From contig JAQUVQ010000004.1 in the NCBI GenBank assembly GCA_028693285.1, forward strand, positions 1,278 to 65,277: DNA of 64,000 bases. Direction: 5' to 3'. How positions within the stretch are numbered: the stretch's first letter is position 1; each line of letters opens with the position of its first letter. A program made the translations under genes and the position numbers. Shown one piece after another: positions 1 to 64,000 of this stretch. Source of the stretch: Smithellaceae bacterium (lineage in GTDB: Bacteria; Desulfobacterota; Syntrophia; Syntrophales; Smithellaceae). The notes under the pieces were generated by a model. The model saw only the letters and a program-made list of their open reading frames with translations. It did no database searches and was not told where the DNA came from.

Positions 1-401
1 CGTGAAATGCAGGCCAGGATCAGGCACGGAGCATCAAAGGCGGTCACCATGCCCGCATAGTATCTTTCCCTTCCGGCCTTGTCGTCCCTCGCGATTCCCT
101 GCGCGCTCAAAACGACTTTGCCGAGCTGTCCGTAGCGGGCTTTCATGGCGTCGGGCCATCTCTCCAGCATCGGCACATCCGACGCGACGGGCGCGCCGGT
201 CATGCTTTGCAGCAGATTCATTTCCTTGAATTTCTGCAGCGTTTTGCCTGTCAGCACGTACAAAGACCAGGGCTGGGTATTCCCCCAGGAAGGCGACCAG
301 CGGGCCGTCTCCAAAATATCCGTAATCACTTCCTTCGGAACGTTCCGAGGCTCAAACTTGCGAATGCTTCTTCTTCCCCGAATGGCAGCAGTCAATTCCA
401 T
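1..401 (-). CDS. nitroreductase family protein (N-terminal part; C-terminus lies beyond window start)
   Basis: Absent from ORF track because there is no stop in the window. Minus-strand ATG at 401 preceded by AGGAGG. Translation MELTAAIRGRRSIRKFEPRNVPKEVITDILETARWSPSWGNTQPW... carries the RRSxRxF and ARxxPSxxNxQPW nitroreductase signatures. Confidence 0.8.
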   Translation of the reverse strand, partial: MELTAAIRGRRSIRKFEPRNVPKEVITDILETARWSPSWGNTQPWSLYVLTGKTLQKFKEMNLLQSMTGAPVASDVPMLERWPDAMKARYGQLGKVVLSAQGIARDDKAGRERYYAGMVTAFDAPCLILACIS

Positions 402-487
402 GGCAACCTCCTTGCGTGATATGGCGGTTCATACAACATCCGACCAAATAAAAAAAGCGAGATGTGCAGTTTCTTCCCTCACCCCCG

Positions 488-1189
488 TCAGCCCATCAGC
501 CCCTCGTCCAGAAAGCTGAAATACGCGCCGTCGCCGATGATGATATGGTCCAGCACTTTCACGCCCATCAGCTTTCCCGCCGCGCACAGCTCCGCGGTAA
601 ATTTTTTATCTTCCGGGCTGGGCGACAGGTTCGCGCTGGGGTGATTATGCACGCAGATGATGGCGGCCGCGAAGTTTTGCAGGGCGTCGTGGATGATTTC
701 CCGCACGATGGGCATGGCCTGATTGACCGTTCCGACCGCGGCATTGCGGATGACGATCAGGCGATGATTGCTGTTGAGGTAGGCCACTTTGAACACCTCC
801 GTCTTGAGATCGCGCATCTGCGGCATGACGATTTCCGCCACATCCGCGGCGGTGCTGATTTTGCGCTGCTCCGGGCGGACTTCGACGTCGCGAAAGCGGC
901 GGCCGATCTCGAGGGCAGCATGAATCTGGGCGATTTTGGCAGGCCCCAGCCCTTTGAATCCTTGCCAGTCGCGGGCATCCGTCTGGCTCATATTCCGGAA
1001 GGTGCCGAATTTTTCCAGAATCTTTCGCGCCAGATCGATCGCGCTTTGCCCTTCCGCGCCGGTTCTGAGCAAAATGGCCAGAAGCTCGGAATTGCTCAAC
1101 TCGCGGGCGCCTTTGCCAAGCAGCTTTTCCCTGGGCCGGTCGTCTTCCGGCCAGTCCTTGATTCCCGAGGATTGAAGTTTTTCGCTCAT
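488..1189 (-). CDS. radC: RadC-like JAB/MPN domain protein
   Basis: 233 aa. ELLAILLRTG helix-hairpin-helix N-terminus and HNHPS...SPED JAB motif. ATG overlaps the stop of the upstream ligase gene (ATGA). Confidence 0.9.
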   Translation of the reverse strand: MSEKLQSSGIKDWPEDDRPREKLLGKGARELSNSELLAILLRTGAEGQSAIDLARKILEKFGTFRNMSQTDARDWQGFKGLGPAKIAQIHAALEIGRRFRDVEVRPEQRKISTAADVAEIVMPQMRDLKTEVFKVAYLNSNHRLIVIRNAAVGTVNQAMPIVREIIHDALQNFAAAIICVHNHPSANLSPSPEDKKFTAELCAAGKLMGVKVLDHIIIGDGAYFSFLDEGLMG

Positions 1190-3009
1190 CTTCCGCTTTC
1201 CCCTCCTTTGGGTGAATAGAGAAGCTCGATTTCGTTCCCGTAGCGGCGAACAATCTCCTGTCGGCGGATCTTCAGCGTCGGCGTCAATTCACCCGCCTCC
1301 TCCGTGAAATCCCTGGGAAGAATGGTGAAGCGCCTGATCTGTTCGTGCGGAGCCAGGCGGCGGTTGACCGCCTGCACATGCTCATCCACGGCCCGGAACA
1401 CCGCCGGATGGCCGGCCAGCACGCCGGGATCACGTTCTTCGATGGTTTTCCGGCCGGCAAACTCGATCAGCTCCTGCTCATTCAGGGTGATCAGCGCCGT
1501 GAGATATTTCCGGCGATCGCCGCACGCCATCGCCTGACTGATGAGCGGCATCGACCGGATCAGGTTCTCGATGTTCTGCGGAGCAATGTTCTTGCCGCCC
1601 GCCGTAACGATCAGGTCTTTCTTCCGGCCGGTAATGGAAAGAAATCCCTCGTCGTCGATAACGCCGATGTCGCCCGTGTGAAACCATCCTTCGGCGTCGA
1701 TGGCGGCGGCCGTTGCTTCCGGATCCTTGTAGTAGCCCTGAAAAAGGCCCCTTCCCCGAAGGAGCAGCTCGCCATCGCCGGCCACTTTTGCCTCCATACC
1801 CGGAATCAACTGCCCCACGGTTCCGAATTTATAATGTTCCGCGCGATTGACCGCCGCCGGCGCCACGGTTTCCGTCAACCCGTAACCCTCAAGAATCAAA
1901 AGCCCCACCGCATCGAAAAATTCGAGAAGCTCAAGCGGCATGGGCGCCGCTCCGCAAAGAAGATATTTGACCCGGCCGCCGAAAACATCATGAATTTTCG
2001 AAAAAACCAGACGATGGGCGATAGCGTGCTGCAGCGCCAGTGAAGCCGGCAAGGAGCGGTTGCTCCCGCGTTGAAGAGCGGCTTTCCGGCCCACGGCCAC
2101 GGCCCAGTGAAAAATGCGGCGCTTTACAGGCGATCCCGAATCCAGCATCTGGTGAACCCGGTTGTAGATACGCTCAAAAATCTGAGGCACGCTGACCTGA
2201 ACCGTCGGATGAAGCTCACGAAAATTGTCCACAAGCTTATCCAGGTTTTCGGCGTATGCCCCGACGATTCCAAGGTGCATCGCCGCATAGACGGTCATTC
2301 TCTGAAGCATATGGGTCAGAGGCAGAAAGGCGATGCCGAAATCGTTTTCATCGTAATGGTGCATTCGGGTCGCGTTCATCACGGTGAAATAAAGATTGGC
2401 GTGCGTAATCACGGCCCCCTTCGGCGGTCCCGTCGTTCCGGAGGTGTAGGCGATCGTCGCCGGATCTTCCGGCCGGACAGCCCGCCAGATCGTCTCAAAA
2501 CGGCTCGGGTCGGCTTCATAAGCGATCCGGCCGTGTGCGATCAAGCTTTCCAGCGTCATGACATCGGGGGGAAGCGGGCGGTCCGATGGTTCGAAAAGAA
2601 TCATGGTCCGGGGCAGACCCGTTTTCACCCGAACAGCCAGAAGCTTCTCCAGAAGCGGCTCGTCTTCGACAAAACAGATTTGCAATTCACTGTGAGAAAT
2701 GACATGCGTCATCTCCCAGAGGCTGGCCGACGGATAAATGCCGATCGCAACCCCGCCGGCGGTCAGAATGGTCATGTCGGCTTCGCTCCATTCCCTGCGC
2801 GTGCGGCTGATGATTCCAACAGCATCGCCCTTTTGTAATCCCAGGGAAACGAGTCCCATAACGGCCGCCGGCAGAGCCTCCAGCGCCTGCCGCCACGTCT
2901 TGGTTTGCCAGACACCCTCTTTTTTGGCCAGAGACATTCTTCGATCGCCGAAGCGGCGCGCCTGATGCATGAAGATCCCCATCACGGTCGGGGGATCATA
3001 TGACGGCAT
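1186..3009 (-). CDS. AMP-dependent long-chain acyl-CoA synthetase/ligase
   Basis: AMP-binding motif IAYTSGTTGPPKGA, later GWFHTGDIG and TPTLKIRR. The track ORF begins with TTG at 3021; the first ATG is at 3009. Start is uncertain. Confidence 0.85.
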   Translation of the reverse strand: MPSYDPPTVMGIFMHQARRFGDRRMSLAKKEGVWQTKTWRQALEALPAAVMGLVSLGLQKGDAVGIISRTRREWSEADMTILTAGGVAIGIYPSASLWEMTHVISHSELQICFVEDEPLLEKLLAVRVKTGLPRTMILFEPSDRPLPPDVMTLESLIAHGRIAYEADPSRFETIWRAVRPEDPATIAYTSGTTGPPKGAVITHANLYFTVMNATRMHHYDENDFGIAFLPLTHMLQRMTVYAAMHLGIVGAYAENLDKLVDNFRELHPTVQVSVPQIFERIYNRVHQMLDSGSPVKRRIFHWAVAVGRKAALQRGSNRSLPASLALQHAIAHRLVFSKIHDVFGGRVKYLLCGAAPMPLELLEFFDAVGLLILEGYGLTETVAPAAVNRAEHYKFGTVGQLIPGMEAKVAGDGELLLRGRGLFQGYYKDPEATAAAIDAEGWFHTGDIGVIDDEGFLSITGRKKDLIVTAGGKNIAPQNIENLIRSMPLISQAMACGDRRKYLTALITLNEQELIEFAGRKTIEERDPGVLAGHPAVFRAVDEHVQAVNRRLAPHEQIRRFTILPRDFTEEAGELTPTLKIRRQEIVRRYGNEIELLYSPKGGESGR

Positions 3010-3169
3010 GATCTCGTTCAAAAACAGATCCTTTGTCTTTTTGCAATTTTTTGTTGCTGGAATATAACCTTATGACCCGCGATCGTCAATCAACATCTTT
3101 GCCGGGGGTACATTTGCTTGACAAAATCATTCTTTCCCTCGATGATAGAATCCAAATTCAGGGAGCATC

Positions 3170-4312
3170 ATGCGCATATCAAACAACGACGATGGGATCT
3201 ACCGGCAACTGCAAATTCAACTGGACCGGTATCCGATCGGGTATCCCGCGACGAAAAGCGGCGTGGAAATCGATCTTCTGAAATATTTCTTTACGCCGCT
3301 GGAAGCAAAGATCGCCCTGTGTCTGACGCTTCGTTCCATTTCGCTGACACCCATCCGCAGGAGACTGAAAGGCCAATTTCACATCGACCTTTCCCCCGAA
3401 GAGATGTCTGCCCTGCTGGACAAAATGTTTCAAAAAGGCGTCATCCGCCGTTCGGAAAGCGCCGGTTCCTTTCACTACGGCATTGCCATGCTGGCCATCG
3501 GCATGTTTGAATACCACGTCGATGATCTTACCCCTGAACTCGTAAAAATGATGCACCAATATTTTGACGAAGCCTTCAGCGCGGAATTCTTCCGGTCCTC
3601 CCTGCCCCAACTTCGCACCAGCCCGCATCTGAAGGCCCTGGTTCCGGAATATCTTGTCGAACCCTACGACAACATGCGCCGCTTCATCCAACATACCCGC
3701 GAGACAATTCACGTGGCCAACTGCGTCTGCAAACAGGGAGAGGCGCTGCTGGGAAGGCCCTGCAAACAGACGGACCATTATGAAGTTTGTCTGCTCATCG
3801 GGAAAACCGGCTACGCCCAGCGCGGGCGGGCCAGAGAAATCTCCAAGGACGAATGTCTGAAGATCCTGGACATGGCGGAAGAAAGAGGAATGGTGCTGCA
3901 GCCGGGCAATTCCCGAAAGCCCGCCTGCATCTGCATTTGCTGCGGCTGCTGCTGCGGCGTTTTGACAACCGCCAAGAAACAGCCGCGACCCGCCCGGTTT
4001 TTCGCGACGAACTATTATGCGCGCATCGACGCCGAATCCTGCACGGGATGCGGCGTCTGCGTGAAGCGCTGTCAGATGGACGCGATCGTCGCGGACGGCA
4101 AAATCTTCCGGGTGGATCCGGACCGGTGCATCGGCTGCGGCTTGTGCGCAACCCGGTGCAAACCCAAGGCCGCTCGTCTCATCAGAAAAGACAGAATCAC
4201 CGTGCCTCCGATGAACACGGAAATGCTGTACTTGAGCATCCTGATGGAACGGGCGGGAAGAAAAAAGATGATCGTCAACATGCTGAAGCTTCTTTTCGGC
4301 CAACCATTATAA
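3170..4312 (+). CDS. 4Fe-4S dicluster domain protein
   Basis: Two ferredoxin motifs, CTGCGVCVKRC and CIGCGLCATRC, plus a Cys-rich CICICCGCCCG stretch. AGGGAG lies upstream of the ATG. Confidence 0.75.
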   Translation: MRISNNDDGIYRQLQIQLDRYPIGYPATKSGVEIDLLKYFFTPLEAKIALCLTLRSISLTPIRRRLKGQFHIDLSPEEMSALLDKMFQKGVIRRSESAGSFHYGIAMLAIGMFEYHVDDLTPELVKMMHQYFDEAFSAEFFRSSLPQLRTSPHLKALVPEYLVEPYDNMRRFIQHTRETIHVANCVCKQGEALLGRPCKQTDHYEVCLLIGKTGYAQRGRAREISKDECLKILDMAEERGMVLQPGNSRKPACICICCGCCCGVLTTAKKQPRPARFFATNYYARIDAESCTGCGVCVKRCQMDAIVADGKIFRVDPDRCIGCGLCATRCKPKAARLIRKDRITVPPMNTEMLYLSILMERAGRKKMIVNMLKLLFGQPL

Positions 4313-4340
4313 AGGGATCTCCCATGCCTGCCTTCGGGCA

Positions 4341-5387
4341 TCATCCCTCAATTCCAAACCATTTCAGGATTGTGCCGTTTGTTTCACGCGGGTAGGCATG
4401 TGATAGATCGGGAATCACCTTGAGCTTGAGATCCACGCCCGATTGTTGCAAATACCGGCTAGCCTGCACCGTCCGCTCCACCGGAAAGATCCAATCCTGC
4501 GCACCGTGAATCCACAGCACATGTTTTTCTTCGGGCCGGTTTATCTTCACCGGAGGCAAAGCGCAGGAAACGGCTGCAATCTTCGAGAAAATACCTTCCT
4601 CCCGGGTCAGTCCCAGGGCCAGGGCAAAGGTCCCGCCGTCGGACATTCCGGTCAAAAGAATGCGGTTTCGGTCAATGGGAACGCGGGAGCAAACCTCCTC
4701 CAGATGTTGCGTCAGGGCTTTTCCATCGAGATCAATGCGGCCGATTGACCAGGTCATGGCCTGCGCGGTTGGGGCGCAAATAACAAACCCCCTGCTTCTC
4801 GCCTCCCGAATCCAGGTCCAGATAAAATCTCTGCCGTGGCCGTATCCGCCATGCAGCGCGACAACCAGCGGCCGGGCGCTCGCTAAGAAAGGGGATGAAG
4901 GAATGTAGAGGGAATAACCGCCCCTGGCGCGCAGGTCACTGTTTGCACCGACATGCATCAGGCCGACGCGGGAATCCCCGGTGGATGGCTCGGGCAAGAT
5001 GTCAGCTCCCGGTTCCGAAAAGTAACGGTGAACGGCGGGGAAAAGGCGGCAGAGTGGAAACAGCGCTTCCTGCGCCCGGCATGTTCTGCGTGAAGCGCGA
5101 AGCGCGGAGAAAAAAGCGTCCTGAAGGTCTTCTTCCCTGCCGAAATTTTTGACGGCCTGAAGGAGAAAATCGCAGGCGCGCAAAAGCGCCTGACGGTCTT
5201 CTTCCGACCGGGCGTTGCAGTCTTCCGTCTTCAATGATGCCCGGACAGCCGCCAGCACGGGTTCATAAACGGCCAGTTCACCCCGAATGGCGGGAACCGC
5301 CAGGGGGTGCAGTCTGCGCATGCCCGCTTCGAATGCCGTCAAAACGGAAACCAGCGTCGCCGATAGGTTTTCCAGGTTTGTTGTCAT
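4341..5387 (-). CDS. alpha/beta-hydrolase (phospholipase/carboxylesterase-type esterase)
   Basis: VVALHGGYGHG and nucleophile-elbow GMSDGG motifs. The track ORF extends to 5711, but ATG 5387 (MTTNLENL) overlaps the upstream gene's TGA (ATGA), which suggests translational coupling. Confidence 0.75.
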   Translation of the reverse strand: MTTNLENLSATLVSVLTAFEAGMRRLHPLAVPAIRGELAVYEPVLAAVRASLKTEDCNARSEEDRQALLRACDFLLQAVKNFGREEDLQDAFFSALRASRRTCRAQEALFPLCRLFPAVHRYFSEPGADILPEPSTGDSRVGLMHVGANSDLRARGGYSLYIPSSPFLASARPLVVALHGGYGHGRDFIWTWIREARSRGFVICAPTAQAMTWSIGRIDLDGKALTQHLEEVCSRVPIDRNRILLTGMSDGGTFALALGLTREEGIFSKIAAVSCALPPVKINRPEEKHVLWIHGAQDWIFPVERTVQASRYLQQSGVDLKLKVIPDLSHAYPRETNGTILKWFGIEG

Positions 5388-6682
5388 ACCTTCTGATCGC
5401 TCAGGATCTTGTCCGCGGCTTTCATTGCGGAAGAAAAACTGATGTCGCCCGAGCAGCCGTCCCCTCTCACCGTATCGCCGATAAAATAGAGTCCACTGAT
5501 TCCCGAACATTCGATATCCGGCCGGTTCGGTTTGGACTGCGCCGGCGTCAGGACATTCCCGTTCATGACCGTCGCGACAATTTTTCTCTCTTCGATCACC
5601 GCGGGCAAAAAATCCGGAAAAACAGCCGAGATCACGCTTTTCATTCTTTGCTCCGCACCGGCGACGACGCTCGCGTCGCCGTCGAAATGCCACGGCAGCA
5701 TAATTCCCCAACTGGAAAGATGCTTCCCGTCGGGGGTAAACGAAGGATCGGCGCTGGACTGGAAGCGCGCCCAGATCGGGACGTCTACGCCGAGAATCCC
5801 GGCACGAATGCCGGTAATGGGTCTGTCCGTGATGAAATCAATGACCAGACCGGAACTGTGCTCAATATTTTTCGCGTAATTCACAACGGTCGCGGGCAGC
5901 AGTGAACGGTCGAGCAGATCAACGGCCAGGGGAAGCCGGGCGGCAAAAAGCACAACCGACGCTGGATAGGTCGCCCGTCCGGTTTTCACGCCCGTGACCC
6001 GCCGGCTTTCGATGATGATTTTTTCCGCTTTTTCATGAAGGTGAATTTCACCGCCCCTGTCGATGTGCCGGCTCAGCGTTTGAAAGATTCCGGCGGATCC
6101 GCCGCGAGGCTCCCCGACGCCGACACCGGCCGCCAGCACCCGCTTTAAGAAGTCGATCACTTCACCCGCGCTGACCTTATCCGGATCGGGACACATGATC
6201 GTCATCCCCAGAAACGGCAGGAAGGCCTCGACTTCCGGATTCCGGAAGGAGGTTTTGTAAAAATCCAGGAGTGTCTTATGATACCAAGTCGCCGGATCGG
6301 TCTTTTTAATTTTGGCAAACAATGCCAGAAGCACCAACCTGGCCCGAAACGACAGCATGGGGGTTTTCAAAAAACCAATCGGCCCTTCGGGTCTTTCCCA
6401 GAGCCTGCCTTTGAAGATCAGTTTGCCGTCATGTGCCTCGGGCAGAAAATCGATTTTTTCTCCCAGTCTTCTGAACACCTCGTTGGCGATGCCCTTGTGC
6501 GCAAGCCTGTGCGAATGCGCCCCGTATTCCCGAATATATCCTTCTTCATCCCGAAACGATCGGGCGCGGCCGCCGACGATTTCGGATTCTTCCAAAACAA
6601 TCACCTTCCAACCGGCGTGGGAAAGAAGCGCCGCGGCGCTCATTCCCGCGTACCCCGCCCCGATGATGACCGCATCCGGCAT
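5384..6682 (-). CDS. FAD/NAD(P)-dependent oxidoreductase (phytoene desaturase-like family)
   Basis: Dinucleotide-binding fingerprint MPDAVIIGAGYAGMSAAALLSHAGWKVIVLEESEIVGGR. GGAGGGAGG lies upstream of ATG 6682. Confidence 0.8.
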   Translation of the reverse strand: MPDAVIIGAGYAGMSAAALLSHAGWKVIVLEESEIVGGRARSFRDEEGYIREYGAHSHRLAHKGIANEVFRRLGEKIDFLPEAHDGKLIFKGRLWERPEGPIGFLKTPMLSFRARLVLLALFAKIKKTDPATWYHKTLLDFYKTSFRNPEVEAFLPFLGMTIMCPDPDKVSAGEVIDFLKRVLAAGVGVGEPRGGSAGIFQTLSRHIDRGGEIHLHEKAEKIIIESRRVTGVKTGRATYPASVVLFAARLPLAVDLLDRSLLPATVVNYAKNIEHSSGLVIDFITDRPITGIRAGILGVDVPIWARFQSSADPSFTPDGKHLSSWGIMLPWHFDGDASVVAGAEQRMKSVISAVFPDFLPAVIEERKIVATVMNGNVLTPAQSKPNRPDIECSGISGLYFIGDTVRGDGCSGDISFSSAMKAADKILSDQKV

Positions 6683-6872
6683 AGCCCCCTCCCTCCACGA
6701 ACATGATTGATGTTTTCTTTCTAGCACTTTTCCCGCACAGTGAAAAGTTCTGTTGCAAGAGTATTGTAAAATCACACGGACAAAAAATTTGGCTTTCCCA
6801 AAAACGTCCTATTGACGTATGATGCGGCCATTAGTCTGATTCGGAAATCAAAAGGGCCAAAGGGAGGTTAAG

Positions 6873-7700
6873 ATGCCTCATCAAAATCGGTTTTTGGGTT
6901 GGGAGAATCCGGGCAAAGCGCTGATCACCGGAGCATCGGCCGGGATTGGACTGAGCTTCGCCAAGCAACTTGCGCAAAAGGGTTTCGATCTGATCCTGCT
7001 GGCCAGGCGCAAGGATCGGCTGGAAAGCGCGGCAAAAAAGCTGGAATCCGACTACCGCATCCGCTGCGAGATTATCGCCGCGGACCTCTCCGATATGGAT
7101 CAAATCGAAAAAACAGCCGATCTCATTTACACCATCGAGGGCCTGGATGTTTTGATCAACAACGCCGGCTTTGCCACCATCGGCCCCTTTGCCGGGGTTC
7201 CCCTGGAAAAATCGATGCGGATGTTTCACCTGCACGCAACGGCCTGCGTGATGCTGACGCATGCCGTCCTTGAGGGCATGTTGAGAAGAAGACGGGGCGC
7301 GATCATCAACCTGTCCTCCGTCGCCGCCTTCGCTCTGACGCCGGGCAACGTGATGTATGACGCGACCAAGGCATTCGTCAAAACATTTTCAGAAAACCTT
7401 CAACTGGAAATGGAAGACGCCGATGTTCGAATTCAGGCCCTGTGCCCGGGATTCACGCGCACGGAATTTCATGAGGTGGGTGATTTTATCCATTTTGACC
7501 GGCGCGAGATTCCGGATCCGCTGTGGATGTCTTCCGATCGGGTCGTGTCCCTGTCGCTGAAAGCGCTGGAAAACAAACGAAAAACTGTCTTTATTCCCGG
7601 TTGGAAGAACCGTTTCTACGTATGGCTTCTTCAACACAGCGCAGTCGTGCGATCCATCGTTCAAGACAGCGTAAAAAAACGAAGTCAGAAGAAACGTTAA
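6873..7700 (+). CDS. SDR family short-chain dehydrogenase/reductase
   Basis: TGASAGIG cofactor motif, NNAG, and YDATK active-site motif. GGGAGG SD. Confidence 0.9.
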   Translation: MPHQNRFLGWENPGKALITGASAGIGLSFAKQLAQKGFDLILLARRKDRLESAAKKLESDYRIRCEIIAADLSDMDQIEKTADLIYTIEGLDVLINNAGFATIGPFAGVPLEKSMRMFHLHATACVMLTHAVLEGMLRRRRGAIINLSSVAAFALTPGNVMYDATKAFVKTFSENLQLEMEDADVRIQALCPGFTRTEFHEVGDFIHFDRREIPDPLWMSSDRVVSLSLKALENKRKTVFIPGWKNRFYVWLLQHSAVVRSIVQDSVKKRSQKKR

Positions 7701-7716
7701 AAAGCGGGAATCGCGT

Positions 7717-8904
7717 TCAGAGTCCGGCGAATCCTCTTTCCAGATCGGCAATAATATCCTCGACGTCTTCAATGCCGACGGCCAGCCGGAACAGATTGTC
7801 CACAATGCCGAGGTCGTAGCGCTGCTCCCGGGTGTAGCGGTAATAGGTTACCGTCGCGGGATGCGTGATCAGCGTCTCCACGCCGCCCAGACTGGGCGCG
7901 ATATAGATCATCTCGAGCGCATCCATGAACCTTTTTGCCGCGTCCAGATCGCCTTTGACGGTAAAGGTGACGACACCTCCTCCGCCCCTCATCTGCTCTT
8001 TGGCGATGGAATAATGATCATGGCTTTTCAAAAAGGGATAGTAGGCTCTTTCAATCTTCGGGTGCCGCTCCAGATACTCGGCGATCTTCAAAGCGTTTTC
8101 ATTTTGCGTCTTCACCCGGAGCGGAAACGTTTTCAGCCCCCGCAAAAGCAGATAACAGCAGTGCGGATCAATCACGCCGCCCATGGATTTGTGCAGTTCC
8201 CGAACTTTGCTGACCAGCTCCTTTTTTCCCAGAAGCACGCCGGCCAGAATGTCGTTATGGCCGGCAAGATACTTGGTCGCGCTGTGAATCACCAGATCGA
8301 TGCCGTAATCCAGCGGCCGCTGGTTGAACGGCGTGGCAAAGGTGGAATCGATGATGGTGATGACCTTGTGCTTGTCCCCGATTTTCTTGAATTTAACCAT
8401 GTCAAAAACGTTGAGGTACGGATTGGTCGGGGATTCCGAGAAAATAAAACGCGTGTTCTTCTTGACGGCGGCGTCCAGAACTTCATAGTCGCCGAACGGC
8501 ACGATCGTGCATTCGATGCCGAACCGCTTGAGGTAGGATCGGCAAAATTCCAGGGTTTTCCCGTAGCAATCATCGGTGATGACAATGTGGTCTCCGGTCT
8601 GCACCAGGGCGAGAATGGTGGTGGTAATGGCCATCATGCCGGAAGAAAACATCAACCCGTCCTCCGCGCCGTCCAGCTCCGCCAGACGCCGCTCGGCCAC
8701 CTTTTCCGTCGGATTGCCGTATCGGCCGTATTCATAGCGTTTTTTATCATTCTTGGTGTAGGCTTCAATTTCCCTGCTGTCCTTAAAAGAATAAGTGGAC
8801 GACTGGACAATGGGAGTGGTGATCGAGTCGGCATAGCGCGCCCGGTCCTCCCCCGCATGGATGGACTTTGTAAAAATCGATTCTGATTTATCTTTTTCCT
8901 TCAT
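7717..8904 (-). CDS. PLP-dependent trans-sulfuration enzyme (cystathionine gamma-synthase/beta-lyase family)
   Basis: Cys/Met-metabolism PLP family features, including SATKYLAGHND (PLP lysine). Start taken at MKEKDKSES (ATG 8904) rather than the track start 9021. Confidence 0.85.
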   Translation of the reverse strand: MKEKDKSESIFTKSIHAGEDRARYADSITTPIVQSSTYSFKDSREIEAYTKNDKKRYEYGRYGNPTEKVAERRLAELDGAEDGLMFSSGMMAITTTILALVQTGDHIVITDDCYGKTLEFCRSYLKRFGIECTIVPFGDYEVLDAAVKKNTRFIFSESPTNPYLNVFDMVKFKKIGDKHKVITIIDSTFATPFNQRPLDYGIDLVIHSATKYLAGHNDILAGVLLGKKELVSKVRELHKSMGGVIDPHCCYLLLRGLKTFPLRVKTQNENALKIAEYLERHPKIERAYYPFLKSHDHYSIAKEQMRGGGGVVTFTVKGDLDAAKRFMDALEMIYIAPSLGGVETLITHPATVTYYRYTREQRYDLGIVDNLFRLAVGIEDVEDIIADLERGFAGL

Positions 8905-8959
8905 GGCTTCCTTTCCATCAAGCAAAGAAGAGGAACAAGGCTTGCTTTCACTTTGCGGC

Positions 8960-8988
8960 AGTATAAAAAGAAGGTCTGGGTATGTCAA
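8960..8988 (-). promoter_or_regulatory. candidate sigma70 promoter for the 7717..8904 gene
   Basis: Minus strand reads TTGACA, a 17-nt spacer, then TATACT, about 55 nt upstream of the ATG. Confidence 0.45.
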
Positions 8989-9036
8989 TGGACAATTTCG
9001 CAGATCATTTAGCAGCAACAATTGACCTCACAGGTA

Positions 9037-9065
9037 TTGACATTTTGCATCTTGATCTCTAGATT
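9037..9065 (+). promoter_or_regulatory. candidate sigma70 promoter for the zinc-ribbon gene
   Basis: TTGACA, 17-nt spacer, TAGATT, 20 nt upstream of ATG 9086. Divergent from the promoter above. Confidence 0.35.
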
Positions 9066-9085
9066 TAGAAAAAAAGGGGCAAGAT

Positions 9086-9334
9086 ATGCCGATTTACGAA
9101 TACGAATGCAGTAAATGCAAAAAACAATATGAAGTGGTTACTCTGAGTCTCAGTGAAAAACCAAATCCCGTGTGCCCGAAATGTAAATCCAAAAAGGCCA
9201 ATAAACTGGTTTCCAAAGTCGGGAAGGGAAAATACGGATCATTGAAGTCGGGCGGATCCGCGAGCAGTAGCGCACCAAGCAGTTCCGGGTGCGCATCCTG
9301 CAGTTCATCGAACTGCTCATCCTGCGGACACTAA
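9086..9334 (+). CDS. FmdB-family zinc-ribbon protein
   Basis: MPIYEYECSKCKK...VCPKCKS (CxxC...CxxC) with a Ser/Cys-rich tail, typical of the CxxC_CxxC_SSSS family. Confidence 0.8.
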   Translation: MPIYEYECSKCKKQYEVVTLSLSEKPNPVCPKCKSKKANKLVSKVGKGKYGSLKSGGSASSSAPSSSGCASCSSSNCSSCGH

Positions 9335-9671
9335 AGCTTCATTTTTCTGACTCATTTCTCTGATTGACGATTTTTCTTAAACAGGTATAATAAAAGCAGG
9401 AATTGATCGTTGGTGATCCTGCGCTTTTTCCGGTACACAGCTTCTTTGCCTGCCCTGATTTCCTGAAGATTTTCAAAACCTAAGCCTCCCCTGACCGCGG
9501 AACCATCGTCTTGAGCGCTTCCAGTTGTTTCAACAGGATCATTCCCAGACGGGGAACTTGTAAGATTTCGATATATTTGATGAAAGCTCATCAACGCGTC
9601 ATGACCAGCTTCGAAAGCCGGCCTTCAGCGTTTACCTATTTTTAACCATTCACGAGAAAGGAGAATGAATC

Positions 9672-9878
9672 ATGAGCAGCATTTACAAGGTTATCGAAAT
9701 CATCGGCGGCAGTGAAAAGTCATGGGAAGATGCAGCCAAAAAGGCCGTGGAAACGGCAGCCAAGAGTCTGAAGGACATCCGCATTGCGGAAGTCAAAGAG
9801 ATGGACCTGAGAACCGAAGAAGGCAAGGTCGTTGAATATCGGGTGAAGCTGCGAGTATCTTTTAAGTACACACCATAG
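9672..9878 (+). CDS. dodecin family (flavin-binding) protein
   Basis: 68 aa, YKVIEIIGGSEKSWEDAAKKAVETAAKSLKDIRIAEV...VEYRVKLRVSF, which matches the dodecin pattern. AAAGGAG SD. Confidence 0.85.
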   Translation: MSSIYKVIEIIGGSEKSWEDAAKKAVETAAKSLKDIRIAEVKEMDLRTEEGKVVEYRVKLRVSFKYTP

Positions 9879-9932
9879 GAAGCGCCCCTGCCGGGCAAAC
9901 ACCGGTCAACAGTCTGTCATCCAACAGCGAAT

Positions 9933-9956
9933 GGCGGCGGATATTTTTCCGCCGCC
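9933..9956. terminator. GC hairpin between convergent genes
   Basis: GGCGGCGG-atattttt-CCGCCGCC, perfect 8-bp stem, between the dodecin stop and the small minus-strand ORF stop. No strong U-tract on either strand. Confidence 0.4.
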
Positions 9957-9981
9957 GGGAGGAACGGTGAGGTACGTGCGC

Positions 9982-10083
9982 TCAGAGATGGATGCCTTCG
10001 GTCAGATTGATAAACAAGGCCGGCAAACCGACGGCATCCACGGCTACAAACAACAGCACAAAACAAAGCCAGAACGATTTCAT
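9982..10083 (-). CDS. candidate 33-aa hydrophobic small protein
   Basis: Below the track size cut-off. GGGGAGG lies 7 nt upstream of the ATG. MKSFWLCFVLLFVAVDAVGLPALFINLTEGIHL looks like one transmembrane helix. Sits 70 nt downstream of, and co-directional with, the radical SAM gene, and is followed by the hairpin above. Confidence 0.35.
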   Translation of the reverse strand: MKSFWLCFVLLFVAVDAVGLPALFINLTEGIHL

Positions 10084-10153
10084 TGGAACACCTCCCCTGC
10101 CGATAATGATGCAACCATAGTATTTTCCCAAAAACGTGAAAAGTACCCGGCCG

Positions 10154-11281
10154 TCACTTCATCCGGCTTCGTTTGGAACAACCGCGGCATGAAGGATGCG
10201 GGGCGTCGTCGAATTCCGCCCGAAACTTCATGGCAGCGCGGCCGCTCCAGATTTCCGGCAGCGACTGCGGGCCAAGGCAACCGAAGATCAGAGAACGGTA
10301 TCCTTGATGAGCCCCGGATAGGTGATATGATTCCGTAACCGGTATGTTGGTAAATGCACAGGGGGAAACGCCGCCGGACGCCGAGATGAAAACCGCCCGG
10401 TGCGGATTTTCCGTGCAGTCCCCACTTTCCGCCTCCGGATCCACCAGATTGTAAAAAAGAGAAATGCCCTCCTTTTCCGCATCCCGGGCAAGTCTGTCGT
10501 AAAGTGACATCAATTCCCGGTACTGGCCTTTGTCCTCCGGTGCCAAACATTCCTTTTGCAGATTTTCGTTACAGGCGAAATCCAGGGTGCTGATCACGAT
10601 CTGCCGGATGCCGGTTCCGGCCAGCGCCGGTATCAGTTTATCGATGTCCGGCAAATGTGAACGCAGGAGCAGATACGCAACGCTGATGACCGGCGTGTGT
10701 TGTCGCCGTACCTTTTTTTCCGCGGCGAGTCCGGCAACCGCCTCGAGAACATTGGAAAAATGAGTGCCCCGGCGCGCCTCATCGTTTTGATCTCCCACAC
10801 CCGCGAGTGAGAAAGCAACCTGATCAATGCGGCTTTCGACAAGACGGACGGCCGCCCGTCGATCGAGTAGCTTTCCGTTGGTTGTGGTACCCACCATACA
10901 ACCGGCTTTTTTGGCCAGAGCAATCATGTCGAAAAAATGCGGATAAAGTAGAGGCTCACCCCAGCCCTGTAGGTGAACCATCCGCGTCCGTCTCAGAGCG
11001 GGAAGGAGCGACCGGAATATTGCCGGAGAAAGATCGCGGTCATTCCAAGAGGCGCAGTAAACCGTCCTGGGACAATAGCGGCAGGAGGCGTTACAGCGAG
11101 TGGTGATCTCGATCTGCATCCAGTCCAGTCGGGGCATTGCCTGATGCTCCCACCAGTCCCTGATACACCCGATCAACGACGATGTACCGAATTCCTCCAA
11201 GATACCTCCTGCTGAAACACCGCCCCTAGCGTCTGATTCCGGATTAATTTTATAGTCCATTTCTACTTGGAATTTTCTCAT
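10154..11281 (-). CDS. radical SAM protein with Cys-containing C-terminal (SPASM/twitch-like) extension
   Basis: CxxxCxxC motif in EITTRCNASCRYCPRT. GWGEPLL glycine-rich SAM motif. C-terminal cysteines (CTENP...SPC...CRGC). The first ~48 aa have no recognisable motif, so the start could instead be MPRLDWMQ. Confidence 0.85.
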   Translation of the reverse strand: MRKFQVEMDYKINPESDARGGVSAGGILEEFGTSSLIGCIRDWWEHQAMPRLDWMQIEITTRCNASCRYCPRTVYCASWNDRDLSPAIFRSLLPALRRTRMVHLQGWGEPLLYPHFFDMIALAKKAGCMVGTTTNGKLLDRRAAVRLVESRIDQVAFSLAGVGDQNDEARRGTHFSNVLEAVAGLAAEKKVRRQHTPVISVAYLLLRSHLPDIDKLIPALAGTGIRQIVISTLDFACNENLQKECLAPEDKGQYRELMSLYDRLARDAEKEGISLFYNLVDPEAESGDCTENPHRAVFISASGGVSPCAFTNIPVTESYHLSGAHQGYRSLIFGCLGPQSLPEIWSGRAAMKFRAEFDDAPHPSCRGCSKRSRMK

Positions 11282-11379
11282 ATTTACAAAAGCGAGTCAA
11301 ATCATCCCCTTTCACTCGAACCAGCGATGCAGCGTAAGACGATGTGGCATGGCTCCCCAAATTTGATTGCCCCAAATAT

Positions 11380-11398
11380 TAGTTGACATATTCAACTA
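11380..11398. promoter_or_regulatory. palindromic operator candidate (copy 1)
   Basis: TAGTTGA-catat-TCAACTA, perfect 7-bp inverted repeat in the rSAM/marR divergent intergenic region, 55 nt upstream of the marR ATG. Confidence 0.5.
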
Positions 11399-11452
11399 TT
11401 CATGCCACTTCAGGATTGAAATTGTTTCATCGTCACCAAAGGAGAACGCTCC

Positions 11453-11950
11453 ATGGAAGACCTCACCGGACAACTTGCTGAACTTCTAGAAGATATCACC
11501 TATGATTTCAGCGCACACAATCTGAGCACCAACTGTTGCGAAAACATCTCCCACGGTGAGTTTCGCGCTCTACGTGCCGTTTCCCGCCGTGACGGATGCA
11601 CCATGCAAGACATCGCCAGAAACATTGCCGTGACCAAAAGCGGCGCAACGCGTATTGTCAGTCGATTAGAGGAAAAAAAACTTGTCCTCCGCGTGCAGGA
11701 GCGCAGCGACGCCAGGATCTGCTGCGTCCGGTTATCGAAGGATGGGAAAGCCATGTTGTCCAGAATAACGGAGGCGCCAGCGAAGAAAATATCGTCTGTC
11801 CTGGACGCGATGTCCCCGGACATGCGGCAGATCCTTCTCATCGGTTTGCGCGCCTTCATCGAGACCGCCCGCGCCCACGGCACGATCGACGGTCAACTGG
11901 AAGAAGCGGAATCGCCGGTTTCAAAAACCGGAAACAAAATAATTGGTTGA
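11453..11950 (+). CDS. MarR family transcriptional regulator
   Basis: Winged-helix core MQDIARNIAVTKSGATRIVSRLEEKKLVLR. AAAGGAG SD. Confidence 0.85.
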   Translation: MEDLTGQLAELLEDITYDFSAHNLSTNCCENISHGEFRALRAVSRRDGCTMQDIARNIAVTKSGATRIVSRLEEKKLVLRVQERSDARICCVRLSKDGKAMLSRITEAPAKKISSVLDAMSPDMRQILLIGLRAFIETARAHGTIDGQLEEAESPVSKTGNKIIG

Positions 11951-11962
11951 TGTATTCAACTA
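11944..11962. promoter_or_regulatory. palindromic operator candidate (copy 2)
   Basis: TGGTTGA-tgtat-TCAACTA, near-identical to copy 1. It overlaps the marR stop codon, 32 nt upstream of the permease ATG. Confidence 0.45.
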
Positions 11963-11993
11963 TCATAAATCATGGATACTGGAGGTTGTATCA

Positions 11994-13043
11994 ATGTTTG
12001 GTTTAAATAATTTTATTACGGCCGGAAAATTCTTTCTGGTGATCGCAGGAGAACTCATTCTCATATTTGTCGCCGTTTCTTTCATCATCGGCTTGCTGAT
12101 GGAATATCTGCCGCCGTCCCGCGTCCGGGATTTTCTGTCCAACAAGTTTACATGGGTGCAATATTTTCTGGGTGCCGGTCTGGGCGCACTCACCCCATTC
12201 TGCTCCTGTTCCACCGTTCCCATTACGGCCGGCCTGCTCAAAGGCGGCGTGCCTTTCGGCCCGACGATGGCGTTTCTTTTTTCCTCGCCGGTGCTCAACC
12301 CGATCATCATCGCGCTATTACTTTCACTGTTGGGCATCAAAGTTACGGTTTTTTATGTTGTCTTTACCTTTATCGGCTGCATGGTTATGGCAGCGCTGCT
12401 ATCCAAGTTGAGAATGGAAAGTCAGATCAAGCCTCTTTTGAATATTGAAACCTCCTGTTGCGCAGCTTCTCCTGATTCACACAATGCCTCAAAATCCAAG
12501 CCTGCGGCGGCAGCTTGCTGCTCTTCAGACAGCGCCCAACCCCTGACGTTAATCACCCTGCCGACCGTTGAGACATCATCATGCTGTTCAGTCAACCTTG
12601 AACCGATCGCCGCCCCGCCTGTGCCGTTCAGGCAAAAGCTCAAAAATGCATCGATCGCCGCCGTTGATACCTTTAAGGGTGTGTTCTGGTATCTCCTTTT
12701 AGGCGCCGCCATCGGCGCTTTCATTTATGGTTTTTTCCCACAGGATATCGTTGTCAAACTGGCGGGACCGGGAAACCCATGGTCCATTCCCATCGCGGCC
12801 TTGATCGGCGTTCCCATGTACATTCGGGCGGAAACCATTATACCCATAGCAGCCGCCCTTGTGGGAAAAGGAATGGGACTTGGCACCGTCCTTGCGCTGA
12901 TTATTGGCGGAGCGGGCGCAAGCATTCCCGAATTGATCATTCTCAGTTCCATGTTTAAAAGGAAGCTGATCATTGCTTTCGCTTTAAACGTTCTTGTCAT
13001 TGCCGTCTTAGCTGGTTATCTTGTGGATATATTCCTGTCCTGA
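11994..13043 (+). CDS. ArsP/UPF0718-type permease with vicinal-cysteine motif
   Basis: Polytopic membrane protein. LTPFCSCSTVPI matches the TPFCSCS motif of the ArsP-type predicted permease family. A Cys/Ser-rich loop (CCAASPDSH..AACCSSDS..SSCCS) sits mid-protein. Start taken at MFGLNN. Confidence 0.8.
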   Translation: MFGLNNFITAGKFFLVIAGELILIFVAVSFIIGLLMEYLPPSRVRDFLSNKFTWVQYFLGAGLGALTPFCSCSTVPITAGLLKGGVPFGPTMAFLFSSPVLNPIIIALLLSLLGIKVTVFYVVFTFIGCMVMAALLSKLRMESQIKPLLNIETSCCAASPDSHNASKSKPAAAACCSSDSAQPLTLITLPTVETSSCCSVNLEPIAAPPVPFRQKLKNASIAAVDTFKGVFWYLLLGAAIGAFIYGFFPQDIVVKLAGPGNPWSIPIAALIGVPMYIRAETIIPIAAALVGKGMGLGTVLALIIGGAGASIPELIILSSMFKRKLIIAFALNVLVIAVLAGYLVDIFLS

Positions 13044-13065
13044 ATGCAAATAGATTGCATTTTTA
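13043..13065 (+). terminator. rho-independent terminator candidate
   Basis: AATGCAA-ataga-TTGCATT followed by TTTTAT, directly after the permease stop. Confidence 0.5.
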
Positions 13066-13141
13066 TCGTACCATCAAAAAGCCTTGCGCGTTGCCGAAAC
13101 TTACCGTGAACCAAGTATCTCGCAAAGACGCACAAAAGTTA

Positions 13142-14044
13142 CTAATTGCAGTGGTTGCAATGCTCCATCTCGCGGGAGGAAGACGGCAAAAGCTGGATAG
13201 TGGTGTGGTTGATGCCGTGAGTTTCGTGAAGGATTTTCTGCACGGCGCGAATGATTTGTTCATGATCGGGCGATTCGTTATCGGATAACAGATGCACGGA
13301 AAGCAGTTTCCGGCCCGTTCCGGTTTGCCAGATATGCAGATCGTTGACTTCGGCCACACCGGCAACGGAAAGCAAATCGCTCTTGACGGCATTGAAATCG
13401 ACGTCCGCCGGCACGGCATCCAGAAGCGCATTGACGGTATGCCGGATAATCTTGTAGATTTCGCGGGCAATGAAGATGCAGATGACCATGGATATAAGAG
13501 GATCGACAAAATATAAGTCAAAAAACGTAATCAGCAGAGCGCCGACAATCACGCCAAGAGAAAACAGCGCATCCTGAAGCGAATGAAGCCAGGCGCTTTT
13601 GATGTTGAAGTTCCGGGCCGATATTTTCTGCAGAAGCAGCGTGGCCGCGCTGTTTCCGACAAAAGCCACCACGGCAACCCAAAGCATCGTTGTGCCGGAT
13701 ACCTGCGCGGGTGAAAAGAGTCTTTGAACGGACTCCCAGAAAACAAAAGCAATCACCACCGACAGAACGATGCTGTTGACGAACGCAGCGATAAATTCCA
13801 TCTTGCGCCAGCCATAGGTTTTGTGTTGTGTCGCCGGACGCCGGGACATTTTTTCCGCCCAATAGGTAAAGCTCATGGCGGCAATGTCGCTCAGATTGTG
13901 AACGGCGTCCGAGATCAGCGCCATGCTTGAAATCAGCAGGCCGAAGATCATTTCAAAAACGACGATGCCGCCGTTGATGAGGATGGCCAGAATTAGATTG
14001 GCAAGCGATGCCGGTTTATTCTCCTGGTGATGATGAGGTTTCAT
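13142..14044 (-). CDS. cation diffusion facilitator (CDF) family metal efflux transporter
   Basis: His-rich N-terminus MKPHHHQ, SDAVHNLSD TM2 metal-site motif, C-terminal cytoplasmic domain, and a His/Cys tail EMEHCNHCN. Confidence 0.9.
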   Translation of the reverse strand: MKPHHHQENKPASLANLILAILINGGIVVFEMIFGLLISSMALISDAVHNLSDIAAMSFTYWAEKMSRRPATQHKTYGWRKMEFIAAFVNSIVLSVVIAFVFWESVQRLFSPAQVSGTTMLWVAVVAFVGNSAATLLLQKISARNFNIKSAWLHSLQDALFSLGVIVGALLITFFDLYFVDPLISMVICIFIAREIYKIIRHTVNALLDAVPADVDFNAVKSDLLSVAGVAEVNDLHIWQTGTGRKLLSVHLLSDNESPDHEQIIRAVQKILHETHGINHTTIQLLPSSSREMEHCNHCN

Positions 14045-14078
14045 AGGATTCTTCTTTCCTAAAAATGGTGATCTTCCG

Positions 14079-15269
14079 TCAACCCATAAGATAGCCGTAA
14101 GCCATCCCGGCCAGCGTGGACTGGATCACGACAATGGCACAGTAAACGACGGTTTTCTTAACGCCCATGATGCTGCCTATGGTGATCATGCTGGGAAGCG
14201 ACAAAGCCGGGCCGGCCAGCAAAAGCGCCAGCGCCGGTCCCTGCCCCATGCCGGAGCCGATAAGTCCCTGCAAAATCGGCACTTCGGTGAGTGTGGCAAA
14301 GTACATGAACGCCCCGACTACGGAGGCAAAGAAATTAGCCCCCAGTGAATTGCCGCCGACCAGCATCTGAATATACGATTCGGGAATCAGTGCCGGATAA
14401 CCGGGACGGCCCAGCAAAAAACCCGCCACCAAAACGCCGCCGAACAAAAGCGGAAGAATCTGCTTGGCAAAATCCCAGGTAGCCTGCACCCAGCCCTTGA
14501 GTTCATCTTTCACAAACCACTTTTTGAGCATGATACCCAAAACGACCAGCAGCCCCATCACCAAAAACCACTTGACGCTGAAAATCATGCGCCAGGCGCT
14601 TCCGTCATCCTCCGATGGCTTGGCAAACGAAGCAAAAACCAGAATCAGCACCATGACCAGCATATAAACGGCATCCTGCCACAGCGCCCTGCCCTTGCCT
14701 TCGTCTTCCGGCAGAAAGATCTCGCCCGTCTCCCGGTTGGCGTCGTCTTTGCGGAAAATAAACGCCATCAGAAGCCCCGTCACAATGGAAAAAATCACCG
14801 CGCCGATCGCGCGTGCAAGCCCCAATTGCCAGCCCAGCACCTTCGCCGTGAGAATGATCGCCAGAACATTGATCGCGGGTCCGGAATATAAAAACGCAGT
14901 CGCGGGGCCGATCCCCGCACCGCGCGTGTAAATGCCGGCAAAAAGCGGCAGGACCGTGCAGGAACAAACCGCCAGCACGGAGCCGGAAACGGAGGCTACG
15001 GAATAAGACAGGATTTTATTGGCTTTCGCGCCGAAATATTTGAGCACGGCCGCCTGCGACACGAACACGCTGATTGCTCCGGCAATGAAAAAAGCGGGGA
15101 TCAGGCAGGTAAGCACATGCTGGCGCGCATAGTCCTGAAGCATCATAAAGGCTTCCAGCCCCGCCTGACGAATCAGTACCGATTCCCACGGGATGTAAAA
15201 AGCGGCAAGAAAGATGCCGATAATCCATAATAATTTTTGCCATTCTTTCACAAGACAGATCCTCCTCAT
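14079..15269 (-). CDS. ArsP/UPF0718-type permease (second copy)
   Basis: Polytopic. LAVCSCTVLPLFAGIYTRGAGIGPATAFLYSGPAINV parallels the first permease's CSC motif. An alternative GTG start at 15251 has a better-spaced AGGAGG. Confidence 0.8.
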   Translation of the reverse strand: MRRICLVKEWQKLLWIIGIFLAAFYIPWESVLIRQAGLEAFMMLQDYARQHVLTCLIPAFFIAGAISVFVSQAAVLKYFGAKANKILSYSVASVSGSVLAVCSCTVLPLFAGIYTRGAGIGPATAFLYSGPAINVLAIILTAKVLGWQLGLARAIGAVIFSIVTGLLMAFIFRKDDANRETGEIFLPEDEGKGRALWQDAVYMLVMVLILVFASFAKPSEDDGSAWRMIFSVKWFLVMGLLVVLGIMLKKWFVKDELKGWVQATWDFAKQILPLLFGGVLVAGFLLGRPGYPALIPESYIQMLVGGNSLGANFFASVVGAFMYFATLTEVPILQGLIGSGMGQGPALALLLAGPALSLPSMITIGSIMGVKKTVVYCAIVVIQSTLAGMAYGYLMG

Positions 15270-15314
15270 TTCCTTAAACTGTGCCGTTGACCTTCTTTTT
15301 CAAGATATACGGCG

Positions 15315-15911
15315 CTACATTTGCTTCAGGGCTTCTTCCAGCCACTGCCGTATTTTTTTCTTTTCCGGCATCGTTCCCACTGAAGCCACTTTCTGATTAA
15401 TCACCAGCGCGGGCACACCCATCACCCCGTATTTGGCAATCTCACGTGGATCGGTAACATGAACCATTTCTCCCGGCGCGTTCATTTCAGACAGAACATT
15501 GCGCACATCGTTTTCCAGGCTACTGCAATTGGCGCAGCCCGGCCCCAGAATGATGACTCTGAGGACGCCGCCGGTTTCTTCCTCTTCCACCGGTTGCCCA
15601 AGAAACATTCGGAACTCGCGGACCAAAGCCCTGGCATAAAGGGGTTTGGCGCTTGCGGGAATGTAATTTTTACCCCCAAGCCTTTTGATCATTTCCGCGC
15701 CGATGGCTTCATCGGAGTTGCGGCTGAAGTCAGGCGCCATAGCCGCAATCACACTTTTCAAGCCGACGATGCCGACCAGATTGCCTTTGACACGTATTTG
15801 CGTCACTTCGTTTTCGGACATGTTTTCTATCTTTCTTCTTTTCCGCTCATCGTTGAATTCGGTTTCAAATAACCAATCTTTTTTTCCTTGCCCCCCACCG
15901 AAGGGCTTCAT
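15315..15911 (-). CDS. fusion protein: unknown N-terminal domain + Trx_3 (redox-active disulfide protein 2-like) thioredoxin fold
   Basis: The C-terminal ~80 aa, VIILGPGCANCSSLENDVRNVL...GVMGVPALVINQKVASVG, parallels the stand-alone protein at 20098..20331 (GTGCAKC...GVMTTPGLVVDG). I do not recognise the N-terminal ~110 aa. The start may be ATG 15821. Confidence 0.7.
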   Translation of the reverse strand: MKPFGGGQGKKDWLFETEFNDERKRRKIENMSENEVTQIRVKGNLVGIVGLKSVIAAMAPDFSRNSDEAIGAEMIKRLGGKNYIPASAKPLYARALVREFRMFLGQPVEEEETGGVLRVIILGPGCANCSSLENDVRNVLSEMNAPGEMVHVTDPREIAKYGVMGVPALVINQKVASVGTMPEKKKIRQWLEEALKQM

Positions 15912-15919
15912 TTTACCGC

Positions 15920-16168
15920 TCAGGTACCGCCGAAAAGCGGAATACCTCCCCGCAGGGATATCTCCCCGGCAAAACCGACCGCTATTTTATCGCCGTCCAC
16001 TATGACGGGCACCTGCATCTTGCCGCCTGAATAGGCCAGCATTTCTTCGAGTTTTTTCGGGTCTTCGCTGACATCGATATAGACAGCCTTGTCGCCATAG
16101 GCTTCACGAGCCTGAATGCAAAAGGGTCACATGTCTGTCCCGTAAATGATAATTTTTTCTTTTGTCAC
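15920..16168 (-). CDS. glutaredoxin-like selenoprotein candidate (in-frame TGA = Sec at codon 14)
   Basis: Not in the ORF track. GTG 16168 has AGGAGAGG upstream. The frame is open for 82 codons except for TGA at 16127..16129: MTKEKIIIYGTDM-U-PFCIQAREAYGDKAVYIDVSEDPKKLEEMLAYSGGKMQVPVIVDGDKIAVGFAGEISLRGGIPLFGGT. The TGA replaces the first Cys of the Grx CPxC motif. The Grx/NrdH-like core (IIIYG, VPVIVDG..GF) continues downstream of the TGA. Confidence 0.75.
16094..16119 (-). promoter_or_regulatory. candidate bacterial SECIS hairpin
   Basis: RNA is 5'-GCAU-UC-AGGCU-CGUGA-AGCCU-AUGGC-3'. The 5-bp apical stem starts 13 nt after the UGA. The 5-nt loop contains GU, and a lower CAU/AUG helix follows a 2-nt bulge. 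Confidence 0.55.
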
Positions 16169-16196
16169 ATTGCCTCTCCTAATCGACATGGGTCTT

Positions 16197-16649
16197 TTAT
16201 CTTTTCATTTCAAACATAAAATCTTTTGCCTTGTCGCCGCGCAGATATTCGGCAAGCCCAAGAAGGCCGTCGGTCAGATATTTTGATTGATACCCTTGAA
16301 GTTTCAGGTACGTGCGGGCAAGTTCGGCACGGTCGTAGTGAGGACAGGCCGTGACAACGATCTTCGCCTTATCCAGTTCGTCGAGTCTGCCCGGTAATTC
16401 GTTTAGCGGAATGTTTTTGATAAAACCGAAACTGTAAGCCTTGTATTCTTCCGGGAAACGAACATCAATGATCTGTACTTTGCCCTGATTGTATAGTTTC
16501 AGCATTTCAACGATGCCGGTTTTCATCTCCCTGCGTTCCCGATAGTCGAAACGTTTGAGGTAATTTTCAAAGGTTACGCCATCGGCGGCTGATAAGGAAA
16601 ACGGCATAACAAGTGAAAGGACGATCAGCAAAATGCCTTTTGTTCTCAT
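16197..16649 (-). CDS. exported rhodanese-domain sulfurtransferase
   Basis: Signal peptide MRTKGILLIVLSLVMPFSLSA. Single rhodanese domain with active-site loop CPHYDR (six-residue loop type). Confidence 0.8.
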   Translation of the reverse strand: MRTKGILLIVLSLVMPFSLSAADGVTFENYLKRFDYRERREMKTGIVEMLKLYNQGKVQIIDVRFPEEYKAYSFGFIKNIPLNELPGRLDELDKAKIVVTACPHYDRAELARTYLKLQGYQSKYLTDGLLGLAEYLRGDKAKDFMFEMKR

Positions 16650-16687
16650 GACGAATTCCTCTGAACAAAATAACCTGGTTTACGTTA

Positions 16688-17311
16688 TTATTTCACAGTC
16701 CAAAGATGCGCTTTGAATTTTGTCAGTCCATCCCAAATTTCATCGTCACCAACATATTTCTTTATATCTTTGGCAGAATATTTAATAACGCAAGTGGGTG
16801 TCGCATCAACCTTGTGCTCTTTGATGACGGCGCTTAAATGCGGAAAGACGGACTTTTCATTCATGGCTTTCCACGCAGTATTCTTTTCTTTAAGAAAAGC
16901 GACCAGCGCGTTTTCATCCTGAACGCGGCGGCCCTGAGCCGCCTCAAAAAGAACATTTCGGACATGAAGTGCGTTGTTTATGCCGGCATCCGCTTTCACC
17001 GCATACAGGTAATATTTCGCGTAAGTCGGCGTGGCGCGGTTAAATGGAACATCGACAAACGTCAACTTAACTTTTTCCGACGCCACCAGCTCTTTGAACA
17101 AGCCTTCGGCTTTGGCATCAATCCGTTTGCAGGGAGGACAGAAATAATCGGCAAATATAATCACTTCATAAGGCCCCTGTCCCCAGGACGGAATACCCTG
17201 TCCAACAGTCTGCCCGTAAGCAGGGGTCACGGAACCGGAAAACGTCAGCAAAATGGTCAAATGCCCCATCAAACTCACGAGCAGCAATGGGAATCTTTTA
17301 AGTTTCAACAT
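16688..17311 (-). CDS. exported DsbA-like thiol:disulfide oxidoreductase
   Basis: N-terminal signal/anchor, then the thioredoxin-fold motif FADYFCPPCK. ATG 17311 is preferred over the track GTG 17323. Confidence 0.75.
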   Translation of the reverse strand: MLKLKRFPLLLVSLMGHLTILLTFSGSVTPAYGQTVGQGIPSWGQGPYEVIIFADYFCPPCKRIDAKAEGLFKELVASEKVKLTFVDVPFNRATPTYAKYYLYAVKADAGINNALHVRNVLFEAAQGRRVQDENALVAFLKEKNTAWKAMNEKSVFPHLSAVIKEHKVDATPTCVIKYSAKDIKKYVGDDEIWDGLTKFKAHLWTVK

Positions 17312-17329
17312 TGAAGCATTCACCTCAAA

Positions 17330-18376
17330 CTACTTTTGAAAATACTTCTCCTGAAATCTCAGCGCCACCATGACCAGGCCGATCATCACCGGCACTTCCA
17401 CCAGCGGGCCGATCACTGCGGCGAACGCCGCGCCGGAGTTGATGCCGAAGACGGCGATGGCCACGGCGATGGCCAGTTCAAAATTATTGCTGGCCGCCGT
17501 GAAAGCCAGTGTCGTGGTTTTGGAATAATCGGCACCTAGCTTATTCCCCATGTAAAAAGACACAAGGAACATGACCACAAAATAGATTAAAAGCGGTATG
17601 GCGATGCGCACGACATCCAGCGGGAGTTGGATAATCAGATTTCCCTTGAGACTGAACATGACAACAATCGTGAACAACAACGCAATGAGGGTAAGCGGAC
17701 TGATGATAGGCACGAAGCGCGTGTGATACTTTTCTTTTCCCATAACCTTTACGCCGGCCAGACGCGTCAGCGCACCCGCGATGCAGGGAATGCCCAGATA
17801 GATGAAAACGCTTTCGGCGATTTGACGGATGCTGACATCGACGACACTGCCCGAAAATCCAAAGTAAGGCGGCAGGATCGTAATGAAAAACCAGGCAAAC
17901 ACACTGTAGAAAAGCACCTGAAAAATGCTGTTGAAGGCAACCAGGCCGGCGGCATACTCTGTATTGCCCTTGGCCAGTTCGTTCCAGACGATGACCATGG
18001 CGATACAGCGCGCGAGCCCAATCATTATGAGGCCCACCATGTAGTCGGGTTTATCCGGCAAGAACACAATCGCCAGAAAAAACATCAGGACAGGCCCGAT
18101 CAGCCAGTTTTGGACCAACGACAGGCCTAGGACCTTTCCATTGCGGAAAACTTGAGGCATTTCCTCGTATTTCACTTTGGCAAACGGCGGATACATCATC
18201 AGAATCAGGCCCACCGCAATGGGAATATTGGTGGTCCCGACTTGAAATGAATTGATAAAGGCCTCCGTGCCGGGAATAAAATAGCCCAGCCCCACACCAA
18301 GAATCATAGCCGCAAAAATCCATACGGTCAGATAACGATCCAGAAATGACAATTTTTGTCCGATATGCTCCGTCAT
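17330..18376 (-). CDS. acr3: ACR3 family arsenite efflux transporter
   Basis: [13 protein letters not shown]...[22 protein letters not shown] is the Acr3 signature. ATG 18376 (MTEHIG) has AGGAGG 5 nt upstream; the track TTG at 18394 is unlikely. Confidence 0.92.
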
Positions 18377-18386
18377 GGAAATCCTC

Positions 18387-18803
18387 CTATGCAATATTTA
18401 AAAAGTAATTCGTTATTTTATCTATGATCTCGTCGCGTACGCGCCGGAATTCCCACAGTATGTCTTCCGGGCTTCCGGTGGCTTTGGCCGGGTCGTCAAA
18501 ACCGATATGCGTTTTTTTCGTTCCGCCGATGTAAAGCGGACAGGTTTCGTTGGCGTCCCCGCACAGGGTAATTACAAAATGGAATGTCTGTCCGTCAAAC
18601 TCTGACAAATGCTTTGAGCGATGATGTGAGATATTCACGCCGATTTCCTTCATCGCCTTTATGGCCGTCGGATTCACAAACGACGCCTGCGTTCCCGCGG
18701 AAAAAGCTTCCAGTCGGTCGCCCAAAAAATGATTTACAATGCCTTCGGCCATTTGAGACCGGCTGGAATTGGCAGTGCATAGAAATAAAACACGTTTCTT
18801 CAC
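18387..18803 (-). CDS. arsC: arsenate reductase, LMW-PTP/thioredoxin-coupled type
   Basis: P-loop CTANSSRS (CX5R) and the downstream Cys pair LCGDANETC, with the spacing of the Trx-coupled ArsC class. GTG start 18803 has AGGAG upstream; the track start 18911 overlaps ccdA. Confidence 0.9.
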
Positions 18804-18811
18804 AAAATCTC

Positions 18812-19519
18812 CTAAATCCAGTTCAACGCAATCAAATAAACGCCGCCCAGAATCACCAGCACACCACAGATCTTTTTCAGAATGACCGCACCTTTGGAAT
18901 TCTCCGTCCAATGCAGGTAATGCTGCACGACTTCCGTAAACGTTCCCGCAAAAATCAGCACGGCACAGTGGCCGACGGCAAATGCCGCCAGAATCAACAT
19001 CGCCAGAGTCAATTGTGTTGACGCTATACTAAATACTACGCCCAGCATTGTCGCCATATAGGCGAACGTGCAAGGGCCCAGCGCAATGCCGAAGATCAAG
19101 CCCAGAATAAACGCCGCGAGAAATCCTTTCCTTTTATAATTCGGGTTTGCACCGCCTTCCATGAAAGGCAACGGCATAATCCCCAGCAGATTCAAACCAA
19201 CGGCGAAGAAAACCACGGCTACAAAATAGCTTCCGTAACCGCCGATATCCCCCATCATTCGGCCCACCAGCGCCGTGATCAGACCGATCATGCCAATCGT
19301 AATGAGAATGCCGAGGCCGAAAAACAAAGACAGGACAAAGGCCCGGCCCGTGCTGATATTCCCCTGACCGTCGATAAAGCCGACAATCAGAGGAATACAG
19401 GCAATATGGCAGGGAGAAAGAATTATGGACAGAATGCCCCAAATCAACGCCGCACCGATGGCGATGCCTGGCGACTGCGTGAGCGCCGCCGTCAAAAACG
19501 TAAAGAGGTCAACCAGCAT
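18812..19519 (-). CDS. ccdA: CcdA/DsbD-family transmembrane thiol-disulfide electron transporter
   Basis: Six-TM protein with a Cys in TM1 (ILSPCHIACIPL) and a second Cys (GPCTFAY). Abuts the upstream thioredoxin gene with no gap. Confidence 0.85.
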   Translation of the reverse strand: MLVDLFTFLTAALTQSPGIAIGAALIWGILSIILSPCHIACIPLIVGFIDGQGNISTGRAFVLSLFFGLGILITIGMIGLITALVGRMMGDIGGYGSYFVAVVFFAVGLNLLGIMPLPFMEGGANPNYKRKGFLAAFILGLIFGIALGPCTFAYMATMLGVVFSIASTQLTLAMLILAAFAVGHCAVLIFAGTFTEVVQHYLHWTENSKGAVILKKICGVLVILGGVYLIALNWI

Positions 19520-19960
19520 TTATTTGACCCCTCCCTTTTTCAAAACCTCCACAACGCCTTCCTTGGGGAAATACCCTTCATGCCTGTAGTATTCCTTTCC
19601 GTTGATATCCAGGAATACCTGAGTAGGAATAACGCGAATATTATATTTCTCGGCGTCCATCCTCCCTTGCTGCGTCCAGACATCGTGAAAAAGAACAACC
19701 ACCTGTCCCTTGTATGTCTCCGACACTTCTTTCATAATGGGCTGCATGGCCTTGCAGGGAATACATCTGGCGGCACCGATTTCTACAAACGTCACACGGG
19801 GTTTGAAAACAGAAGGGTTGGCCCCCGCTCGTTCTTTGGATGCGTCTGTTTTGGCTGCCTGTTTATCCTGAGCCCATACCCCCGCGCCCAGTGAAAGAAA
19901 GATCAGTGTAAAAACCGCCCATACCGCCAGTCCCCCCAAGATTTTTAAACGCAAAGTCAT
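19520..19960 (-). CDS. exported TlpA/ResA-like thioredoxin
   Basis: Signal anchor MTLRLKILGGLAVWAVFTLIFLSLGAGVWA, then a thioredoxin fold with active site ARCIPCK. Confidence 0.8.
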   Translation of the reverse strand: MTLRLKILGGLAVWAVFTLIFLSLGAGVWAQDKQAAKTDASKERAGANPSVFKPRVTFVEIGAARCIPCKAMQPIMKEVSETYKGQVVVLFHDVWTQQGRMDAEKYNIRVIPTQVFLDINGKEYYRHEGYFPKEGVVEVLKKGGVK

Positions 19961-20097
19961 AGATTTCCCCCTGATTTTATTTTAGTCTGATCCATCATAT
20001 CCTTTAAATATGAATCCTGAAATACAATAGGATGTCAGGAACACAGGGTTGCTTTGAAAAAAACACATCCACAGCAATTACTTAATCGGACGGCCGC

Positions 20098-20331
20098 CTA
20101 CCCCTTGATCCAGCTTTTGATCTGCTCCGCTGTCGGCATTTTACCCGCAATTTTCACCTGGCCGTCCACGACCAGGCCGGGCGTCGTCATTACGCCGTAG
20201 GTCATGATCTTTTTAATGTCCTTTACCTTCCACACCTCGGCTGAAACGCCGGTTGTTTTAACGGCCTCGTTCACCAGTTCTTCAAGTTTTATACATTTTG
20301 CACAGCCGGTTCCCAATATTTCAATCTTCAT
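20098..20331 (-). CDS. Trx_3 family small thioredoxin-like protein (redox-active disulfide protein 2-like)
   Basis: 77 aa, MKIEILGTGCAKCIKLEE...GVMTTPGLVVDGQV. The ATG overlaps the arsR stop (ATGA). Confidence 0.8.
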   Translation of the reverse strand: MKIEILGTGCAKCIKLEELVNEAVKTTGVSAEVWKVKDIKKIMTYGVMTTPGLVVDGQVKIAGKMPTAEQIKSWIKG

Positions 20332-20672
20332 TCCAACCTCCTATTTTTGCAGGATTTCATTATTTTTTTATGTTCTTCTGCGTTGGCGGCCAGCACATCT
20401 TCGACACAGCCGATGAAATCCAGAATGCAGGTGCAGCGAAGCGTGTAGTAAATGCAGTTTGCCCTCTTTTCATCCGTCACCAACCCTGCGTTTTTCAGCA
20501 CGCTTAAATGCTTGGACACCGTCGAAACATCCGCGCCGACCATCTCGGTCAGCTCGTTCACACAGCGTTCCTGCTTTTGCAGCTCTTCAATGATCAGCAG
20601 ACGACTCGGATGCGCCATCGCCTTGAGAATTTTTGCCCGGGCTTCATAACGGGGCTTGATGGAATCTTTCAT
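20328..20672 (-). CDS. arsR: ArsR/SmtB family transcriptional repressor
   Basis: HTH core AMAHPSRLLIIEELQKQERCVNELTEMVGADVSTVSKHLSVLKNAGLV. ATG 20672 (MKDSIK) has GGAGGG 8 nt upstream. The track ATG 20702 lies inside the predicted -10/operator. Confidence 0.85.
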   Translation of the reverse strand: MKDSIKPRYEARAKILKAMAHPSRLLIIEELQKQERCVNELTEMVGADVSTVSKHLSVLKNAGLVTDEKRANCIYYTLRCTCILDFIGCVEDVLAANAEEHKKIMKSCKNRRLE

Positions 20673-20692
20673 CAGACGTTCCCTCCATTCGT

Positions 20693-20728
20693 ATTTGGCC
20701 ATATAGCCAAATAGCCATAATGAGTCAA
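20693..20728 (-). promoter_or_regulatory. arsR promoter with overlapping palindromic operator
   Basis: Minus strand reads TTGACT (20723..20728), a 17-nt spacer, then TATATG (20700..20705). The 20-bp palindrome ATTTGGC-tatatg-GCCAAAT (20693..20712) is centred on the -10. Confidence 0.55.
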
Positions 20729-20801
20729 GGCTTAATTTTGAGTGGAGAGATTTTTAAATGGATAAAGGTCCGGCGCCGGCAACCGGGGCTCAATGCCCCG
20801 G

Positions 20802-21065
20802 TTACATCGGCGATGAGGTTTCATCGTAGGAAATATCAGTAAAATTCAGGAAGTTTTCCCTGGTTTCTTCCCATGCCCTGCTTTTCGCCTCGTTGTAGCT
20901 GGCGATCATTTCCGCATCGTGAGCTTCCAGAAACTGTTGAAGCCGGCCGGAAGACTCCAGGTCTTCATACATCAGGGGCGCCTTGTCCTTCAAGGCCTGC
21001 CGGATCATCTCCAGACGGTTCTTTTTTTCGTTTTCCGCTGCCGGATCTATGTTCATGGTTTGCAT
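20802..21065 (-). CDS. hypothetical acidic protein
   Basis: 87-aa ORF with no motif I recognise. An AAAGG SD favours the second ATG (21056). Called coding only on length and position. Confidence 0.45.
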   Translation of the reverse strand: MQTMNIDPAAENEKKNRLEMIRQALKDKAPLMYEDLESSGRLQQFLEAHDAEMIASYNEAKSRAWEETRENFLNFTDISYDETSSPM

Positions 21066-21156
21066 CCTTTATGGAAGTTCTATGCCCATTCTTCCTGCGG
21101 CAATTTCATTTTGCGGGCATGATGCATCACAATTATGCAACGCCTGAAACAGAATT

Positions 21157-22623
21157 TCAAACATCGCTTGTTGCAATGCTTTCCCGGACCCGATGATACT
21201 GCAATACCGCGGCCATCGCCCGCGCGGCGCGCTCAGGGTCCTGATAAATGGGAATCGCGCGGTCCAGCAGATAACGAACCATCCCCTCCTGAAGGCTGCG
21301 GTAGGTAAATCCGACAATCGGCTTGTCCGGATGCCGCTTGACCAGGCTGCGAAACGCCTCCGCGTGATCGATGAGCATCTTGTTCCGGGTCTTTGGAATC
21401 TCCTCTTCAGACACTCCCATTTCTCTCAGGATGCGATCCACAAAAATCCCGGGAGACAGGAAATACGCCAGCAGCATATCGGCGTTCGGGTCGCCAAGCA
21501 GAAGATCCGGAATGTCAAAAAAACTTTCGGCCGAGTTCAGGCTGTACGTCAGATCGAGCGGGTTTGCCGTACTGGCGGTTCGGGGAATCATCGGCTGAAG
21601 CTTTTCTACGGTTTGGGCCGAAAGCGGCGGCAGCCGAAGCCCCGCCCGCCCGCAGGCATCGGCCGCCGTGGCGCCGGGACCGCCGGAATGCGTCTGAATG
21701 ATCACGCGGTTGCCTTTCGGTTTCGGAAGCGTCCCCAGGGCCAGCGCGTAGTCGAACATCTCCGTGAGGCTCTGCGCCCGGATGATGCCGCACTGCCGAA
21801 ACACGCCGTCATAAATTTCGTTGGGCCCCGAAAGAGAGCCGGTGTGAGATCGGCCCGCGTGTTTGCCCGCCTCGGACCCGCCCACGTACAGGGCCACGAT
21901 GGGTTTGCGCCGTATGATATTTTTCGCCGCTCTGACAAAGGCCTCCCCGCGGGTGATGCCTTCAATATACAGCGTGATGACTTTCGTGTTCGGGCAGACG
22001 CCCAGGTATTCCAGACAATCGACAATGTCGATGCTGGCTTCGTTCCCCACGCTGAGCGCCGCACTGAATCCCATTCCGTTGCGGTGCAGATAATCAAACA
22101 TCTGGGTGATGAAGCTTCCGCTCTGGGATGCCAAACCCACAAAACCGGGAGGACCTTCCGCCGTAAGGGTTGTCGGATTGAGTTTGATGTAGGGATTGGC
22201 AATCCCCAGACAGTTCGGTCCGAGAAAACGGATGCCGTATTGCCGGGCGACGGCTTCCATCTCCTTTTGCAGCGCGGCGCCTTCCGGGCCCGCTTCGCGA
22301 AATCCTCCGGAAACGATAATGGCGTGCCGGATGCCTTTTTTGCCGCACTCTTCCAGTGTGCGGCAGACGATGGCGGTCGGCAAAACGATCACGGCCAGAT
22401 CCGGCACTTCCGGCAGATCCATGATGCTGCGGTATGCCGTAAGCCCGCGCACCTGTTTCTCTTTCTGATGAACGGGGTAGATTTTGCCTTCATACCCCAG
22501 TTCCTGAACTGAGGAAAGCATGATGGATCCCATGCGCAGAAAATTGTTGGACGCTCCAAAAAAAGCGATGCTCCTGGGATTGACGATGGAATACAAAGGA
22601 CTTTCTTTGATGGATTTGATCAT
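21157..22623 (-). CDS. CoA-binding / ADP-forming acyl-CoA synthetase alpha-type protein
   Basis: CoA-binding N-terminus IAFFGASNN, SCS-like domains, and the phosphohistidine-loop motif RSHTGSLSG. ATG 22623 has GGAAGGAAG upstream; the track start is TTG 22707. Confidence 0.8.
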   Translation of the reverse strand: MIKSIKESPLYSIVNPRSIAFFGASNNFLRMGSIMLSSVQELGYEGKIYPVHQKEKQVRGLTAYRSIMDLPEVPDLAVIVLPTAIVCRTLEECGKKGIRHAIIVSGGFREAGPEGAALQKEMEAVARQYGIRFLGPNCLGIANPYIKLNPTTLTAEGPPGFVGLASQSGSFITQMFDYLHRNGMGFSAALSVGNEASIDIVDCLEYLGVCPNTKVITLYIEGITRGEAFVRAAKNIIRRKPIVALYVGGSEAGKHAGRSHTGSLSGPNEIYDGVFRQCGIIRAQSLTEMFDYALALGTLPKPKGNRVIIQTHSGGPGATAADACGRAGLRLPPLSAQTVEKLQPMIPRTASTANPLDLTYSLNSAESFFDIPDLLLGDPNADMLLAYFLSPGIFVDRILREMGVSEEEIPKTRNKMLIDHAEAFRSLVKRHPDKPIVGFTYRSLQEGMVRYLLDRAIPIYQDPERAARAMAAVLQYHRVRESIATSDV

Positions 22624-22767
22624 TTCTTCCTTCCGGATCGCGGCTGTAAGGATTGCAGTATTTCCCTGAAAAAAAGATTCCTCCTCAAAATCAAGGCTTG
22701 CCTTCAAATATTGCCGCTGTCCTTACCAGATAATTCCCCGCAATTCAAGAACACATGAACCAGGAGA

Positions 22768-22805
22768 TAAAAAAGGGCCGCTTCGCGCAAGGACAAAGCG
22801 GCCCT
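22768..22805 (-). terminator. rho-independent terminator
   Basis: Minus strand reads GGGCCGCTT-loop-AAGCGGCCC followed by TTTTTTAT, 35 nt after the stop of the 22840..23745 gene. Confidence 0.55.
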
Positions 22806-22839
22806 TCATTGAAACCGATGATCTTCTGAAACCCGGAAA

Positions 22840-23745
22840 TCAGTCCAGAACAACCATGACGCGGCACTTCTGCAGGAAGGCCAGATTCTGTTTCGCGGAA
22901 CGGATCAATTTAGCGTCATCATTGCTGATGACGAATTCCGACATCCCGGCGCCCTGAGCGCGGACGGCCTTGACGGTCAGCGGACTGTTCGTTACCCTGG
23001 AGTTGCTTTGCGCGGCGGTCAGGTCGCGGGCGTAACCGCAGATGCCCTGCTGCATGGCGTAGTTTTTGTTCACGATCAGCGTTCCGTAAACTTCCGCGCC
23101 GTCTTCATCAAAAATCTTCGGCGACATGGCCGGGCGGGCCTGCAGGCCCCGGCCGTCGATCACCAGGCCGGTATAGGCTTCATCCTTCGGCGCGTACCTT
23201 TTGGAAAAAGGCAGCGGCTTGTGCTCCCGGTCTTCCTTTTTGTCATCGGCGATCGCCTTGGGCAGAACGGCCCTGACGACGCCTGAAAGCGGCATGCGCA
23301 CGGTCACTTCCACGGTTCCATCCGATAGATATTCCTTTTTTACAATCTGCGCGCCCTTCACCATGCCGGAAACAGCCGTCTGGATCACGTCGCTCTCCAC
23401 GGCAAAGTCCTTAACGGTCGTCTGGGAATCGATTTGAACCCCCTGAACGGTTTCCAGCAGGTTTCTGAAGGCATCGACCTGCGCCGCTCGCAGCGCCATG
23501 GGCCGCGCCTGAGGCCTTCCGTAAAAACGCTCCGGCGGCGCGCCGGTTCCCACGGATTCGATGTACCCGTCCTCATAGTTGATCAGCCCCTTGTCTCCCA
23601 CCTGATTGGTGACCTTGGATTCAATGATTTTTGTCCAGTCCGACATGCCGACCCCGCCCTCCTGGGCAAAGACAACAAAGGCGCAGAAAATCAGTGCGCC
23701 TGCCGCCAGTACGATTCCCGCTTTACGCAACGTATTCATGTTCAA
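22840..23745 (-). CDS. exported LPP20-like domain protein
   Basis: Signal peptide, then YIESVGTGAPP...ALRAAQVDAFRNLLETVQGVQIDSQTTVKDF, which resembles LPP20 lipoprotein-family repeats. The C-terminal half is unassigned. Confidence 0.55.
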   Translation of the reverse strand: MNMNTLRKAGIVLAAGALIFCAFVVFAQEGGVGMSDWTKIIESKVTNQVGDKGLINYEDGYIESVGTGAPPERFYGRPQARPMALRAAQVDAFRNLLETVQGVQIDSQTTVKDFAVESDVIQTAVSGMVKGAQIVKKEYLSDGTVEVTVRMPLSGVVRAVLPKAIADDKKEDREHKPLPFSKRYAPKDEAYTGLVIDGRGLQARPAMSPKIFDEDGAEVYGTLIVNKNYAMQQGICGYARDLTAAQSNSRVTNSPLTVKAVRAQGAGMSEFVISNDDAKLIRSAKQNLAFLQKCRVMVVLD

Positions 23746-23965
23746 CCTCCTCTTATTTTCAATCGGGACTGTTCATCTTTTGTAGATGTGATAGCTTTAT
23801 ACCATAATTTGAGCCAAAAAATGATTTTTTTCCTCCCGAAAGGACGCTCCGTCATCATCAGCCGCTTCCCCAATCGACCACGGCCGGCAAAAAAGAAGAA
23901 GGCCGCCTCGATTCAACGTCACAAATTGATTGAAAAATAAAAAACTTTCCATTACAAATCCGCTC

Positions 23966-24694
23966 ATGATTCTATTTTGCGGGAAATCGGGGAGATCATT
24001 GACCGGAATTGGTTGCCTGCTTGCGCTGGCAGCCCTTTGGTCGCTTGCCGCCTGCGCGTCGCGCACCGCCGTGACGGACCGGCTTGCGCCTTATGTTCAA
24101 ACCGCGGCGATGGAAAATGTCGGGCAGGTTCTTCTGGTCACGGATGAAAGCTTTCTTTTCCTGACTTCTCATAAGATTTACCCCCTGGAGAAGACGGACT
24201 CCTCCTGGCGGCAGGCCAAGAACCCCTTGGATGCCGTCATCGGCAGAAACGGCTTCGCGCCGCCCGGCGAAAAACGCGAGGGGGACGGACGCACGCCTTC
24301 GGGGCTCTTCCGAATGAAAACCGCTTTTGGTTATCCTCCGTCCGTTCCCACTCGAATGCCCTACCGTCAGTCTCAGGAGAATGATCTGTGGATCGATGAC
24401 CCGAACGATCCGGATTACAACCGCTGGGTCCATCAAAACCAGACGAAGGCGGCTTCCTACGAAAGAATGAAACGCGATGATGATCTATACAAATACGGGA
24501 TCGTGATTGAATACAACACGGACCCGGTCATCAAAGGATTCGGCAGCGCGATTTTTCTGCATGTCTGGGCGGGCACGGATTCCACTACGGCCGGATGCGT
24601 CGCCGCATCGGAAGACGACATTCTGAAAATGCTCGGCTGGTTGAATCCGGCGAAAAATCCCGTCATGCTGATCAACCCTCAATTACGGCAATAA
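23966..24694 (+). CDS. L,D-transpeptidase (YkuD) family lipoprotein
   Basis: Lipobox LAAC, and the catalytic motif IFLHVWAGTDSTTAGCVA (H...GC). Start is ambiguous between TTG 23930 and ATG 23966. Confidence 0.8.
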   Translation: MILFCGKSGRSLTGIGCLLALAALWSLAACASRTAVTDRLAPYVQTAAMENVGQVLLVTDESFLFLTSHKIYPLEKTDSSWRQAKNPLDAVIGRNGFAPPGEKREGDGRTPSGLFRMKTAFGYPPSVPTRMPYRQSQENDLWIDDPNDPDYNRWVHQNQTKAASYERMKRDDDLYKYGIVIEYNTDPVIKGFGSAIFLHVWAGTDSTTAGCVAASEDDILKMLGWLNPAKNPVMLINPQLRQ

Positions 24695-24707
24695 GGAGGT
24701 CTTCTTC

Positions 24708-25475
24708 ATGAAGTCAAAATTTTTCCTGATCGGCCTGCTCGCCGCGATCTGGTTTTCAGCGGCGGCGCCCCCCGCATCCTTGTGCGAAGACGCCATGCCC
24801 GACACGTTCGTCCACATTGAAGAAATCATCCCCGACGCCCTTCTGGATATCCGCTACTTTACCGAGCATAATTTTCTGGGCGTCAAAGTGGACGGCTACC
24901 TTGCGCCCGCGTGCATTCTGACCCGTCCGGCGGCAGAGGCGCTGGCCCGGGTCCAGAAAGACCTCGCGCCTTTTGGAATGACCATCAAAATCTATGACTG
25001 CTACCGGCCGCAAAGGGCCGTCGACCACTTTGTGCGCTGGGCGAAAGACGTCGGCGACACCAGGACCAAAAAAGAGTTTTATCCCACCGTGGACAAACAG
25101 AACCTTTTCCGCGACGGCTACATTGCGGAGCGCTCCGGCCACAGCCGGGGGAGTACGGTTGACCTGACCCTTGTGCCGCTGCCCGCCCCGATTCAGCCCG
25201 CGTATAAAGCCGGCGATCCCCTCAAGGAGTGTTGCCTTCCGGCAGGCGTCCGCTTCGCGGACAACTCTCTGGACATGGGCACGGGATTTGACTGCTTTGG
25301 AGAGATGTCCCATCCCGAAAACAAAGATATCGGCCCGCAGCAGAGGGCCAACCGCCTGCTTTTAAAAACGCTGATGGCCAGGCACGGCTTTCGAAACCTG
25401 CCGGAAGAGTGGTGGCATTTCACACTGGACAACGAGCCTTACCCGGACACGTATTTCAACTTTCCGGTAAAGTAA
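24708..25475 (+). CDS. ddpX: exported D-alanyl-D-alanine dipeptidase (VanX/DdpX, M15D)
   Basis: SGHSRGSTVDL zinc-ligand motif and EWWHFTL. N-terminal signal peptide. AGGAGG SD. Confidence 0.9.
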   Translation: MKSKFFLIGLLAAIWFSAAAPPASLCEDAMPDTFVHIEEIIPDALLDIRYFTEHNFLGVKVDGYLAPACILTRPAAEALARVQKDLAPFGMTIKIYDCYRPQRAVDHFVRWAKDVGDTRTKKEFYPTVDKQNLFRDGYIAERSGHSRGSTVDLTLVPLPAPIQPAYKAGDPLKECCLPAGVRFADNSLDMGTGFDCFGEMSHPENKDIGPQQRANRLLLKTLMARHGFRNLPEEWWHFTLDNEPYPDTYFNFPVK

Positions 25476-25478
25476 AAA

Positions 25479-26708
25479 ATGAAAAACTATTTGCCGCCGT
25501 TTTTGAAATCTTACGGGTTCTCGATTCTGCTGATCGCCTCGATCATTCTCGGCGCTATTTTCGGCATGATCTATCAGAAGGAAGCCGTCCGGCTTAAGCC
25601 GTTGGGCGACATCTTTCTGAACCTGCTGTTTACCGTCATTGTGCCGCTGGTCTTCTTTTCCATTTCGTCCACCGTCGCTTCGATGACCAATCTCAAGCGC
25701 CTGGGAAAAATTCTGTCCGTAATGATCCTCATATTTGTCATCACCGGCATCATGGCGTCGGCGGTCATGATCGCCGCCGTCATTTTTTATCCTCCTGCAT
25801 CCGGTGTAAACATCCCCCTGCCGGCAACAGCAGATCTTCAGCAGATCAAGGCAGGCGATCAAATGGTTCGGGCCTTTACCGTTCCGGATTTCCCGCATAT
25901 TTTATCCAAGAATCATATGCTGCCACTGATTATCTTCTCGATGCTGGTCGGACTGGCCGCGTCCGCCGCGGGAGAAAAGGGAAAAGACTTCTCGAGGTTC
26001 CTCGCTTCGGCCAACACGGTCATGATGAAGCTGATCTCTTTCATCATGTATTACGCGCCGATCGGCCTGTGCGCCTATTTCGCCTACCTGGTCGGCGTTT
26101 TCGGACCGGAGCTTCTGGGCTCCTACGCACGGGCGATGGCCGTTTACTATCCGACCGCCATTGGTTATTTTTTCCTTGCCTTTACTTTGTATGCTTTTAT
26201 CGCCGGCCGGGCCTACGGCGTAAAGAAATTCTGGACCCATATTATTCCGCCGGCCGTTACGGCGCTGGCCACCGGCAGTTCGATGGCAACCATTCCCGCC
26301 AATCTGCAGGCCGCGGACAAGATCGGCGTGCCGAAAGACATCAGCGAAGTCGTGATTCCCATCGGCGCGACGATGCATATGGAGGGATCGTGCCTGGCCG
26401 CTGTTTTGAAGATTGCCTTTCTCTTCGGCATTTTTCAGATGCCTTTTGCCGGCATTGAGACGATTCTGACCGCTCTGGGCATCGCGCTTTTGACCGGCGT
26501 GGTGGTGAGCGGCATTCCCGGCGGCGGCACGATCGGCGAGCTCTTGATTTTATCCCTGTACGGTTTTCCGCCGGAAGCGTTTCCGCTCATCACGATGATC
26601 GGCACGCTGGTGGACGCGCCCGCCACAATGGTCAATGCCACAGGCGACAACGTTTCCAGTATGATGGTGGCTCGAGTGCTGGGCGGAAAAGAGTGGATGA
26701 AGGGATAA
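25479..26708 (+). CDS. dicarboxylate/amino acid:cation symporter (DAACS) family
   Basis: SSMATIPAN, IGATMHMEGS and NATGDN motifs typical of the GltP/SstT-type family. Confidence 0.9.
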   Translation: MKNYLPPFLKSYGFSILLIASIILGAIFGMIYQKEAVRLKPLGDIFLNLLFTVIVPLVFFSISSTVASMTNLKRLGKILSVMILIFVITGIMASAVMIAAVIFYPPASGVNIPLPATADLQQIKAGDQMVRAFTVPDFPHILSKNHMLPLIIFSMLVGLAASAAGEKGKDFSRFLASANTVMMKLISFIMYYAPIGLCAYFAYLVGVFGPELLGSYARAMAVYYPTAIGYFFLAFTLYAFIAGRAYGVKKFWTHIIPPAVTALATGSSMATIPANLQAADKIGVPKDISEVVIPIGATMHMEGSCLAAVLKIAFLFGIFQMPFAGIETILTALGIALLTGVVVSGIPGGGTIGELLILSLYGFPPEAFPLITMIGTLVDAPATMVNATGDNVSSMMVARVLGGKEWMKG

Positions 26709-26756
26709 GCCTTGCAGTCCGTCAGACTGTAAGGGGTTGATCAAATCGCCGTCTTG

Positions 26757-27002
26757 TCATTTCTGCAAGCGCATATCGTTTTGAATGTCTTTCACTTCTT
26801 TTTTTATCTTTTGGTACGCCAGAAAACTGTGCAAAAACCAGCCGAAGGCAAAACCAAAGGCCAGGACAAAGAAAATAAGGAGGGCAAGAGACAGAGAAAT
26901 TTCCCAGAAAAAAATGCTGACCGTCACGGCCGACACATTCTGGATGACAAAAACGACGGCCAAACAGGCAACCACGATGAGCAGGACGATCTTGAAATTC
27001 AT
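26757..27002 (-). CDS. LapA-domain (DUF1049-like) small membrane protein
   Basis: 81 aa, two TM helices and a basic coiled tail. The family call is tentative. Confidence 0.55.
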   Translation of the reverse strand: MNFKIVLLIVVACLAVVFVIQNVSAVTVSIFFWEISLSLALLIFFVLAFGFAFGWFLHSFLAYQKIKKEVKDIQNDMRLQK

Positions 27003-27116
27003 TTCACAACCTCCTGATGGACGGACAACTCTTTATTTTGTGAACCACAATCCAACAACCGACAATGAATTACGGCATATTCACGATGAACGCAATTGAA
27101 ATTTATTTATCAAATG

Positions 27117-27151
27117 TAAAAAAAGCCCCGCGGCTTGGGGCCGCAGGGCTT
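27117..27151 (-). terminator. rho-independent terminator of porin gene
   Basis: Minus strand reads AGCCCTGCGGC-cccaa-GCCGCGGGGCT followed by TTTTTTT. Confidence 0.65.
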
Positions 27152-27176
27152 CTTTATCTTGTTGCCTTCGACTTTT

Positions 27177-28520
27177 TTAGAACGTCAGCGTCAGCTTGTT
27201 GATGACGAGGAAATTGTCGTTCAACTCGTTGTTGACGGCCACATTGGCCTTGTAGTACTTGCCGGTAAACAGATAGCCGGCGCCCACCATGTAGGACAGG
27301 TTGTTGGTGATTTTGTAATTTGCGGTCAAATCCACTTCCCATCCGTAATCATTGTAAAGATAGTTTGCAGGTTTCTTGTCGGCGTTGGCGTAGGAAACGG
27401 ACGCCATGACATCCAGCTTGTCGATCGGCTTCACGCCGCCCCTCAACTGGAAGAACCATGCGTTCGCCATTCTGCCGTTATCGGCGCTGGTTCCGTAGCC
27501 CGTGAGGTTGCCGGCCCACTTGGCCCGATCGTCATAGTTAAACATGATGAGGCAGGGATTCCAGTCATACCCGCCGTTGATGAGTCCGCCCTCGTTTTTG
27601 TCGTTCGTTCCGGGATCGTTCCCGGACACATACGCGAAGCTGCCGCCCGCGTAAAACATGCCGAAATTGGCCGTCGCGTCAATGTAGGCGGAAATGTTTT
27701 CCAGCGTCACTTTGTCCAGATTGTCCACTGTTGTCGTCACACCATCTTCATACTTGTCCGTGCCGTTGAGGTAATTGAATTCGGCCTGCAGGGACACGGG
27801 ACCGATTTGAGCGAACACATAAGGGGTAAACAGGAAATAGGTTCTCTTGTAAGAAGTCGGCGCGGGCCGTGTATTGGCATAATTGTAGTAGTTGACATTC
27901 AAACCGGCACGGCCGCTTTTCCAGTTGTAAATGCCTTCCAGATGATACACGTCATTATCGGCATCCGATGTTGTTGAAGCAGGTTTCACGGCCGTCAAGC
28001 TGTTTTCTGCCACTTTTGAAATAGAAGCCCACACATTAACCGGGCCGAACATTCTGTTGAACCGGATTCTGGCCTGAGTATTTCTGTTGTTGCCAAAAAC
28101 CGTTCCCGTGGTTCCATAATTCATGTAACCGACCAGGAAAGTGCCGATGGGCGATTTGTAATCAATGTAAGCCCAATCGATGGCAATGTTTTCATTTTCC
28201 GCCACCGTTCCCGCCGAATCTGCAGCCAGGGGACCAACGGGATTGGATCTTGCCGCGCCCCAGGCCCGCTCCATCGCGTCGAAACGCGTAATCAATTTCA
28301 GGCCGGGGGTAATGGTAAAGTCCGTTCTGGCCCTCAATCTCTGGTAATAGAAAGCCGTGCTCGGATTTCCGCCCGTTGTGGACTTGGTAAAGTTTGTTTT
28401 ATCCAGATACATTCCACCCGCGTAAAACTCGCCGCTGAACTTTACGTCAACGGCCATCGCCGTCGAACTGAAGGCTACGATCAGCCCCAGCGACAGTAAA
28501 ACCAACCAAAATCTCTTCAT
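27177..28520 (-). CDS. outer-membrane beta-barrel porin
   Basis: Signal peptide MKRFWLVLLSLGLIVAFSSTAMA, alternating beta-strand pattern rich in Y/G/N, and a C-terminal ...LTLTF. GGAGGAG lies upstream of ATG 28520; the track start 28667 is rejected. Confidence 0.7.
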   Translation of the reverse strand: MKRFWLVLLSLGLIVAFSSTAMAVDVKFSGEFYAGGMYLDKTNFTKSTTGGNPSTAFYYQRLRARTDFTITPGLKLITRFDAMERAWGAARSNPVGPLAADSAGTVAENENIAIDWAYIDYKSPIGTFLVGYMNYGTTGTVFGNNRNTQARIRFNRMFGPVNVWASISKVAENSLTAVKPASTTSDADNDVYHLEGIYNWKSGRAGLNVNYYNYANTRPAPTSYKRTYFLFTPYVFAQIGPVSLQAEFNYLNGTDKYEDGVTTTVDNLDKVTLENISAYIDATANFGMFYAGGSFAYVSGNDPGTNDKNEGGLINGGYDWNPCLIMFNYDDRAKWAGNLTGYGTSADNGRMANAWFFQLRGGVKPIDKLDVMASVSYANADKKPANYLYNDYGWEVDLTANYKITNNLSYMVGAGYLFTGKYYKANVAVNNELNDNFLVINKLTLTF

Positions 28521-28805
28521 GATCTCCTCCTGTATATGATTTATCCTGAAGTTCAGGTTTTTACATGCGATTGCACACTTCTTATTCACAGTTTCACCCT
28601 CTATTTTAAAGACAGCCGCCGCAACAAATTCCGCACGGCCTTCGGGTGACTGGAGGTCATTTAGCACTTGCGTCTGTTTTTGTAAAGGAAATATTATGAT
28701 TATTTGTAATTGCCGGTAATATTAAGAAAACAACAGGAATAATCACTGGAAACGCAAAAACAGGATATTTTTCAATCGGTTCAAGATTTTCGTCCGGCAT
28801 TAAAC

Positions 28806-28842
28806 GCAAAAAAGCAGGGAAGTCTCTCGAATCTTCCCCGCT
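28806..28842 (-). terminator. rho-independent terminator of carboxyltransferase gene
   Basis: Minus strand reads AGCGGGGAAG-loop-CTTCCCTGCT followed by TTTTTTGCG. Confidence 0.55.
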
Positions 28843-28866
28843 TTTTCAAGACGTCCGTCGGACCAT

Positions 28867-30438
28867 TCACAACGGAATATTGTTGTGTTTCTTTGTCCGC
28901 CTCGCTTCCTTTTTATTCTGCAGAGCCTCCAGCAGGACGACAATGCGTTTGCGCGTCCGGCTGGGCAGAATCACCTCCTCGATAGCACCCAGCGATGCGG
29001 CATAGTAAGGATTATTGAATTTTTCCTCGTAATCCGCGATCAGCGCCGCGCGCTTCGCATCCGGGTCCACAGCCCCTTTGATTTCGGCGCGGTGAATGAT
29101 GTTGCAGGCGCCCGAAGCTCCCATCACGGCGATTTCCGCCGTCGGCCAGGCCATAACGTAATCCGCCCCCAGCTGCTTGCAGCACATGCCGATATAGGAC
29201 CCGCCGTAAGCCTTGCGCGTGACGACGGTGATCTTCGGCACCGTGGCTTCCGAATAGGCGTGCAGAAGCTTCGCGCCGTGGCGGATAATGCCCGCCCATT
29301 CCTGGTCCGTGCCGGGCATGTAGCCGGGAACGTCGGAGAACGTGACGAGCGGAATGTTGAAGGCGTCGCAGAAACGGATGAAGCGCGACGCCTTGTCCGA
29401 AGCATTGACGTTGAGAACACCCGCATAAGACATGGGATTGTTGGCTATGACTCCCACGGGCCGGCCCATGATGCGGATCAAAGCGACGATGATGTTCGGC
29501 GCCCACTGCGCGTGGAGCTCAAACCATTCGCCGTTGTCGGCAACCGATTTGATGATGCTTTTCATATTGTAGGCGCGCGCCGCTCTGTCGGGAATGATCT
29601 TGTTCAATTCCGGGCACTCCCGGTCCGGGTTGTCGGTCGTCTCTGCGACCGGCAGCGGCGAATGACAGCTGTCCGGCAGGTACGACAGCAATCCTTTGAT
29701 TTTTTGAATGCAGTCTTCGTCGTTTTCAGTCACGACATGGCACACGCCGCTTTTGGAGGCGTGAGCCACGGCTCCGCCCAGGTCTTCCTGCGAAACTTCT
29801 TCTCCAATCACGGCCTTGATCACGTCCGGCCCCGTGATGTACATGTACGATGTATTCTTCACCATGAAAATCCAGTCGGTGAGCGCCGGAGAATACACGG
29901 CGCCGCCGGCCGTGGGTCCCATGATCGCCGTGATCTGGGGAATATAACCGGAGGCCAGCGTGTTGCGGTAGAAGATGCCGCCGTAGCCTTCCAGAGACGG
30001 CACGCCCTCCTGAATGCGCGCCCCGCCGGAATCGTTGATGGAAACAAACGGCTTTTGCGCGTCCAGCGCCATGTCCATAACTTTCCATATCTTTTTGGCG
30101 TGCATTTCGCCCAGGGTTCCGCCCGCGCTGGTAAAATCCTGGGCGGCGGCGAAGACAATCCGGCCGTTGACTTTGCCGAAGCCCGTGATGACGCCGTCGG
30201 CCGGAATTTCCTTTTTGTCCATGCCGAACAGGGTGGCGTGATGCTTCACGAAAAGCTGCACTTCCTGAAAGCTGCCTTCATCAAACAACCGGTTCAACCG
30301 TTCACGGGCCGTGAGCTTCCCGCCGTCGTGCTGCTTTTGCACCTGCTTTTCCCCGCCCATCTTCATCATCGACTGGGCCCGGGTTTCAAAGTCCCGAATT
30401 TTCCCTTCCGTCGTCGCCTGCCTGATATCGTCCCCCAT
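28867..30438 (-). CDS. acyl-CoA carboxylase carboxyltransferase subunit (propionyl-/methylmalonyl-CoA type)
   Basis: Full-length carboxyl-transferase N and C domains (GKLTARERL, AQDFTSAGGTLGE, PKITVVTRKAYGG). Start taken at MGDDIRQ (ATG 30438). Confidence 0.92.
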   Translation of the reverse strand: MGDDIRQATTEGKIRDFETRAQSMMKMGGEKQVQKQHDGGKLTARERLNRLFDEGSFQEVQLFVKHHATLFGMDKKEIPADGVITGFGKVNGRIVFAAAQDFTSAGGTLGEMHAKKIWKVMDMALDAQKPFVSINDSGGARIQEGVPSLEGYGGIFYRNTLASGYIPQITAIMGPTAGGAVYSPALTDWIFMVKNTSYMYITGPDVIKAVIGEEVSQEDLGGAVAHASKSGVCHVVTENDEDCIQKIKGLLSYLPDSCHSPLPVAETTDNPDRECPELNKIIPDRAARAYNMKSIIKSVADNGEWFELHAQWAPNIIVALIRIMGRPVGVIANNPMSYAGVLNVNASDKASRFIRFCDAFNIPLVTFSDVPGYMPGTDQEWAGIIRHGAKLLHAYSEATVPKITVVTRKAYGGSYIGMCCKQLGADYVMAWPTAEIAVMGASGACNIIHRAEIKGAVDPDAKRAALIADYEEKFNNPYYAASLGAIEEVILPSRTRKRIVVLLEALQNKKEARRTKKHNNIPL

Positions 30439-30616
30439 GACTGATCTCCTTCGTAATTTCCTGATTCGATAAACCGTTTTCCGTTTTATCTTGACCGGGC
30501 TTCGGGCCTGCGTTACTATCCCGGACGAAAAAATACCGGCCCGGCCATGTGTTTTGAAAACGGCGAAGAAGTGCTTAACCTTTTTGGGGCAAACTGGCAA
30601 GTCTGATTTGTGCGAT

Positions 30617-31354
30617 ATGCGCAACTTCAAAATGATTCTCGAATATGACGGCGCAGCCTACTGCGGCTGGCAAAGGCAGCAAAACGGGCTTTCCATTCAG
30701 CAGGTAGTGGAAGAGGCGCTGGCGCGCATCATCGGCGAAAACGCGACGGTCATCGCCTCCGGACGAACGGACGCGGGCGTGCATGCCATGAATCAGGCGG
30801 CCAGCTTTCGGTCGCGCACCGTTCTCCCGGCCAACAAAATTTTTTTGGGCGTCAACAGCGTTTTGCCGGACAACATTGTCGTGAAGGATTTGCAGGAAGC
30901 GCCGCCGGATTTCAACGCACTGAAAGATGCGAGAGGCAAGGTTTATGTGTATCGCATACAAAATCAGCGCCTGCGCCCCGCGCTGGGACGCCAGTATTTC
31001 TGGCACGTGCGCTGCCCGCTGAACCTCGAGAGCATGCGCCTGGCCGCGATGAAATTGATCGGTGAACACGATTTTTCGTGTTTTTGCGCGACGGGCTGTG
31101 ATATTAAGAATCGCGTCAGGCTTCTCACGGTCTGCTCGATTGTCCATCAGGAAAGCGGACGGCTGGAAATCACGCTTGAATCGAGCGGATTTTTGCGCCA
31201 TATGGTGCGCAACATCGTCGGCACGCTGGTGGACGTGGGCCGGGGAAAAATCGCGCCGGAAAGCATGCCGCAAATCCTCGCCTCGCGCGACCGGAAACAG
31301 GCCGGAACAGCCGCGCCCGCCTGCGGCCTTTTCTTAAAGGAGGTGAAATACTGA
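30617..31354 (+). CDS. truA: tRNA pseudouridine(38-40) synthase
   Basis: MRNFKMILEYDGAAYCGWQRQ and the catalytic GRTDAGVHA motif. Confidence 0.9.
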   Translation: MRNFKMILEYDGAAYCGWQRQQNGLSIQQVVEEALARIIGENATVIASGRTDAGVHAMNQAASFRSRTVLPANKIFLGVNSVLPDNIVVKDLQEAPPDFNALKDARGKVYVYRIQNQRLRPALGRQYFWHVRCPLNLESMRLAAMKLIGEHDFSCFCATGCDIKNRVRLLTVCSIVHQESGRLEITLESSGFLRHMVRNIVGTLVDVGRGKIAPESMPQILASRDRKQAGTAAPACGLFLKEVKY

Positions 31355-31358
31355 ACAC

Positions 31359-32234
31359 ATGAAAGTACTGCTGCTGGGACACAAGGGAATGCTGGGAAAC
31401 GATCTGATGGCGCAATTCAGACACCGGCACGACGTCATCGGCATGGACAGGGAGGAAATCGACATCACCCGCGCCTCCGAATGCCGCAGGGCCGTGGCGG
31501 AAACCGAACCTCAGCTCGTCATCAACGCCGCCGGCTACACCAATGTGGACGCCTGCGAAACCGCCAAGGAAGAATGTTTCGCGGTAAACGCGGAAGCGGT
31601 CAAAAACATCGCCCAGGCCTGCCGGGACGGCAATGTTCCCATGATTCATTACAGCACGGACTACGTTTTTGACGGAAACGCGAATCACCCTTACGCGGAA
31701 GAAGATCCCTGCAATCCGATCAACACTTACGGCGCCTCCAAACTGGCGGGCGAGCACCATCTGAAGCGTCTGACGGACAATTTTATTCTGATCCGGACCG
31801 CCTGGCTTTACGGCGCAAAGGGGAAAAACTTCGTTTCGGCCATTCTGGACCGGGCCAGGGAGACGGGAAAACTGACGGTTGTTGACGATCAGATGGGCTC
31901 GCCTACCTGCACGCGCGACCTGGCGGCGGCGACGGAGCTTCTGGTGGACAAAAACGCCCGCGGCATTTTCCACGTAACCAACCGCGGCTGCTGCACCTGG
32001 TACGATTTTGCGCGCAAAATCCTGAAGGAAGCCCGCATGGAGCAGGTCGAATTGTCCCCGATGAAAACCAGCGAACTGCAGCGGGCGGCCCGACGACCGG
32101 CTTACAGCGTGCTCGGCATGCACAAGTTCGTGGCCGCAACCGGCAAAACCATGCAGCCCTGGCAGCTCGCCTTTTCGGATTATTATTCGTTCATCGCCAG
32201 CCGGACCTGCCTGAGCCCGCCGGGAACCGCTTGA
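31359..32234 (+). CDS. rfbD: dTDP-4-dehydrorhamnose reductase
   Basis: MKVLLLGHKGMLG Rossmann fold, STDYVFDG, and TWYDFA motifs. Confidence 0.9.
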   Translation: MKVLLLGHKGMLGNDLMAQFRHRHDVIGMDREEIDITRASECRRAVAETEPQLVINAAGYTNVDACETAKEECFAVNAEAVKNIAQACRDGNVPMIHYSTDYVFDGNANHPYAEEDPCNPINTYGASKLAGEHHLKRLTDNFILIRTAWLYGAKGKNFVSAILDRARETGKLTVVDDQMGSPTCTRDLAAATELLVDKNARGIFHVTNRGCCTWYDFARKILKEARMEQVELSPMKTSELQRAARRPAYSVLGMHKFVAATGKTMQPWQLAFSDYYSFIASRTCLSPPGTA

Positions 32235-32349
32235 TGCATCCGGCACAAACGCTTTTTAGCGCGGCAAATTTGCGAAAGAATTTTAAAATGAATTCCGGCC
32301 GGACGTATGTTATAATTCCAAAAAATCCCGTCAGGATGGAGGTTTGACC

Positions 32350-35097
32350 GTGCGAAAAATATTCAAAGTAGTCTTTTGGGGTCTGATTCCGGCCGCGGCT
32401 CTGATGCTGCAGGGCTGCCTCGTCTCCACGCCATCCACGCTCATTACGCCGGAAATCCGGTCTTTGTATGAAGGGGAATATACCGTCGATCCCTACATGA
32501 AAAAACATGTTCCCCTTTCCGTTGCCGTTCTGCCCTTTGTCGATCTGTCCGGCAGCAAGGAAGGGGCAAACGCCATGCGCAAAGGCTTCTACAACCATTT
32601 CAGCTCCCTTCCCTTCAAAGACATGGAACTTTACAAGGTGGACGATCTGCTTTTGAAGGCGGGCTTGACCGACCCGGATGTCATCCGCAAAATCCCTCCG
32701 CGAAAGCTGGGAGAAATTCTGGGCGTTGACGCGGTTGTTTTCGGAGAGGTTTCCGATTTTGACAAATATTTCGCGGTCCTCTATTCGCAGGTTGCCGTGG
32801 GCGCGGAAGTGAAAATGTACGACGCCAAAACCGGCAACTTTCTGTGGAGCGGAAAACATAAAGTGCGCAAGCACGAAGGCGGCGTTTCCACGAATCCGGT
32901 CGGCATCATCGCGACGGTAATTGCGACCGCCCTGAATGTCCGCGACATTCAGCTCCTGCGCGCCAACGATGATCTGTTCCGCGACATGGTCAAAACCATT
33001 CCCACGCCGTCTCTGGCTCAGGCCAAGCGTCCGCCGGTCATTACGCTCCTTACGCAGGACACCAAAGGACTGCCGAAAAAAGCAGGCGATGAGATCAAGG
33101 TGGTCATTCAGGGAACGCCTAACATGCAGGCTTCTTTTGACATCGGCCAGTACCGGAAGCGCATCGAAATGCAGGAAGTCGAGCCGGGCGGTTATTACGG
33201 CGTTTACAAAGTGGTGCCCGGGGACAACATCGAAAAAGCCATCGTCACCGGCTTTCTCACGGACGATTCCGGAAACACCGCCCACTGGGTGGACGCGATC
33301 GGATCCGTCACGCTGGACACCACCGCGCCGGACAAACCCGCGGGCATTACATCAACGGGAAGAAACCAGCGGGTGGCGCTGCGCTGGGAGAAAAACACCG
33401 CGGCGGATCTGGCCGGTTATCTCATTTACCGCTCCGAGACCCCGCTTTCCGGATACCTTCAAATCGGCAAAACGGAACTGAACGAGTACAAGGACACCGA
33501 TCAGAATCTGGCAAACGCCCGGACCTATTATTACCGGATTTCGGCCGTGGATTTTGCAGGCAATGAAAGCCGGACGGAGCAGGCCGAGGGCATGCCGATC
33601 GCACCGGGGCCGACGCCGGTTTCCGGAGCGATCGAGGCGGATGCCACCTGGTATTCGGGCGCCAGCCCCTACATTCTGGAATCCAATGTCACCGTGAAGG
33701 ACAAGGCGCTTTTGACCATTGAACCGGGAACGGAAATTCAGTCCAAAGGCGGCGGGCTCGTGATCGAAGGACGGATTTCAGCCCGGGGCGACAATGACCG
33801 CATCATCCGTTTTGATTCGGCGCAGGACGGTCAGTTCTGGCCGGGCATCACCTTTGCCAGCGTGAAGGACCGGGAAAACCATCTGGCGTTCGTCCGCGTG
33901 CAAAACGCGCGGACCGCCGTCTTTTGTCAGGCCTCTTCGCCGACCATTGAGCAATCCGAATTCACGAAAAACCACGAAGCGATCAAAATCCAGGGAGTCT
34001 TTTCCAAGCCGCTGGTCAGCCGAAACACCCTTTACAAAAACAAGGGCGCCGCCATTTCCGTAAGCGACGGAGCCGCGCCGCGCATTGTGGGAAACACCAT
34101 CAACGACAACGACCATACGGGAGTGGTGCTGCACTCCGCGGCGGCGGAAATCACGCAAAACACGATTACCCGGAACAAAAACAACGGCATCGCGGTCAAA
34201 GGCGCCGAAGCGGTCATCTTTCAAAACAACCTGGTGGACAATCAGCCCTACAATGTGTTCGGCGAAATGAAAGGAGAGCCCGCAAAGGCGCTGAACAACT
34301 GGTGGGGCAGCGCCGCCATGGCGGCCGTTCTGTCCGGAATACACGGACGCGTCGATGTCAGCTCCGTGCTGGACGCCCCGTACCCGCAGGGCAAAGCGCT
34401 GGCCGTTCCGATTCTGGATCAGAAGCTGGAAGGCGCGATCCAGGCGGATGCCTATCTGATTTTATCGCGAAGTCCCTATCGCCTGGTCAAAGACGTGGTG
34501 ATTGACGGAGGCGCCACTCTCTACATCGAACCCGGGGTTGTCATCGAATACGAACAGGAAACCTCCTTCATCACCAGAAACGGCGGCATCGTCGCGAAGG
34601 GAACCGGGGAAAAGCCGATTACCTTCACCGCCGCTTCCGCATCACCCGCTCCGGGCTTCTATGTCAGCGCCGTGCGCTTTTCCGAAGCCACAAAAATCAA
34701 CAGCGCCTTTGCCTATTGCATCGTGAAGTACGCGACAACCGCCTTTGACATTTACACGGGATCGCCGGAAATCTCCCACAGTTACATCGCCCACGCCTCG
34801 CAGAACGGCGTTTACTGCCGCAAAGACGCCGCCCCGGTCCTTTCCCACAACACGTTTGCGCACAATCAGGGGGAAGGCGCGGTCAAATGCGTCGGTTCGG
34901 CCAATCCCAAGATTTTTCAAAACAACTTCATCGACAACGCCGTGGCCATTCAGAGTTTTTCGTCGATTTTCATCGACGCCCGCAACAACTGGTGGGGGGC
35001 TTCGCCTCCGGATCCCAAAATCTTCTGGGGAGAAAACATCAACACGAATCCCTGGCTGGAACAGGCAAACCCGGAGGCTTTTACGGAAAGACGTTGA
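32350..35097 (+). CDS. large multidomain lipoprotein: DUF799/GNA1162-like + Ig/FN3-like + two right-handed beta-helix modules
   Basis: The GTG 32350 start (GGAGG 7 nt upstream) gives MRKIFKVVFWGLIPAAALMLQGC (lipobox). The N-terminal LPFVDLSG...VVFGEVSDFDKY block is GNA1162-like. An FN3-like block follows (APDKPAGI...YYYRISAVDFAGNES). Repeated NxIxxN beta-helix turns follow, and each module ends in an NNWWG motif. Confidence 0.75.
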   Translation: MRKIFKVVFWGLIPAAALMLQGCLVSTPSTLITPEIRSLYEGEYTVDPYMKKHVPLSVAVLPFVDLSGSKEGANAMRKGFYNHFSSLPFKDMELYKVDDLLLKAGLTDPDVIRKIPPRKLGEILGVDAVVFGEVSDFDKYFAVLYSQVAVGAEVKMYDAKTGNFLWSGKHKVRKHEGGVSTNPVGIIATVIATALNVRDIQLLRANDDLFRDMVKTIPTPSLAQAKRPPVITLLTQDTKGLPKKAGDEIKVVIQGTPNMQASFDIGQYRKRIEMQEVEPGGYYGVYKVVPGDNIEKAIVTGFLTDDSGNTAHWVDAIGSVTLDTTAPDKPAGITSTGRNQRVALRWEKNTAADLAGYLIYRSETPLSGYLQIGKTELNEYKDTDQNLANARTYYYRISAVDFAGNESRTEQAEGMPIAPGPTPVSGAIEADATWYSGASPYILESNVTVKDKALLTIEPGTEIQSKGGGLVIEGRISARGDNDRIIRFDSAQDGQFWPGITFASVKDRENHLAFVRVQNARTAVFCQASSPTIEQSEFTKNHEAIKIQGVFSKPLVSRNTLYKNKGAAISVSDGAAPRIVGNTINDNDHTGVVLHSAAAEITQNTITRNKNNGIAVKGAEAVIFQNNLVDNQPYNVFGEMKGEPAKALNNWWGSAAMAAVLSGIHGRVDVSSVLDAPYPQGKALAVPILDQKLEGAIQADAYLILSRSPYRLVKDVVIDGGATLYIEPGVVIEYEQETSFITRNGGIVAKGTGEKPITFTAASASPAPGFYVSAVRFSEATKINSAFAYCIVKYATTAFDIYTGSPEISHSYIAHASQNGVYCRKDAAPVLSHNTFAHNQGEGAVKCVGSANPKIFQNNFIDNAVAIQSFSSIFIDARNNWWGASPPDPKIFWGENINTNPWLEQANPEAFTERR

Positions 35098-35142
35098 CAC
35101 CGGAAGGTTATTTTCCTATAGTCCCGCAGACTTGAAAACGGA

Positions 35143-37110
35143 GTGCTGTGGGTGATTTATTTCCGCAATGCCAGTTTGTCTTTTCTGGACAAAACGCTGT
35201 TCGACCGGATTCAATGGACGATTCATCCCAAAAGCCGCATCGGCCTGGTGGGCGACAACGGCGCGGGCAAAACGACCCTGTTTCGGGCCATTCTCGGCGA
35301 GGTGCCTCTCGATTCCGGTCTTATCGAAATCCCCGGCCGGAAGCAAAAAAAGATCGGCTATCTTCCGCAGGACCTGGTCGAACTCGAATCGACAGGCCTG
35401 ATCGAGTATCTTCGCCGGAAAAGCGGCATTGCCGGGCTGGAGGAAGACCTCCGCTCTCTGGAGCGGCAAATGGCGCAGGCGCCTTCCCATTCGCGCGAAT
35501 ACGGCGAACTTTCAAGCCGTTATGCGCAGGCAACCGCCGAATTTTCCGCCCGCGAGGGATATGCTTTTGAAGCACGAGCCAAACAGATTCTCAAAGGGTT
35601 CGGCTTCCGGCCCCAGGATTTTGAAAAAACCTGCGACGTGTTTTCCGGCGGCTGGAAAATGCGGATTCTCCTGACCTCAATCCTGCTGGGCCGGCCGGAC
35701 ATCATGCTGCTCGACGAGCCGACCAATCATCTCGACACGGAGAGCATGGAATGGCTGGAAAGCTACCTGAAGGACTACCCCGGAACCATTCTGATTGTTT
35801 CCCACGATCATTTTTTCCTGGACAAGATCGCCACGCAAATCGCGGAATTAGCCAATCGCCGCATCCACATTTACAAGGGCAACTACACCTATTATCTTGC
35901 CGAAAAAGACCGCCGGTTTGAAGCGCTGAAAAAAGAAATGGAACTGCAAAAAGCGCAGATTAAAAAAATTGAATCGTTTGTGGAGCGGTTCCGCTACAAG
36001 GCCACCAAGGCGTCGCAGGTGCAAAGCCGCGTCAAGATGCTGGAAAAATTTAAAGACCTTCAGGCAGAAGGCGCCGCCAAAAGCGTCGTCATGAAATTCC
36101 CGGAAGGCAAAAAAAGCGCAAAGGAAGTGGTCACGGTCTGCGATCTGGGCCATGCCTATGGAGACCTGGCGGTTTTTTCCGGTTTGAATTTTTCGCTTTT
36201 TCGGGGTGACAAGGTGGCCTTCGTCGGCGTGAACGGATCGGGCAAATCCACGTTGTCTAGGCTTTTGAGCCTTTTCGAAAGGCCTGTCCGCGGATCGGTG
36301 ACGTATGGAGAAGGCGTCAACATGGCTTTTTTCTCTCAGGAAAGCGCGCAGAACCTGAACTACGCCAACACCATCTGGGAAGAAGTGCAGGGAGTTCCGA
36401 CGTCCGCCGACGACCAGAACAAGCGAAACCTGCTGGGAGCTTTTCTTTTTTCGGGAGACGATATTTACAAGTCCGTCGGCGTCCTGTCCGGCGGAGAAAA
36501 ATCCCGCCTGGCGCTTTTGAAAATCATGCTCACCGACACCAACTTCCTGGTGCTGGACGAACCGACCAATCATCTGGACATCAAAACCAAAGACGTTTTT
36601 CAAAGCGCCCTGATCCACTATTCCGGCACAATGGCCATTGTTTCCCACGACCGTTACTTTCTGGACCGTCTGGTCAACCGGGTCTTTGAACTAAAGGACG
36701 GATCCGTCACGGATTACGCGGGCAATTATTCCTACTTTATTGAAAAGCGCGCCCGGATGGCGGCGGATGCCGGACAGCAGGAGCGCCGCGACCGGGCGCC
36801 TGTGGACAGGACGCTTAAAACAAAAGACAAAAAAAGACTGGAAGCGGAAGAACGCAATCGCCTGTCGAAAATCAAAAACGGCTTAAAGAGGGAGCTGGCG
36901 AAGTTGGAAGAAAAAATCGCAGAGCTTGAATCCCGAAAGGCTGGCGATGAACATTCCCTGTGTGATCCCCAAACACACAAAGACGCAGTGAAAATCAAAG
37001 GCCTTCAGATCGATCTGAAGGCCGTTGAAAACGAGCTTGCACAAGCCTACCACCTGTGGACGGAACTGAGTTGCAAACTGGAAGAGACTGATTCAGACGG
37101 CTTCGCCTGA
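35143..37110 (+). CDS. ABC-F family ATPase (no membrane domain)
   Basis: Two Walker A motifs (GDNGAGKTT, GVNGSGKST), two signatures (LSGGWKMR, LSGGEKSR), and a charged C-terminal coiled coil. Alternative GTG start at 35152. Confidence 0.9.
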   Translation: MLWVIYFRNASLSFLDKTLFDRIQWTIHPKSRIGLVGDNGAGKTTLFRAILGEVPLDSGLIEIPGRKQKKIGYLPQDLVELESTGLIEYLRRKSGIAGLEEDLRSLERQMAQAPSHSREYGELSSRYAQATAEFSAREGYAFEARAKQILKGFGFRPQDFEKTCDVFSGGWKMRILLTSILLGRPDIMLLDEPTNHLDTESMEWLESYLKDYPGTILIVSHDHFFLDKIATQIAELANRRIHIYKGNYTYYLAEKDRRFEALKKEMELQKAQIKKIESFVERFRYKATKASQVQSRVKMLEKFKDLQAEGAAKSVVMKFPEGKKSAKEVVTVCDLGHAYGDLAVFSGLNFSLFRGDKVAFVGVNGSGKSTLSRLLSLFERPVRGSVTYGEGVNMAFFSQESAQNLNYANTIWEEVQGVPTSADDQNKRNLLGAFLFSGDDIYKSVGVLSGGEKSRLALLKIMLTDTNFLVLDEPTNHLDIKTKDVFQSALIHYSGTMAIVSHDRYFLDRLVNRVFELKDGSVTDYAGNYSYFIEKRARMAADAGQQERRDRAPVDRTLKTKDKKRLEAEERNRLSKIKNGLKRELAKLEEKIAELESRKAGDEHSLCDPQTHKDAVKIKGLQIDLKAVENELAQAYHLWTELSCKLEETDSDGFA

Positions 37111-37211
37111 TTCCAAATCAAAATCAAGCGTTCCCTTTTTGGCGTCGTTGATTTCCTTCATGGATTTGCAGGAAACGGTTTTAATCCATTCCCTGCGCGC
37201 AGTGGTTCTTC

Positions 37212-37730
37212 TTACGCGCCGTCCAAACCCGAGCGTTCCATGTGCTGATACCAGGTGGCCGGATCGGCCAGGAATTCTTCCGTGTCCTTCAGCGACAGCA
37301 GGTGCTGCCGCTCCACGGAGGCAAGCATATTGAAAAACGCGATCTCTTTGGCATCCGTGGACTGCTTGGCCAGCTTGGTATAAAGGGCCACGCCGCGCGC
37401 TTCAAAATCAATTGCCGTGCGGACCGCCTTGAGCTCATCATCCGTTCCGGCAATGCGGGCTGATTTTTTCCCGGACATGCCCTGCAGGATGGCTCCGGCG
37501 GCAGACGGCCGGACTTTCAGGGCGATCGTGGCCGGCCATTTCTTCTTTTCCTCCCACTTCGCGTGGAGTTTTTTGAGCATTTCGTAATGCTCTTTCTCCT
37601 CGTCGGCAATCTGCTTGAACATGTTTTTCCCGGCCATGTTCCTGGTCTTCCGGGCATGGGCAAGATAAAACTCGCGCTCCTTTTCTTCGTTTTCCAAAGC
37701 AAAGGCCAGTGCGTTCATTCTTTTATCCAT
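37212..37730 (-). CDS. ferritin-like/rubrerythrin-family diiron domain protein
   Basis: Paired ExxH motifs (EEKEHYEML, ERQHLLSL). Start at MDKRMN. Confidence 0.75.
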   Translation of the reverse strand: MDKRMNALAFALENEEKEREFYLAHARKTRNMAGKNMFKQIADEEKEHYEMLKKLHAKWEEKKKWPATIALKVRPSAAGAILQGMSGKKSARIAGTDDELKAVRTAIDFEARGVALYTKLAKQSTDAKEIAFFNMLASVERQHLLSLKDTEEFLADPATWYQHMERSGLDGA

Positions 37731-37816
37731 GAATACCCCCTTTGGCGGATGATCGTGGTTGCGCGGTATTATAGAAGATGCTGCAAATTCAGGCAATACG
37801 TTTTTTCGGGTCCCGG

Positions 37817-38752
37817 CTATTTCAGGAAGCCCTGAATGATCCGGTTTACGGCCTGATCGTAGGTCAGCCCCAGGCTCATCAGTTTGGTCAGCTGGTCATT
37901 CGCGATCTTGCCGATCGAAGCTTCATGGGTCAATTCCGCGTCGGGATGGCCGGCCTTCAGGGAAGGCATGGTTTCGTTGGTGCCGTTGTCCATGATGATC
38001 GCGTCGCACTCAATGTGACCGTAGCACTGGTTCTGCGCGTCGATGGTCGCGTAAAACGTCTGTTTGGAATTGCCCTTCATCACCGAACGCGAAATCATGT
38101 TGGCCCGGCTTCCCCTGCCCTTCATCACGATATCATTGGTGGACACGGCGGTTTGTTCGCCGTCGGTCAGAACCCTCTCCGTAATGAGCAAAAGGCTGTT
38201 CGGACCCAGGACCGCTTCATTGACACGGTGGGTATCATCCACCCCGCCGATCTGCGTCAATTCCATTTCCGCGCGCGCCCCCTCGGCCAGAAACACCTTG
38301 GTCGTCGGATTCAGCGATCGGCGTCCCGTGCCTTCGCCGGACGCGTAGTGTTTTTCCACGTACGTCACCTTCGCATTTTTCCCGACCTTGAATTCGTGAA
38401 TTCCCGCGTGCCCTTCCGGTTCGGATGAGCCGCAGTGAATCCCGCAGCCGGCAATAATCGTCACTTCCGCGTCGTCGCCGATGACAAAGGCATTCTGCAC
38501 GACGTCATACAGGCCGGCCTGGCTTAAGATCACGGGAATATGGACCGATTCATTTTTCGTTCCCGGTTTGATTTTGACAATAATGCCGGTTTCATCTTCG
38601 TTGGTTTCAATATTGATGTTCGCCGATACATGCCGGTCCAGCAGTTTGCCGTTTTTTCGTATATTGTAGGCGCCTTTCGGCAATTCCTCCAGTTCGGCGA
38701 CGGTTTTCAGCAAGGCTCTATCGATAGCATCCAGCATCACGCTCTCCTTCAC
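37817..38752 (-). CDS. SufB/SufD-family Fe-S cluster assembly scaffold protein
   Basis: C-terminal ...THEASIGKIANDQLTKLMSLGLTYDQAVNRIIQGFL is the SufBD signature. Only 311 aa, shorter than canonical SufB. Confidence 0.85.
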   Translation of the reverse strand: MKESVMLDAIDRALLKTVAELEELPKGAYNIRKNGKLLDRHVSANINIETNEDETGIIVKIKPGTKNESVHIPVILSQAGLYDVVQNAFVIGDDAEVTIIAGCGIHCGSSEPEGHAGIHEFKVGKNAKVTYVEKHYASGEGTGRRSLNPTTKVFLAEGARAEMELTQIGGVDDTHRVNEAVLGPNSLLLITERVLTDGEQTAVSTNDIVMKGRGSRANMISRSVMKGNSKQTFYATIDAQNQCYGHIECDAIIMDNGTNETMPSLKAGHPDAELTHEASIGKIANDQLTKLMSLGLTYDQAVNRIIQGFLK

Positions 38753-39476
38753 AACTGTTCCGGTACGTACACACGCTCAAATCGTCCAGCAGCGGCATGG
38801 CGCCTTCGAGGTCTCCGTCATAAACGATCCTGCCTGAATTAATGATCATCACCACATCCGCCGCCTCCAGGAAGGCTTTGTTGTGGCTGACCACGATGGT
38901 GGTGGTTCGGTTTTCGGCCAGTTCCTTTTTCAGAAGGCTGACCATCGGACCGATAGTCCATAAGTCGATGCCCGTGTCCGGTTCGTCGTAAATCGCCAGT
39001 TTGGGATTTGCGGCAATGGTCGTCGCCAGCTCAATTTTTTTAATTTCCCCCCCGGACAGCCTGGCATCCACTTCCTTGTCCAGAAAAGACAGGGGGCAAA
39101 TGCCCACCCGGCCCAGAATCTCCAGAAGCCTGGGTTCCTCTTCGATGCCGGTGGCAATCGTCAGCAGGTCGCGAAACGTAATGCCTTTAAAGCGGGCGGG
39201 CTGCTGAAAGCTGTAGGCGATGCCTTCTTTGGCCCTTTGGGTAATCGTCAGGGCGGAGATATTCTGTCCGTTGAAAAGAATCTTGCCGCCGGATAACGGG
39301 TTGACGCCCATGATTAACTTGGCCAGCGTGGTCTTGCCGCTGCCGTTCGGGCCGGTGATGACGTAAAACTTCCCGTCTTCAAAAACGTAATCAATCCCGT
39401 CAATGATGTTGCGCGGACCGCCGTCGCTTCCTTCAGTGTCCTGTACGGTGAAATACACTTTCTGTAGTTCCAGCAT
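38718..39476 (-). CDS. SufC-like ABC ATPase
   Basis: GPNGSGKTTLAKLIMG, LSGGEIKKIELA, and IYDEPDTGID. Start MLELQK (ATG 39476) is supported by the promoter immediately upstream. Confidence 0.85.
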   Translation of the reverse strand: MLELQKVYFTVQDTEGSDGGPRNIIDGIDYVFEDGKFYVITGPNGSGKTTLAKLIMGVNPLSGGKILFNGQNISALTITQRAKEGIAYSFQQPARFKGITFRDLLTIATGIEEEPRLLEILGRVGICPLSFLDKEVDARLSGGEIKKIELATTIAANPKLAIYDEPDTGIDLWTIGPMVSLLKKELAENRTTTIVVSHNKAFLEAADVVMIINSGRIVYDGDLEGAMPLLDDLSVCTYRNSCEGERDAGCYR

Positions 39477-39512
39477 CGAATTTGCCTTTTCTCTCAAGAT
39501 TTGTGCGTTATG

Positions 39513-39541
39513 GATATATGTCGCTTTGCGGATTCTGTCAA
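39513..39541 (-). promoter_or_regulatory. candidate sigma70 promoter of sufC-sufB
   Basis: Minus strand reads TTGACA, a 17-nt spacer, then TATATC, about 37 nt upstream of ATG 39476. Confidence 0.5.
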
Positions 39542-39847
39542 TAGACAGCTCATCCTCCGTTTCTTCCCCATCCACTATCCACCGTTTACCGCCTGTTCCG
39601 CTTCCGGCCGCCGCGCTTTTCCTGACGCTCTTTGGCCTTCCGGTGCGCATACGCCGGACCTTCCCCAGCGGCCCGGCACAGATGCGCGCGGCGGTGCACA
39701 TCGCCGAAGCCGGTCACCGCCCCCTTGACCTCCGGCACCGGCGCCTTGACGCCAGGCGACCGGCAGGGCCGGAGCATCATATTTTCATCATGAATCACCT
39801 CTGGAAGCGGCGGATCGTCGGAAAAGAAAGAGATGGAGCGGATACTT

Positions 39848-39880
39848 AAAGAGCAGGGAACTTGCGTCCGCCTGCTCTTT
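39848..39880 (-). terminator. hairpin downstream of the Lys/Ala-rich gene
   Basis: AAAGAGCAGG-13 nt-CCTGCTCTTT, perfect 10-bp stem, 22 nt after the TAA. Only a short T run follows. Confidence 0.45.
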
Positions 39881-39902
39881 AAATGTAGATGACTGATCAA
39901 TA

Positions 39903-40073
39903 TTACTTCTTGGCTGCTTTTTTCACGACCTTCTTTTTCGCTACGGGCTTCTTCGCTGCAACTTTCTTTTTTGCCGCCGGTTTCTTTGCTGCGACCTTCT
40001 TCACGACTTTCTTTTTCGCTGCCGGTTTCTTCGCTGCGGCCTTCTTGACGACTTTCTTTGCTGTTGCTGCCAT
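39903..40073 (-). CDS. histone H1-like Lys/Ala-rich small basic protein (56 aa)
   Basis: Below the track cut-off and antisense to track ORF 39889..40092. AAAGGAGG lies 9 nt upstream of the ATG. MAATAKKVVKKAAAKKPAAKKKVVKKVAAKKPAAKKKVAAKKPVAKKKVVKKAAKK, then TAA. A hairpin lies downstream and an AT-rich promoter region upstream. Confidence 0.7.
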   Translation of the reverse strand: MAATAKKVVKKAAAKKPAAKKKVVKKVAAKKPAAKKKVAAKKPVAKKKVVKKAAKK

Positions 40074-40321
40074 TGGGTTTAGCCTCCTTTAATTGAGTTT
40101 ACTTCATCTTTTCAAAAACCCGTAATCTTACGGATGTGGTGCAATATTACTTTATTTTTTTCTTTCGGTCAACAAAAACTATAAAATATTTTTAATTTTT
40201 TTCTTTTTTTCAAAAAAGAAATTTTTTTGCAATTGAAAAGTCCGTCAAAAGAAATCCGGTCGAAGCACAACGGAATGAATCAATGTAATCCTTTGGCAGC
40301 AAGACTTTCAGAGTTTTCCGA

Positions 40322-41104
40322 TCAGAGATACGTTTTTGCTCCGATGAAGCGCCGGGCATAGTAATCGGAGGCGAGCGAGTCGATGCGGATTTTTTTTCCG
40401 CTGGACGGCGCATGAATAAACCGGCCGGCGCCGATGTAAATCCCCACGTGAGACACTTTTCCACCTCCGCGCGTGTCAAAAAAAACCAGATCGCCTTTCT
40501 GCAGTTCCTGCCGGGCGATCGAATCTCCCGCGTCGAACTGCGTTCGCGAATGGCGCGGCAGATCCAGGCCGTTGAGCTGATAGACCGTCATGGCGAGGCC
40601 GCTGCAGTCAAAGCCGGTGTCCGCGGACACACCACCCCACAGATACGGCACGCCGATAAAATCGTGAGCGGTTTTGACCAGCGACTCGCGCAAATAATCC
40701 GTCCCGTATTGCTTTCGTTTGGCCGCCGGGGAATCTTCCGGCAAAACGATGTAGTATTCTTCGATCACGCCCGCCTGCGCGAGAGACTCCGCGCGGAGCC
40801 GCGCCGGCTCTTTCGTCGAGAAGTTTCCGAATCGCACCTTAAACAGCCCGTCGTCCGCCCTGAAATAGGTGGCAGGGAGTCCCTGGCCTTTGAGCCTTTG
40901 CGTCAGGCGCACGGCATTTTCCACCCGGGCAAACGCGCCCGCCTGAATCGTGTACCCCATCTCGGCGAGCTGACGCTTCTGCGGCCGGTGCGAACCGGGA
41001 TATACTTTTGCTTCGCGGCCCGCGCAGGCCTGAAGGAGCAAGCCCATCATGAAAAGCACCGCCAGCCGCAAGAGGATGGGCTTCATCTTCCCTTTTGCAC
41101 GCAT
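40322..41104 (-). CDS. NlpC/P60 (C40) peptidoglycan hydrolase lipoprotein with SPOR domain
   Basis: Lipobox LLQAC, SPOR-like YTIQAGAFARVENAVRL, and catalytic DCSGL...HVGIY...H. Start is at ATG 41104 or 41086. Confidence 0.85.
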   Translation of the reverse strand: MRAKGKMKPILLRLAVLFMMGLLLQACAGREAKVYPGSHRPQKRQLAEMGYTIQAGAFARVENAVRLTQRLKGQGLPATYFRADDGLFKVRFGNFSTKEPARLRAESLAQAGVIEEYYIVLPEDSPAAKRKQYGTDYLRESLVKTAHDFIGVPYLWGGVSADTGFDCSGLAMTVYQLNGLDLPRHSRTQFDAGDSIARQELQKGDLVFFDTRGGGKVSHVGIYIGAGRFIHAPSSGKKIRIDSLASDYYARRFIGAKTYL

Positions 41105-41111
41105 CGCCGCG

Positions 41112-42461
41112 CTAGAATTTCCATCGTGCCTGAACAAACGCCACCGCCTCTTCTTTTTCATGAATCCTGCTTTCCAGCTGTTCTTCTTCCAGCGCCCGCA
41201 GGATTTCCCCCATTTGTTTTCCCGGGGCAAAACCCATCGCCAGCAGATCATCGCCGGTCAGCAGACGGGGCGGATGCAGATCTTCCGGCTCCGTCTTTTG
41301 CAGCTGCTCCACACAGAACGCATAATGGTCCAGAATTTTGTGGCTGGCCAGGCAATCCAGCCGGTGCAACTGCAGATGCAGGTGAAAATTCGGCATCCGC
41401 AGAAACCGCTTCAAGCGGGCAGGACGCATTTTCTGCACGTTCATGAAAGCCATGTGCTGACGAATCAGGTCCAGAACGGTTTCCCGCAGAGCGCGTGAAA
41501 ACCGCAGGCGGCGCATCACGTCTTCCGCGATGGATACACCCGTCACCGAGTGCCCGTAAAAATGAACGCCTTTTTCATCTTCCGTCCGTGAGACGGGCTT
41601 GCCGACGTCGTGCAAAAGCGCTCCCCAGGCCAGCGCCGCCTCCGCCTCCGGCCGGTTTTCGTTCGACAGAATCTCCATCATGATCAGCGTGTGCCGCCAG
41701 ACATCGCCCTCCGGATGAAAACGCGGCGGTTGCGCCACCCCCCGCGTCCGGTCCACTTCCGGCAGGATGTGCTTCAGCAGACCCGTATCGGCCATTAATT
41801 CCAGACCCCGCCGCGCTCCGCTCCGCGTGAGAATTTTATTCAATTCCTCCTGCACGCGCTCCGCGCTGATCTCCCGGATTTTCGCGGTGTGCCGCACCAT
41901 CGCTTCGTGGACGCCGTCCTCCAGATGAAAATCCAGATGGGCGGCAAAACGGATCGCCCGCAGCATTCTTAAATAATCTTCACTGAAACGAACGGCCGGG
42001 TCGCCGATCGTGCGGATGATTTTTTTTCCGATGTCCTCCCGGCCGCCGACGTAATCGACAATGTCGTTCGTTTCCGGATCCATCAGCAGGCCGTTGATCG
42101 TAAAATCCCGCCTGAGGACGTCTTCCCGGGCCGATGAAAAGCGAACCTGCGTGGGGCGGCGTCCGTCCTCATATGCTTCGTCGCTGCGAAACGTGGCCAC
42201 CTCATAGGAAAATCCGCCCTCGCAAACCACCACCACGCCGAATTTGGCGCCCACGGCGACGGTGCGTTCAAAAAGACGGATCACCTGATCCGGCGGCGCG
42301 GACGTGGCGATGTCATAGTCACCCGGAGAAACCCCGCGAACAAAATCCCGAACGCAGCCGCCCACAAAATAGGCTTCAAACCCCGCCCGCCGCAGGCCTT
42401 CGACGACCAGCTTTGCGCCCAGCCGTTTTTCGATGGAATGATCATCCGCCTTTCGGATCAA
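41112..42461 (-). CDS. cca: CCA-adding tRNA nucleotidyltransferase with HD domain
   Basis: GGCVRD...DYDIAT nucleotidyltransferase motif and HDVGK HD motif. There is no ATG downstream of the thiC stop. TTG 42461 with GAGGAA upstream is proposed, but the start is uncertain. Confidence 0.8.
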   Translation of the reverse strand: MIRKADDHSIEKRLGAKLVVEGLRRAGFEAYFVGGCVRDFVRGVSPGDYDIATSAPPDQVIRLFERTVAVGAKFGVVVVCEGGFSYEVATFRSDEAYEDGRRPTQVRFSSAREDVLRRDFTINGLLMDPETNDIVDYVGGREDIGKKIIRTIGDPAVRFSEDYLRMLRAIRFAAHLDFHLEDGVHEAMVRHTAKIREISAERVQEELNKILTRSGARRGLELMADTGLLKHILPEVDRTRGVAQPPRFHPEGDVWRHTLIMMEILSNENRPEAEAALAWGALLHDVGKPVSRTEDEKGVHFYGHSVTGVSIAEDVMRRLRFSRALRETVLDLIRQHMAFMNVQKMRPARLKRFLRMPNFHLHLQLHRLDCLASHKILDHYAFCVEQLQKTEPEDLHPPRLLTGDDLLAMGFAPGKQMGEILRALEEEQLESRIHEKEEAVAFVQARWKF

Positions 42462-42486
42462 TCTTCTTTCCTCGTGGCGATTGGAT

Positions 42487-43758
42487 TTATTTCTTTCCCA
42501 GCCGGATCGCGCAGAATTCGCCGCACATGGTGCAGCCTTCCTCATTCGCGCTTTTGCTCTTTTCAAGGAGCGCGGACGTTTTGTCCGGGTCAAGGGAGGC
42601 TTCCACCTGCCCCTGCCAGTCAAATTTCCTGCGGCACTCGGACATTTTCCGGTCCCGCTCAAAAGCGCCCGGGATGCCTTTGGCAATGTCGGCAATATGC
42701 GCGGCAATCCGCGCAGCCATCACGCCGTCGCGGACATCGGCCAGCGTGGGCAGACGCAAATGCTCGGCCGGCGTCACGTAGCACAGAAAATCCGCGCCTG
42801 CGGCGCCGGCAATCGCACCGCCGATGGCGGAAGTGATATGGTCGTAGCCGGGCGCAATGTCCGTCGGAAGCGGCCCCAGAACATAAAACGGAGCGCCCTG
42901 ACATAATTTCTTCTGAAGTTTGATGTTGGCTTCCACTTCGGTAATCGGCACATGACCGGGCCCTTCAATCATCACCTGCACACCGGCGGCGCGGGCGCGG
43001 GCGGCCAATTGCCCTAAAATAATTAACTCCATCAGCTGCCCCTGGTCGGTCGCGTCATGGATGGCGCCTGGCCGCAGGCCGTCCCCCAGGCTCAAAACCA
43101 TATCGTAGCGGCGGGCAATGTCCAGAAGCCGGTCATACTCCTCGTACAGCGGATTTTCCCGGTCGTTGCATCGCATCCAGTTGGCCGTCATCGAACCGCC
43201 CCGGCTGACGATGCCCAATACTCTTCCCTGTGCTTCCACGGCAGCCACGCTTTCACGATTGACGCCGCAATGCACGGTGATGAAATCAACGCCATCGCGT
43301 CCGTTCTCTTCGATCACCCCAAACAGATCATCCGGCGTCATTTCTGAAATCGCTTTTTTCTCTTCCAGTGTTTTTACCGCCGCCTGATAAATCGGCACCG
43401 TGCCGATGGCGACGCCGGACTTGGCCATTACGGCCTTGCGAATGTCCGCAAGATTCCCGCCGGTCGAAAGATCCATCACGGCATCCGCCCCCGCCGCGAT
43501 CGCCACGGACAACTTCTCCAGCTCCAGCTTCAAATCCTGATTGTCCCTGGACGTTCCGATATTGGCGTTGACCTTGGTGCGCAGCCCCAGACCGATCGCC
43601 AGCGGCTCTATGGCCGTGTGGTTTATATTGCGGCAGATCACGATGGTGCCATCGACGATGCCCTGTCGGATGGCTTCCGGCGAAACGCCTTCCCGGGCCG
43701 CACTCTGTTTCATTTCCTCGGTGAGAACGCCCTTTCGGGCTTTTTCCAACTGCGTCAT
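42487..43758 (-). CDS. thiC: phosphomethylpyrimidine synthase
   Basis: Full-length ThiC, including the C-terminal [10 protein letters not shown] cluster motif. ATG 43758 overlaps the thiD TGA. Confidence 0.95.
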
Positions 43759-44579
43759 GACTTCTTCTCCTTTTTTACCCCGAAATCCCCCCACAGATTC
43801 ACCGGACCGTGGCCCCTGCCCAGTGACAGCGAATGCTGAATGGCCCTTTCGGTCATCCTCTTCGCCTGCCGGACGGCCTCCTGCGTCCCGCGCCCCTGCG
43901 CGAGACAGGACGCCAGCACCGAAGCAAAGGTGCAGCCGGTTCCGTGGGTGTTTTTCGTTTGCGTCCATTTTGCCGCAAACATATCATACCGAAGGCCGTC
44001 ATAAAGAATATCCACGCAGCCCCGGGTCTTTCTTCCGGGAAGGTGCCCCCCCTTGACCACCACCCGCTTTACGCCTAAATCCGAAAGGACGGCGGCGGCT
44101 TTTTTCATATCCTCCACGGAACGGATTTTCATGCGCGACAGAAATTCGGCCTCCGGAATATTCGGCGTCAGAACGTCCGCCAGCGGCAGCAGCGTTTTCA
44201 CGAGCGCCCGCCTGGCCCTGTCGGTCATCAAAGAGCGCCCGCCCTTGGCGATCATCACCGGATCGACCACGATATTTTTCAGCCGGTATTGTTTGATCTT
44301 TCCGGCCACCGTCTCCACCGCTTCCGGCGTCATGAGCATTCCGGTTTTGACAGCGTCCGCGCCGATATCCTCCAGCACGGAATCCAGTTGGGCCGCTATC
44401 CATTTGGGCGGAACGGGCAAAACGGACTGCACCCCCCGTGTATTTTGCACGGTCACCGCGGTAACGGCGCACACGGCGTAACCGCCGCAGGCATGAACCG
44501 CTTTCAGGTCCGCCTGAATCCCGGCCCCGCCGCCGGAGTCCGACCCGCCGATGCATAAAATTCGGATGGGCTTTCCCAT
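43755..44579 (-). CDS. thiD: hydroxymethylpyrimidine/phosphomethylpyrimidine kinase
   Basis: [20 protein letters not shown] and the GTGCTFAS motif. Confidence 0.92.
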
Positions 44580-45251
44580 TCAGTCCGCCTCCGGAAAAAA
44601 ATCTTTTTGCCGGTAGCGAATGACCAGCAGATGACCCGAGCGAAAACGAATGCGGGCGCGCTCTGCGGCAATGATGTTGCTCACGCCGCGCGATTCGGAA
44701 AGTTCAAAGGTTCCTTCCTCGAGCGGATAAGCAAATCCCTCCAGCGTAACGCCTTCCACGCGGGGCGAAAGCGCCAGGAGGGAAACGAGGCAGCCTTTCC
44801 TGTTTTCAAAGACCGCATCATCAACGGGCACAAAAACTTCACAGTATTCATCCAGCAGACAGGCGGCAACACCCGCTTCCTTCGCCCGGACCAGCAAAAA
44901 CAAATTGGCCAGAGCATGGTCGATTCTTCCGCCCAGCGCCCCCCAGATCTGAATCCTTTCGGGCTTCAGACCCAGAGCGTAATCCAGGGCCAGAGCCGTA
45001 TCGGTAAAATCTTTGTCGGCCGGATGCTGAATGATTTTCACACCCCTGCGCACATAATCCGCCAGACGGGAAGATTCAATAGAATCCATATCGCCGACCA
45101 GCACATCCGGTGTAACCCCGGCTGCCGCCAGATGACGGGCGCCGCCGTCACAGCCAATCAACAAATCGCTTCCTGCCTCCGACATTTTCTTCCGGAAAAA
45201 GTCCATGTCGCCAAGACGCCCGCCGCTGATAATGACAATGCACCGATTCAT
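44580..45251 (-). CDS. thiN: thiamine diphosphokinase
   Basis: IVIISGG...GCDGG...GDMDSI motif and the C-terminal TPK B1-binding domain. Its stop abuts the thiD ATG. Confidence 0.85.
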   Translation of the reverse strand: MNRCIVIISGGRLGDMDFFRKKMSEAGSDLLIGCDGGARHLAAAGVTPDVLVGDMDSIESSRLADYVRRGVKIIQHPADKDFTDTALALDYALGLKPERIQIWGALGGRIDHALANLFLLVRAKEAGVAACLLDEYCEVFVPVDDAVFENRKGCLVSLLALSPRVEGVTLEGFAYPLEEGTFELSESRGVSNIIAAERARIRFRSGHLLVIRYRQKDFFPEAD

Positions 45252-45258
45252 GGATTAC

Positions 45259-45301
45259 CAAAAAAAATAAGCCATACCCTGTCACCTGAAAAGGATATGG
45301 C
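45259..45301 (-). terminator. riboswitch expression-platform terminator
   Basis: Minus strand reads GCCATATCC-13 nt-GGGTATGGC followed by TTATTTTTTTT, between the aptamer and the thiN ATG. Confidence 0.6.
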
Positions 45302-45324
45302 TGGAATTGTCTTTAGAATGATTG

Positions 45325-45417
45325 CCACTCCCTACGCCGGCATTACCCGGGTCAGGTTCAAAGGGTATATTCTCAGCCGTTTCTTTTCCGGCCTGAAAAA
45401 GGAGCGGCACCCCGTGG
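45325..45417 (-). promoter_or_regulatory. TPP (THI-box) riboswitch aptamer
   Basis: Minus strand reads CCACGGGGTGCCGC...GGCTGAGAATATACCCTTTGAACCTGACCCGGGTAATGCCGGCGTAGGGAGTGG. It has the conserved GGGGUGC, CUGAGA, ACCC, GAACCUGA, UAAUGCC and GCGUAGGGA blocks, with P1 formed by CCAC/GUGG. Confidence 0.9.
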
Positions 45418-45454
45418 ACGAAAAGTAGTACATTAACCGCCAAAAAGCAACGGA

Positions 45455-45835
45455 TTAAATGGCCGCTTCCGGCTCATCTTCTCCTTCGTAGATGCAGCCG
45501 GATTCAGGGCTTTCCTGAAGAACGATCCTGGACAACTGCGGCAGGACGGGTTTCAGGCGCAGCCAGATCCAGCGGCAGAGATTTTCCGAAGTGGGATTTT
45601 CCAGACCCTCGACGGCGTTCAAATTTTTGTGATCCAGTTGCTCCAGGATAGGCTCAAAAGCGGCGGCAATATCGGCAAAATCCGTCACCCAGCCGCTGTC
45701 TGAACCGGCTTTCCCGCGAAGGTGAATTTCGACGCGGAAAGAATGACCATGCATCTTCGCGCATTTGTGTCCCTCGGGTACGCGGGGAAGCGAGTGCGCC
45801 GCGTCGAAATGAAAAACCTTGAAGATTTCCATCAT
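45455..45835 (-). CDS. queD: 6-carboxy-5,6,7,8-tetrahydropterin synthase
   Basis: FHFDAAHSLP...HGHSF zinc/catalytic motifs. Confidence 0.9.
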   Translation of the reverse strand: MMEIFKVFHFDAAHSLPRVPEGHKCAKMHGHSFRVEIHLRGKAGSDSGWVTDFADIAAAFEPILEQLDHKNLNAVEGLENPTSENLCRWIWLRLKPVLPQLSRIVLQESPESGCIYEGEDEPEAAI

Positions 45836-45837
45836 CG

Positions 45838-46476
45838 TTATCGAACCCCTAAAACTTTGTGCATCTGCAGACTGATTCGCCACCGGGGATGCGCCAGAAC
45901 GTACGCAAGCGAAAGCCTCACGGCTTCTCCACCGTGCGGAGAATCCATCGGCTGCAGGAAAAAATGTTGAAACGCCAGGCGTTCGTACTTTTTCGGCTCG
46001 GCGCCCTCCTGCGGGAAAACCAGCTTCAATTCGTCTCCCGCGGCCTGTTTCAGCGGGGCGTCGGCTTTCGGGCTGACGCAGATCCAGTCCAAACCGGCGG
46101 GCGCGGGAAGAGTGCCGTTGGTTTCCACGGCTATTTCAAAGTTTTCTTTATGCAGGGCGGAAATCAACGCGGCATCCAGCTGCAAAAGCGGCTCCCCGCC
46201 CGTGCAGACCACAAAAGGCCTGGTGAGCTTATTTTTTTTGACCGGCCAGGCCAGGGAGATCTTGTGCGCCAGTTCGGCGGAGGATCGATAGACGCCTCCG
46301 TTGATGCCGTCCGTCCCGACAAAATCGGTGTCGCAGAATTTGCAAATCGACCTGGAACGGTCTTCTTCCCTGCCAGACCAAAGATTGCAGCCGGCAAAAC
46401 GGCAAAAAACCGCCGGACGGCCGGTGTGGTAGCCTTCTCCCTGTATCGAGTAAAAGATTTCCTTAATAGAATACAT
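45838..46476 (-). CDS. queE: 7-carboxy-7-deazaguanine synthase (radical SAM)
   Basis: IFYSIQGEGYHTGRPAVFCRFAGCNLWSG, the QueE-type cluster motif. Start MYSIKE. Confidence 0.9.
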   Translation of the reverse strand: MYSIKEIFYSIQGEGYHTGRPAVFCRFAGCNLWSGREEDRSRSICKFCDTDFVGTDGINGGVYRSSAELAHKISLAWPVKKNKLTRPFVVCTGGEPLLQLDAALISALHKENFEIAVETNGTLPAPAGLDWICVSPKADAPLKQAAGDELKLVFPQEGAEPKKYERLAFQHFFLQPMDSPHGGEAVRLSLAYVLAHPRWRISLQMHKVLGVR

Positions 46477-46485
46477 AAGCGTTTT

Positions 46486-46546
46486 AGGCTGAAGACTGAA
46501 GACCGAAGGCAAAAGCCTTCAAACCTTCAGCCTTCGGTCTTCAATC
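46486..46546. repeat. GAAG-rich REP-like palindromic element (locus A)
   Basis: Perfect 13-bp inverted repeat GAAGACCGAAGGC (46498..46510) / GCCTTCGGTCTTC (46530..46542) around a 19-nt loop that contains the queC stop. It is flanked by further CTGAAG(A/G) units and shares a ~25-nt core with locus B. Confidence 0.6.
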
Positions 46547-47249
46547 TGTATCTTCCCGGATCTTTAATGCCTGCTTCCTTAAATCCTTTCAGCCTGAGCA
46601 GGCAGGAATCGCAACGGCCGCAGGACGCTCCGTCCGCATCCGGGTCGTAGCAGCTGTGTGTCAGCGAATAATCGACGCCGAGCTCCATCCCCCTTTTGAC
46701 AATTTGCGCTTTGCTCCAATGAATCAGCGGCGCGTGAATCCGTAATTTCTCTGTACCTTCCACGCCGGCCCGGGTCGCCAGGTTGGCCAGGCGTTCATAA
46801 GCTTCGATATATTCAGGACGGCAGTCCGGGTATCCGCTGTAGTCCAGAGCGTTGACGCCAATGAAAATATTGGAGGACCCGATCACCTCCGCCCAGGCCA
46901 GGGCGTAAGACAGGAAAATCGTGTTTCTGGCCGGAACATAGGTCATGGGAATGTTTTTCCCCAATTCTTCCACCGAGCCGTGTTTGGGAACGGCGATGTC
47001 CGCCGTCAGAGCCGACCCGCCAATACACCGCAAATCAATATCGACCGTCCGGTGCTCGACCACGCCGTTTTCCCGGGCGACGCGCGCGGCCGCTTCCAGT
47101 TCAACCATGTGCCGCTGGCCATAACGGAAGGTCAGGGCATGCACGTCAAATTTCATATTCCGCGCAATCGCCAGCGTCGTGGCGGAATCCACACCGCCGG
47201 ATAGGAGCACCACCGCTCTGGGGCGGGTCTTGATGGACGGATCGTTCAT
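46527..47249 (-). CDS. queC: 7-cyano-7-deazaguanine synthase
   Basis: [14 protein letters not shown]-loop and the C-terminal zinc cysteines CGRCDSC. Confidence 0.93.
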
Positions 47250-47288
47250 GGAAAAACCTGTAGCAGATTTTGAAGAATTTCGCCCGCG

Positions 47289-48065
47289 CTATTTCAAGGC
47301 CGGAGGGGGAATGCAAAAAAGCCTGCAGGCATTCCGTGCCGCGGTCTGCGCCACGTCCTCCCAGGCAAGACCTTTGATTTGGGCGACTTTCCTCGCGGTA
47401 TGGACAAGGAAGGAAGGCTCGTTTCTTTTGCCGCGATGGGGCACGGGCGCGAGATAGGGGCAGTCTGTTTCCAGAAGAAGCCAGTCCATCGGCGCCTGCC
47501 GGACAACTTCCTGCAGCACTTTGGACCGGTCAAAAGTAACGACGCCGGGCACGGAAAGATAAAATCCCAAATCGAGGCACTGCCTGGCCATGGACCAGTC
47601 GCCGGAAAAACAGTGAAAGACACCCGAGCGGATGCCGGAGGCTTTTACCATTCGCAGCGTCTGTTCGTGCGCTTCGCGATCGTGAATGATGACCGGCAGG
47701 CGCAGCTCCCCGGCCAGATCCAATTGCCGGGCAAACATCTCCGCCTGCTTTTCACGCGGGGAAAGATCACGGAAATAATCAAGTCCGATTTCTCCGTAAG
47801 CGACAACCTTCGGGTCCTGCGCAAGCTTTTTCAGCTCGTCGAGCGAAGAGTCGTCCGCCGCGGCCGCATCATGGGGATGGATGCCGACGGTCGAATAAAT
47901 GTTTTCATGACGGCGGGCAATCGACAGCGCTTTGCGGCTCAAAGCCGGATTGGTCCCCACCGTGACGATGCAGTCAACCCCCGCCGCCCGGGCGCGTTCA
48001 ATCACGTCGGATCGATCGGGATCGAACTCCTTCATCTCCAGGTGGGCATGGGAATCGATCAGCAT
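47289..48065 (-). CDS. tatD: TatD family metal-dependent hydrolase
   Basis: MLIDSHAHL, HCFSG, ETDCPYL motifs. Confidence 0.9.
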   Translation of the reverse strand: MLIDSHAHLEMKEFDPDRSDVIERARAAGVDCIVTVGTNPALSRKALSIARRHENIYSTVGIHPHDAAAADDSSLDELKKLAQDPKVVAYGEIGLDYFRDLSPREKQAEMFARQLDLAGELRLPVIIHDREAHEQTLRMVKASGIRSGVFHCFSGDWSMARQCLDLGFYLSVPGVVTFDRSKVLQEVVRQAPMDWLLLETDCPYLAPVPHRGKRNEPSFLVHTARKVAQIKGLAWEDVAQTAARNACRLFCIPPPALK

Positions 48066-48235
48066 GAGGGCTTTTCGCCGGGTTGAATCTGAATTTCTTC
48101 TGCGTTTTCCGAAACGTCCGGAAGCTTTTTTAAAAGGCTGGACAGATCTTTTTCCGACAATTCTCCGATCAGCAGCTTGCGCGCAATGATTCTGCGGTCT
48201 ATCTTCAACAATTCCGGGTTTACTCTTTTGGACAT
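48059..48235 (-). CDS. candidate 58-aa hypothetical protein
   Basis: MSKRVNPELLKIDRRIIARKLLIGELSEKDLSSLLKKLPDVSENAEEIQIQPGEKPSC. It fills the gap between the ABC permease and tatD and overlaps the tatD start by 7 nt. No recognisable motif. Confidence 0.35.
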   Translation of the reverse strand: MSKRVNPELLKIDRRIIARKLLIGELSEKDLSSLLKKLPDVSENAEEIQIQPGEKPSC

Positions 48236-48357
48236 TGGGATCCTCCTGAATTCCTCGACAAAGTTCCCCGGCTGCACCCTCTGCAACCGTGGCGCTCTAG
48301 TATTACATTTTGCCGACATAATCAAGCCCCGGACGTTTGGACGGGCGCATCGGCTTT

Positions 48358-49185
48358 TCATCTTTTCAGGCGCGGATCGGACGCGTCACGAATCCCCTCG
48401 CCCAGCAGATTGTACCCGACCACCGTGATGAGAATGGCCAGGCCGGGATACAGCGACAGCCACCAGGCAATGTCGATGTTGTCCTTGCCGGCCGTCAGAA
48501 TATTTCCCCAGCTCGGCGTTGGCGGCTGCACGCCGATGCCCAGGAAACTGAGCGCCGACTCCGTCAGGATCGCCCCGGCAATGCCCAGCGTGGCCGCGAC
48601 CAGAATGGACGCCAGCGCGTTGGGCAGAATGTGCAGGAAAATAATCCGCGCATCATTGGCGCCGATGGCCCTGGCCGCCCATACGAAATCCCGCTCGCGA
48701 AGCGAAATAAAATCCGCCCGCACCAGACGGGTGACCCCCATCCAGCCCGTCAGTCCGATCACGATCATGATGTTCCAGATGGAGGGTTCCAGGAAGGCAA
48801 TCACCGCCAGAATCAGAAAGAAAGCGGGAAAGCACAGCATGACGTCCACAAAGCGCATGATCACCGCATCGACCCAGCCGCCGTAATAGCCCGCGACGGC
48901 CCCCAGGACCATTCCGATGAGAATGGCCAGCCCCGTGGCGACAAAACCGACTTTCAGGGAAATGCGCGCGCCCCAGATCATTCGGGAAAGAACATCGCGG
49001 CCCAGCTGGTCCGTGCCGAACCAATGCTCTACCGACGGCGGCTCCAGAACGTTTTGCAGATCGATTGCGCCCGGATCGCAGGGCGAAATCAGGGGAGCCG
49101 CCAGGGAAATCACAAAAAGCAGAACCACAATCGCCAGGCCCGCCAGCGCCAGCTTGTTTTTATAAAACATTTCCCGGAAGCCCAT
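48358..49185 (-). CDS. ABC transporter permease (Dpp/Opp C-type)
   Basis: BPD-transporter EAA-like loop (ARAIGANDARIIFLHILPN). Six TM helices. Confidence 0.88.
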   Translation of the reverse strand: MGFREMFYKNKLALAGLAIVVLLFVISLAAPLISPCDPGAIDLQNVLEPPSVEHWFGTDQLGRDVLSRMIWGARISLKVGFVATGLAILIGMVLGAVAGYYGGWVDAVIMRFVDVMLCFPAFFLILAVIAFLEPSIWNIMIVIGLTGWMGVTRLVRADFISLRERDFVWAARAIGANDARIIFLHILPNALASILVAATLGIAGAILTESALSFLGIGVQPPTPSWGNILTAGKDNIDIAWWLSLYPGLAILITVVGYNLLGEGIRDASDPRLKR

Positions 49186-49194
49186 CTTAAACCC

Positions 49195-50169
49195 TTAAGA
49201 AATCCTAATGCGGGGATCCGCCGCCGCGTACGACACATCCGCGATCAGATTCCCCGCCAGCGTCAAAACCGCGCCGATCAGCAAAATCCCCATCACCGTC
49301 GGATAATCGCGCGCCATAACCGACATGTAAAACAACTGTCCCATGCCCGGAATCGCGAAAATCGTTTCAAAGATGACGCTGCCGCCGATGAGCCCCGGAA
49401 TCGACAGCCCCAGAATGGTGATCGCCGGCAGGAGCGCGTTGCGCAGGGCATGCTTGTAAATCACCTGGCGCTCGCTCAATCCCTTGGCGCGCGCCGTCAG
49501 AATGTAGTCCTGCCGAATCACCTCCAGCATATTGGCCCTCATGTAGCGGGACAATCCGGCCAGCCCTCCGAAAGCAGAGATAAAAACCGGCAGGATCAGA
49601 TGTTTGGCCAGATCCGTCCACTGCCCCCAGGTGCTCAGATATTCATAATTGAGGGACCGCAATCCTGAAATCGGCAGCCAACCCAGGTGTATGCCGAAAA
49701 AAATCATCATGAGGAGCGCCAGCCAGAAGGTCGGCACGGCAAAACCGATAAAAACAATCACCGACATCACCTTGTCGAAAAGCGAGTCCTGATGGACCGC
49801 AGACAGAACGCCGATCGGCACGGCCACCGCGATGATCAGAACCAGCGAAAGAAGATTGATCGTGATCGTGATCGGCAGACGCTCCAGAATCTTGTCGGCC
49901 ACCGGCCGGTGGTCGGATGAAAAGGATGTTCCCAGGTCGCCGCGAATCAGCTTTGTGAGCCAGGATACGTATTGAACGTGGATGGGCTTATCGAGTTCGT
50001 AGAGGCTCATCAGGCGCTGGCGCATTTCCGCCGATGCTTTCGGGTTCATCTGCGTCTGCAGATCCGTGGGCGAGCCGGGAGCGAGGCGCATCACAAAAAA
50101 ACAGATGATCGTGATGCCCAGGAGCAGCGGGATCATAAAAAGAATTCTCTTGACCAGGTACGGGAACAT
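49195..50169 (-). CDS. ABC transporter permease (Dpp/Opp B-type)
   Basis: [35 protein letters not shown]-terminus and [21 protein letters not shown] loop. Confidence 0.88.
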
Positions 50170-50183
50170 CCCCCACTCCCCCC

Positions 50184-50981
50184 TCAGAGGTTCAAACCGT
50201 CCAGATAGGAACTGTTGCGCAAATTCGCCAGAGACTGCCAGAGGTGCTCCTCGGCATGCGCCTCCAGCGTAACCGTCGGCCTCACGTCCAGCTTCTTCAG
50301 CGCGGCAAAAAACAGGCCGAAAGGAAAGGTGGCGCCTCCCACCGGCAGATGCTCATCGAATTTGCCGAAATTATCATGAAGATGCAGATGGCCGATGAAG
50401 CGGCCCAGCTGCTCCATCCAGTCCTCCAGGGGCGCGCGGGCAAAAACATTGAAGTGGCCCGTGTCGAAACAAAAACACACCTGACGGGAATGGAGCGCTT
50501 CCAGCAGGCGGCGCAGGATGCCCGGCTCCCTTTCGTAAACGTTTTCCAGCGCAATGACGGCTCCTCCGTCTTCGGCCTGCACAATCAGCTGCCGCCAGAA
50601 ATTGACGCTGTTTTCCAGCCAAAGATCATCGCAGGACACATAGTAGCGTTGATCAAAGGAGGGATGACAGACAATTTTCAGCGGCTTAAAAATCGGGATC
50701 AGATCGAACACCTGCCGAATCCTGTCCAGGCTGGCCCGGCGGATTCCGTCGTCCAGCGCGCCGGGCCGCAAATCCATAAAAGGGGCATGAAACGTCACTT
50801 TTAACCCGGCATTCTCCAGCGTTCGGGACACCTTGGCGCACTGATTCCGATCCAGCGACTGAAGCGCATCGTGGCTGAAGTAGATCTCCAGATTGAGCTT
50901 CTTTGCCAGAACCATGGGCAGATGCCGCCCCAGCAGCAGATACGGCATGTGAACATGAACTTTCCGAATCATGTCGGGCAT
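50184..50981 (-). CDS. sugar phosphate isomerase/epimerase (xylose-isomerase-like TIM barrel) family protein
   Basis: AP-endonuclease-2/TIM-barrel pattern (ALENVYE, CFDTGH, HLHD metal ligands). Confidence 0.7.
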
Positions 50982-51185
50982 TCAGAGATTCCTTTCTTCA
51001 TCGACAGGGACCGTTGATTTACCACAGTCGTTTTTTTTTCACAACCTCCCATCCCTGCTCTTCCTTCTGCGACATTGATGAAGGAGGCAAAAGCTCCCTG
51101 CATTCAGGGAAACGGCCGTGATCACCCGGCAGGGACCAAAATGCCTTATTGTCAACTTTTTGCATTTGTGACATAAGAAAATTAA

Positions 51186-51212
51186 GATTGAAGGCTGAAG
51201 ACTGAAGGTTGA
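51186..51212. repeat. GAAG-rich REP-like element (locus B)
   Basis: GATTGAAGGCTGAAGACTGAAGGTTGA matches the minus strand of locus A (GATTGAAGACCGAAGGCTGAAGGTTTGA) at about 22 of 25 positions. No inverted partner here. Confidence 0.5.
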
Positions 51213-51361
51213 TTTTGCGCACTCCTGGCGTTATAAGTTTTCTGAATGACGGCGCGTTTAGCGTCTTTCATTTTATCCTTAAAGCCGCGCGCGCCCGCAG
51301 GGGTGTCGGCATCGTGCCACCTTGCAGGGGGTCAGCCTAAAAACCTATTCAAGGAGGAATT

Positions 51362-51757
51362 TTGCCAGTTAAAAAAAATGAATCGGCCAGGCGGCTGCTG
51401 TTGTGCATCAACGCGGTTCTGCAGAAAAAGGCAAAAAATATTGTTGTTTTGAATGTTCGGGAGATTTCTTCCTTTACGGACTACATGCTTATCTGCTCGG
51501 GAACAACCGACCGGCAGGTTCAGGCCGTTGCCTCCACGGTTCAGGAATATCTGAAAAAAGAGGGCATCCGGCCGCTGGGTGTGGAAGGAAAGGCCAACGC
51601 CGAATGGATCCTGCTGGATTATGACGATGTGGTGATCTCCATTTTTCAGGAAGCCGCCCGTTCTTTTTACGATCTTGAAAACCTGTGGGACGCGCCCCGA
51701 ATGGAGATAGACGAAAACGCAACGGAAATCAAGAGATTGCACAAGGACATGACTTGA
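51362..51757 (+). CDS. rsfS: ribosome silencing factor
   Basis: Iojap/RsfS pattern: DYMLICSGTTDRQVQA...WILLDYDDVVISIF...YDLENLW. TTG start with GGAGGA upstream. Confidence 0.9.
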   Translation: MPVKKNESARRLLLCINAVLQKKAKNIVVLNVREISSFTDYMLICSGTTDRQVQAVASTVQEYLKKEGIRPLGVEGKANAEWILLDYDDVVISIFQEAARSFYDLENLWDAPRMEIDENATEIKRLHKDMT

Positions 51758-52482
51758 TTCTTTATGAGTTTTTATCCCAGATCTCCGATGCTTTTTTCCC
51801 CAGAATCTGCCTTGCCTGCTCCCGCATCCTTCCCTCCGGCCGCCCGGAGTTCTTCTGTTCCGACTGCTTTGGTCAAATCACCTTTCTTCACGGAAGCCTC
51901 TGCCCGGTCTGCGGAATCCTGTTTCCCGACTCATCTTCCGAAGACCACCTGTGCCCTTCCTGCATGGAAAACGCACACTGGTTCGAGTTCGCCCGCGCCG
52001 CCGTTGCCTATGAGGGAATCATCGCAGATGTGATCCGCCGCTTCAAGTACGGACGGGACCTGACGGCCGGCGAGGCGCTGGCGGGCCTTCTGGCCGACTT
52101 TGATTTTGACGGCGTCGATTTCAGCGCTTTTGACGCGATCATTCCCGTCCCGCTGCACATCAGGCGGCTGCGGGAAAGACGATTCAACCAGTCGCTTGTC
52201 CTGGCGCGCGCTCTGGGCAAAAAACACGGAATCGCCGTCGATTTTTCCTTGCTAAAACGGCGCAGATTTACTTTAACGCAAACAGGACTGGACAAAAGCG
52301 AGCGGGATAAAAACATTTCCGGCGCTTTCAGGGCAAGTCATTCAGAAAAGATTCCCGGCGGGAGTTTCCTGCTGGTGGATGATGTTTACACGACGGGAGC
52401 CACGATCAATGAATGCGCCAAAACGCTGGCGGAGGCGGGCGCGAAACGAGTGGCGGCGCTGACGGCGGCCCGTGTCCTTTAA
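51754..52482 (+). CDS. comF: ComF family phosphoribosyltransferase-like protein
   Basis: N-terminal double CxxC zinc finger (CLACS...CSDC, CPVCG...CPSC) and the C-terminal PRTase motif LLVDDVYTTGAT. The proposed TTG start overlaps the rsfS TGA. Confidence 0.8.
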   Translation: MILYEFLSQISDAFFPRICLACSRILPSGRPEFFCSDCFGQITFLHGSLCPVCGILFPDSSSEDHLCPSCMENAHWFEFARAAVAYEGIIADVIRRFKYGRDLTAGEALAGLLADFDFDGVDFSAFDAIIPVPLHIRRLRERRFNQSLVLARALGKKHGIAVDFSLLKRRRFTLTQTGLDKSERDKNISGAFRASHSEKIPGGSFLLVDDVYTTGATINECAKTLAEAGAKRVAALTAARVL

Positions 52483-52640
52483 ACGCCGGCCGGCCTCACG
52501 GCAGCCCGAAGGGACAGCCGATCACCAACGGAACCATCGGGATCGTCTTCGGAAAATGCGTCAAAACGTTTGCTTGGCCGGGACGGCCAAACGGTTTCAA
52601 TAAAAAAGCCCGGGTTGCCGACGAATCAAAAGGAGTCGCT

Positions 52641-53126
52641 ATGAACAAAATTCTAAACAGAACCGAATTAAAGGAAAAACTGGATGCGCTGCGCCAAGAG
52701 GGGAAAAAGATCGCCTTCACCAACGGTTGCTTTGATCTTCTTCACGTGGGCCATGTCCGATACCTGAAGGAAGCCGGAAAAACGGCTGATGTTCTGGTTC
52801 TGGCGCTCAACAGCGATTCCTCCGTGCGGGCCATCAAGGGACTCAAAAGACCGCTGGTTCCCGAGCAGGAGAGGGCCGAAATCCTTGCCGAGCTGGAATG
52901 CATCGATTTTATAACAATATTTTCCGAGCCGACACCGCTGGAGCTGATTTGCCTGCTCAAGCCCGATGTTTTGATCAAAGGCGGGGACTGGGCGGAAGAG
53001 CAGGTCGTCGGACGCGATGAAATCCGGCGGTGGGGCGGACGGGTCGAGATTATTGCGGAAGTTGCCGGCAAATCCACGACCAATATCGTGGACAAGGTCA
53101 TGGCGGTGTACGGACCGGACAAATGA
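52641..53126 (+). CDS. rfaE2: D-glycero-beta-D-manno-heptose 1-phosphate adenylyltransferase (RfaE domain II-like cytidylyltransferase)
   Basis: FTNGCFDLLHVGHVRYL nucleotidyltransferase HxGH motif. About 160 aa. Start at MNKILN. Confidence 0.88.
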   Translation: MNKILNRTELKEKLDALRQEGKKIAFTNGCFDLLHVGHVRYLKEAGKTADVLVLALNSDSSVRAIKGLKRPLVPEQERAEILAELECIDFITIFSEPTPLELICLLKPDVLIKGGDWAEEQVVGRDEIRRWGGRVEIIAEVAGKSTTNIVDKVMAVYGPDK

Positions 53127-53250
53127 AGGCGGAACAGGCGGGTGGATATGCGGGATTATGGATTTTTTTCGGATTTTTATACATGATTTTTTTGCTTTAC
53201 AAACCAGTCGCCATTAGGTAAAAGGTCCCTTCAAACATTACGGTAAAGGA

Positions 53251-53640
53251 GTGGCGGCATTGGAAAAACAAACGACTTTAAAGCCGGAAAAGCTCGAAGC
53301 ATTTCGCAAACTGCTGACACAAAAAATCAATGAATTGCTCAGCGAGGCGGGCAAAACCGTTTCGGAAATGACCAGCGGCAAGGAAAATTTCCCCGATCCC
53401 AACGACCGCGCCTCCCTGGAATCCGACCGCAATTTTGAGCTGCGCATCCGCGACCGCGAGCGCAAACTTATCGTCAAAATGCAGGAAGCCATCAAAAGGA
53501 TTGACGACGGCGTTTACGGCATCTGTGAATCCTGCGGCGGCCCGATATCCGAGAAAAGACTGCTGGCCAGACCCGTCACGACCGAATGCATCGACTGCAA
53601 AACCAAGCAGGAAAAAATGGAAAAGCTCAAAGGCGAATAA
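53251..53640 (+). CDS. dksA: DksA/TraR family C4-type zinc-finger protein
   Basis: Coiled-coil N-terminus, then CESCGGPI...CIDCK. Confidence 0.85.
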   Translation: MAALEKQTTLKPEKLEAFRKLLTQKINELLSEAGKTVSEMTSGKENFPDPNDRASLESDRNFELRIRDRERKLIVKMQEAIKRIDDGVYGICESCGGPISEKRLLARPVTTECIDCKTKQEKMEKLKGE

Positions 53641-53648
53641 AGACCGGA

Positions 53649-53674
53649 AGCCCCGCGAGTCGGGGCTTTTTTTT
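53649..53674 (+). terminator. rho-independent terminator
   Basis: AGCCCCG-cgagt-CGGGGCT followed by TTTTTTT. Confidence 0.7.
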
Positions 53675-53728
53675 GGCCCGTTTCCCGTCCGATATTTTCT
53701 TTTTGCGTCAAAAGTGGTAACAAGACTC

Positions 53729-56137
<2,409 letters not shown>

Positions 56138-56215
56138 GGAATGCCGGCAAAAACGGCAGCGGAAAATCCGCTGCCGCCGGTTGGGTCTGTTTGAATCCAG
56201 CCGCCCCCAGGAACG

Positions 56216-56674
56216 CTAAAACTGCTGCTTGGTCTCCAGCCGGATGCGGTCCTGATAGTACTGCGTGATTTCATACACAGCATAATCGATGAGCAGCATG
56301 ATCCGCATGACGGAGTCGATGGCCTGATTGTGCTCGATGGCGTTGATGAAAATCGCCTGGAACTCCGCGTAGAGCCACATGTGGCGGCGCATCATGTTCA
56401 GGGCGTAGATGGATTCATGAAGCGGAATGCCCATTTCGTAGCAGGTTCTCGCGTAGTGCATGAAAAATTCCTGCGCCTTGTCCAGACGATTGGGGGCCAT
56501 GAGCATGTTCCGAAGCTGGCTGTAAAATTTAACGGCCTGCAGGACGAGCTTCTCTTCAGGAATGTCCTTGTAGTGAACGGTTCGTTTATTTTTCCTGACG
56601 TCGGCGGCCCAGTGCACCGCAATTTCGTCAATATTGGCTTCCAGCACATCCAGCAGCTTAATCGATTCTACCAT
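56216..56674 (-). CDS. 152-aa helical sensor-like protein (tentatively RsbRD-N/globin-coupled-sensor-like), paralogue 1
   Basis: HWAADVRKN...VKFY...RRHMWLYAEFQAIF...LLIDYAVYEIT. The family call is from memory only. Confidence 0.55.
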   Translation of the reverse strand: MVESIKLLDVLEANIDEIAVHWAADVRKNKRTVHYKDIPEEKLVLQAVKFYSQLRNMLMAPNRLDKAQEFFMHYARTCYEMGIPLHESIYALNMMRRHMWLYAEFQAIFINAIEHNQAIDSVMRIMLLIDYAVYEITQYYQDRIRLETKQQF

Positions 56675-56721
56675 ATCGCATTCTCCTCTCTTCCATCCTA
56701 TGCGTGCAGGGGATACGGAAA

Positions 56722-57180
56722 TTATTTCTTGCCTTTTCCCTTCTTCATCAATTCCTGATATTCCTTCGTGACTTCATAAATCGCGTAGTCAAAAAGCAGG
56801 ATCGTCCGGCTCAGGGTGTCCAGGGCCTGCCGCTGATCGATGCCGGAGCTGAAGATGGTCTGGAATTCCGCGTACAGCCAGGTATGCCTTCGCAGAAGAA
56901 TCAACGCGTAGACGGCTTCATCCATGGGAATCCGCATGGCGAAACTTTCCTGTGCGTAGGTTCGAAAATATTTCATGGTGGCTTCACTGATTTTGTCTTC
57001 GGCGAACATTTTGCTGAAATTGTGATAAAACTTTACACCCTGATTCACGATGCTTTCTTCGTCCAGCTCCTTGTATCTTTTTGTCCGGGCATTGTTCTGG
57101 ACGTCCATCGCCCACCGTTTTGCCATTCTTCCCGCATGCTGCTCGGCCAGCTCCACATACTTAATGGCGTATGTCTTCAT
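56722..57180 (-). CDS. 152-aa helical sensor-like protein, paralogue 2
   Basis: RWAMDVQNN...VKFY...RRHTWLYAEFQTIF...LLFDYAIYEVT. Same length as its neighbour and collinear with it (roughly 35-40% identity by eye). Confidence 0.55.
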   Translation of the reverse strand: MKTYAIKYVELAEQHAGRMAKRWAMDVQNNARTKRYKELDEESIVNQGVKFYHNFSKMFAEDKISEATMKYFRTYAQESFAMRIPMDEAVYALILLRRHTWLYAEFQTIFSSGIDQRQALDTLSRTILLFDYAIYEVTKEYQELMKKGKGKK

Positions 57181-57303
57181 GCTTCGTCTCCTTTCGTGAA
57201 AGATCCACCTGTCATGAGATTCGTTTTGTTGTCTTCAATATAAAGCATGAAACCGAAATTGACAACAGGAAAATGCCGGAAAACCGCCGGTCAGGAGCGG
57301 CCC

Positions 57304-57332
57304 TTGACACAAACTTCACAATTCCATATAGA
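57304..57332 (+). promoter_or_regulatory. candidate sigma70 promoter of fmt
   Basis: TTGACA, 17-nt spacer, TATAGA, 26 nt upstream of ATG 57358. Confidence 0.45.
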
Positions 57333-57357
57333 AGCGTGAAAAAGAAAAGGACGGGAA

Positions 57358-58299
57358 ATGACGAAGAAACCACGCATTCTCTTCATGGGCACTCCGGCTT
57401 TTGCCCTGCCGGCCCTGGAAACGCTCTGCCAACGAGGCTTTCCAATCTCCGCCGTCGTCACCCAGCCGGACCGCCCCGCGGGAAGGGGCAAAAAGGATGC
57501 CGCTCCCCCCGTGAAGCAAATGGCGCAGAAATTCGGCCTCACGGTTTTGCAGCCGGCAAGCGTAAAAGACCCGTCTTTTCTGGAGGCCCTGGACGCCGTC
57601 CGTCCCGACATGGCGGTCGTGGCGGCCTTCGGACAGATTCTGCCCAAAGCCGTCCTTGACTTCCCGCCGCAGGGCTGCCTGAACATTCACCCTTCCCTTC
57701 TGCCCGCCTACCGGGGCGCGGCGCCTATCCACTGGAGCATCATCCGGGGCGAAAAACAAACCGGCGTTACCATCATGCTGATGGATGAAGGAATGGATTC
57801 CGGCGATATTCTGGCGCAGGAGAAAACGCCCGTCGGCGAAACGGAGACTTACGGTGAACTGCATGACCGGCTCGCGCTGCTGGGCGCGGCGCTGCTGGTC
57901 GAAACGATCGAAAGGCTCGCATCCGGCGCCGTTCAAAGACAAAAGCAGGATTCTTCCCGCGTGACCTTCGCGCCCCGCCTGAGCCGGGAAACCGGCAGAA
58001 TCTGCTGGCGCAATCCGGCCGAACACATCATCAATCTGGTTCGCGGTCTGAATCCGTCGCCCGCGGCTTACACGCTCCTGGAGGGGCAGGACCTGAAAAT
58101 TCTTGCTGCCGAGGCCCGCCCGGGCCCTGTGGAAGAACCGCCCGGCGCCGTCGCCGCAGCCACCCCCGAGGGGCTGCCCGTGGCGGCCTCGAACGGCCAT
58201 GTGATCTTGAAGGAGGTCCAGCTGGCCGGCAAAAAAAGAATGCCGGTTTCCGACTTTCTGCGCGGCTTTCCACTGAAGCCCGGAATCCGGCTGGAATGA
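57358..58299 (+). CDS. fmt: methionyl-tRNA formyltransferase
   Basis: ILFMGTPAFA, NIHPSLLPAYRGAAPI, and the C-terminal Fmt domain. Confidence 0.93.
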   Translation: MTKKPRILFMGTPAFALPALETLCQRGFPISAVVTQPDRPAGRGKKDAAPPVKQMAQKFGLTVLQPASVKDPSFLEALDAVRPDMAVVAAFGQILPKAVLDFPPQGCLNIHPSLLPAYRGAAPIHWSIIRGEKQTGVTIMLMDEGMDSGDILAQEKTPVGETETYGELHDRLALLGAALLVETIERLASGAVQRQKQDSSRVTFAPRLSRETGRICWRNPAEHIINLVRGLNPSPAAYTLLEGQDLKILAAEARPGPVEEPPGAVAAATPEGLPVAASNGHVILKEVQLAGKKRMPVSDFLRGFPLKPGIRLE

Positions 58300-58316
58300 G
58301 GCCCGACGCGCGCCGT

Positions 58317-58694
58317 CTATTTCCCGGCCTGGTTTTGAAGTTGTATCAGATGGTCGGTTGTTTCCCTCAGGCGCCGGGCCATGGATTTCAGGATCATCTG
58401 AAAATCACTGGAGATTCCATTAAGCTCCCGGTCGAAGTATTCCCGGTCGATCATTCCGATTCGGGTTTTGCCCACCGCCGTTGCCGTCGCGGAGCGCCCT
58501 TCTTTGGAAATGTAGGCCACTTCCCCGATGATTTCCCCCGTTTTCAGAACCGCGATGACGATCTTTTTCCCTTCGACGACTCGGGAAATTTCCACGGCCC
58601 CCTCTTCAATAACGTACATCCAGTCGCCAAAGGTTCCTTCTTTAAAGATCACCTGCCGGTCGTTGAAGGTCTCGTATTTTACAATCTGGAACAT
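58317..58694 (-). CDS. stand-alone cyclic-nucleotide-binding domain protein (125 aa)
   Basis: IFKEGTFGDWMYVIEEGAVEI...GEIIGEVA...RSATATA is the CAP-family cNMP-binding cassette. It is the only credible part of track ORF 58317..60956. Confidence 0.85.
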   Translation of the reverse strand: MFQIVKYETFNDRQVIFKEGTFGDWMYVIEEGAVEISRVVEGKKIVIAVLKTGEIIGEVAYISKEGRSATATAVGKTRIGMIDREYFDRELNGISSDFQMILKSMARRLRETTDHLIQLQNQAGK

Positions 58695-58856
58695 GGGGCG
58701 CCCCCTTTCGCCTTTTGGTGTGCCGGATTCATTGACCGGATTTTTTCTAACATGAATTTCCCATGAACTCAACCGCCAATCCCAATGGGCCGGCCCCCGG
58801 AAATTCGCACTTTCCATCCAGCCGAGGCCCTCACCGGAAAGGGGATCAAGTTCTTC

Positions 58857-58885
58857 TTGACTTACAAAACGGGACTTTCTATAGT
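58857..58885 (+). promoter_or_regulatory. candidate sigma70 promoter with long leader
   Basis: TTGACT, 17-nt spacer, TATAGT. This predicts a GC-rich leader of about 140 nt before ATG 59031. Confidence 0.45.
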
Positions 58886-59030
58886 TCCGAGGCAAAGAAA
58901 AGCTCTCGTGTGATCTCATCGTGTTTCGGCAAGGCGGCAAAGGCCGATTCCGGGCGCGAAACGAACGGCCGAAGGCAACGCCGGCCGGTCCAGCGGGGTC
59001 TGGAGACGGGAAGGCAACGGAGGAACGGCC

Positions 59031-60932
59031 ATGCCTGCAGGGCGGGAAGACCATCTTGAAAAATTCAAAAAGCGCTATCCGGAAAAATTCGTCCCCGAAA
59101 AAGACCTTTTCGGACGCATCCGCCGCGGCAATTCCATCTTCATCGGCACGGCCTGCGGCGAACCGCAGAGCCTGCTGAACTCGCTCATTCGCTACGTGGA
59201 AAACACGCCCCACACCATTTACGGGACGCAGATCATTCACATATGGACCCTTGGCGTGGCTCCCTATGCCAACAAAAAGTTCAAGATCAACTTTCGCCAC
59301 AATTCGTTTTTCATCAGCGACAGCTCCCGGCAGCTGGTCAATGAAGGGCTGGCCGACTATACGCCGACGTTCCTTTCGGAAATCCCGTCTCTCTTTCGCC
59401 GCGGAATCATCACCATCGATGTCGCGCTGGTGCAGCTCTCGCCGCCGGACGAAGAAGGGCTGATGAGCCTGGGCGTGAGCGTGGACATCGTCAAATCCGC
59501 CGTGGAACAGGCCCGGCTGGTCATCGCGCAGGTCAACCATCACATGCCGCGCGTTCGCGGCGACGCCATGGTGGACATCCGCGACGTGGATTTCATTCTC
59601 CCCCACGACGAACCCATCCTGGAATACACGCCCGATCCGCCCGGTGAAGAGACCGAAAAAATCGGGACCTATGTCTCGCGCATCGTGCAGGACGGCGACA
59701 CCATTCAGGTGGGATACGGAACCATGCCCAACGCCATTCTGGCCCATCTTTCGGGCAAGCGGGATCTGGGCGTGCATACGGAGCTTCTCACCGACGGCAT
59801 CATCGATCTCATGAAAAAAGGCGTCGTGACCAACGCGAAGAAATCCCTGGACCGCAAAAAAACCGTCGCGTCGTTCTGCATGGGGAGCCGCGACACCTAC
59901 AGATTCCTCAACGACAACCCCGCGTTTGAGTTCAGGCCGATCGACTATACCAACAGCCTCTTTGTCATCGGGCGGCAGGCCAACATGACCGCCATCAACT
60001 CCGCGCTGGAAATTGATCTCACGGGGCAGGCCACCGCGGAATCGATCGGCGGAGTCTTTTACAGCGGCGTCGGCGGACAGGCGGATTTCATGAGGGGCTC
60101 GGCGCTTGCGCCGGGCGGCAAGTCCATTCTGGCCATGCGTTCCACCTCGATAGACATGGCTCATTCCCGCATCGTCCCCTGCCTTTCCGCCGGCGCGTCG
60201 GCCACGCTCATCCGCGGGGACGTGCACTATGTGGTCACCGAATACGGAACGGCCTACCTGCATGGAAAAAACATCCGGGAACGCGCCATGGCTCTCATTT
60301 CCATCGCGCACCCGAGGTTCCGCCCCTGGCTTGTGGAGCAGGCGCGCGAACGGGGCCTCATCTACCGCGACCAGGCGTTTATCCCCGGCACGACGGGCGT
60401 TTATCCCGAGCATCTGGAAACCTACCGCTCCACGCGGACCGGCCTGCCGCTTTTCCTCCGCCCCGTCAAAATCAGCGACGAGGGAATCATCAAGGCCTTT
60501 CTCTACTCGCTTTCGGACAAGAGCATCTACACACGTTTTTTCACCAACATGGTCCACATGCCGCACAACATCCTTCAAAAATACGTGATCATCGATTACT
60601 CGAAAGAAATGCTGATGCTCGCCATCCAGGAGCGGCAGGGCATGGAGGAGATCGTGGGTATGGGCCAGTACATCATCGACACGGACACGCACACGGCCGC
60701 CGCCTCCTTTCTGGTGGGCGACGTCTGGCAGAACCGCGGCATCGGAATCGTGCTCCTCGAATATCTCACCGAAATCGCGAAGCGGGACGGGCTTCTGGGC
60801 TTTTCCGCCACAGTGCTGGCGGAAAACAAAGCCATGCTCCGTCTTTTCGAGCGAATGAATTTTCAGATGGAAAAGCAGTTTTCGTCGGGCGTATATGAGT
60901 TGACCATGGGCTTTTACCCGAGAGAACCCTGA
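59031..60932 (+). CDS. acetyl-CoA hydrolase/transferase-family domain fused to C-terminal GNAT acetyltransferase
   Basis: N-terminal 430 aa resemble acetyl-CoA hydrolase/4-hydroxybutyrate CoA-transferase (GTACGEPQ, GGQADF). C-terminal ~170 aa carry the GNAT motif A, WQNRGIGIVLLEYL. Confidence 0.85.
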   Translation: MPAGREDHLEKFKKRYPEKFVPEKDLFGRIRRGNSIFIGTACGEPQSLLNSLIRYVENTPHTIYGTQIIHIWTLGVAPYANKKFKINFRHNSFFISDSSRQLVNEGLADYTPTFLSEIPSLFRRGIITIDVALVQLSPPDEEGLMSLGVSVDIVKSAVEQARLVIAQVNHHMPRVRGDAMVDIRDVDFILPHDEPILEYTPDPPGEETEKIGTYVSRIVQDGDTIQVGYGTMPNAILAHLSGKRDLGVHTELLTDGIIDLMKKGVVTNAKKSLDRKKTVASFCMGSRDTYRFLNDNPAFEFRPIDYTNSLFVIGRQANMTAINSALEIDLTGQATAESIGGVFYSGVGGQADFMRGSALAPGGKSILAMRSTSIDMAHSRIVPCLSAGASATLIRGDVHYVVTEYGTAYLHGKNIRERAMALISIAHPRFRPWLVEQARERGLIYRDQAFIPGTTGVYPEHLETYRSTRTGLPLFLRPVKISDEGIIKAFLYSLSDKSIYTRFFTNMVHMPHNILQKYVIIDYSKEMLMLAIQERQGMEEIVGMGQYIIDTDTHTAAASFLVGDVWQNRGIGIVLLEYLTEIAKRDGLLGFSATVLAENKAMLRLFERMNFQMEKQFSSGVYELTMGFYPREP

Positions 60933-61048
60933 ACGTTTCGTTTCCCGTTTTTTCACAAAGACACAAGACCCTGAGCGGCAAGACAGTGCGGTCCAAAACT
61001 TTTTGATCCGTCAACCGGCCCAACCAGCATTATCGGAAGGAGGTCCTG

Positions 61049-62146
61049 ATGAAAAAAGTACTGTTCATGATGGTTTTGCTTCTGGTCCTTTTCGCGGGGT
61101 ATTTCCTTTTCTGGCCGGTGCCGATCGAGCCGGTCGCGTGGAATGCGCCGGCTGCGGCCGGATATACCGGACCGCATGCGTTCAACACCGGATTGTCCCG
61201 GCTGAACCTCATCGACCTGGGCGCCGAAGAGGGGCCCGAACACATCGTCCTGGGAAAAGACGGAAAGCTGTATGTCTCCGTGGGCAGCGGAAACGTTCTG
61301 CGCATGAATCCTGACGGAAGCGGACAGGAGGTTTTCATCCGCACCGGCGGGCGCGTACTGGGATTTGATTTCGACAAAGCGGGGAACCTGATTGCCGCGG
61401 ATGCAATCCGGGGACTGCTGTCCGTCAGCCCTCAAGGGGAGATCACCCTGCTGACCCGGTCGGTCAACGGCGACCCGATCCGCTATGCCGACGCGGTGGT
61501 GGTTGCCCGGTCCGGCATGATTTACTTAAGCGATGCTTCGAGGCGCTTTTCACCCGCCGAATGGGGCGGACCGTTTGAAGCCAGTATTCTGGACATCATG
61601 GAAATGTCCTCCACCGGACGCGTCCTCGCCTACGATCCGGCGCAAAAATCCACCCGCGTCGTCGCCAGTGGATTCTGTTTCGCCAATGGTCTGGCCCTCA
61701 GCCGGGACGAGCAAAATCTTTTTGTGAACGAAACGGGAAAATACCGGCTTTGGAAAGTGTCCGTACACGCGCTGGAACTGGACATTGCCCGGCCGGGCGA
61801 TCAGGCTAAAATTGTTTTCGACAATCTTCCCGGCTTTCCCGACAACCTGATGCGCGGACAGGATGGAAAAATCTGGATGGGCTTTGCCAAACCGCGCAAT
61901 CCCGATCTGGACCAAATGGGAAGCAAGCCCTTTCTCCGAAAGATTACCCTGCGTCTGCCGCGTTCCCTGTGGCCGGTTCCCAAAGCTTACGGGCATGTGT
62001 TCGCCTTCACGGAAGACGGCCGGGTCGTGGCCGACCTGCAGGATCCCGGCGGCGCGTATCCGGAAACCACCGGCGTGACGGAAACCGCCGACCGCCTTTA
62101 TATTCAGAGCCTGCATGCCAAAGGGCTCGGCTGGCTGCCCAAATAA
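61049..62146 (+). CDS. strictosidine synthase/SMP-30-like six-bladed beta-propeller protein, membrane-anchored
   Basis: N-terminal anchor MKKVLFMMVLLLVLFAGYFLFWP. Propeller motifs include GPEHIVLGKDGKLY, ANGLALS, and FPDNL. Confidence 0.8.
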   Translation: MKKVLFMMVLLLVLFAGYFLFWPVPIEPVAWNAPAAAGYTGPHAFNTGLSRLNLIDLGAEEGPEHIVLGKDGKLYVSVGSGNVLRMNPDGSGQEVFIRTGGRVLGFDFDKAGNLIAADAIRGLLSVSPQGEITLLTRSVNGDPIRYADAVVVARSGMIYLSDASRRFSPAEWGGPFEASILDIMEMSSTGRVLAYDPAQKSTRVVASGFCFANGLALSRDEQNLFVNETGKYRLWKVSVHALELDIARPGDQAKIVFDNLPGFPDNLMRGQDGKIWMGFAKPRNPDLDQMGSKPFLRKITLRLPRSLWPVPKAYGHVFAFTEDGRVVADLQDPGGAYPETTGVTETADRLYIQSLHAKGLGWLPK

Positions 62147-62184
62147 AGGAGTTTCCGAAAGCAAACCCGCCGAAGCCGGGCGTG

Positions 62185-62877
62185 CTATGGCGTGTTTTTT
62201 CCTTTTTCGGCCAGCTCTTCCAAGAGCGCCCGGTTCACGAGCCGGATCATGGATCCCTTTTCCTCGATCAGCTTTTTGCTTTTCAGGCTGCCCAGGGCGC
62301 GGGAAAGAGATTCCGGTCCGGTGCCGAGCAGGCCGGCCAGCTGCAGCTTGGAAATGTTGAGCGCAATCCGATCCCGGTTTCCCTGCTCACGCGCGAGATC
62401 CAGAAGGTAGGAAGCCAGACGGCCGGGAATTTCCTTGAGCGACAGATTTTCCACCTGGACGGTAAACTCCCGCAGGCGGGCGGACAGGAGGGCCAGGATA
62501 TTCATCGTGAGAGACGGCTGACGGGTAATCAGGCGGATGAATTTCTCCCGGTTGAAAAACAGAAGATGGCAGGGGGTCACCGCGCGGGCGTTGGCGGGAA
62601 AGGATTCCCCGGAAAAAACGGGAACCGCGCCGATGGTGTCTCCCTCCCCGACGATATGAAGGATCTGCTCCTTCCCTTCGGAAGAAAGTTTATAAACATT
62701 GACGATCCCCGCGACCACCAGATAAAAGCCGATTCCTTCATCTCCGTCATGAAAGACCATCTCCCCCTTGCCGCAGCGCCTGGGAACCGCTATGTTTTCA
62801 ATCTCCGCAAGATGCTCATCCGGCAGTCCCCCGAAAAGCTGGCTCTGGGTCAAAACGTTCCGAACTTTGTTCATCAT
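62185..62877 (-). CDS. CRP/FNR family transcriptional regulator (HcpR-like by context)
   Basis: cNMP-binding-like sensor domain plus the C-terminal HTH LQLAGLLGTGPESLSRALGSL. Divergent from hcp. Start at MMNKVRN. Confidence 0.85.
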   Translation of the reverse strand: MMNKVRNVLTQSQLFGGLPDEHLAEIENIAVPRRCGKGEMVFHDGDEGIGFYLVVAGIVNVYKLSSEGKEQILHIVGEGDTIGAVPVFSGESFPANARAVTPCHLLFFNREKFIRLITRQPSLTMNILALLSARLREFTVQVENLSLKEIPGRLASYLLDLAREQGNRDRIALNISKLQLAGLLGTGPESLSRALGSLKSKKLIEEKGSMIRLVNRALLEELAEKGKNTP

Positions 62878-62909
62878 TGGCGTCCTCTCGGCAAAAAATG
62901 TTTTTTTAC

Positions 62910-62923
62910 TTAACATAAATCAA
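62910..62923. promoter_or_regulatory. FNR/CRP-type box candidate
   Basis: TTAAC-ataa-ATCAA (consensus TTGAT-N4-ATCAA; right half perfect, left half 3 of 5), centred about 74 nt upstream of the hcp ATG. Confidence 0.3.
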
Positions 62924-62990
62924 GGATGTCCGGAATGATTTTCAGTATTCTTTCCGGCAAATCGCAACGAATCGTAACAGGAGGTGTCAC

Positions 62991-64000
62991 ATGTTTTGTT
63001 ATCAGTGCCAGGAAACCGTCAAAAATGAAGGATGTACGGTCAAAGGGGTCTGCGGTAAAACCGAGGAAACATCCAATCTTCAGGATCTTTTGATCTATCT
63101 GCTGTGCGGCATGGCCGTCTGTGCCGACAAGGCTAAAGAAAAAGGTCCGCTGGATCCCAAATACGGGCGCTTTATGATGGAGGCGCTTTTTGCCACGATC
63201 ACCAATGCCAACTTCGACAGCGACCGGATCATCGGAATGATTCGGGAGGCGCTTCGGCTTCGCAGCGAACTCAGACAAGCCTGCGGCGCGGCGTTTCCCG
63301 CGGGCCTGCATGACTGTGCCGTGTGGGATTCCGACAACATGGAGGAATTTAAAAAGAAAGCCGCCGCCGTCGGTGTTCTTTCCACGGAAAACGAGGATGT
63401 GCGCTCGCTCCGAATGCTGCTCCTCTTCGGAATCAAGGGAATCGCGGCTTATGCGGAACATGCCGCCGTTCTGGGTTTTGAAGACGGGAAAATTCATGAT
63501 TTCGTCAGGGAAGCGCTGATCTCCATCACCGAAGATTTGAGCGTGGATGAAATGGTGGCCATGGTCCTGCGCGCGGGCGAATGCGCCGTAAGCGCGATGG
63601 CACTCTTGGACAAGGCCAACACCTCGACATACGGCCATCCCGAAATTTCCAAAGTCAACATCGGCGTGCGGGGCAACCCGGGCATTCTGATTTCGGGCCA
63701 TGACCTCAAGGACCTCGACGAGCTGCTGAAACAGACGGAGGGAACCGGCGTGGATGTTTATACACACGGCGAGATGCTGCCGGCCAACAGCTACCCAGCG
63801 TTCAAGAAATACGCCCACTTCGTTGGAAATTACGGAAACGCCTGGTGGAAGCAGAATGAGGAGTTCGAATCCTTCAACGGCCCCATCCTGATGACGACCA
63901 ACTGCATCATTCCGGTCAGGGATTCCTATAAAGACCGAATCTTCACGACGGGCGTCGTGGGCTACCCCGGATTGAAACACATCCCTGACAGATCCAAAGG
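62991..64000 (+). CDS. hcp: hybrid cluster protein / hydroxylamine reductase (N-terminal 336 codons; continues past window end)
   Basis: Absent from the ORF track because there is no stop in the window. AGGAGG lies 6 nt upstream. [36 protein letters not shown] is the Hcp N-terminal cubane-cluster motif. The frame stays open to position 64000. Confidence 0.93.

Follow-up and report, generated by a model that had tools for sequence, protein, structure and literature searches.

Organization of the Gene Cluster

The window, i.e., the whole 64,000-nucleotide stretch of DNA from a Smithellaceae bacterium analysed here, harbors twelve co-directional genes on its minus strand (13142-20728; the coordinates given below refer to this strand unless otherwise stated). 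Both the positions of these genes, according to the window gene calls, and the domain assignments of all twelve, checked with Pfam or NCBIfam, reproduce what a previous reading made from the sequence only had proposed. The gaps that it had listed are also confirmed by the coordinates: arsR and trx3 share an ATGA overlap, trx3 is separated from the gene of an exported thioredoxin by 137 nt, and the latter is joined to ccdA with a gap of 0 nt. The arsC gene follows ccdA after 8 nt, and the remaining intergenic gaps span 6-63 nt, varying with the choice of the start codon. A sequence scan disclosed no terminator-like site in any intergenic gap of the operon, the 137-nt one included, and the genes from 20702 to 13142 probably form, for the most part, one transcript.

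The 137-nt spacer (19961..20097) corresponds to a junction that is variable among relatives, where it ranges from 10 nt to 4 kb (only 10-47 nt in several of them) and may contain inserts including permease, TauE and P5CR-like genes. In the window, the predicted RNA fold of the spacer is no better than that of shuffled sequences; it contains one promoter-like hexamer pair (20008-19979), so that two transcripts are possible.

The GC profile bears out the impression that the island is less GC-rich than its flanks (50.0% vs. 55.4% in the rest of the window); within the window it is the GC-poorest stretch of its size, only 1.6% of equal-length windows being as low, with the minimum at 12901. The proposed horizontal acquisition of the operon in this bacterium fits this low GC content, the 58-68% identity of CcdA across phyla, and a plasmid-borne relative that sits in a metal/arsenic island. 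Convergent with the operon, on the plus strand, lie marR and a second ArsP_1 permease gene (11453..13043), whose product has a CSC motif and a hydrophilic loop containing three CC pairs; this gene pair recurs in related islands (L010, L018, L024, L025, L031, L042, L051 and L087).

The Arsenic Resistance Core and the Transporters

The first gene, arsR (20328..20702), encodes an ArsR/SmtB metalloregulator (HTH_5, 57 bits; NF033788, 83.7 bits, cut-off 55). Its true start is probably the ATG at 20672, which is preceded by a GGAGGG ribosome-binding site and yields a protein of 114 aa, as in the public record. With this start, an inverted repeat (20692-20713, 91% complementary) falls within the promoter; the region 20692..20727, as read from the sequence, comprises a promoter-like TTGACT-17-TATATG and the imperfect dyad (TATTTGGCCAT/ATAGCCAAATA), which is a candidate ArsR operator. 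Cys37, Cys82 and Cys89 of ArsR (numbered on the 114-aa protein) are retained by 39/39 orthologs, those of other phyla also showing the three-cysteine pattern.

The arsC gene (18387..18803, GTG start) encodes a thioredoxin-coupled arsenate reductase of the LMW-PTP type (PF01451, 66.9 bits; TIGR02691, 133 bits, under the cut-off of 174), with a conserved CX5R P-loop and Cys7/79/86 triad, and acr3 (17330..18376) an arsenite efflux permease (TIGR00832, 457.9 bits, cut-off 282.8); the "32% Acr3" of the relatives is a genuine ACR3 as well (376 bits). The ArsR/SmtB repressor, the thioredoxin-coupled ArsC and the ACR3 pump of the canonical arsR-arsC-acr3 (or arsRBC/arsRDABC) operons are likewise found in the window and pass family tests; however, unlike those operons, this one lacks arsD and arsA, and its arsC-acr3 core has thiol-redox and extra transporter genes on both sides.

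Among the latter, the permease with the CSC motif (14079..15269), invariant in 53/53 sequences, belongs to the ArsP_1 family (PF03773, 259 bits). Its designation as "ArsP-type" holds at the Pfam level only, since its closest NCBIfam equivalogs, the SO_0444 Cu/Zn efflux permease (116 bits, cut-off 300) and SaoE (113 bits, cut-off 325), are matched far under their cut-offs, as is also the case for the second permease. PF03773 and the invariant vicinal Cys-x-Cys in a transmembrane segment are common to both window permeases, the methylarsenite efflux permease ArsP of C. jejuni, and the CSC permeases SO_0444 and SaoE. The last gene (13142..14044) encodes a CDF divalent-cation efflux transporter (PF01545 and ZT_dimer; TIGR01297, 250 bits, cut-off 82) with a His/Cys-rich C-terminal tail.

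The Proposed Thiol Relay and Its Conservation

Three genes located between arsR and arsC encode redox proteins. The first (20098..20331) is a small cytoplasmic Trx_3 protein of the MTH895 type with a CAKC motif (PF13192, 101 bits; TIGR00412 "MTH895/ArsE", 107 bits; PDB 1ILO, E 8e-18), whose CxxC is invariant in 90/90 sequences. The second (19520..19960) is an exported or anchored thioredoxin (PF00085, 40 bits) with a CIPC motif (CxxC invariant, 68/68) and a hydrophobic signal-like N-terminus, which can be recognized by eye also in the DsbA-like protein and the rhodanese discussed below. Its description as "TlpA-like" is appropriate for the architecture, but not for the family (ResA, 22.5 bits, cut-off 170). 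The third, CcdA (18812..19519), is a DsbD-family transmembrane thiol-disulfide electron transporter (PF02683, DsbD_TM, 43.8 bits), in which Cys37 (SPC) is maintained in 80/81 sequences and Cys150 (GPC) in 81/81, with Cys185 and Cys218 almost invariant. The exported thioredoxin is a candidate periplasmic acceptor of CcdA.

The gene neighbourhood was compared in a set of loci retrieved via CcdA from 80 species-level genomes, the presence counts being based on the 45 complete loci (25 from Smithellaceae and 20 from elsewhere). The exported thioredoxin gene adjoins ccdA in 70/75 loci, with a Trx_3 gene upstream in 64/70. An ArsP-family permease is located within 10 kb in 44 of the 45 complete loci and Acr3 or ArsC in 41, whereas ArsC accompanies the module in 24 and is missing within 10 kb in the other 21. 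Besides Smithellaceae, the linkage extends to at least seven further phyla, whose CcdA proteins show 58-68% identity, and the catalytic cysteines of Trx_3, exported thioredoxin, CcdA, ArsP, ArsC and rhodanese are invariant or nearly so. The ars core interleaved with a gene set leading from the cytoplasm through CcdA to an exported thioredoxin, as the sequence-only reading had it, is thus a recurrent arrangement. Since the linkage recurs and the redox cysteines are invariant, the eventuality, raised together with that proposal, of a gene order not conserved in relatives does not hold.

These data largely refute the idea that CcdA and the thioredoxin represent a housekeeping reductant pathway for cytochrome c maturation, placed beside the ars genes by chance. 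CcdA and a ResA/TlpA-like thioredoxin are indeed the classic accessory pair of System II, and in one distant locus a cytochrome_cB gene adjoins CcdA; however, the linkage is kept in at least eight phyla, one MAG harbors the module twice (L008 and L010), no ccsBA/resBC genes are found near the operon, and the pair lies under the ArsR promoter, tightly packed with arsC. Such a coincidence appears extremely improbable.

The statement that this association has no textbook equivalent, on the other hand, is overstated. The same three accessory redox genes, among arsR, arsC, acr3 and arsP as in the window, were reported in 2010 (PMC2963123) in eight instances from seven genomes; with respect to that report, the module is now traced to 80 species and at least eight phyla, and the window adds to it the DsbA-like protein, the exported rhodanese, the double-Sec glutaredoxin, the Trx_3 fusion, the CDF transporter and the second permease. 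In that work, Castillo and Saier proposed a "putative arsenate reductase system" in which the three redox genes would serve ArsC. The proposal agrees with the thioredoxin-coupled type of ArsC, with its conserved cysteine triad, and with the position of arsC, which directly follows ccdA in the window. However, the CcdA-adjacent thioredoxin starts with a signal-like segment and has a membrane electron exporter as its partner, so that the cytoplasmic ArsC would be out of its reach, a topological problem acknowledged by the authors themselves (PMC2963123); moreover, nearly half of the complete loci (the 21 mentioned above) have no ArsC, ArsP being almost always there. A supply of reductant to ArsC by the three proteins is therefore considered improbable. 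No functional study of the ars and Trx/CcdA pairing was found in the literature.

Lineage-Specific Genes

The genes of the DsbA-like protein, the rhodanese and the seleno-glutaredoxin, which had been regarded as parts of the same set, occur in 22/25, 5/25 and 10/25 Smithellaceae loci, respectively, and in 0/20 elsewhere; they are lineage-specific add-ons, found only in Smithellaceae/Syntrophales loci and lying outside the conserved core.

The exported DsbA-like protein (16688..17311; PF13462, Thioredoxin_4, 38.4 bits) is a short form with a CPPC motif, whose catalytic cysteines are invariant or nearly so. A homolog model gives DsbA folds by Foldseek, and the closest solved relatives matched by its profile, S. 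aureus DsbA and B. subtilis BdbD, are both oxidases. In most of its relatives (about 29), the protein is fused to a weakly VKOR-like membrane domain, made of four helices, in which a CxxxC loop and a CPFC motif are found; this N-terminal domain is absent from the window. These relatives have in common with the bacterial VKOR-thioredoxin-like fusion oxidases of the Synechococcus type the four helices, the loop cysteine pair, the CXXC starting helix 4, and a periplasmic thioredoxin-fold domain reached through a fifth helix; in contrast to those oxidases, they match Pfam VKOR below the threshold (19.3 bits vs. 27.5), and the window protein is entirely without the membrane domain. The fusion makes it doubtful that the DsbA-like protein is an acceptor of the reducing relay, as had been supposed; it may be an oxidase, the window copy of which has lost its presumed oxidase partner.

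The exported single-domain rhodanese (16197..16649; PF00581, 37.6 bits) has the active-site loop CPHYDR, with an invariant cysteine (6/6), and its gene adjoins that of the DsbA-like protein in 6/7 loci. That a single ars operon encodes both a rhodanese and a thioredoxin that are exported might suggest that the periplasmic branch acts chemically on arsenic, either reducing pentavalent (organo)arsenicals or thiolating arsenic to thioarsenicals and so limiting its re-entry. Digester habitats are sulfidic, and the relatives come largely from digester metagenomes, as indicated by sludge-digester isolate labels. However, the restricted distribution of the rhodanese places it outside the conserved function, and a periplasmic arsenate reductase candidate was looked for and not found, so that we consider this chemistry very improbable.

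The next gene (15908..16168) encodes a glutaredoxin-like selenoprotein of UXX-star family 1 (NF041114, "distant Grx-like protein 1"; 82.8 bits, cut-off 72). Its identification as a Sec-glutaredoxin stands, but two in-frame UGA codons are present where one had been counted: the first (16127-16129) in UPFC, the second (15920-15922) in GGT-U-AVK-stop. Two Sec residues are attributed to the family also in a 2026 review. The glutaredoxin-like fold and a C-terminal Sec shortly before the stop are typical of the family; differently from it, three residues rather than two separate this Sec from the stop in the window. The C-terminal in-frame TGA is kept in 19/19 tblastn matches, 14 of which are outside the window's own species, and is identical across five independent assemblies, whereas the N-terminal UPFC is CPFC in most Smithellaceae homologs. 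Two candidate SECIS hairpins were detected. The one of the first UGA (16099..16113; AGGCU-CGUGA-AGCCU), weak in isolation (z -1.5), is kept with one compensatory pair in L013, the other homolog bearing this UGA; the one of the C-terminal UGA (15890..15906; GCCCUUC-GGU-GGGGGGC) has a conserved position in 14 homologs, with compensatory changes at 3/6 pairs.

The Trx_3 fusion (15315..15911, its true start may be the ATG at 15821) joins an N-terminal domain without family assignment to a C-terminal MTH895-type domain with a CANC motif (PF13192, 84 bits, residues 119-192), to which the PDB 1ILO match is confined (residues 117-190); its CxxC is invariant (18/18).

Proposed Function

On the basis of the identity and order of the genes, their conservation and their invariant redox cysteines, we consider it fairly probable that the window contains an ArsR-controlled, horizontally acquired arsenic/metalloid resistance operon, in which a canonical core is joined by an accessory thiol relay of wide conservation and by several lineage-specific add-ons. 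As(III), the presumed inducer, would bind the three conserved cysteines of ArsR and release it from the dyad operator overlapping the promoter, allowing the transcription, probably for the most part as a single unit, from 20702 to 13142. In the cytoplasm, As(V) would be reduced by ArsC and the resulting As(III) expelled by Acr3, while the ArsP-family permease would export a thiol-reactive species (a trivalent organoarsenical or a soft metal) and the CDF transporter divalent cations. The small Trx_3 protein may represent the cytoplasmic dithiol donor, with the seleno-glutaredoxin and the Trx_3 fusion as a backup, and electrons would flow outward, CcdA passing the reducing equivalents through the membrane to the exported thioredoxin. 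This might keep cysteines that face the periplasm in the reduced state or clear of As(III); the Cys pair of the permeases themselves and envelope proteins are candidate targets. The DsbA-like protein and the rhodanese would be Smithellaceae additions acting on envelope cysteines in the opposite direction, by closing disulfides and handling sulfane sulfur, rather than relay acceptors. Trx_3 could also serve ArsC or ArsP instead of CcdA.

The module may not be arsenic-specific, since barely more than half of the complete loci include ArsC and the permease has proteins of the Cu/Zn type as its closest NCBIfam equivalogs. Alternatively, the island might protect the envelope in a general way from soft metals, metalloids and reactive sulfur; the arsenic genes would then be only one cargo, and the relay would serve metal-damaged periplasmic cysteines as the Scs copper system does. 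The CDF transporter and the affinities of the permeases are in line with this idea, as are the rhodanese relatives, whose islands relate to metal stress more broadly than to arsenic in the strict sense and also contain Trx-CcdA, TauE, DsbA-like, CDF, Metal_resist, MamX and chromate transporter genes. In plasmid pSCD of Sulfuricella, moreover, Trx-CcdA is joined to RND pumps, TauE, FmdE and CDF, besides ArsM and ArsC. However, the presence of Acr3 or ArsC near almost all the complete loci, a regulator that is a three-cysteine ArsR, and the absence of copper-specific genes within the window argue against a general defence, which we regard as rather unlikely.

A periplasmic thiol branch in metal resistance has its best functional analogy in the Scs (suppressor of copper sensitivity) system, composed of the DsbD-like ScsB, the DsbA-like ScsC and the TlpA-like ScsD. 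Both this system and the window set associate with metal stress a membrane thiol electron transporter and periplasmic DsbA-like and TlpA-like proteins. The likeness is one of analogy and not of membership: CcdA is without the periplasmic domains of ScsB, the regulator and the cargo of the window are of the arsenic type, and the DsbA-like domain, whose resemblance to ScsC would suit a general defence, matches the ScsC structures weakly (hmmsearch E 0.6-1; Foldseek 4gxz, E 4e-4).

Structure and organization of the island

Twelve co-directional reading frames lie on the minus strand of the window between positions 13142 and 20728, in the order arsR, trx3, exported thioredoxin, ccdA, arsC, acr3, dsbA-like, rhodanese, glutaredoxin, Trx_3 fusion, ArsP_1 permease and, as the last gene of the twelve, a CDF transporter. 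Family profile searches reproduced all twelve domain assignments of the sequence-only reading, and the spacing that it had described was borne out as well: arsR and trx3 overlap by an ATGA, no nucleotide separates the exported thioredoxin gene from ccdA, and there is one single long gap of 137 nt (19961-20097); ccdA and arsC are 8 nt apart. No terminator-like site was found in the intergenic gaps, all the minus-strand matches in the cluster falling within coding sequence. The junction between trx3 and the exported thioredoxin gene varies among relatives, measuring 10-47 nt in several genomes and reaching 4 kb in others, with ArsP, TauE or P5CR-like genes as inserts; for this reason, the 137-nt gap resembles a site of recombination more than a fixed boundary of the operon. 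A terminator or riboswitch in the same spacer was considered and dropped, its fold being no better than that of shuffled sequences (z +0.66).

The lower GC content of the island, previously judged by eye, was confirmed by computation (50.0% vs. 55.4% in the remainder of the window), the island being the lowest-GC stretch of its own length within the window. The flanks are of the housekeeping type and include an acetyl-CoA synthetase-like gene, LPP20, YkuD, a porin, a radical SAM maturase and dodecin. Neither an integrase nor a transposase was found among the called neighbours of the island, and the tRNA scan of the window was negative, so that no tRNA-linked integration site is present. Just beyond the edge of the island lies the gene for a radical SAM/SPASM protein (10154-11281, minus strand), whose best likeness, under the respective cut-offs, is to maturases of tungsten-cofactor oxidoreductases and to the "rSAM_Geo_metal" maturases. 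An identical CcdA is encoded in GCA_040766315.1, on a contig of 598 kb, and in numerous metagenome assemblies, which for the most part appear to be of the anaerobic-digester type, and the gene order is the same in all of them; the closest named relatives of this CcdA belong to Smithella and Smithellaceae MAGs.

The ars core and its candidate promoter

As in ars operons, the window harbors an ArsR/SmtB repressor (HTH_5, 57 bits; NF033788, 83.7 bits vs. a cut-off of 55) and an Acr3 arsenite efflux pump (TIGR00832 equivalog, 457.9 bits vs. 282.8), both passing their family tests. ArsC is of the LMW-PTP type (LMWPc, 66.9 bits), with a conserved CX5R loop and the conserved Cys7/79/86 triad of thioredoxin-coupled enzymes, and it scores 133 bits against TIGR02691, whose cut-off is 174.

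The arsR gene heads the cluster, and upstream of it there is a promoter-like site (TTGACT-17-TATATG) with an imperfect dyad (20692-20713, minus strand). The better-supported start of arsR is the ATG at 20672 (114 aa, the same as in the public record), which puts the dyad within the promoter region, at a position expected of an ArsR operator. The island is preceded by an 87-aa ORF (20802-21065, minus strand), which matched no family and ends in a perfect 9-bp GC hairpin (20781-20803, minus strand) that probably shields the ars promoter from transcription arriving from upstream. Three ArsR cysteines, C37, C82 and C89 (114-aa numbering), are invariant in all 39 cluster-heading orthologs with an identity of at least 55%, and the same pattern is present in orthologs from other phyla. 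They are compatible with a trigonal As(III) site involving helix 3 and the C-terminal region; since the pattern differs from the CVC site of R773, such a site can only be inferred. According to this scheme, arsenite would derepress ArsR, ArsC would reduce arsenate via a thioredoxin-type donor, and Acr3 would expel the arsenite.

Distribution of the association between ars genes and the proposed thiol relay

An alignment scan with CcdA, keeping one genome per species, yielded 80 loci, about 45 of which are Smithellaceae or Syntrophales-like and about 35 from other groups (Spirochaetota, Planctomycetota, Omnitrophota, Hydrogenedentota, Krumholzibacteriota, Desulfuromonadales, Gemmatimonadales and others); in these 35 the CcdA identity is 58-68%, which is high for a cross-phylum comparison. 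The window proteins were placed on the loci by tblastn, and only loci with enough flanking DNA enter the denominators. The exported thioredoxin gene is located directly upstream of ccdA in 70 of the 75 loci (Smithellaceae 42/43, other phyla 28/32) and a Trx_3 gene is found upstream in 64/70 (35/39 and 29/31, respectively). Within 10 kb, an ArsP-family permease occurs in 44/45 loci (25/25 and 19/20) and Acr3 or ArsC in 41/45 (25/25 and 16/20); the divergent "Acr3" of many loci (32% identity) is a genuine ACR3 (376 bits). Beyond Smithellaceae, the usual order is arsR-arsP-trx3-trx-ccdA, to which acr3 and arsC may be added.

By an estimate from genome size, not a computed value, roughly 1% of random 20-kb genome windows would contain an ars gene, and the association between ars genes and the relay is far beyond chance. 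The loss of gene order among relatives, which the sequence-only reading had named as the sign of independent operons juxtaposed by chance, is not what the loci show. The explanation that combines chance juxtaposition with a housekeeping role in cytochrome c maturation is thus hardly credible, the latter role having been rejected on the gene-neighbourhood data. The co-occurrence of acr3 or arsC with the redox genes extends across phyla for ccdA and the exported thioredoxin gene, and is confined to Smithellaceae for the other two genes named in the sequence-only reading: outside Smithellaceae, both the DsbA-like gene (22/45 loci; 22/25 in Smithellaceae) and the rhodanese (5/45; 5/25) are found in 0/20 loci. 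The same is true of the seleno-glutaredoxin (10/45; 10/25 in Smithellaceae, 0/20 in other phyla), and all three are Smithellaceae-restricted additions to the core.

The island does have a precedent. Castillo and Saier (2010), working on the ars operons in SEED, already noted the association; they guessed that the redox genes feed ArsC, and remarked that for an enzyme of the cytoplasm an electron flow across the membrane is hard to make sense of (PMC2963123). A full-text literature search ("ArsE", CcdA/Trx ars genes, the Bacteroides vulgatus operon) retrieved no functional study beyond theirs, and a paper on Fusibacter names a redox-active disulfide protein only as the thioredoxin reductant for ArsC. 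The core association is already known; the operon of the window is a new, unusually elaborate form of a known, functionally uncharacterised type of ars operon. As for the idea that the redox genes supply reductant to ArsC, the loci speak against it, since ArsC accompanies the module in only 24/45 of them and ArsP in 44/45, and we consider it quite unlikely.

Some relatives contain a second sub-operon formed by arsR2, the Trx_3 fusion, a divergent genuine ACR3 (376 bits) and a UXX-star glutaredoxin (positions 5361-7348 of locus L007, 5236-8368 of L010 and 12158-14219 of L029), which indicates that an Acr3 pump is the normal companion of the seleno-glutaredoxin and the Trx_3 fusion. One MAG (MFD04716.bin.2.259) harbors two copies of the arsR-trx3-trx-ccdA-arsC cluster, on separate contigs (L008 and L010) and with different downstream cargo. 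A Trx-CcdA pair that is 54% identical is carried by plasmid pSCD of Sulfuricella denitrificans (L089, NC_022358.1, 45801-64487), together with ArsM (arsenite methyltransferase), ArsC, RND pumps, OsmC, TauE, FmdE and CDF genes. The window is one elaborate member of a set of mosaic, mobile metal/metalloid islands whose constant element is the thiol relay. The survey provides a defined core and, with pSCD, a cultured, plasmid-borne relative as a possible experimental handle; moreover, the firm linkage of a membrane electron exporter and a periplasmic thioredoxin to ars genes in at least eight phyla, with conservation of every redox cysteine, suggests a selected extracytoplasmic function.

The proposed thiol relay and its possible target

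The small Trx_3 protein (77 aa) belongs to TIGR00412, the "MTH895/ArsE family", and matches PDB 1ILO (E 8e-18). The exported thioredoxin carries a CIPC motif (PF00085, 40 bits) behind a hydrophobic, signal-like N-terminus. It had been called TlpA-like: the exported thioredoxin fold with its CxxC was found again, whereas the score of 22.5 bits against the ResA model NF002854 (cut-off 170) speaks against orthology to ResA, TlpA or CcmG, so that "exported thioredoxin" should be the more apt name. CcdA (18812-19519, minus strand; PF02683, DsbD_TM, 43.8 bits vs. 27.1) has one xPC motif in each pseudo-symmetric half, SPC (C37) in 80/81 sequences and GPC (C150) in 81/81, and the CxxC of the two partners is invariant (Trx_3 90/90, exported thioredoxin 68/68). 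Beyond the two canonical cysteines, Cys185 (79/81) and Cys218 (80/81) are near-invariant across the clade, and Cys41 is specific to Smithellaceae. In the Scs copper-stress system, ScsB possesses periplasmic N-terminal domains, whereas the CcdA of the window is a bare 235-aa transmembrane domain; ScsC structures match the DsbA-like family of the window weakly, and Scs is a functional analogy only, the island falling outside that system.

The permease of the operon and a second one, encoded with a marR gene at 11453-13043 and convergent with the operon, score 259 and 203 bits against PF03773; the CSC motif of the family, a vicinal cysteine pair in a transmembrane segment, is invariant (53/53). 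Their nearest curated equivalogs, the Cu/Zn permease SO_0444 and SaoE, are both far under cut-off; according to a preprint by Haft, the CSC motif is common to the SO_0444 and SaoE permeases, sometimes in a Sec form. The window permeases are candidate exporters of trivalent organoarsenicals. In the second ArsP_1 permease (11943-13043, plus strand), the presence of three CC pairs (SCC, ACC, SCC) in a hydrophilic loop suggests that this loop binds soft metals; its MarR partner has CC and Cys-rich segments, and the MarR-permease pair recurs in related islands.

Taking gene identities, gene order, conservation and (nearly) invariant redox cysteines as what is observed, the island is probably, with moderate confidence, a resistance operon under arsenic control that includes a genuine thiol relay across the membrane. 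From the adjacency of their genes, electrons are inferred to pass from Trx_3 to CcdA, perhaps with the aid of the seleno-glutaredoxin and the Trx_3 fusion, and CcdA would then reduce the exported CIPC thioredoxin, which in turn might keep cysteine pairs that face the periplasm in the reduced state or clear of As(III), while the CSC permease would export thiol-reactive species. The most economical target of the relay would be the permease's own CSC pair, since ArsP is the most constantly linked partner (44/45) and ArsC is present in only 24/45 loci; this is offered as a tentative proposal.

The DsbA-like protein and the rhodanese

Comparative genomics lends strong support to the trans-envelope thiol branch postulated for these ars genes; the part of that proposal in which DsbA accepts electrons from CcdA is probably wrong. 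The DsbA-like protein (16688-17311, minus strand; CPPC; PF13462, Thioredoxin_4, 38.4 bits) is 207 aa long vs. about 346 aa in most homologs, which in about 29 Smithellaceae loci have 140 extra N-terminal residues (e.g., L029 14280-15302 and L007 7396-8466). It falls within the DsbA family, whose hallmarks are a CPxC active site and a thioredoxin fold into which a helical domain is inserted. The profile of these fusion-type homologs matches S. aureus DsbA (E 2.6e-6), a Foldseek search with the model of homolog P0124 gave DsbA proteins as top matches (probability 1.0, TMt about 0.6), and the closest solved relatives of the periplasmic domain, S. aureus DsbA and B. subtilis BdbD, are both oxidases. 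Four helices are predicted in the extra domain, whose first loop holds a CxxxC pair and whose helix 4 opens with a CPFC; a fifth helix follows, corresponding to the signal-like segment of the window protein. Bacterial VKOR-Trx fusions have this architecture. VKOR homology is suggestive only, since the Pfam VKOR match is sub-threshold (19.3 bits vs. 27.5, E 0.0013), the search of the N-domain against PDB sequences gave no match, and in the Foldseek search with the whole protein the matches came mainly from the DsbA domain. On the basis of the oxidase-like relatives and the VKOR-like fusion, the DsbA-like lineage is more likely to form disulfides than to accept electrons from the reducing relay of CcdA, and in Smithellaceae the reducing arm may be accompanied by an oxidising VKOR-DsbA arm. 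A tblastn search of the window revealed no extra N-terminal membrane domain and no DsbB/VKOR re-oxidase, and the window protein is presumed to have lost its membrane partner.

The single-domain rhodanese (PF00581, 37.6 bits vs. 22.2) has the loop CPHYDR, whose cysteine is invariant (6/6), and scores about 21 bits vs. 102 against the PspE and GlpE equivalogs, to neither of which it belongs. Its gene adjoins the DsbA-like gene in 6/7 loci. More distant relatives (61-73% identity) in other Syntrophales (L086, L087 and L088) reside in large envelope-stress islands, where the neighbours include Trx-CcdA, DsbA-like and ArsA/Acr3 genes as well as TauE, P5CR-like, DUF169, CDF, Metal_resist (LTXXQ), MamS/MamX, a chromate transporter and a sigma-54 activator. 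A general defence of the envelope against soft metals and sulfur, for which such neighbours come to mind, appears rather unlikely to us as an account of the island. In the arsenic-controlled reading, the DsbA-like protein and the rhodanese might act on the cysteines of the envelope, protecting or processing them through the closure of disulfides and the handling of sulfane sulfur.

Arsenic resistance, as taught, is a purely cytoplasmic reduce-and-pump process. A bolder joint reading would make ArsP, Trx_3, the exported thioredoxin and CcdA a dedicated arsenic-induced system whose extracytoplasmic substrate would be arsenic itself or thiols damaged by it: As(III) or organoarsenicals could be stripped from periplasm-facing cysteine pairs, and in Smithellaceae the system, joined by the rhodanese and the DsbA/VKOR arm, could turn expelled arsenite into thiolated forms unable to re-enter. 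Taken as a whole we regard it as unlikely; if true, it would add an extracytoplasmic step to that paradigm. Periplasmic arsenic chemistry as such, thioarsenicals included, is in our opinion very improbable.

The candidate selenoprotein glutaredoxin and the Trx_3 fusion

The glutaredoxin gene (15908-16168, minus strand) starts with a GTG at 16168 behind an AGGAG ribosome-binding site, stops with a TGA at 15908, and contains two in-frame UGA codons, the first in UPFC (16127-16129) and the second in the C-terminal GGT-U-AVK-stop (15920-15922). Its product is above the cut-off of NF041114, UXX-star selenoprotein family 1 (82.8 vs. 72 bits), for which two Sec residues are listed in a 2026 review (PMC13188914); its C-terminal Sec would be at U+3, vs. 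U+2 in that family. The C-terminal UGA is kept in 19/19 tblastn matches, 14 of them from outside the window's own species, and most Smithellaceae homologs combine CPFC with a conserved C-terminal GGT-U-SV-stop. Candidate SECIS hairpins follow both codons on the minus strand: the one at 15890-15906 is conserved 13-17 nt past the C-terminal UGA, with compensatory change in 3/6 pairs, and the 5-bp hairpin after the first UGA (16099-16113) is retained, with one compensatory pair, in the sole other UGA-bearing homolog (locus L013). An Rfam scan of positions 11-23 kb of the window (E<=1) detected no SECIS or other relevant RNA family, with a sub-threshold S4 leader match only, so that the SECIS support comes from the comparative hairpins. 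Both UGAs are candidate sites of Sec insertion, and the gene would represent a clean double-selenocysteine example with both candidate hairpins. The N-terminal domain (about 85-115 aa) of the Trx_3 fusion gave no Pfam or PDB match. The hairpin at 15890-15906 overlaps the annotated 5' end (15821-15911, minus strand) of the fusion gene, which may therefore start at the ATG at 15821.

What the first reader, a model, noticed from the sequence alone, without database searches (positions are those of the whole stretch)
15920..16168. Hidden glutaredoxin-like selenoprotein: in-frame TGA at the CxxC position plus a SECIS-like hairpin
The ORF track leaves a 285-bp hole between the rhodanese gene and the Trx_3-fusion gene, inside an otherwise tightly packed operon. 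On the minus strand, GTG 16168 (AGGAGAGG upstream) opens an 82-codon frame whose only interruption is TGA at 16127..16129. The conceptual product is MTKEKIIIYGTDM-U-PFCIQAREAYGDKAVYIDVSEDPKKLEEMLAYSGGKMQVPVIVDGDKIAVGFAGEISLRGGIPLFGGT, a complete glutaredoxin/NrdH-type fold. The TGA falls exactly where the first redox Cys of CPxC belongs, giving UPFC. Recognisable Grx sequence continues well past the TGA, which argues against a simple stop. Thirteen nt after the UGA the mRNA can form AGGCU-CGUGA-AGCCU with a lower CAU/AUG helix, and a GU sits in the apical loop, as expected of bacterial SECIS elements. Sec-for-Cys replacement in thiol oxidoreductases is a known theme in deltaproteobacterial and clostridial selenoproteomes. 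Automated callers miss such genes, and this copy sits inside an ars/thiol-redox island, which is unusual.
Basis: partly seen in the sequence, partly recalled or inferred. Interest (0 to 1): 0.8.

Follow-up and report, generated by a model that had tools for sequence, protein, structure and literature searches.

The report
Double-selenocysteine glutaredoxin-like gene, arsenic operon
The unannotated gap holds a real small glutaredoxin-like gene that most likely carries two selenocysteines, not one; it belongs to an already catalogued family (UXX-star family 1) and sits, as its relatives usually do, in an arsenic-resistance operon.

Summary
On the minus strand, GTG 16168 opens a glutaredoxin-like frame with TGA (16129..16127) where homologues have the first Cys of CPFC.

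Comparative data support Sec at this site. Of 70 distinct orthologues from Syntrophales, Syntrophorhabdus and Smithella genomes, 49 have TGA and 21 have TGT/TGC. Both flanks show coding-type conservation. The 5-bp SECIS stem is intact in 47/49 TGA copies but only 4/21 Cys copies.

The supposed stop (15922..15920) is TGA in 83/83 relatives, while the real stop further on uses all three stop codons. It is followed by a conserved short tail (here A-V-K, true stop 15910..15908) and a strongly covarying hairpin with a GGU loop (15906..15890). Distant relatives have Cys at this column. The product is therefore 86 aa: ...GTDM-U-PFC...PLFGGT-U-AVK.

The product scores above the curated cut-off of NCBIfam NF041114, "UXX-star selenoprotein family 1", which a 2026 review lists with two Sec residues. 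The family is known. This copy belongs to a long-tailed, UPFC-type, ars-linked subclade.

The Sec machinery could not be checked in the window. The function (arsenic-related selenol relay or As(III) ligand) is inferred.

The parts
16173..16180 (-). Shine-Dalgarno-like AGGAGAGG upstream of the GTG start
   Evidence: Read directly from the sequence.
15908..16168 (-). Full coding sequence of the glutaredoxin-like double selenoprotein. It has 86 residues plus the stop: MTKEKIIIYGTDM-U-PFCIQAREAYGDKAVYIDVSEDPKKLEEMLAYSGGKMQVPVIVDGDKIAVGFAGEISLRGGIPLFGGT-U-AVK-stop.
   Evidence: This is the only frame in the window's intergenic gaps with good coding scores on both sides of a single TGA. Public gene calls for the same organism list only a 32- or 40-aa fragment here.
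16127..16129 (-). Sec codon 1 (UGA), codon 14, at the first position of the U-P-F-C redox motif
   Evidence: It aligns with Cys of CPFC/CPYC in all full-length homologues. Among 70 distinct orthologous copies it is TGA in 49 and TGT/TGC in 21.
16087..16126 (-). SECIS-1, inside the coding sequence. Upper stem AGGCU 16113..16109; loop CGUGA 16108..16104; AGCCU 16103..16099. The lower helix lies within 16126..16118 and 16095..16087.
   Evidence: It folds as described. It meets the published bSECIS criteria: 5-bp stem, 5-nt loop with G at position 2 followed by U, 18-nt spacing, MFE -13.1 kcal/mol. All five upper pairs form in 47/49 TGA copies against 4/21 Cys copies. The Ala codon is GCU in 47/49 against 3/21. 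Compensatory pairs occur in L006, L025 and L080.
15920..15922 (-). Sec codon 2 (UGA), codon 83.
   Evidence: It is TGA in 69/69 long-tail copies and in 14/14 further relatives. In the same 69 genes the true stop is TGA 35, TAA 20, TAG 14. The column aligns with TGA-read-as-W translations and with Cys in distant relatives P0160, P0189 and P0185.
15908..15919 (-). C-terminal tail codons GCG-GTA-AAA (A-V-K) and the true stop TGA (15910..15908). This stop overlaps the ATG (15911..15909) of the 198-aa downstream ORF.
   Evidence: Across 69 copies the first codon after the UGA is a small residue (P/S/A/T, NCN) and the second is Val. The variation has codon periodicity: heterozygosity 0.39/0.08/0.50 at positions 1/2/3.
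15890..15906 (-). SECIS-2, lying 3' of the true stop. Stem GCCCUUC 15906..15900; loop GGU 15899..15897; stem GGGGGGC 15896..15890.
   Evidence: Hairpin energy -8.7 kcal/mol, 7 bp, G-first loop, 20-nt spacing from the UGA; about 3% of TGA triplets in the window do as well. The helix is conserved in 69 sequences, with 77 compensatory cells against 26.5 +/- 10 in shuffles (0/500) and 8-40 in slid controls. No T-run follows it, so it is not terminator-like. It has the same architecture as the SaoC SECIS: a 7-bp stem and GGU loop after UGA-UAG.
13142..20702 (-). The surrounding ars/thiol-redox operon. ArsR 20702..20328; small Trx_3 20331..20098; periplasmic Trx 19960..19520; DsbD_TM 19519..18812; LMWP-type ArsC within 18911..18387; Acr3/SBF 18394..17330; DsbA-like 17323..16688; rhodanese 16649..16197; the Grx-like selenoprotein; Trx_3 fusion 15911..15315; ArsP permease 15269..14079; CDF 14044..13142.
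   Evidence: Pfam hits, ORFs, and the same gene set in related loci.

Best explanation
Identity: window 16168..15908 (-) encodes an 86-residue cytoplasmic glutaredoxin-like protein with two selenocysteines. It is a member of the catalogued UXX-star selenoprotein family 1 (NCBIfam NF041114, 'Distant Grx-like protein 1').

Supported by comparison:
- UGA-1 (codon 14) replaces the first Cys of the CxxC motif. It would be recoded by a small SECIS hairpin within the coding sequence, 13 nt downstream.
- UGA-2 (codon 83), formerly read as the stop, would be recoded by a second, stronger hairpin (7 bp, GGU loop). That hairpin lies just beyond the real stop, four codons later.
- The Grx core lacks the usual last helix. 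It ends instead in a Gly-rich, poorly ordered arm (SLRGGIPLFGGT) that carries the terminal Sec.

Inferred mechanism:
- The mobile C-terminal selenol swings onto the active-site U14/C17. It acts either as the resolving partner (selenenylsulfide or diselenide relay, analogous to the C-terminal GCUG arm of animal thioredoxin reductase) or as a third soft ligand.
- The gene is embedded in ars operons and most often abuts Acr3, so I commit to an arsenic-specific role. My rough estimates are: capture of As(III) between U14, C17 and U83 with hand-over to the Acr3/ArsP exporters, about 0.4; electron donor that recycles the LMWP-type ArsC, about 0.3; a more general redox role, the rest.

The confidence of 0.8 below refers to the identity as a two-Sec selenoprotein of this family, not to the function.
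For: Site 1:
- More than 90 full-length homologues have CPFC/CPYC at the TGA column.
- 49 distinct genomic copies have TGA there, with a conserved N-terminus (IIIYGTDx-U-P[F/Y]C).
- Both flanks show the codon-position signature of coding sequence.
- The SECIS stem is kept through synonymous-site choice only in TGA copies: 47/49 against 4/21; GCU 47/49 against 3/21, although GCC is the preferred Ala codon elsewhere in the same genes. The loop has G[G/U] in 49/49 TGA copies.
- Compensatory changes are present.

Site 2:
- TGA is invariant in 83/83 copies, against mixed true stops in the same genes and 20/14/10 TGA/TAA/TAG among 44 window genes.
- The tail after it is conserved with codon periodicity.
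- The hairpin covaries and fits the bSECIS consensus N1-G-[G/U]-N-N2 as C-GGU-G.
- There is no terminator-like T-run.
- Cys occupies this column in P0160 (...GTCGV), P0189 and P0185. Translations that read TGA as W show both sites.

Family:
- NF041114 scores 85.1 bits against a cut-off of 72.
- The review table lists this family with 2 Sec.
- '-star' denotes the C-terminus, and SaoC is a precedent for a SECIS placed after the stop.

Structure:
- Grx core pLDDT 80-90; residues 66-81 below 50.
- The nearest solved folds are A. fulgidus Grx-1, NrdH and C. oremlandii cGrx1.

Context:
- ars genes lie within 3 kb in 71/83 loci.
- Acr3 lies within 600 nt, on the same strand, in 33/68 loci; ArsC in only 3.

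Sec use in the clade:
- A HesB-like selenoprotein gene sits next to the orthologue in L005 and L006.
- S. aromaticivorans (L026, TGA at both sites) is reported to carry the SAO selenoprotein cassette.
Against: - No selA, selB, selD or tRNA-Sec lies in the 64-kb window or in the fetched flanks. The organism's Sec machinery is therefore inferred, not shown.
- Neither hairpin matches an Rfam family.
- SECIS-1 alone is no better than chance, and its covariation is limited because it lies in conserved coding sequence.
- The TGA and Cys copies fall largely into different clades. The 47/49 against 4/21 contrast is therefore not phylogenetically independent.
- Within the long-tail clade, no copy has Cys at site 2. 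The Sec/Cys pair comes only from distant relatives.
- The NF041114 profile aligns only to position 66 of 70, so the HMM does not itself cover the tail. The window has U-A-V-K-stop rather than a literal U-X-X-stop.
- The structure model has no confident position for the arm. Contact between U83 and U14 is conjecture.
- No tool here tests arsenic binding or redox partners.
Confidence: 0.8

Rival explanations
1. A single-Sec glutaredoxin. UGA-1 is Sec, the TGA at 15922..15920 is an ordinary stop, and the downstream hairpin is an mRNA-stability or processing element or a site of translational coupling.
For: No Cys substitution at site 2 occurs within the long-tail clade. The hairpin lies outside the reading frame as first defined. 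The number of residues after the TGA varies (2, 3, 7, 9...), which is unusual for a functional tail.
Against: TGA is invariant in 83/83 copies, while the next stop varies freely. The two codons after it show codon periodicity and conserved residues (small residue, then Val). The hairpin matches the bSECIS consensus and spacing. The column aligns with Cys in P0160, P0189 and P0185. The curated family is named for exactly this terminal Sec and is listed with 2 Sec.
Confidence: 0.1
2. A decaying pseudogene: a Cys-type glutaredoxin inactivated by a nonsense mutation.
For: True pseudogene copies exist in the family. Syntrophus buswellii DM-2 has TAA inside CPxC. L069 is truncated by a TAA after 16 codons, and homologous sequence continues past that stop.
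Against: The same TGA occurs in 49 distinct genomes with strong purifying selection on both sides. A clade-specific SECIS is maintained at synonymous sites. The SD sequence and start are intact.
Confidence: 0.02
3. Same gene product, different job: a dedicated reductant for the LMWP-type arsenate reductase ArsC or for the Trx_3 proteins of the operon. In this reading it is a classical thiol/selenol-disulfide exchange enzyme, not an As(III) ligand or chaperone.
For: An LMWP ArsC is in the same operon and lies within 3 kb in 29/83 loci. Among the closest solved sequences is Synechocystis GrxA (ssr2061). From my own knowledge, Synechocystis uses Grx to recycle an LMWP-type ArsC. The Sec form of Clostridium Grx is reported to be a faster oxidoreductase (review text).
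Against: ArsC is an immediate neighbour in only 3/68 loci, against 33/68 for Acr3. The resolving Cys of CxxC is dispensable in the family (T, A, V, G), while the terminal Sec is invariant. The short canonical forms lie outside ars loci. The review suggests a metal-ligand role for the Sec residues of this family.
Confidence: 0.3

Closest known systems
UXX-star selenoprotein family 1 (NCBIfam NF041114; 'Distant Grx-like protein 1' in the 2026 AEM review, PMC13188914)
   Same: Glutaredoxin-like core of about 65 residues. Sec at the first position of the N-terminal redox motif. A second Sec a few residues before the C-terminus, after ...G-G-T. The HMM score is above the curated cut-off (85.1 against 72). 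The columns align with the short canonical forms L081-L086 and P0156.
   Different: The canonical forms read U-P-Y-T ... VGYGGT-U-G-V-stop, are about 70 aa long, and in the loci seen here lie outside ars operons. The window clade differs in four ways:
- It keeps the second Cys (U-P-F-C).
- It has a 13-residue Gly-rich insertion before T-U.
- It ends U-A-V-K-stop. Relatives have 2 to 9 or more residues after U.
- It is tightly ars-linked.

The HMM does not align over the tail.
Selenoprotein glutaredoxin of Clostridium oremlandii (Grx1; Kim et al. 2011, cited in PMC13188914; Cys-form structure 7c10)
   Same: Small Grx fold with a U-x-x-C active site. It is among the best sequence and structure matches in the PDB.
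   Different: The Clostridium protein has a single Sec and a complete Grx fold. It works with selenoprotein MsrA. It has no C-terminal Sec arm and no ars context.
SaoC and KCU-star proteins (Haft & Gwadz, bioRxiv 10.1101/2022.07.06.499078)
   Same: Sec at or next to the C-terminus, read as a stop by gene callers. The SECIS is a 7-bp stem with a GGU loop placed just after the true stop. SECIS-2 here has the same design.
   Different: These are unrelated protein folds with a CU-COOH motif, found in a different operon (SAO).
C-terminal GCUG arm of animal thioredoxin reductase (from my own knowledge)
   Same: A penultimate-region Sec on a flexible C-terminal arm that shuttles between a buried redox centre and the substrate. 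This is the working analogy for U83.
   Different: The enzyme is a large flavoprotein with a eukaryotic 3'-UTR SECIS. There is no homology. The resemblance is functional and was not tested here.
ArsD arsenic metallochaperone (from my own knowledge)
   Same: A thioredoxin-fold protein encoded in ars operons that binds As(III) with three soft ligands and hands it to an efflux system.
   Different: ArsD uses three Cys residues and serves the ArsA ATPase. No sequence relationship was detected here. This is an analogy only.

Membership tests
UXX-star selenoprotein family 1 (NCBIfam NF041114) | Score at or above the curated whole-protein cut-off of the equivalog HMM | tested here: met
   82.8 bits (82-aa form) and 85.1 bits (86-aa form) against a cut-off of 72. 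Two relatives score 89.1 and 81.0. The aligned stretch covers profile positions 1-66 of 70 only.
UXX-star selenoprotein family 1 (NCBIfam NF041114) | Glutaredoxin-like fold | tested here: met
   Pfam PF00462 at 8.7e-10. The AF2 model of Cys-form homologue P0002 shows b1-a1-b2-a2-b3-b4. The best PDB matches are glutaredoxins and NrdH.
UXX-star selenoprotein family 1 (NCBIfam NF041114) | In-frame UGA at the first position of the N-terminal redox motif, aligned with Cys in non-selenoprotein homologues | tested here: met
   TGA at 16129..16127 aligns with Cys of CPFC. 49 TGA and 21 TGY copies. The same column is TGA in the canonical U-P-Y-T forms.
UXX-star selenoprotein family 1 (NCBIfam NF041114) | A second UGA near the C-terminus in the family's terminal Sec column | tested here: met
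   TGA at 15922..15920, invariant in 83/83 copies. It aligns with T-U-G-V of the short forms and T-C-G-V of P0160.
UXX-star selenoprotein family 1 (NCBIfam NF041114) | Literally two residues between the terminal Sec and the stop (U-X-X-stop) | tested here: inconclusive
   The window has U-A-V-K-stop, with three residues. Among 69 relatives the tail has 2 residues in 19, 3 in 13, 7 in 25, 9 in 7 and more than 9 in 5. The paper that defines the family (Haft & Tolstoy 2025) is not held. I therefore cannot tell whether the literal spacing is a defining feature or only the origin of the name.
UXX-star selenoprotein family 1 (NCBIfam NF041114) | Host genome encodes the Sec machinery (selA, selB, selC, selD) | not testable with these tools
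Indirect support: HesB-like selenoprotein genes next to the orthologues, and S. aromaticivorans carries the SAO selenoprotein cassette.
Bacterial SECIS element (consensus model of Zhang & Gladyshev, as summarised in PMC13188914) | Apical loop 3-9 nt; upper stem 4-16 bp; G in the first two loop positions; 16-37 nt between the UGA and the loop; MFE <= -7.5 kcal/mol | tested here: met
   SECIS-1: 5 bp, loop CGUGA, spacing 18 nt, -13.1 kcal/mol for the 45-nt element. SECIS-2: 7 bp, loop GGU (C-GGU-G), spacing 20 nt; -8.7 for the hairpin and -10.2 for 60 nt. They are permissive: 4.5-15% of random TGA triplets pass, depending on the energy threshold.
Bacterial SECIS element (consensus model of Zhang & Gladyshev, as summarised in PMC13188914) | Structure conserved among orthologous selenoprotein genes and lost in Cys orthologues | tested here: met
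   SECIS-1: all five pairs form in 47/49 TGA copies against 4/21 Cys copies. SECIS-2: 77 compensatory cells, 0/500 shuffles reach this value. SECIS-2 is present in all copies because all keep UGA-2.
Classical dithiol glutaredoxin (for example TIGR02181 Grx3) | Score above the equivalog cut-off, and a complete Grx fold with the C-terminal helix | tested here: not met
   TIGR02181 scores 34.6 bits against a cut-off of 90, and TIGR02194 NrdH 16.8 against 85.75. The model has no helix after b4; residues 66-81 have pLDDT below 50. The protein is Grx-like, not a classical Grx or NrdH.

The most novel reading that the evidence does not exclude
The long-tailed U-P-F-C ... GGT-U-x-V(-K) subclade may be a functionally distinct, arsenic-dedicated offshoot of the UXX-star family. 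It is found in Syntrophales, Syntrophorhabdus and Smithella, and in about half of the loci it is co-transcribed with Acr3. In this reading it is a selenoprotein As(III) chaperone that clamps arsenite between two selenols and one thiol (U14, C17, U83 on a 13-residue flexible arm) and feeds it to Acr3/ArsP. This would be the first selenium-based metalloid chaperone, and a case in which one short mRNA carries two SECIS elements of different placement: one inside the ORF and one 3' of the stop.
Probability: 0.25. Interest if true: 0.6.

Novelty: new member of a known kind. Interest (0 to 1): 0.4.

Why it matters
- **Annotation.** Public records of this common anaerobic-digester organism list only a 32-40 aa fragment here. 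Some databases hold versions with TGA mistranslated as Trp. Correcting both recoded codons restores an 86-aa product.
- **Recoding.** The gene shows compactly that a bacterial mRNA can carry two SECIS elements, one inside the ORF and one just past the stop. It also shows that a 'stop' that is invariantly TGA and is followed by a G/U-looped hairpin should be suspected of encoding Sec.
- **Arsenic biology.** The consistent same-strand linkage to Acr3/ArsP in syntrophic Desulfobacterota points to a selenium-dependent step in arsenic handling by anaerobes. That step has not been tested.
- **Limit.** The family itself is already catalogued, so the finding adds a well-documented member and a description of a subclade, not a new kind of system.

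Tried and rejected
- **Rfam.** The scan at gathering threshold over the whole window, and the permissive scan over 15800..16250, found no SECIS family. The only real hit is a TPP riboswitch elsewhere.
- **tRNA-Sec.** ARAGORN found no tRNA in the window or in 48 related loci.
- **Sec machinery.** Pfam scans of about 40 large ORFs across the window found no SelA, SelB or SelD.
- **Other selenoprotein genes.** A coding-score scan of intergenic gaps for other single-TGA read-through frames found only this gene. tblastn found no HesB-like selenoprotein gene in the window.
- **Single-sequence folding.** It does not separate either hairpin convincingly from shuffles: z about -1 for SECIS-1. I therefore rejected folding alone as evidence.
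- **RNAalifold on SECIS-2.** It returned only 5 weakly scored pairs. The explicit pair count was more informative.
- **Structure prediction.** The natural Cys-form homologue gives no confident position for the arm, so U14-U83 proximity could not be tested.
- **Literature.** The defining papers (Haft & Tolstoy 2025; the journal version of Haft & Gwadz 2023) are not in the library. The 2008 GOS paper has only generic 'Grx-like' rows.
- **Readings rejected.** Pseudogene, a TGA=Trp genetic code, and a terminator role for the 3' hairpin. In this window TGA ends 20 of 44 genes, and no T-run follows the hairpin.
Full report
**1. The observation**

- The minus-strand frame from GTG 16168 to 15920 exists as described. 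It has an AGGAGAGG Shine-Dalgarno sequence upstream and one internal TGA at 16129..16127. Its translation is identical to the one quoted.
- It fills the 285-bp gap between the rhodanese gene (16649..16197) and the ORF starting at 15911.
- With U replaced by C, the product matches Pfam Glutaredoxin (8.7e-10).
- The hairpin AGGCU-CGUGA-AGCCU (16113..16099) forms in the minimum-energy fold. Its stability is unremarkable: z about -1. About 12-15% of the 2208 TGA triplets in the window are followed by a hairpin at least as good under the published bSECIS geometry.
- The sequence features are therefore real, but the hairpin in this one sequence proves nothing.

**2. Comparative evidence for Sec at the CxxC position**

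- A protein search returned more than 90 full-length homologues of 81-82 aa (60-86% identity). All have CPFC or CPYC at the TGA column. It also returned about 30 calls of 50-61 aa that start downstream of that column.
- The DNA behind three of the short calls has an in-frame TGA at the same column and a conserved N-terminus, IIIYGTDx-U-P[F/Y]C.
- A scan of one genome per species gave 80 loci, all from Syntrophales, Syntrophorhabdus, Smithella and unclassified 'delta proteobacterium' MAGs. Over all fetched loci, 49 distinct copies have TGA and 21 have TGT or TGC.
- Variation is concentrated at third codon positions on both sides of the TGA: 0.11/0.07/0.53 upstream and 0.17/0.12/0.51 downstream.

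**3. SECIS-1**

- The stem lies in the conserved peptide Q-A-R-x-A-Y, so amino-acid conservation confounds it. The informative sites are the synonymous ones.
- In TGA copies the Ala codon is GCU in 47/49, although GCC is the preferred Ala codon elsewhere in the same genes. This gives the fifth pair, U-A. In Cys copies the codon is GCG in 15/21 and GCU in 3/21.
- All five pairs form in 47/49 TGA copies against 4/21 Cys copies. The loop reads C-G-[G/U]-G-[C/A] in all 49 TGA copies but varies in Cys copies.
- Compensatory variants exist: L006 C-G, L025 A-U, and L080 with both A-U and C-G.
- Caveat: most Cys copies form one clade (Smithella-like), so the contrast is not phylogenetically independent. 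Three Cys copies nested among the Sec forms (L013, L014, L033) still keep the stem.

**4.

- NCBIfam placed the protein above the curated cut-off of NF041114, 'UXX-star selenoprotein family 1' (82.8 bits against 72).
- In Haft's nomenclature, '-star' means the C-terminus.
- I then examined the 'stop'. It is TGA in 69/69 long-tail copies and in 14/14 further relatives. The next stop in the same 69 genes is TGA 35, TAA 20, TAG 14. The 44 Pfam-supported genes of the window end in TGA 20, TAA 14, TAG 10.
- After the TGA come a small residue (P/S/A/T) and a Val, with codon-periodic variation. Then comes either a stop or a few more codons.
- In the window the sequence reads TGA-GCG-GTA-AAA-TGA, that is U-A-V-K-stop. 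The true stop is at 15910..15908.
- About 13 nt after the TGA, every copy has a GC-rich hairpin with a GGU, GUU or GUG loop. Its stem sequence differs between genomes but stays complementary: 77 compensatory cells against 26.5 +/- 10 in shuffles (0/500), and 8-40 in slid controls.
- The window's version is GCCCUUC-GGU-GGGGGGC (15906..15890): -8.7 kcal/mol, 20 nt from the UGA.
- It fits the consensus N1-G-[G/U]-N-N2. It is not followed by a T-run.
- It has the same design as the SECIS described for SaoC, where a UGA is followed directly by the real stop.

**5. Sec/Cys pair at site 2 and the structure of the family**

- A profile search of 1.84 billion representatives found 909 relatives.
- Many end exactly at ...GFGGT or ...GYGGT, which means they are truncated at the TGA.
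- Several were translated with TGA read as Trp and display both sites. P0156 reads KLS-W-PYT ... GFGGT-W-GV. P0132 reads SS-W-PYT ... GYGGT-W-GV-W....
- Distant relatives have Cys at the terminal position: P0160 ...GFPGT-C-GV, P0189 ...GY-C-GI, P0185 ...RY-C-AV. The alignment puts all of these in the window's two columns.
- The short canonical form (L081-L086) is G-U-P-Y-T ... VGYGGT-U-G-V-stop. This matches the review's entry for NF041114: motif UxxT, 2 Sec.
- Intermediates have U-P-F-G, U-P-Y-V, U-P-F-A and U-P-Y-A.
- The terminal Sec is thus universal, while the second Cys of 'CxxC' is dispensable.
- The window clade keeps that Cys. It has a 13-residue Gly-rich insertion before T-U, and one or more extra residues after U-x-V.
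- The NF041114 profile aligns only to position 66 of 70, so the tail is outside what the HMM scores.

**6. Structure**

I therefore modelled a natural Cys-form orthologue (P0002) with 71 aligned homologues.
- The core b1-a1-b2-a2-b3-b4 is confident. Residues 66-81 (the arm) have pLDDT below 50, and there is no C-terminal helix.
- The best PDB matches are A. fulgidus Grx-1, NrdH and C. oremlandii cGrx1.
- The arm is consistent with a mobile Sec-bearing tail. Its contact with the active site was not shown.

**7. Context and organism**

- The gene lies in a minus-strand operon with ArsR, two Trx_3 proteins, a periplasmic Trx/DsbD_TM/DsbA-like/rhodanese module, LMWP ArsC, Acr3, ArsP and a CDF transporter.
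- ars genes lie within 3 kb in 71/83 related loci. The exceptions include all the short canonical forms. One of those, L083, lies beside cNMP-binding, rubrerythrin and nitroreductase genes.
- Acr3 is the commonest immediate same-strand neighbour (33/68). ArsC rarely is (3/68).
- The identical rhodanese protein of the window is recorded in 267 blocks of the public-assembly index. The contigs shown come from ENA and JGI metagenome assemblies and from NCBI MAG GCA_040766315.1. Gene callers there list only a 32- or 40-aa fragment at this site.

**8. Sec machinery**

- No tRNA gene and no SelA, SelB or SelD lies in the window. None lies in the flanks of the related loci. No other selenoprotein candidate lies in the window's gaps. 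This refutation criterion stays open.
- Indirect support comes from three observations:
  - The orthologue in L005 and L006 sits next to a HesB-like gene with an in-frame stop codon (codon identity not checked) at the known QPG-U-GGP site.
  - S. aromaticivorans, whose copy (L026) has TGA at both sites, is reported to carry the SAO selenoprotein cassette.
  - Conservation of two TGA codons, each with its own hairpin, in about 50 genomes is hard to explain without Sec decoding.

**9. Mechanism**

- Supported by comparison: two UGA codons, each followed at bSECIS distance by a conserved hairpin, inside a purifying-selected Grx-like gene.
- Inferred from established knowledge of bacterial Sec insertion: SelB with Sec-tRNA binds each hairpin and recodes the UGA. 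For UGA-2 the element lies beyond the stop. From my own knowledge, work on E. coli fdhF SECIS elements showed this is allowed when the spacing is kept.
- Inferred from the anatomy: the terminal selenol on the flexible arm cooperates with U14 (and C17) as a resolving or ligand residue.
- Inferred from the context: the substrate is arsenic-related. I estimate an As(III) clamp and hand-over to Acr3/ArsP at about 0.4, a reductant for ArsC at about 0.3, and a general redox role for the remainder.

**10. Verdict**

The gene is a double, not a single, selenoprotein, and it belongs to a family already in NCBIfam and in a 2026 review.
- It is a new, previously unannotated member. It represents a long-tailed, ars-linked subclade whose description in the primary paper I could not check.

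Noticed in passing
L005:7138-7437 (+) and L006:2974-3273 (+): Close downstream of the Grx orthologue lies a gene that callers split into 32-aa and 59-aa ORFs. It is a HesB/IscA-like selenoprotein (...QPG-U-GGPKLGMALDE..., ending GGCC). It matches the catalogued HesB-like 'UxGP' family. No copy is in the window (tblastn).
   Followed up: partly
L077:3027-3038 (Syntrophus buswellii DM-2, NZ_CP175563.1): In this cultured strain the orthologue reads TGC-CCC-TAA-TGC. A TAA nonsense codon sits inside the CPxC motif, so the gene looks like a pseudogene there. It still keeps the terminal TGA-GCC-CTA-TAG and the hairpin.
   Followed up: partly
L069:28-120 (Syntrophales MAG POMEDNA-B44, second copy): This is a second copy in a MAG that also has an intact copy (L034). 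It keeps TGA-1 and SECIS-1, but the frame ends at a TAA 16 codons later and homologous sequence continues past that stop. It is probably a decaying paralogue or an assembly error.
   Followed up: no
Proteins P0122, P0128, P0131, P0132, P0137-P0139, P0146, P0147, P0153, P0156: Public protein collections hold versions of this family translated with TGA as Trp. They show W at both Sec columns and sometimes run on through the real TGA stop. This suggests contigs were called with genetic code 4 or 25 by mistake.
   Followed up: no
window 45312..45423 (-): A TPP riboswitch (Rfam RF00059, 64.8 bits) lies upstream of a thiamine gene cluster: TPK 45251..44580, ThiD-like kinase 44579..43755, ThiC 43968..42487.
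   Followed up: no
window 10154..11281 (-); L001:7789-8895: A radical SAM/SPASM protein recurs next to the ars genes. It follows Acr3 directly in L001-L004, and a homologue lies within 3 kb of the Grx in 11/83 loci. Its role in an arsenic operon is unexplained.
   Followed up: no
window 16197..19960 (-): The operon also encodes what look like exported thiol-redox proteins, alongside the cytoplasmic ars genes. The rhodanese starts MRTKGILLIVLSLVMPFSLSA, and the DsbA-like and Trx proteins have hydrophobic N-termini; a DsbD_TM/CcdA membrane protein accompanies them. This suggests a periplasmic redox branch of the island. Signal peptides were judged by eye only.
   Followed up: no
window 15821..15911 (-): The 198-aa Trx_3-fusion ORF as called starts at an ATG that overlaps the selenoprotein's true stop (ATGA), so it would contain SECIS-2 in its first codons. 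An internal ATG at 15821 (MSENEV...) is an alternative start that leaves the hairpin intergenic. Which start is used is unresolved.
   Followed up: no
L019:1796-2055 and L019:3000-3258: One Smithellaceae MAG contig carries two Cys-at-site-1 paralogues about 1.2 kb apart. Both keep the terminal TGA and hairpin.
   Followed up: no
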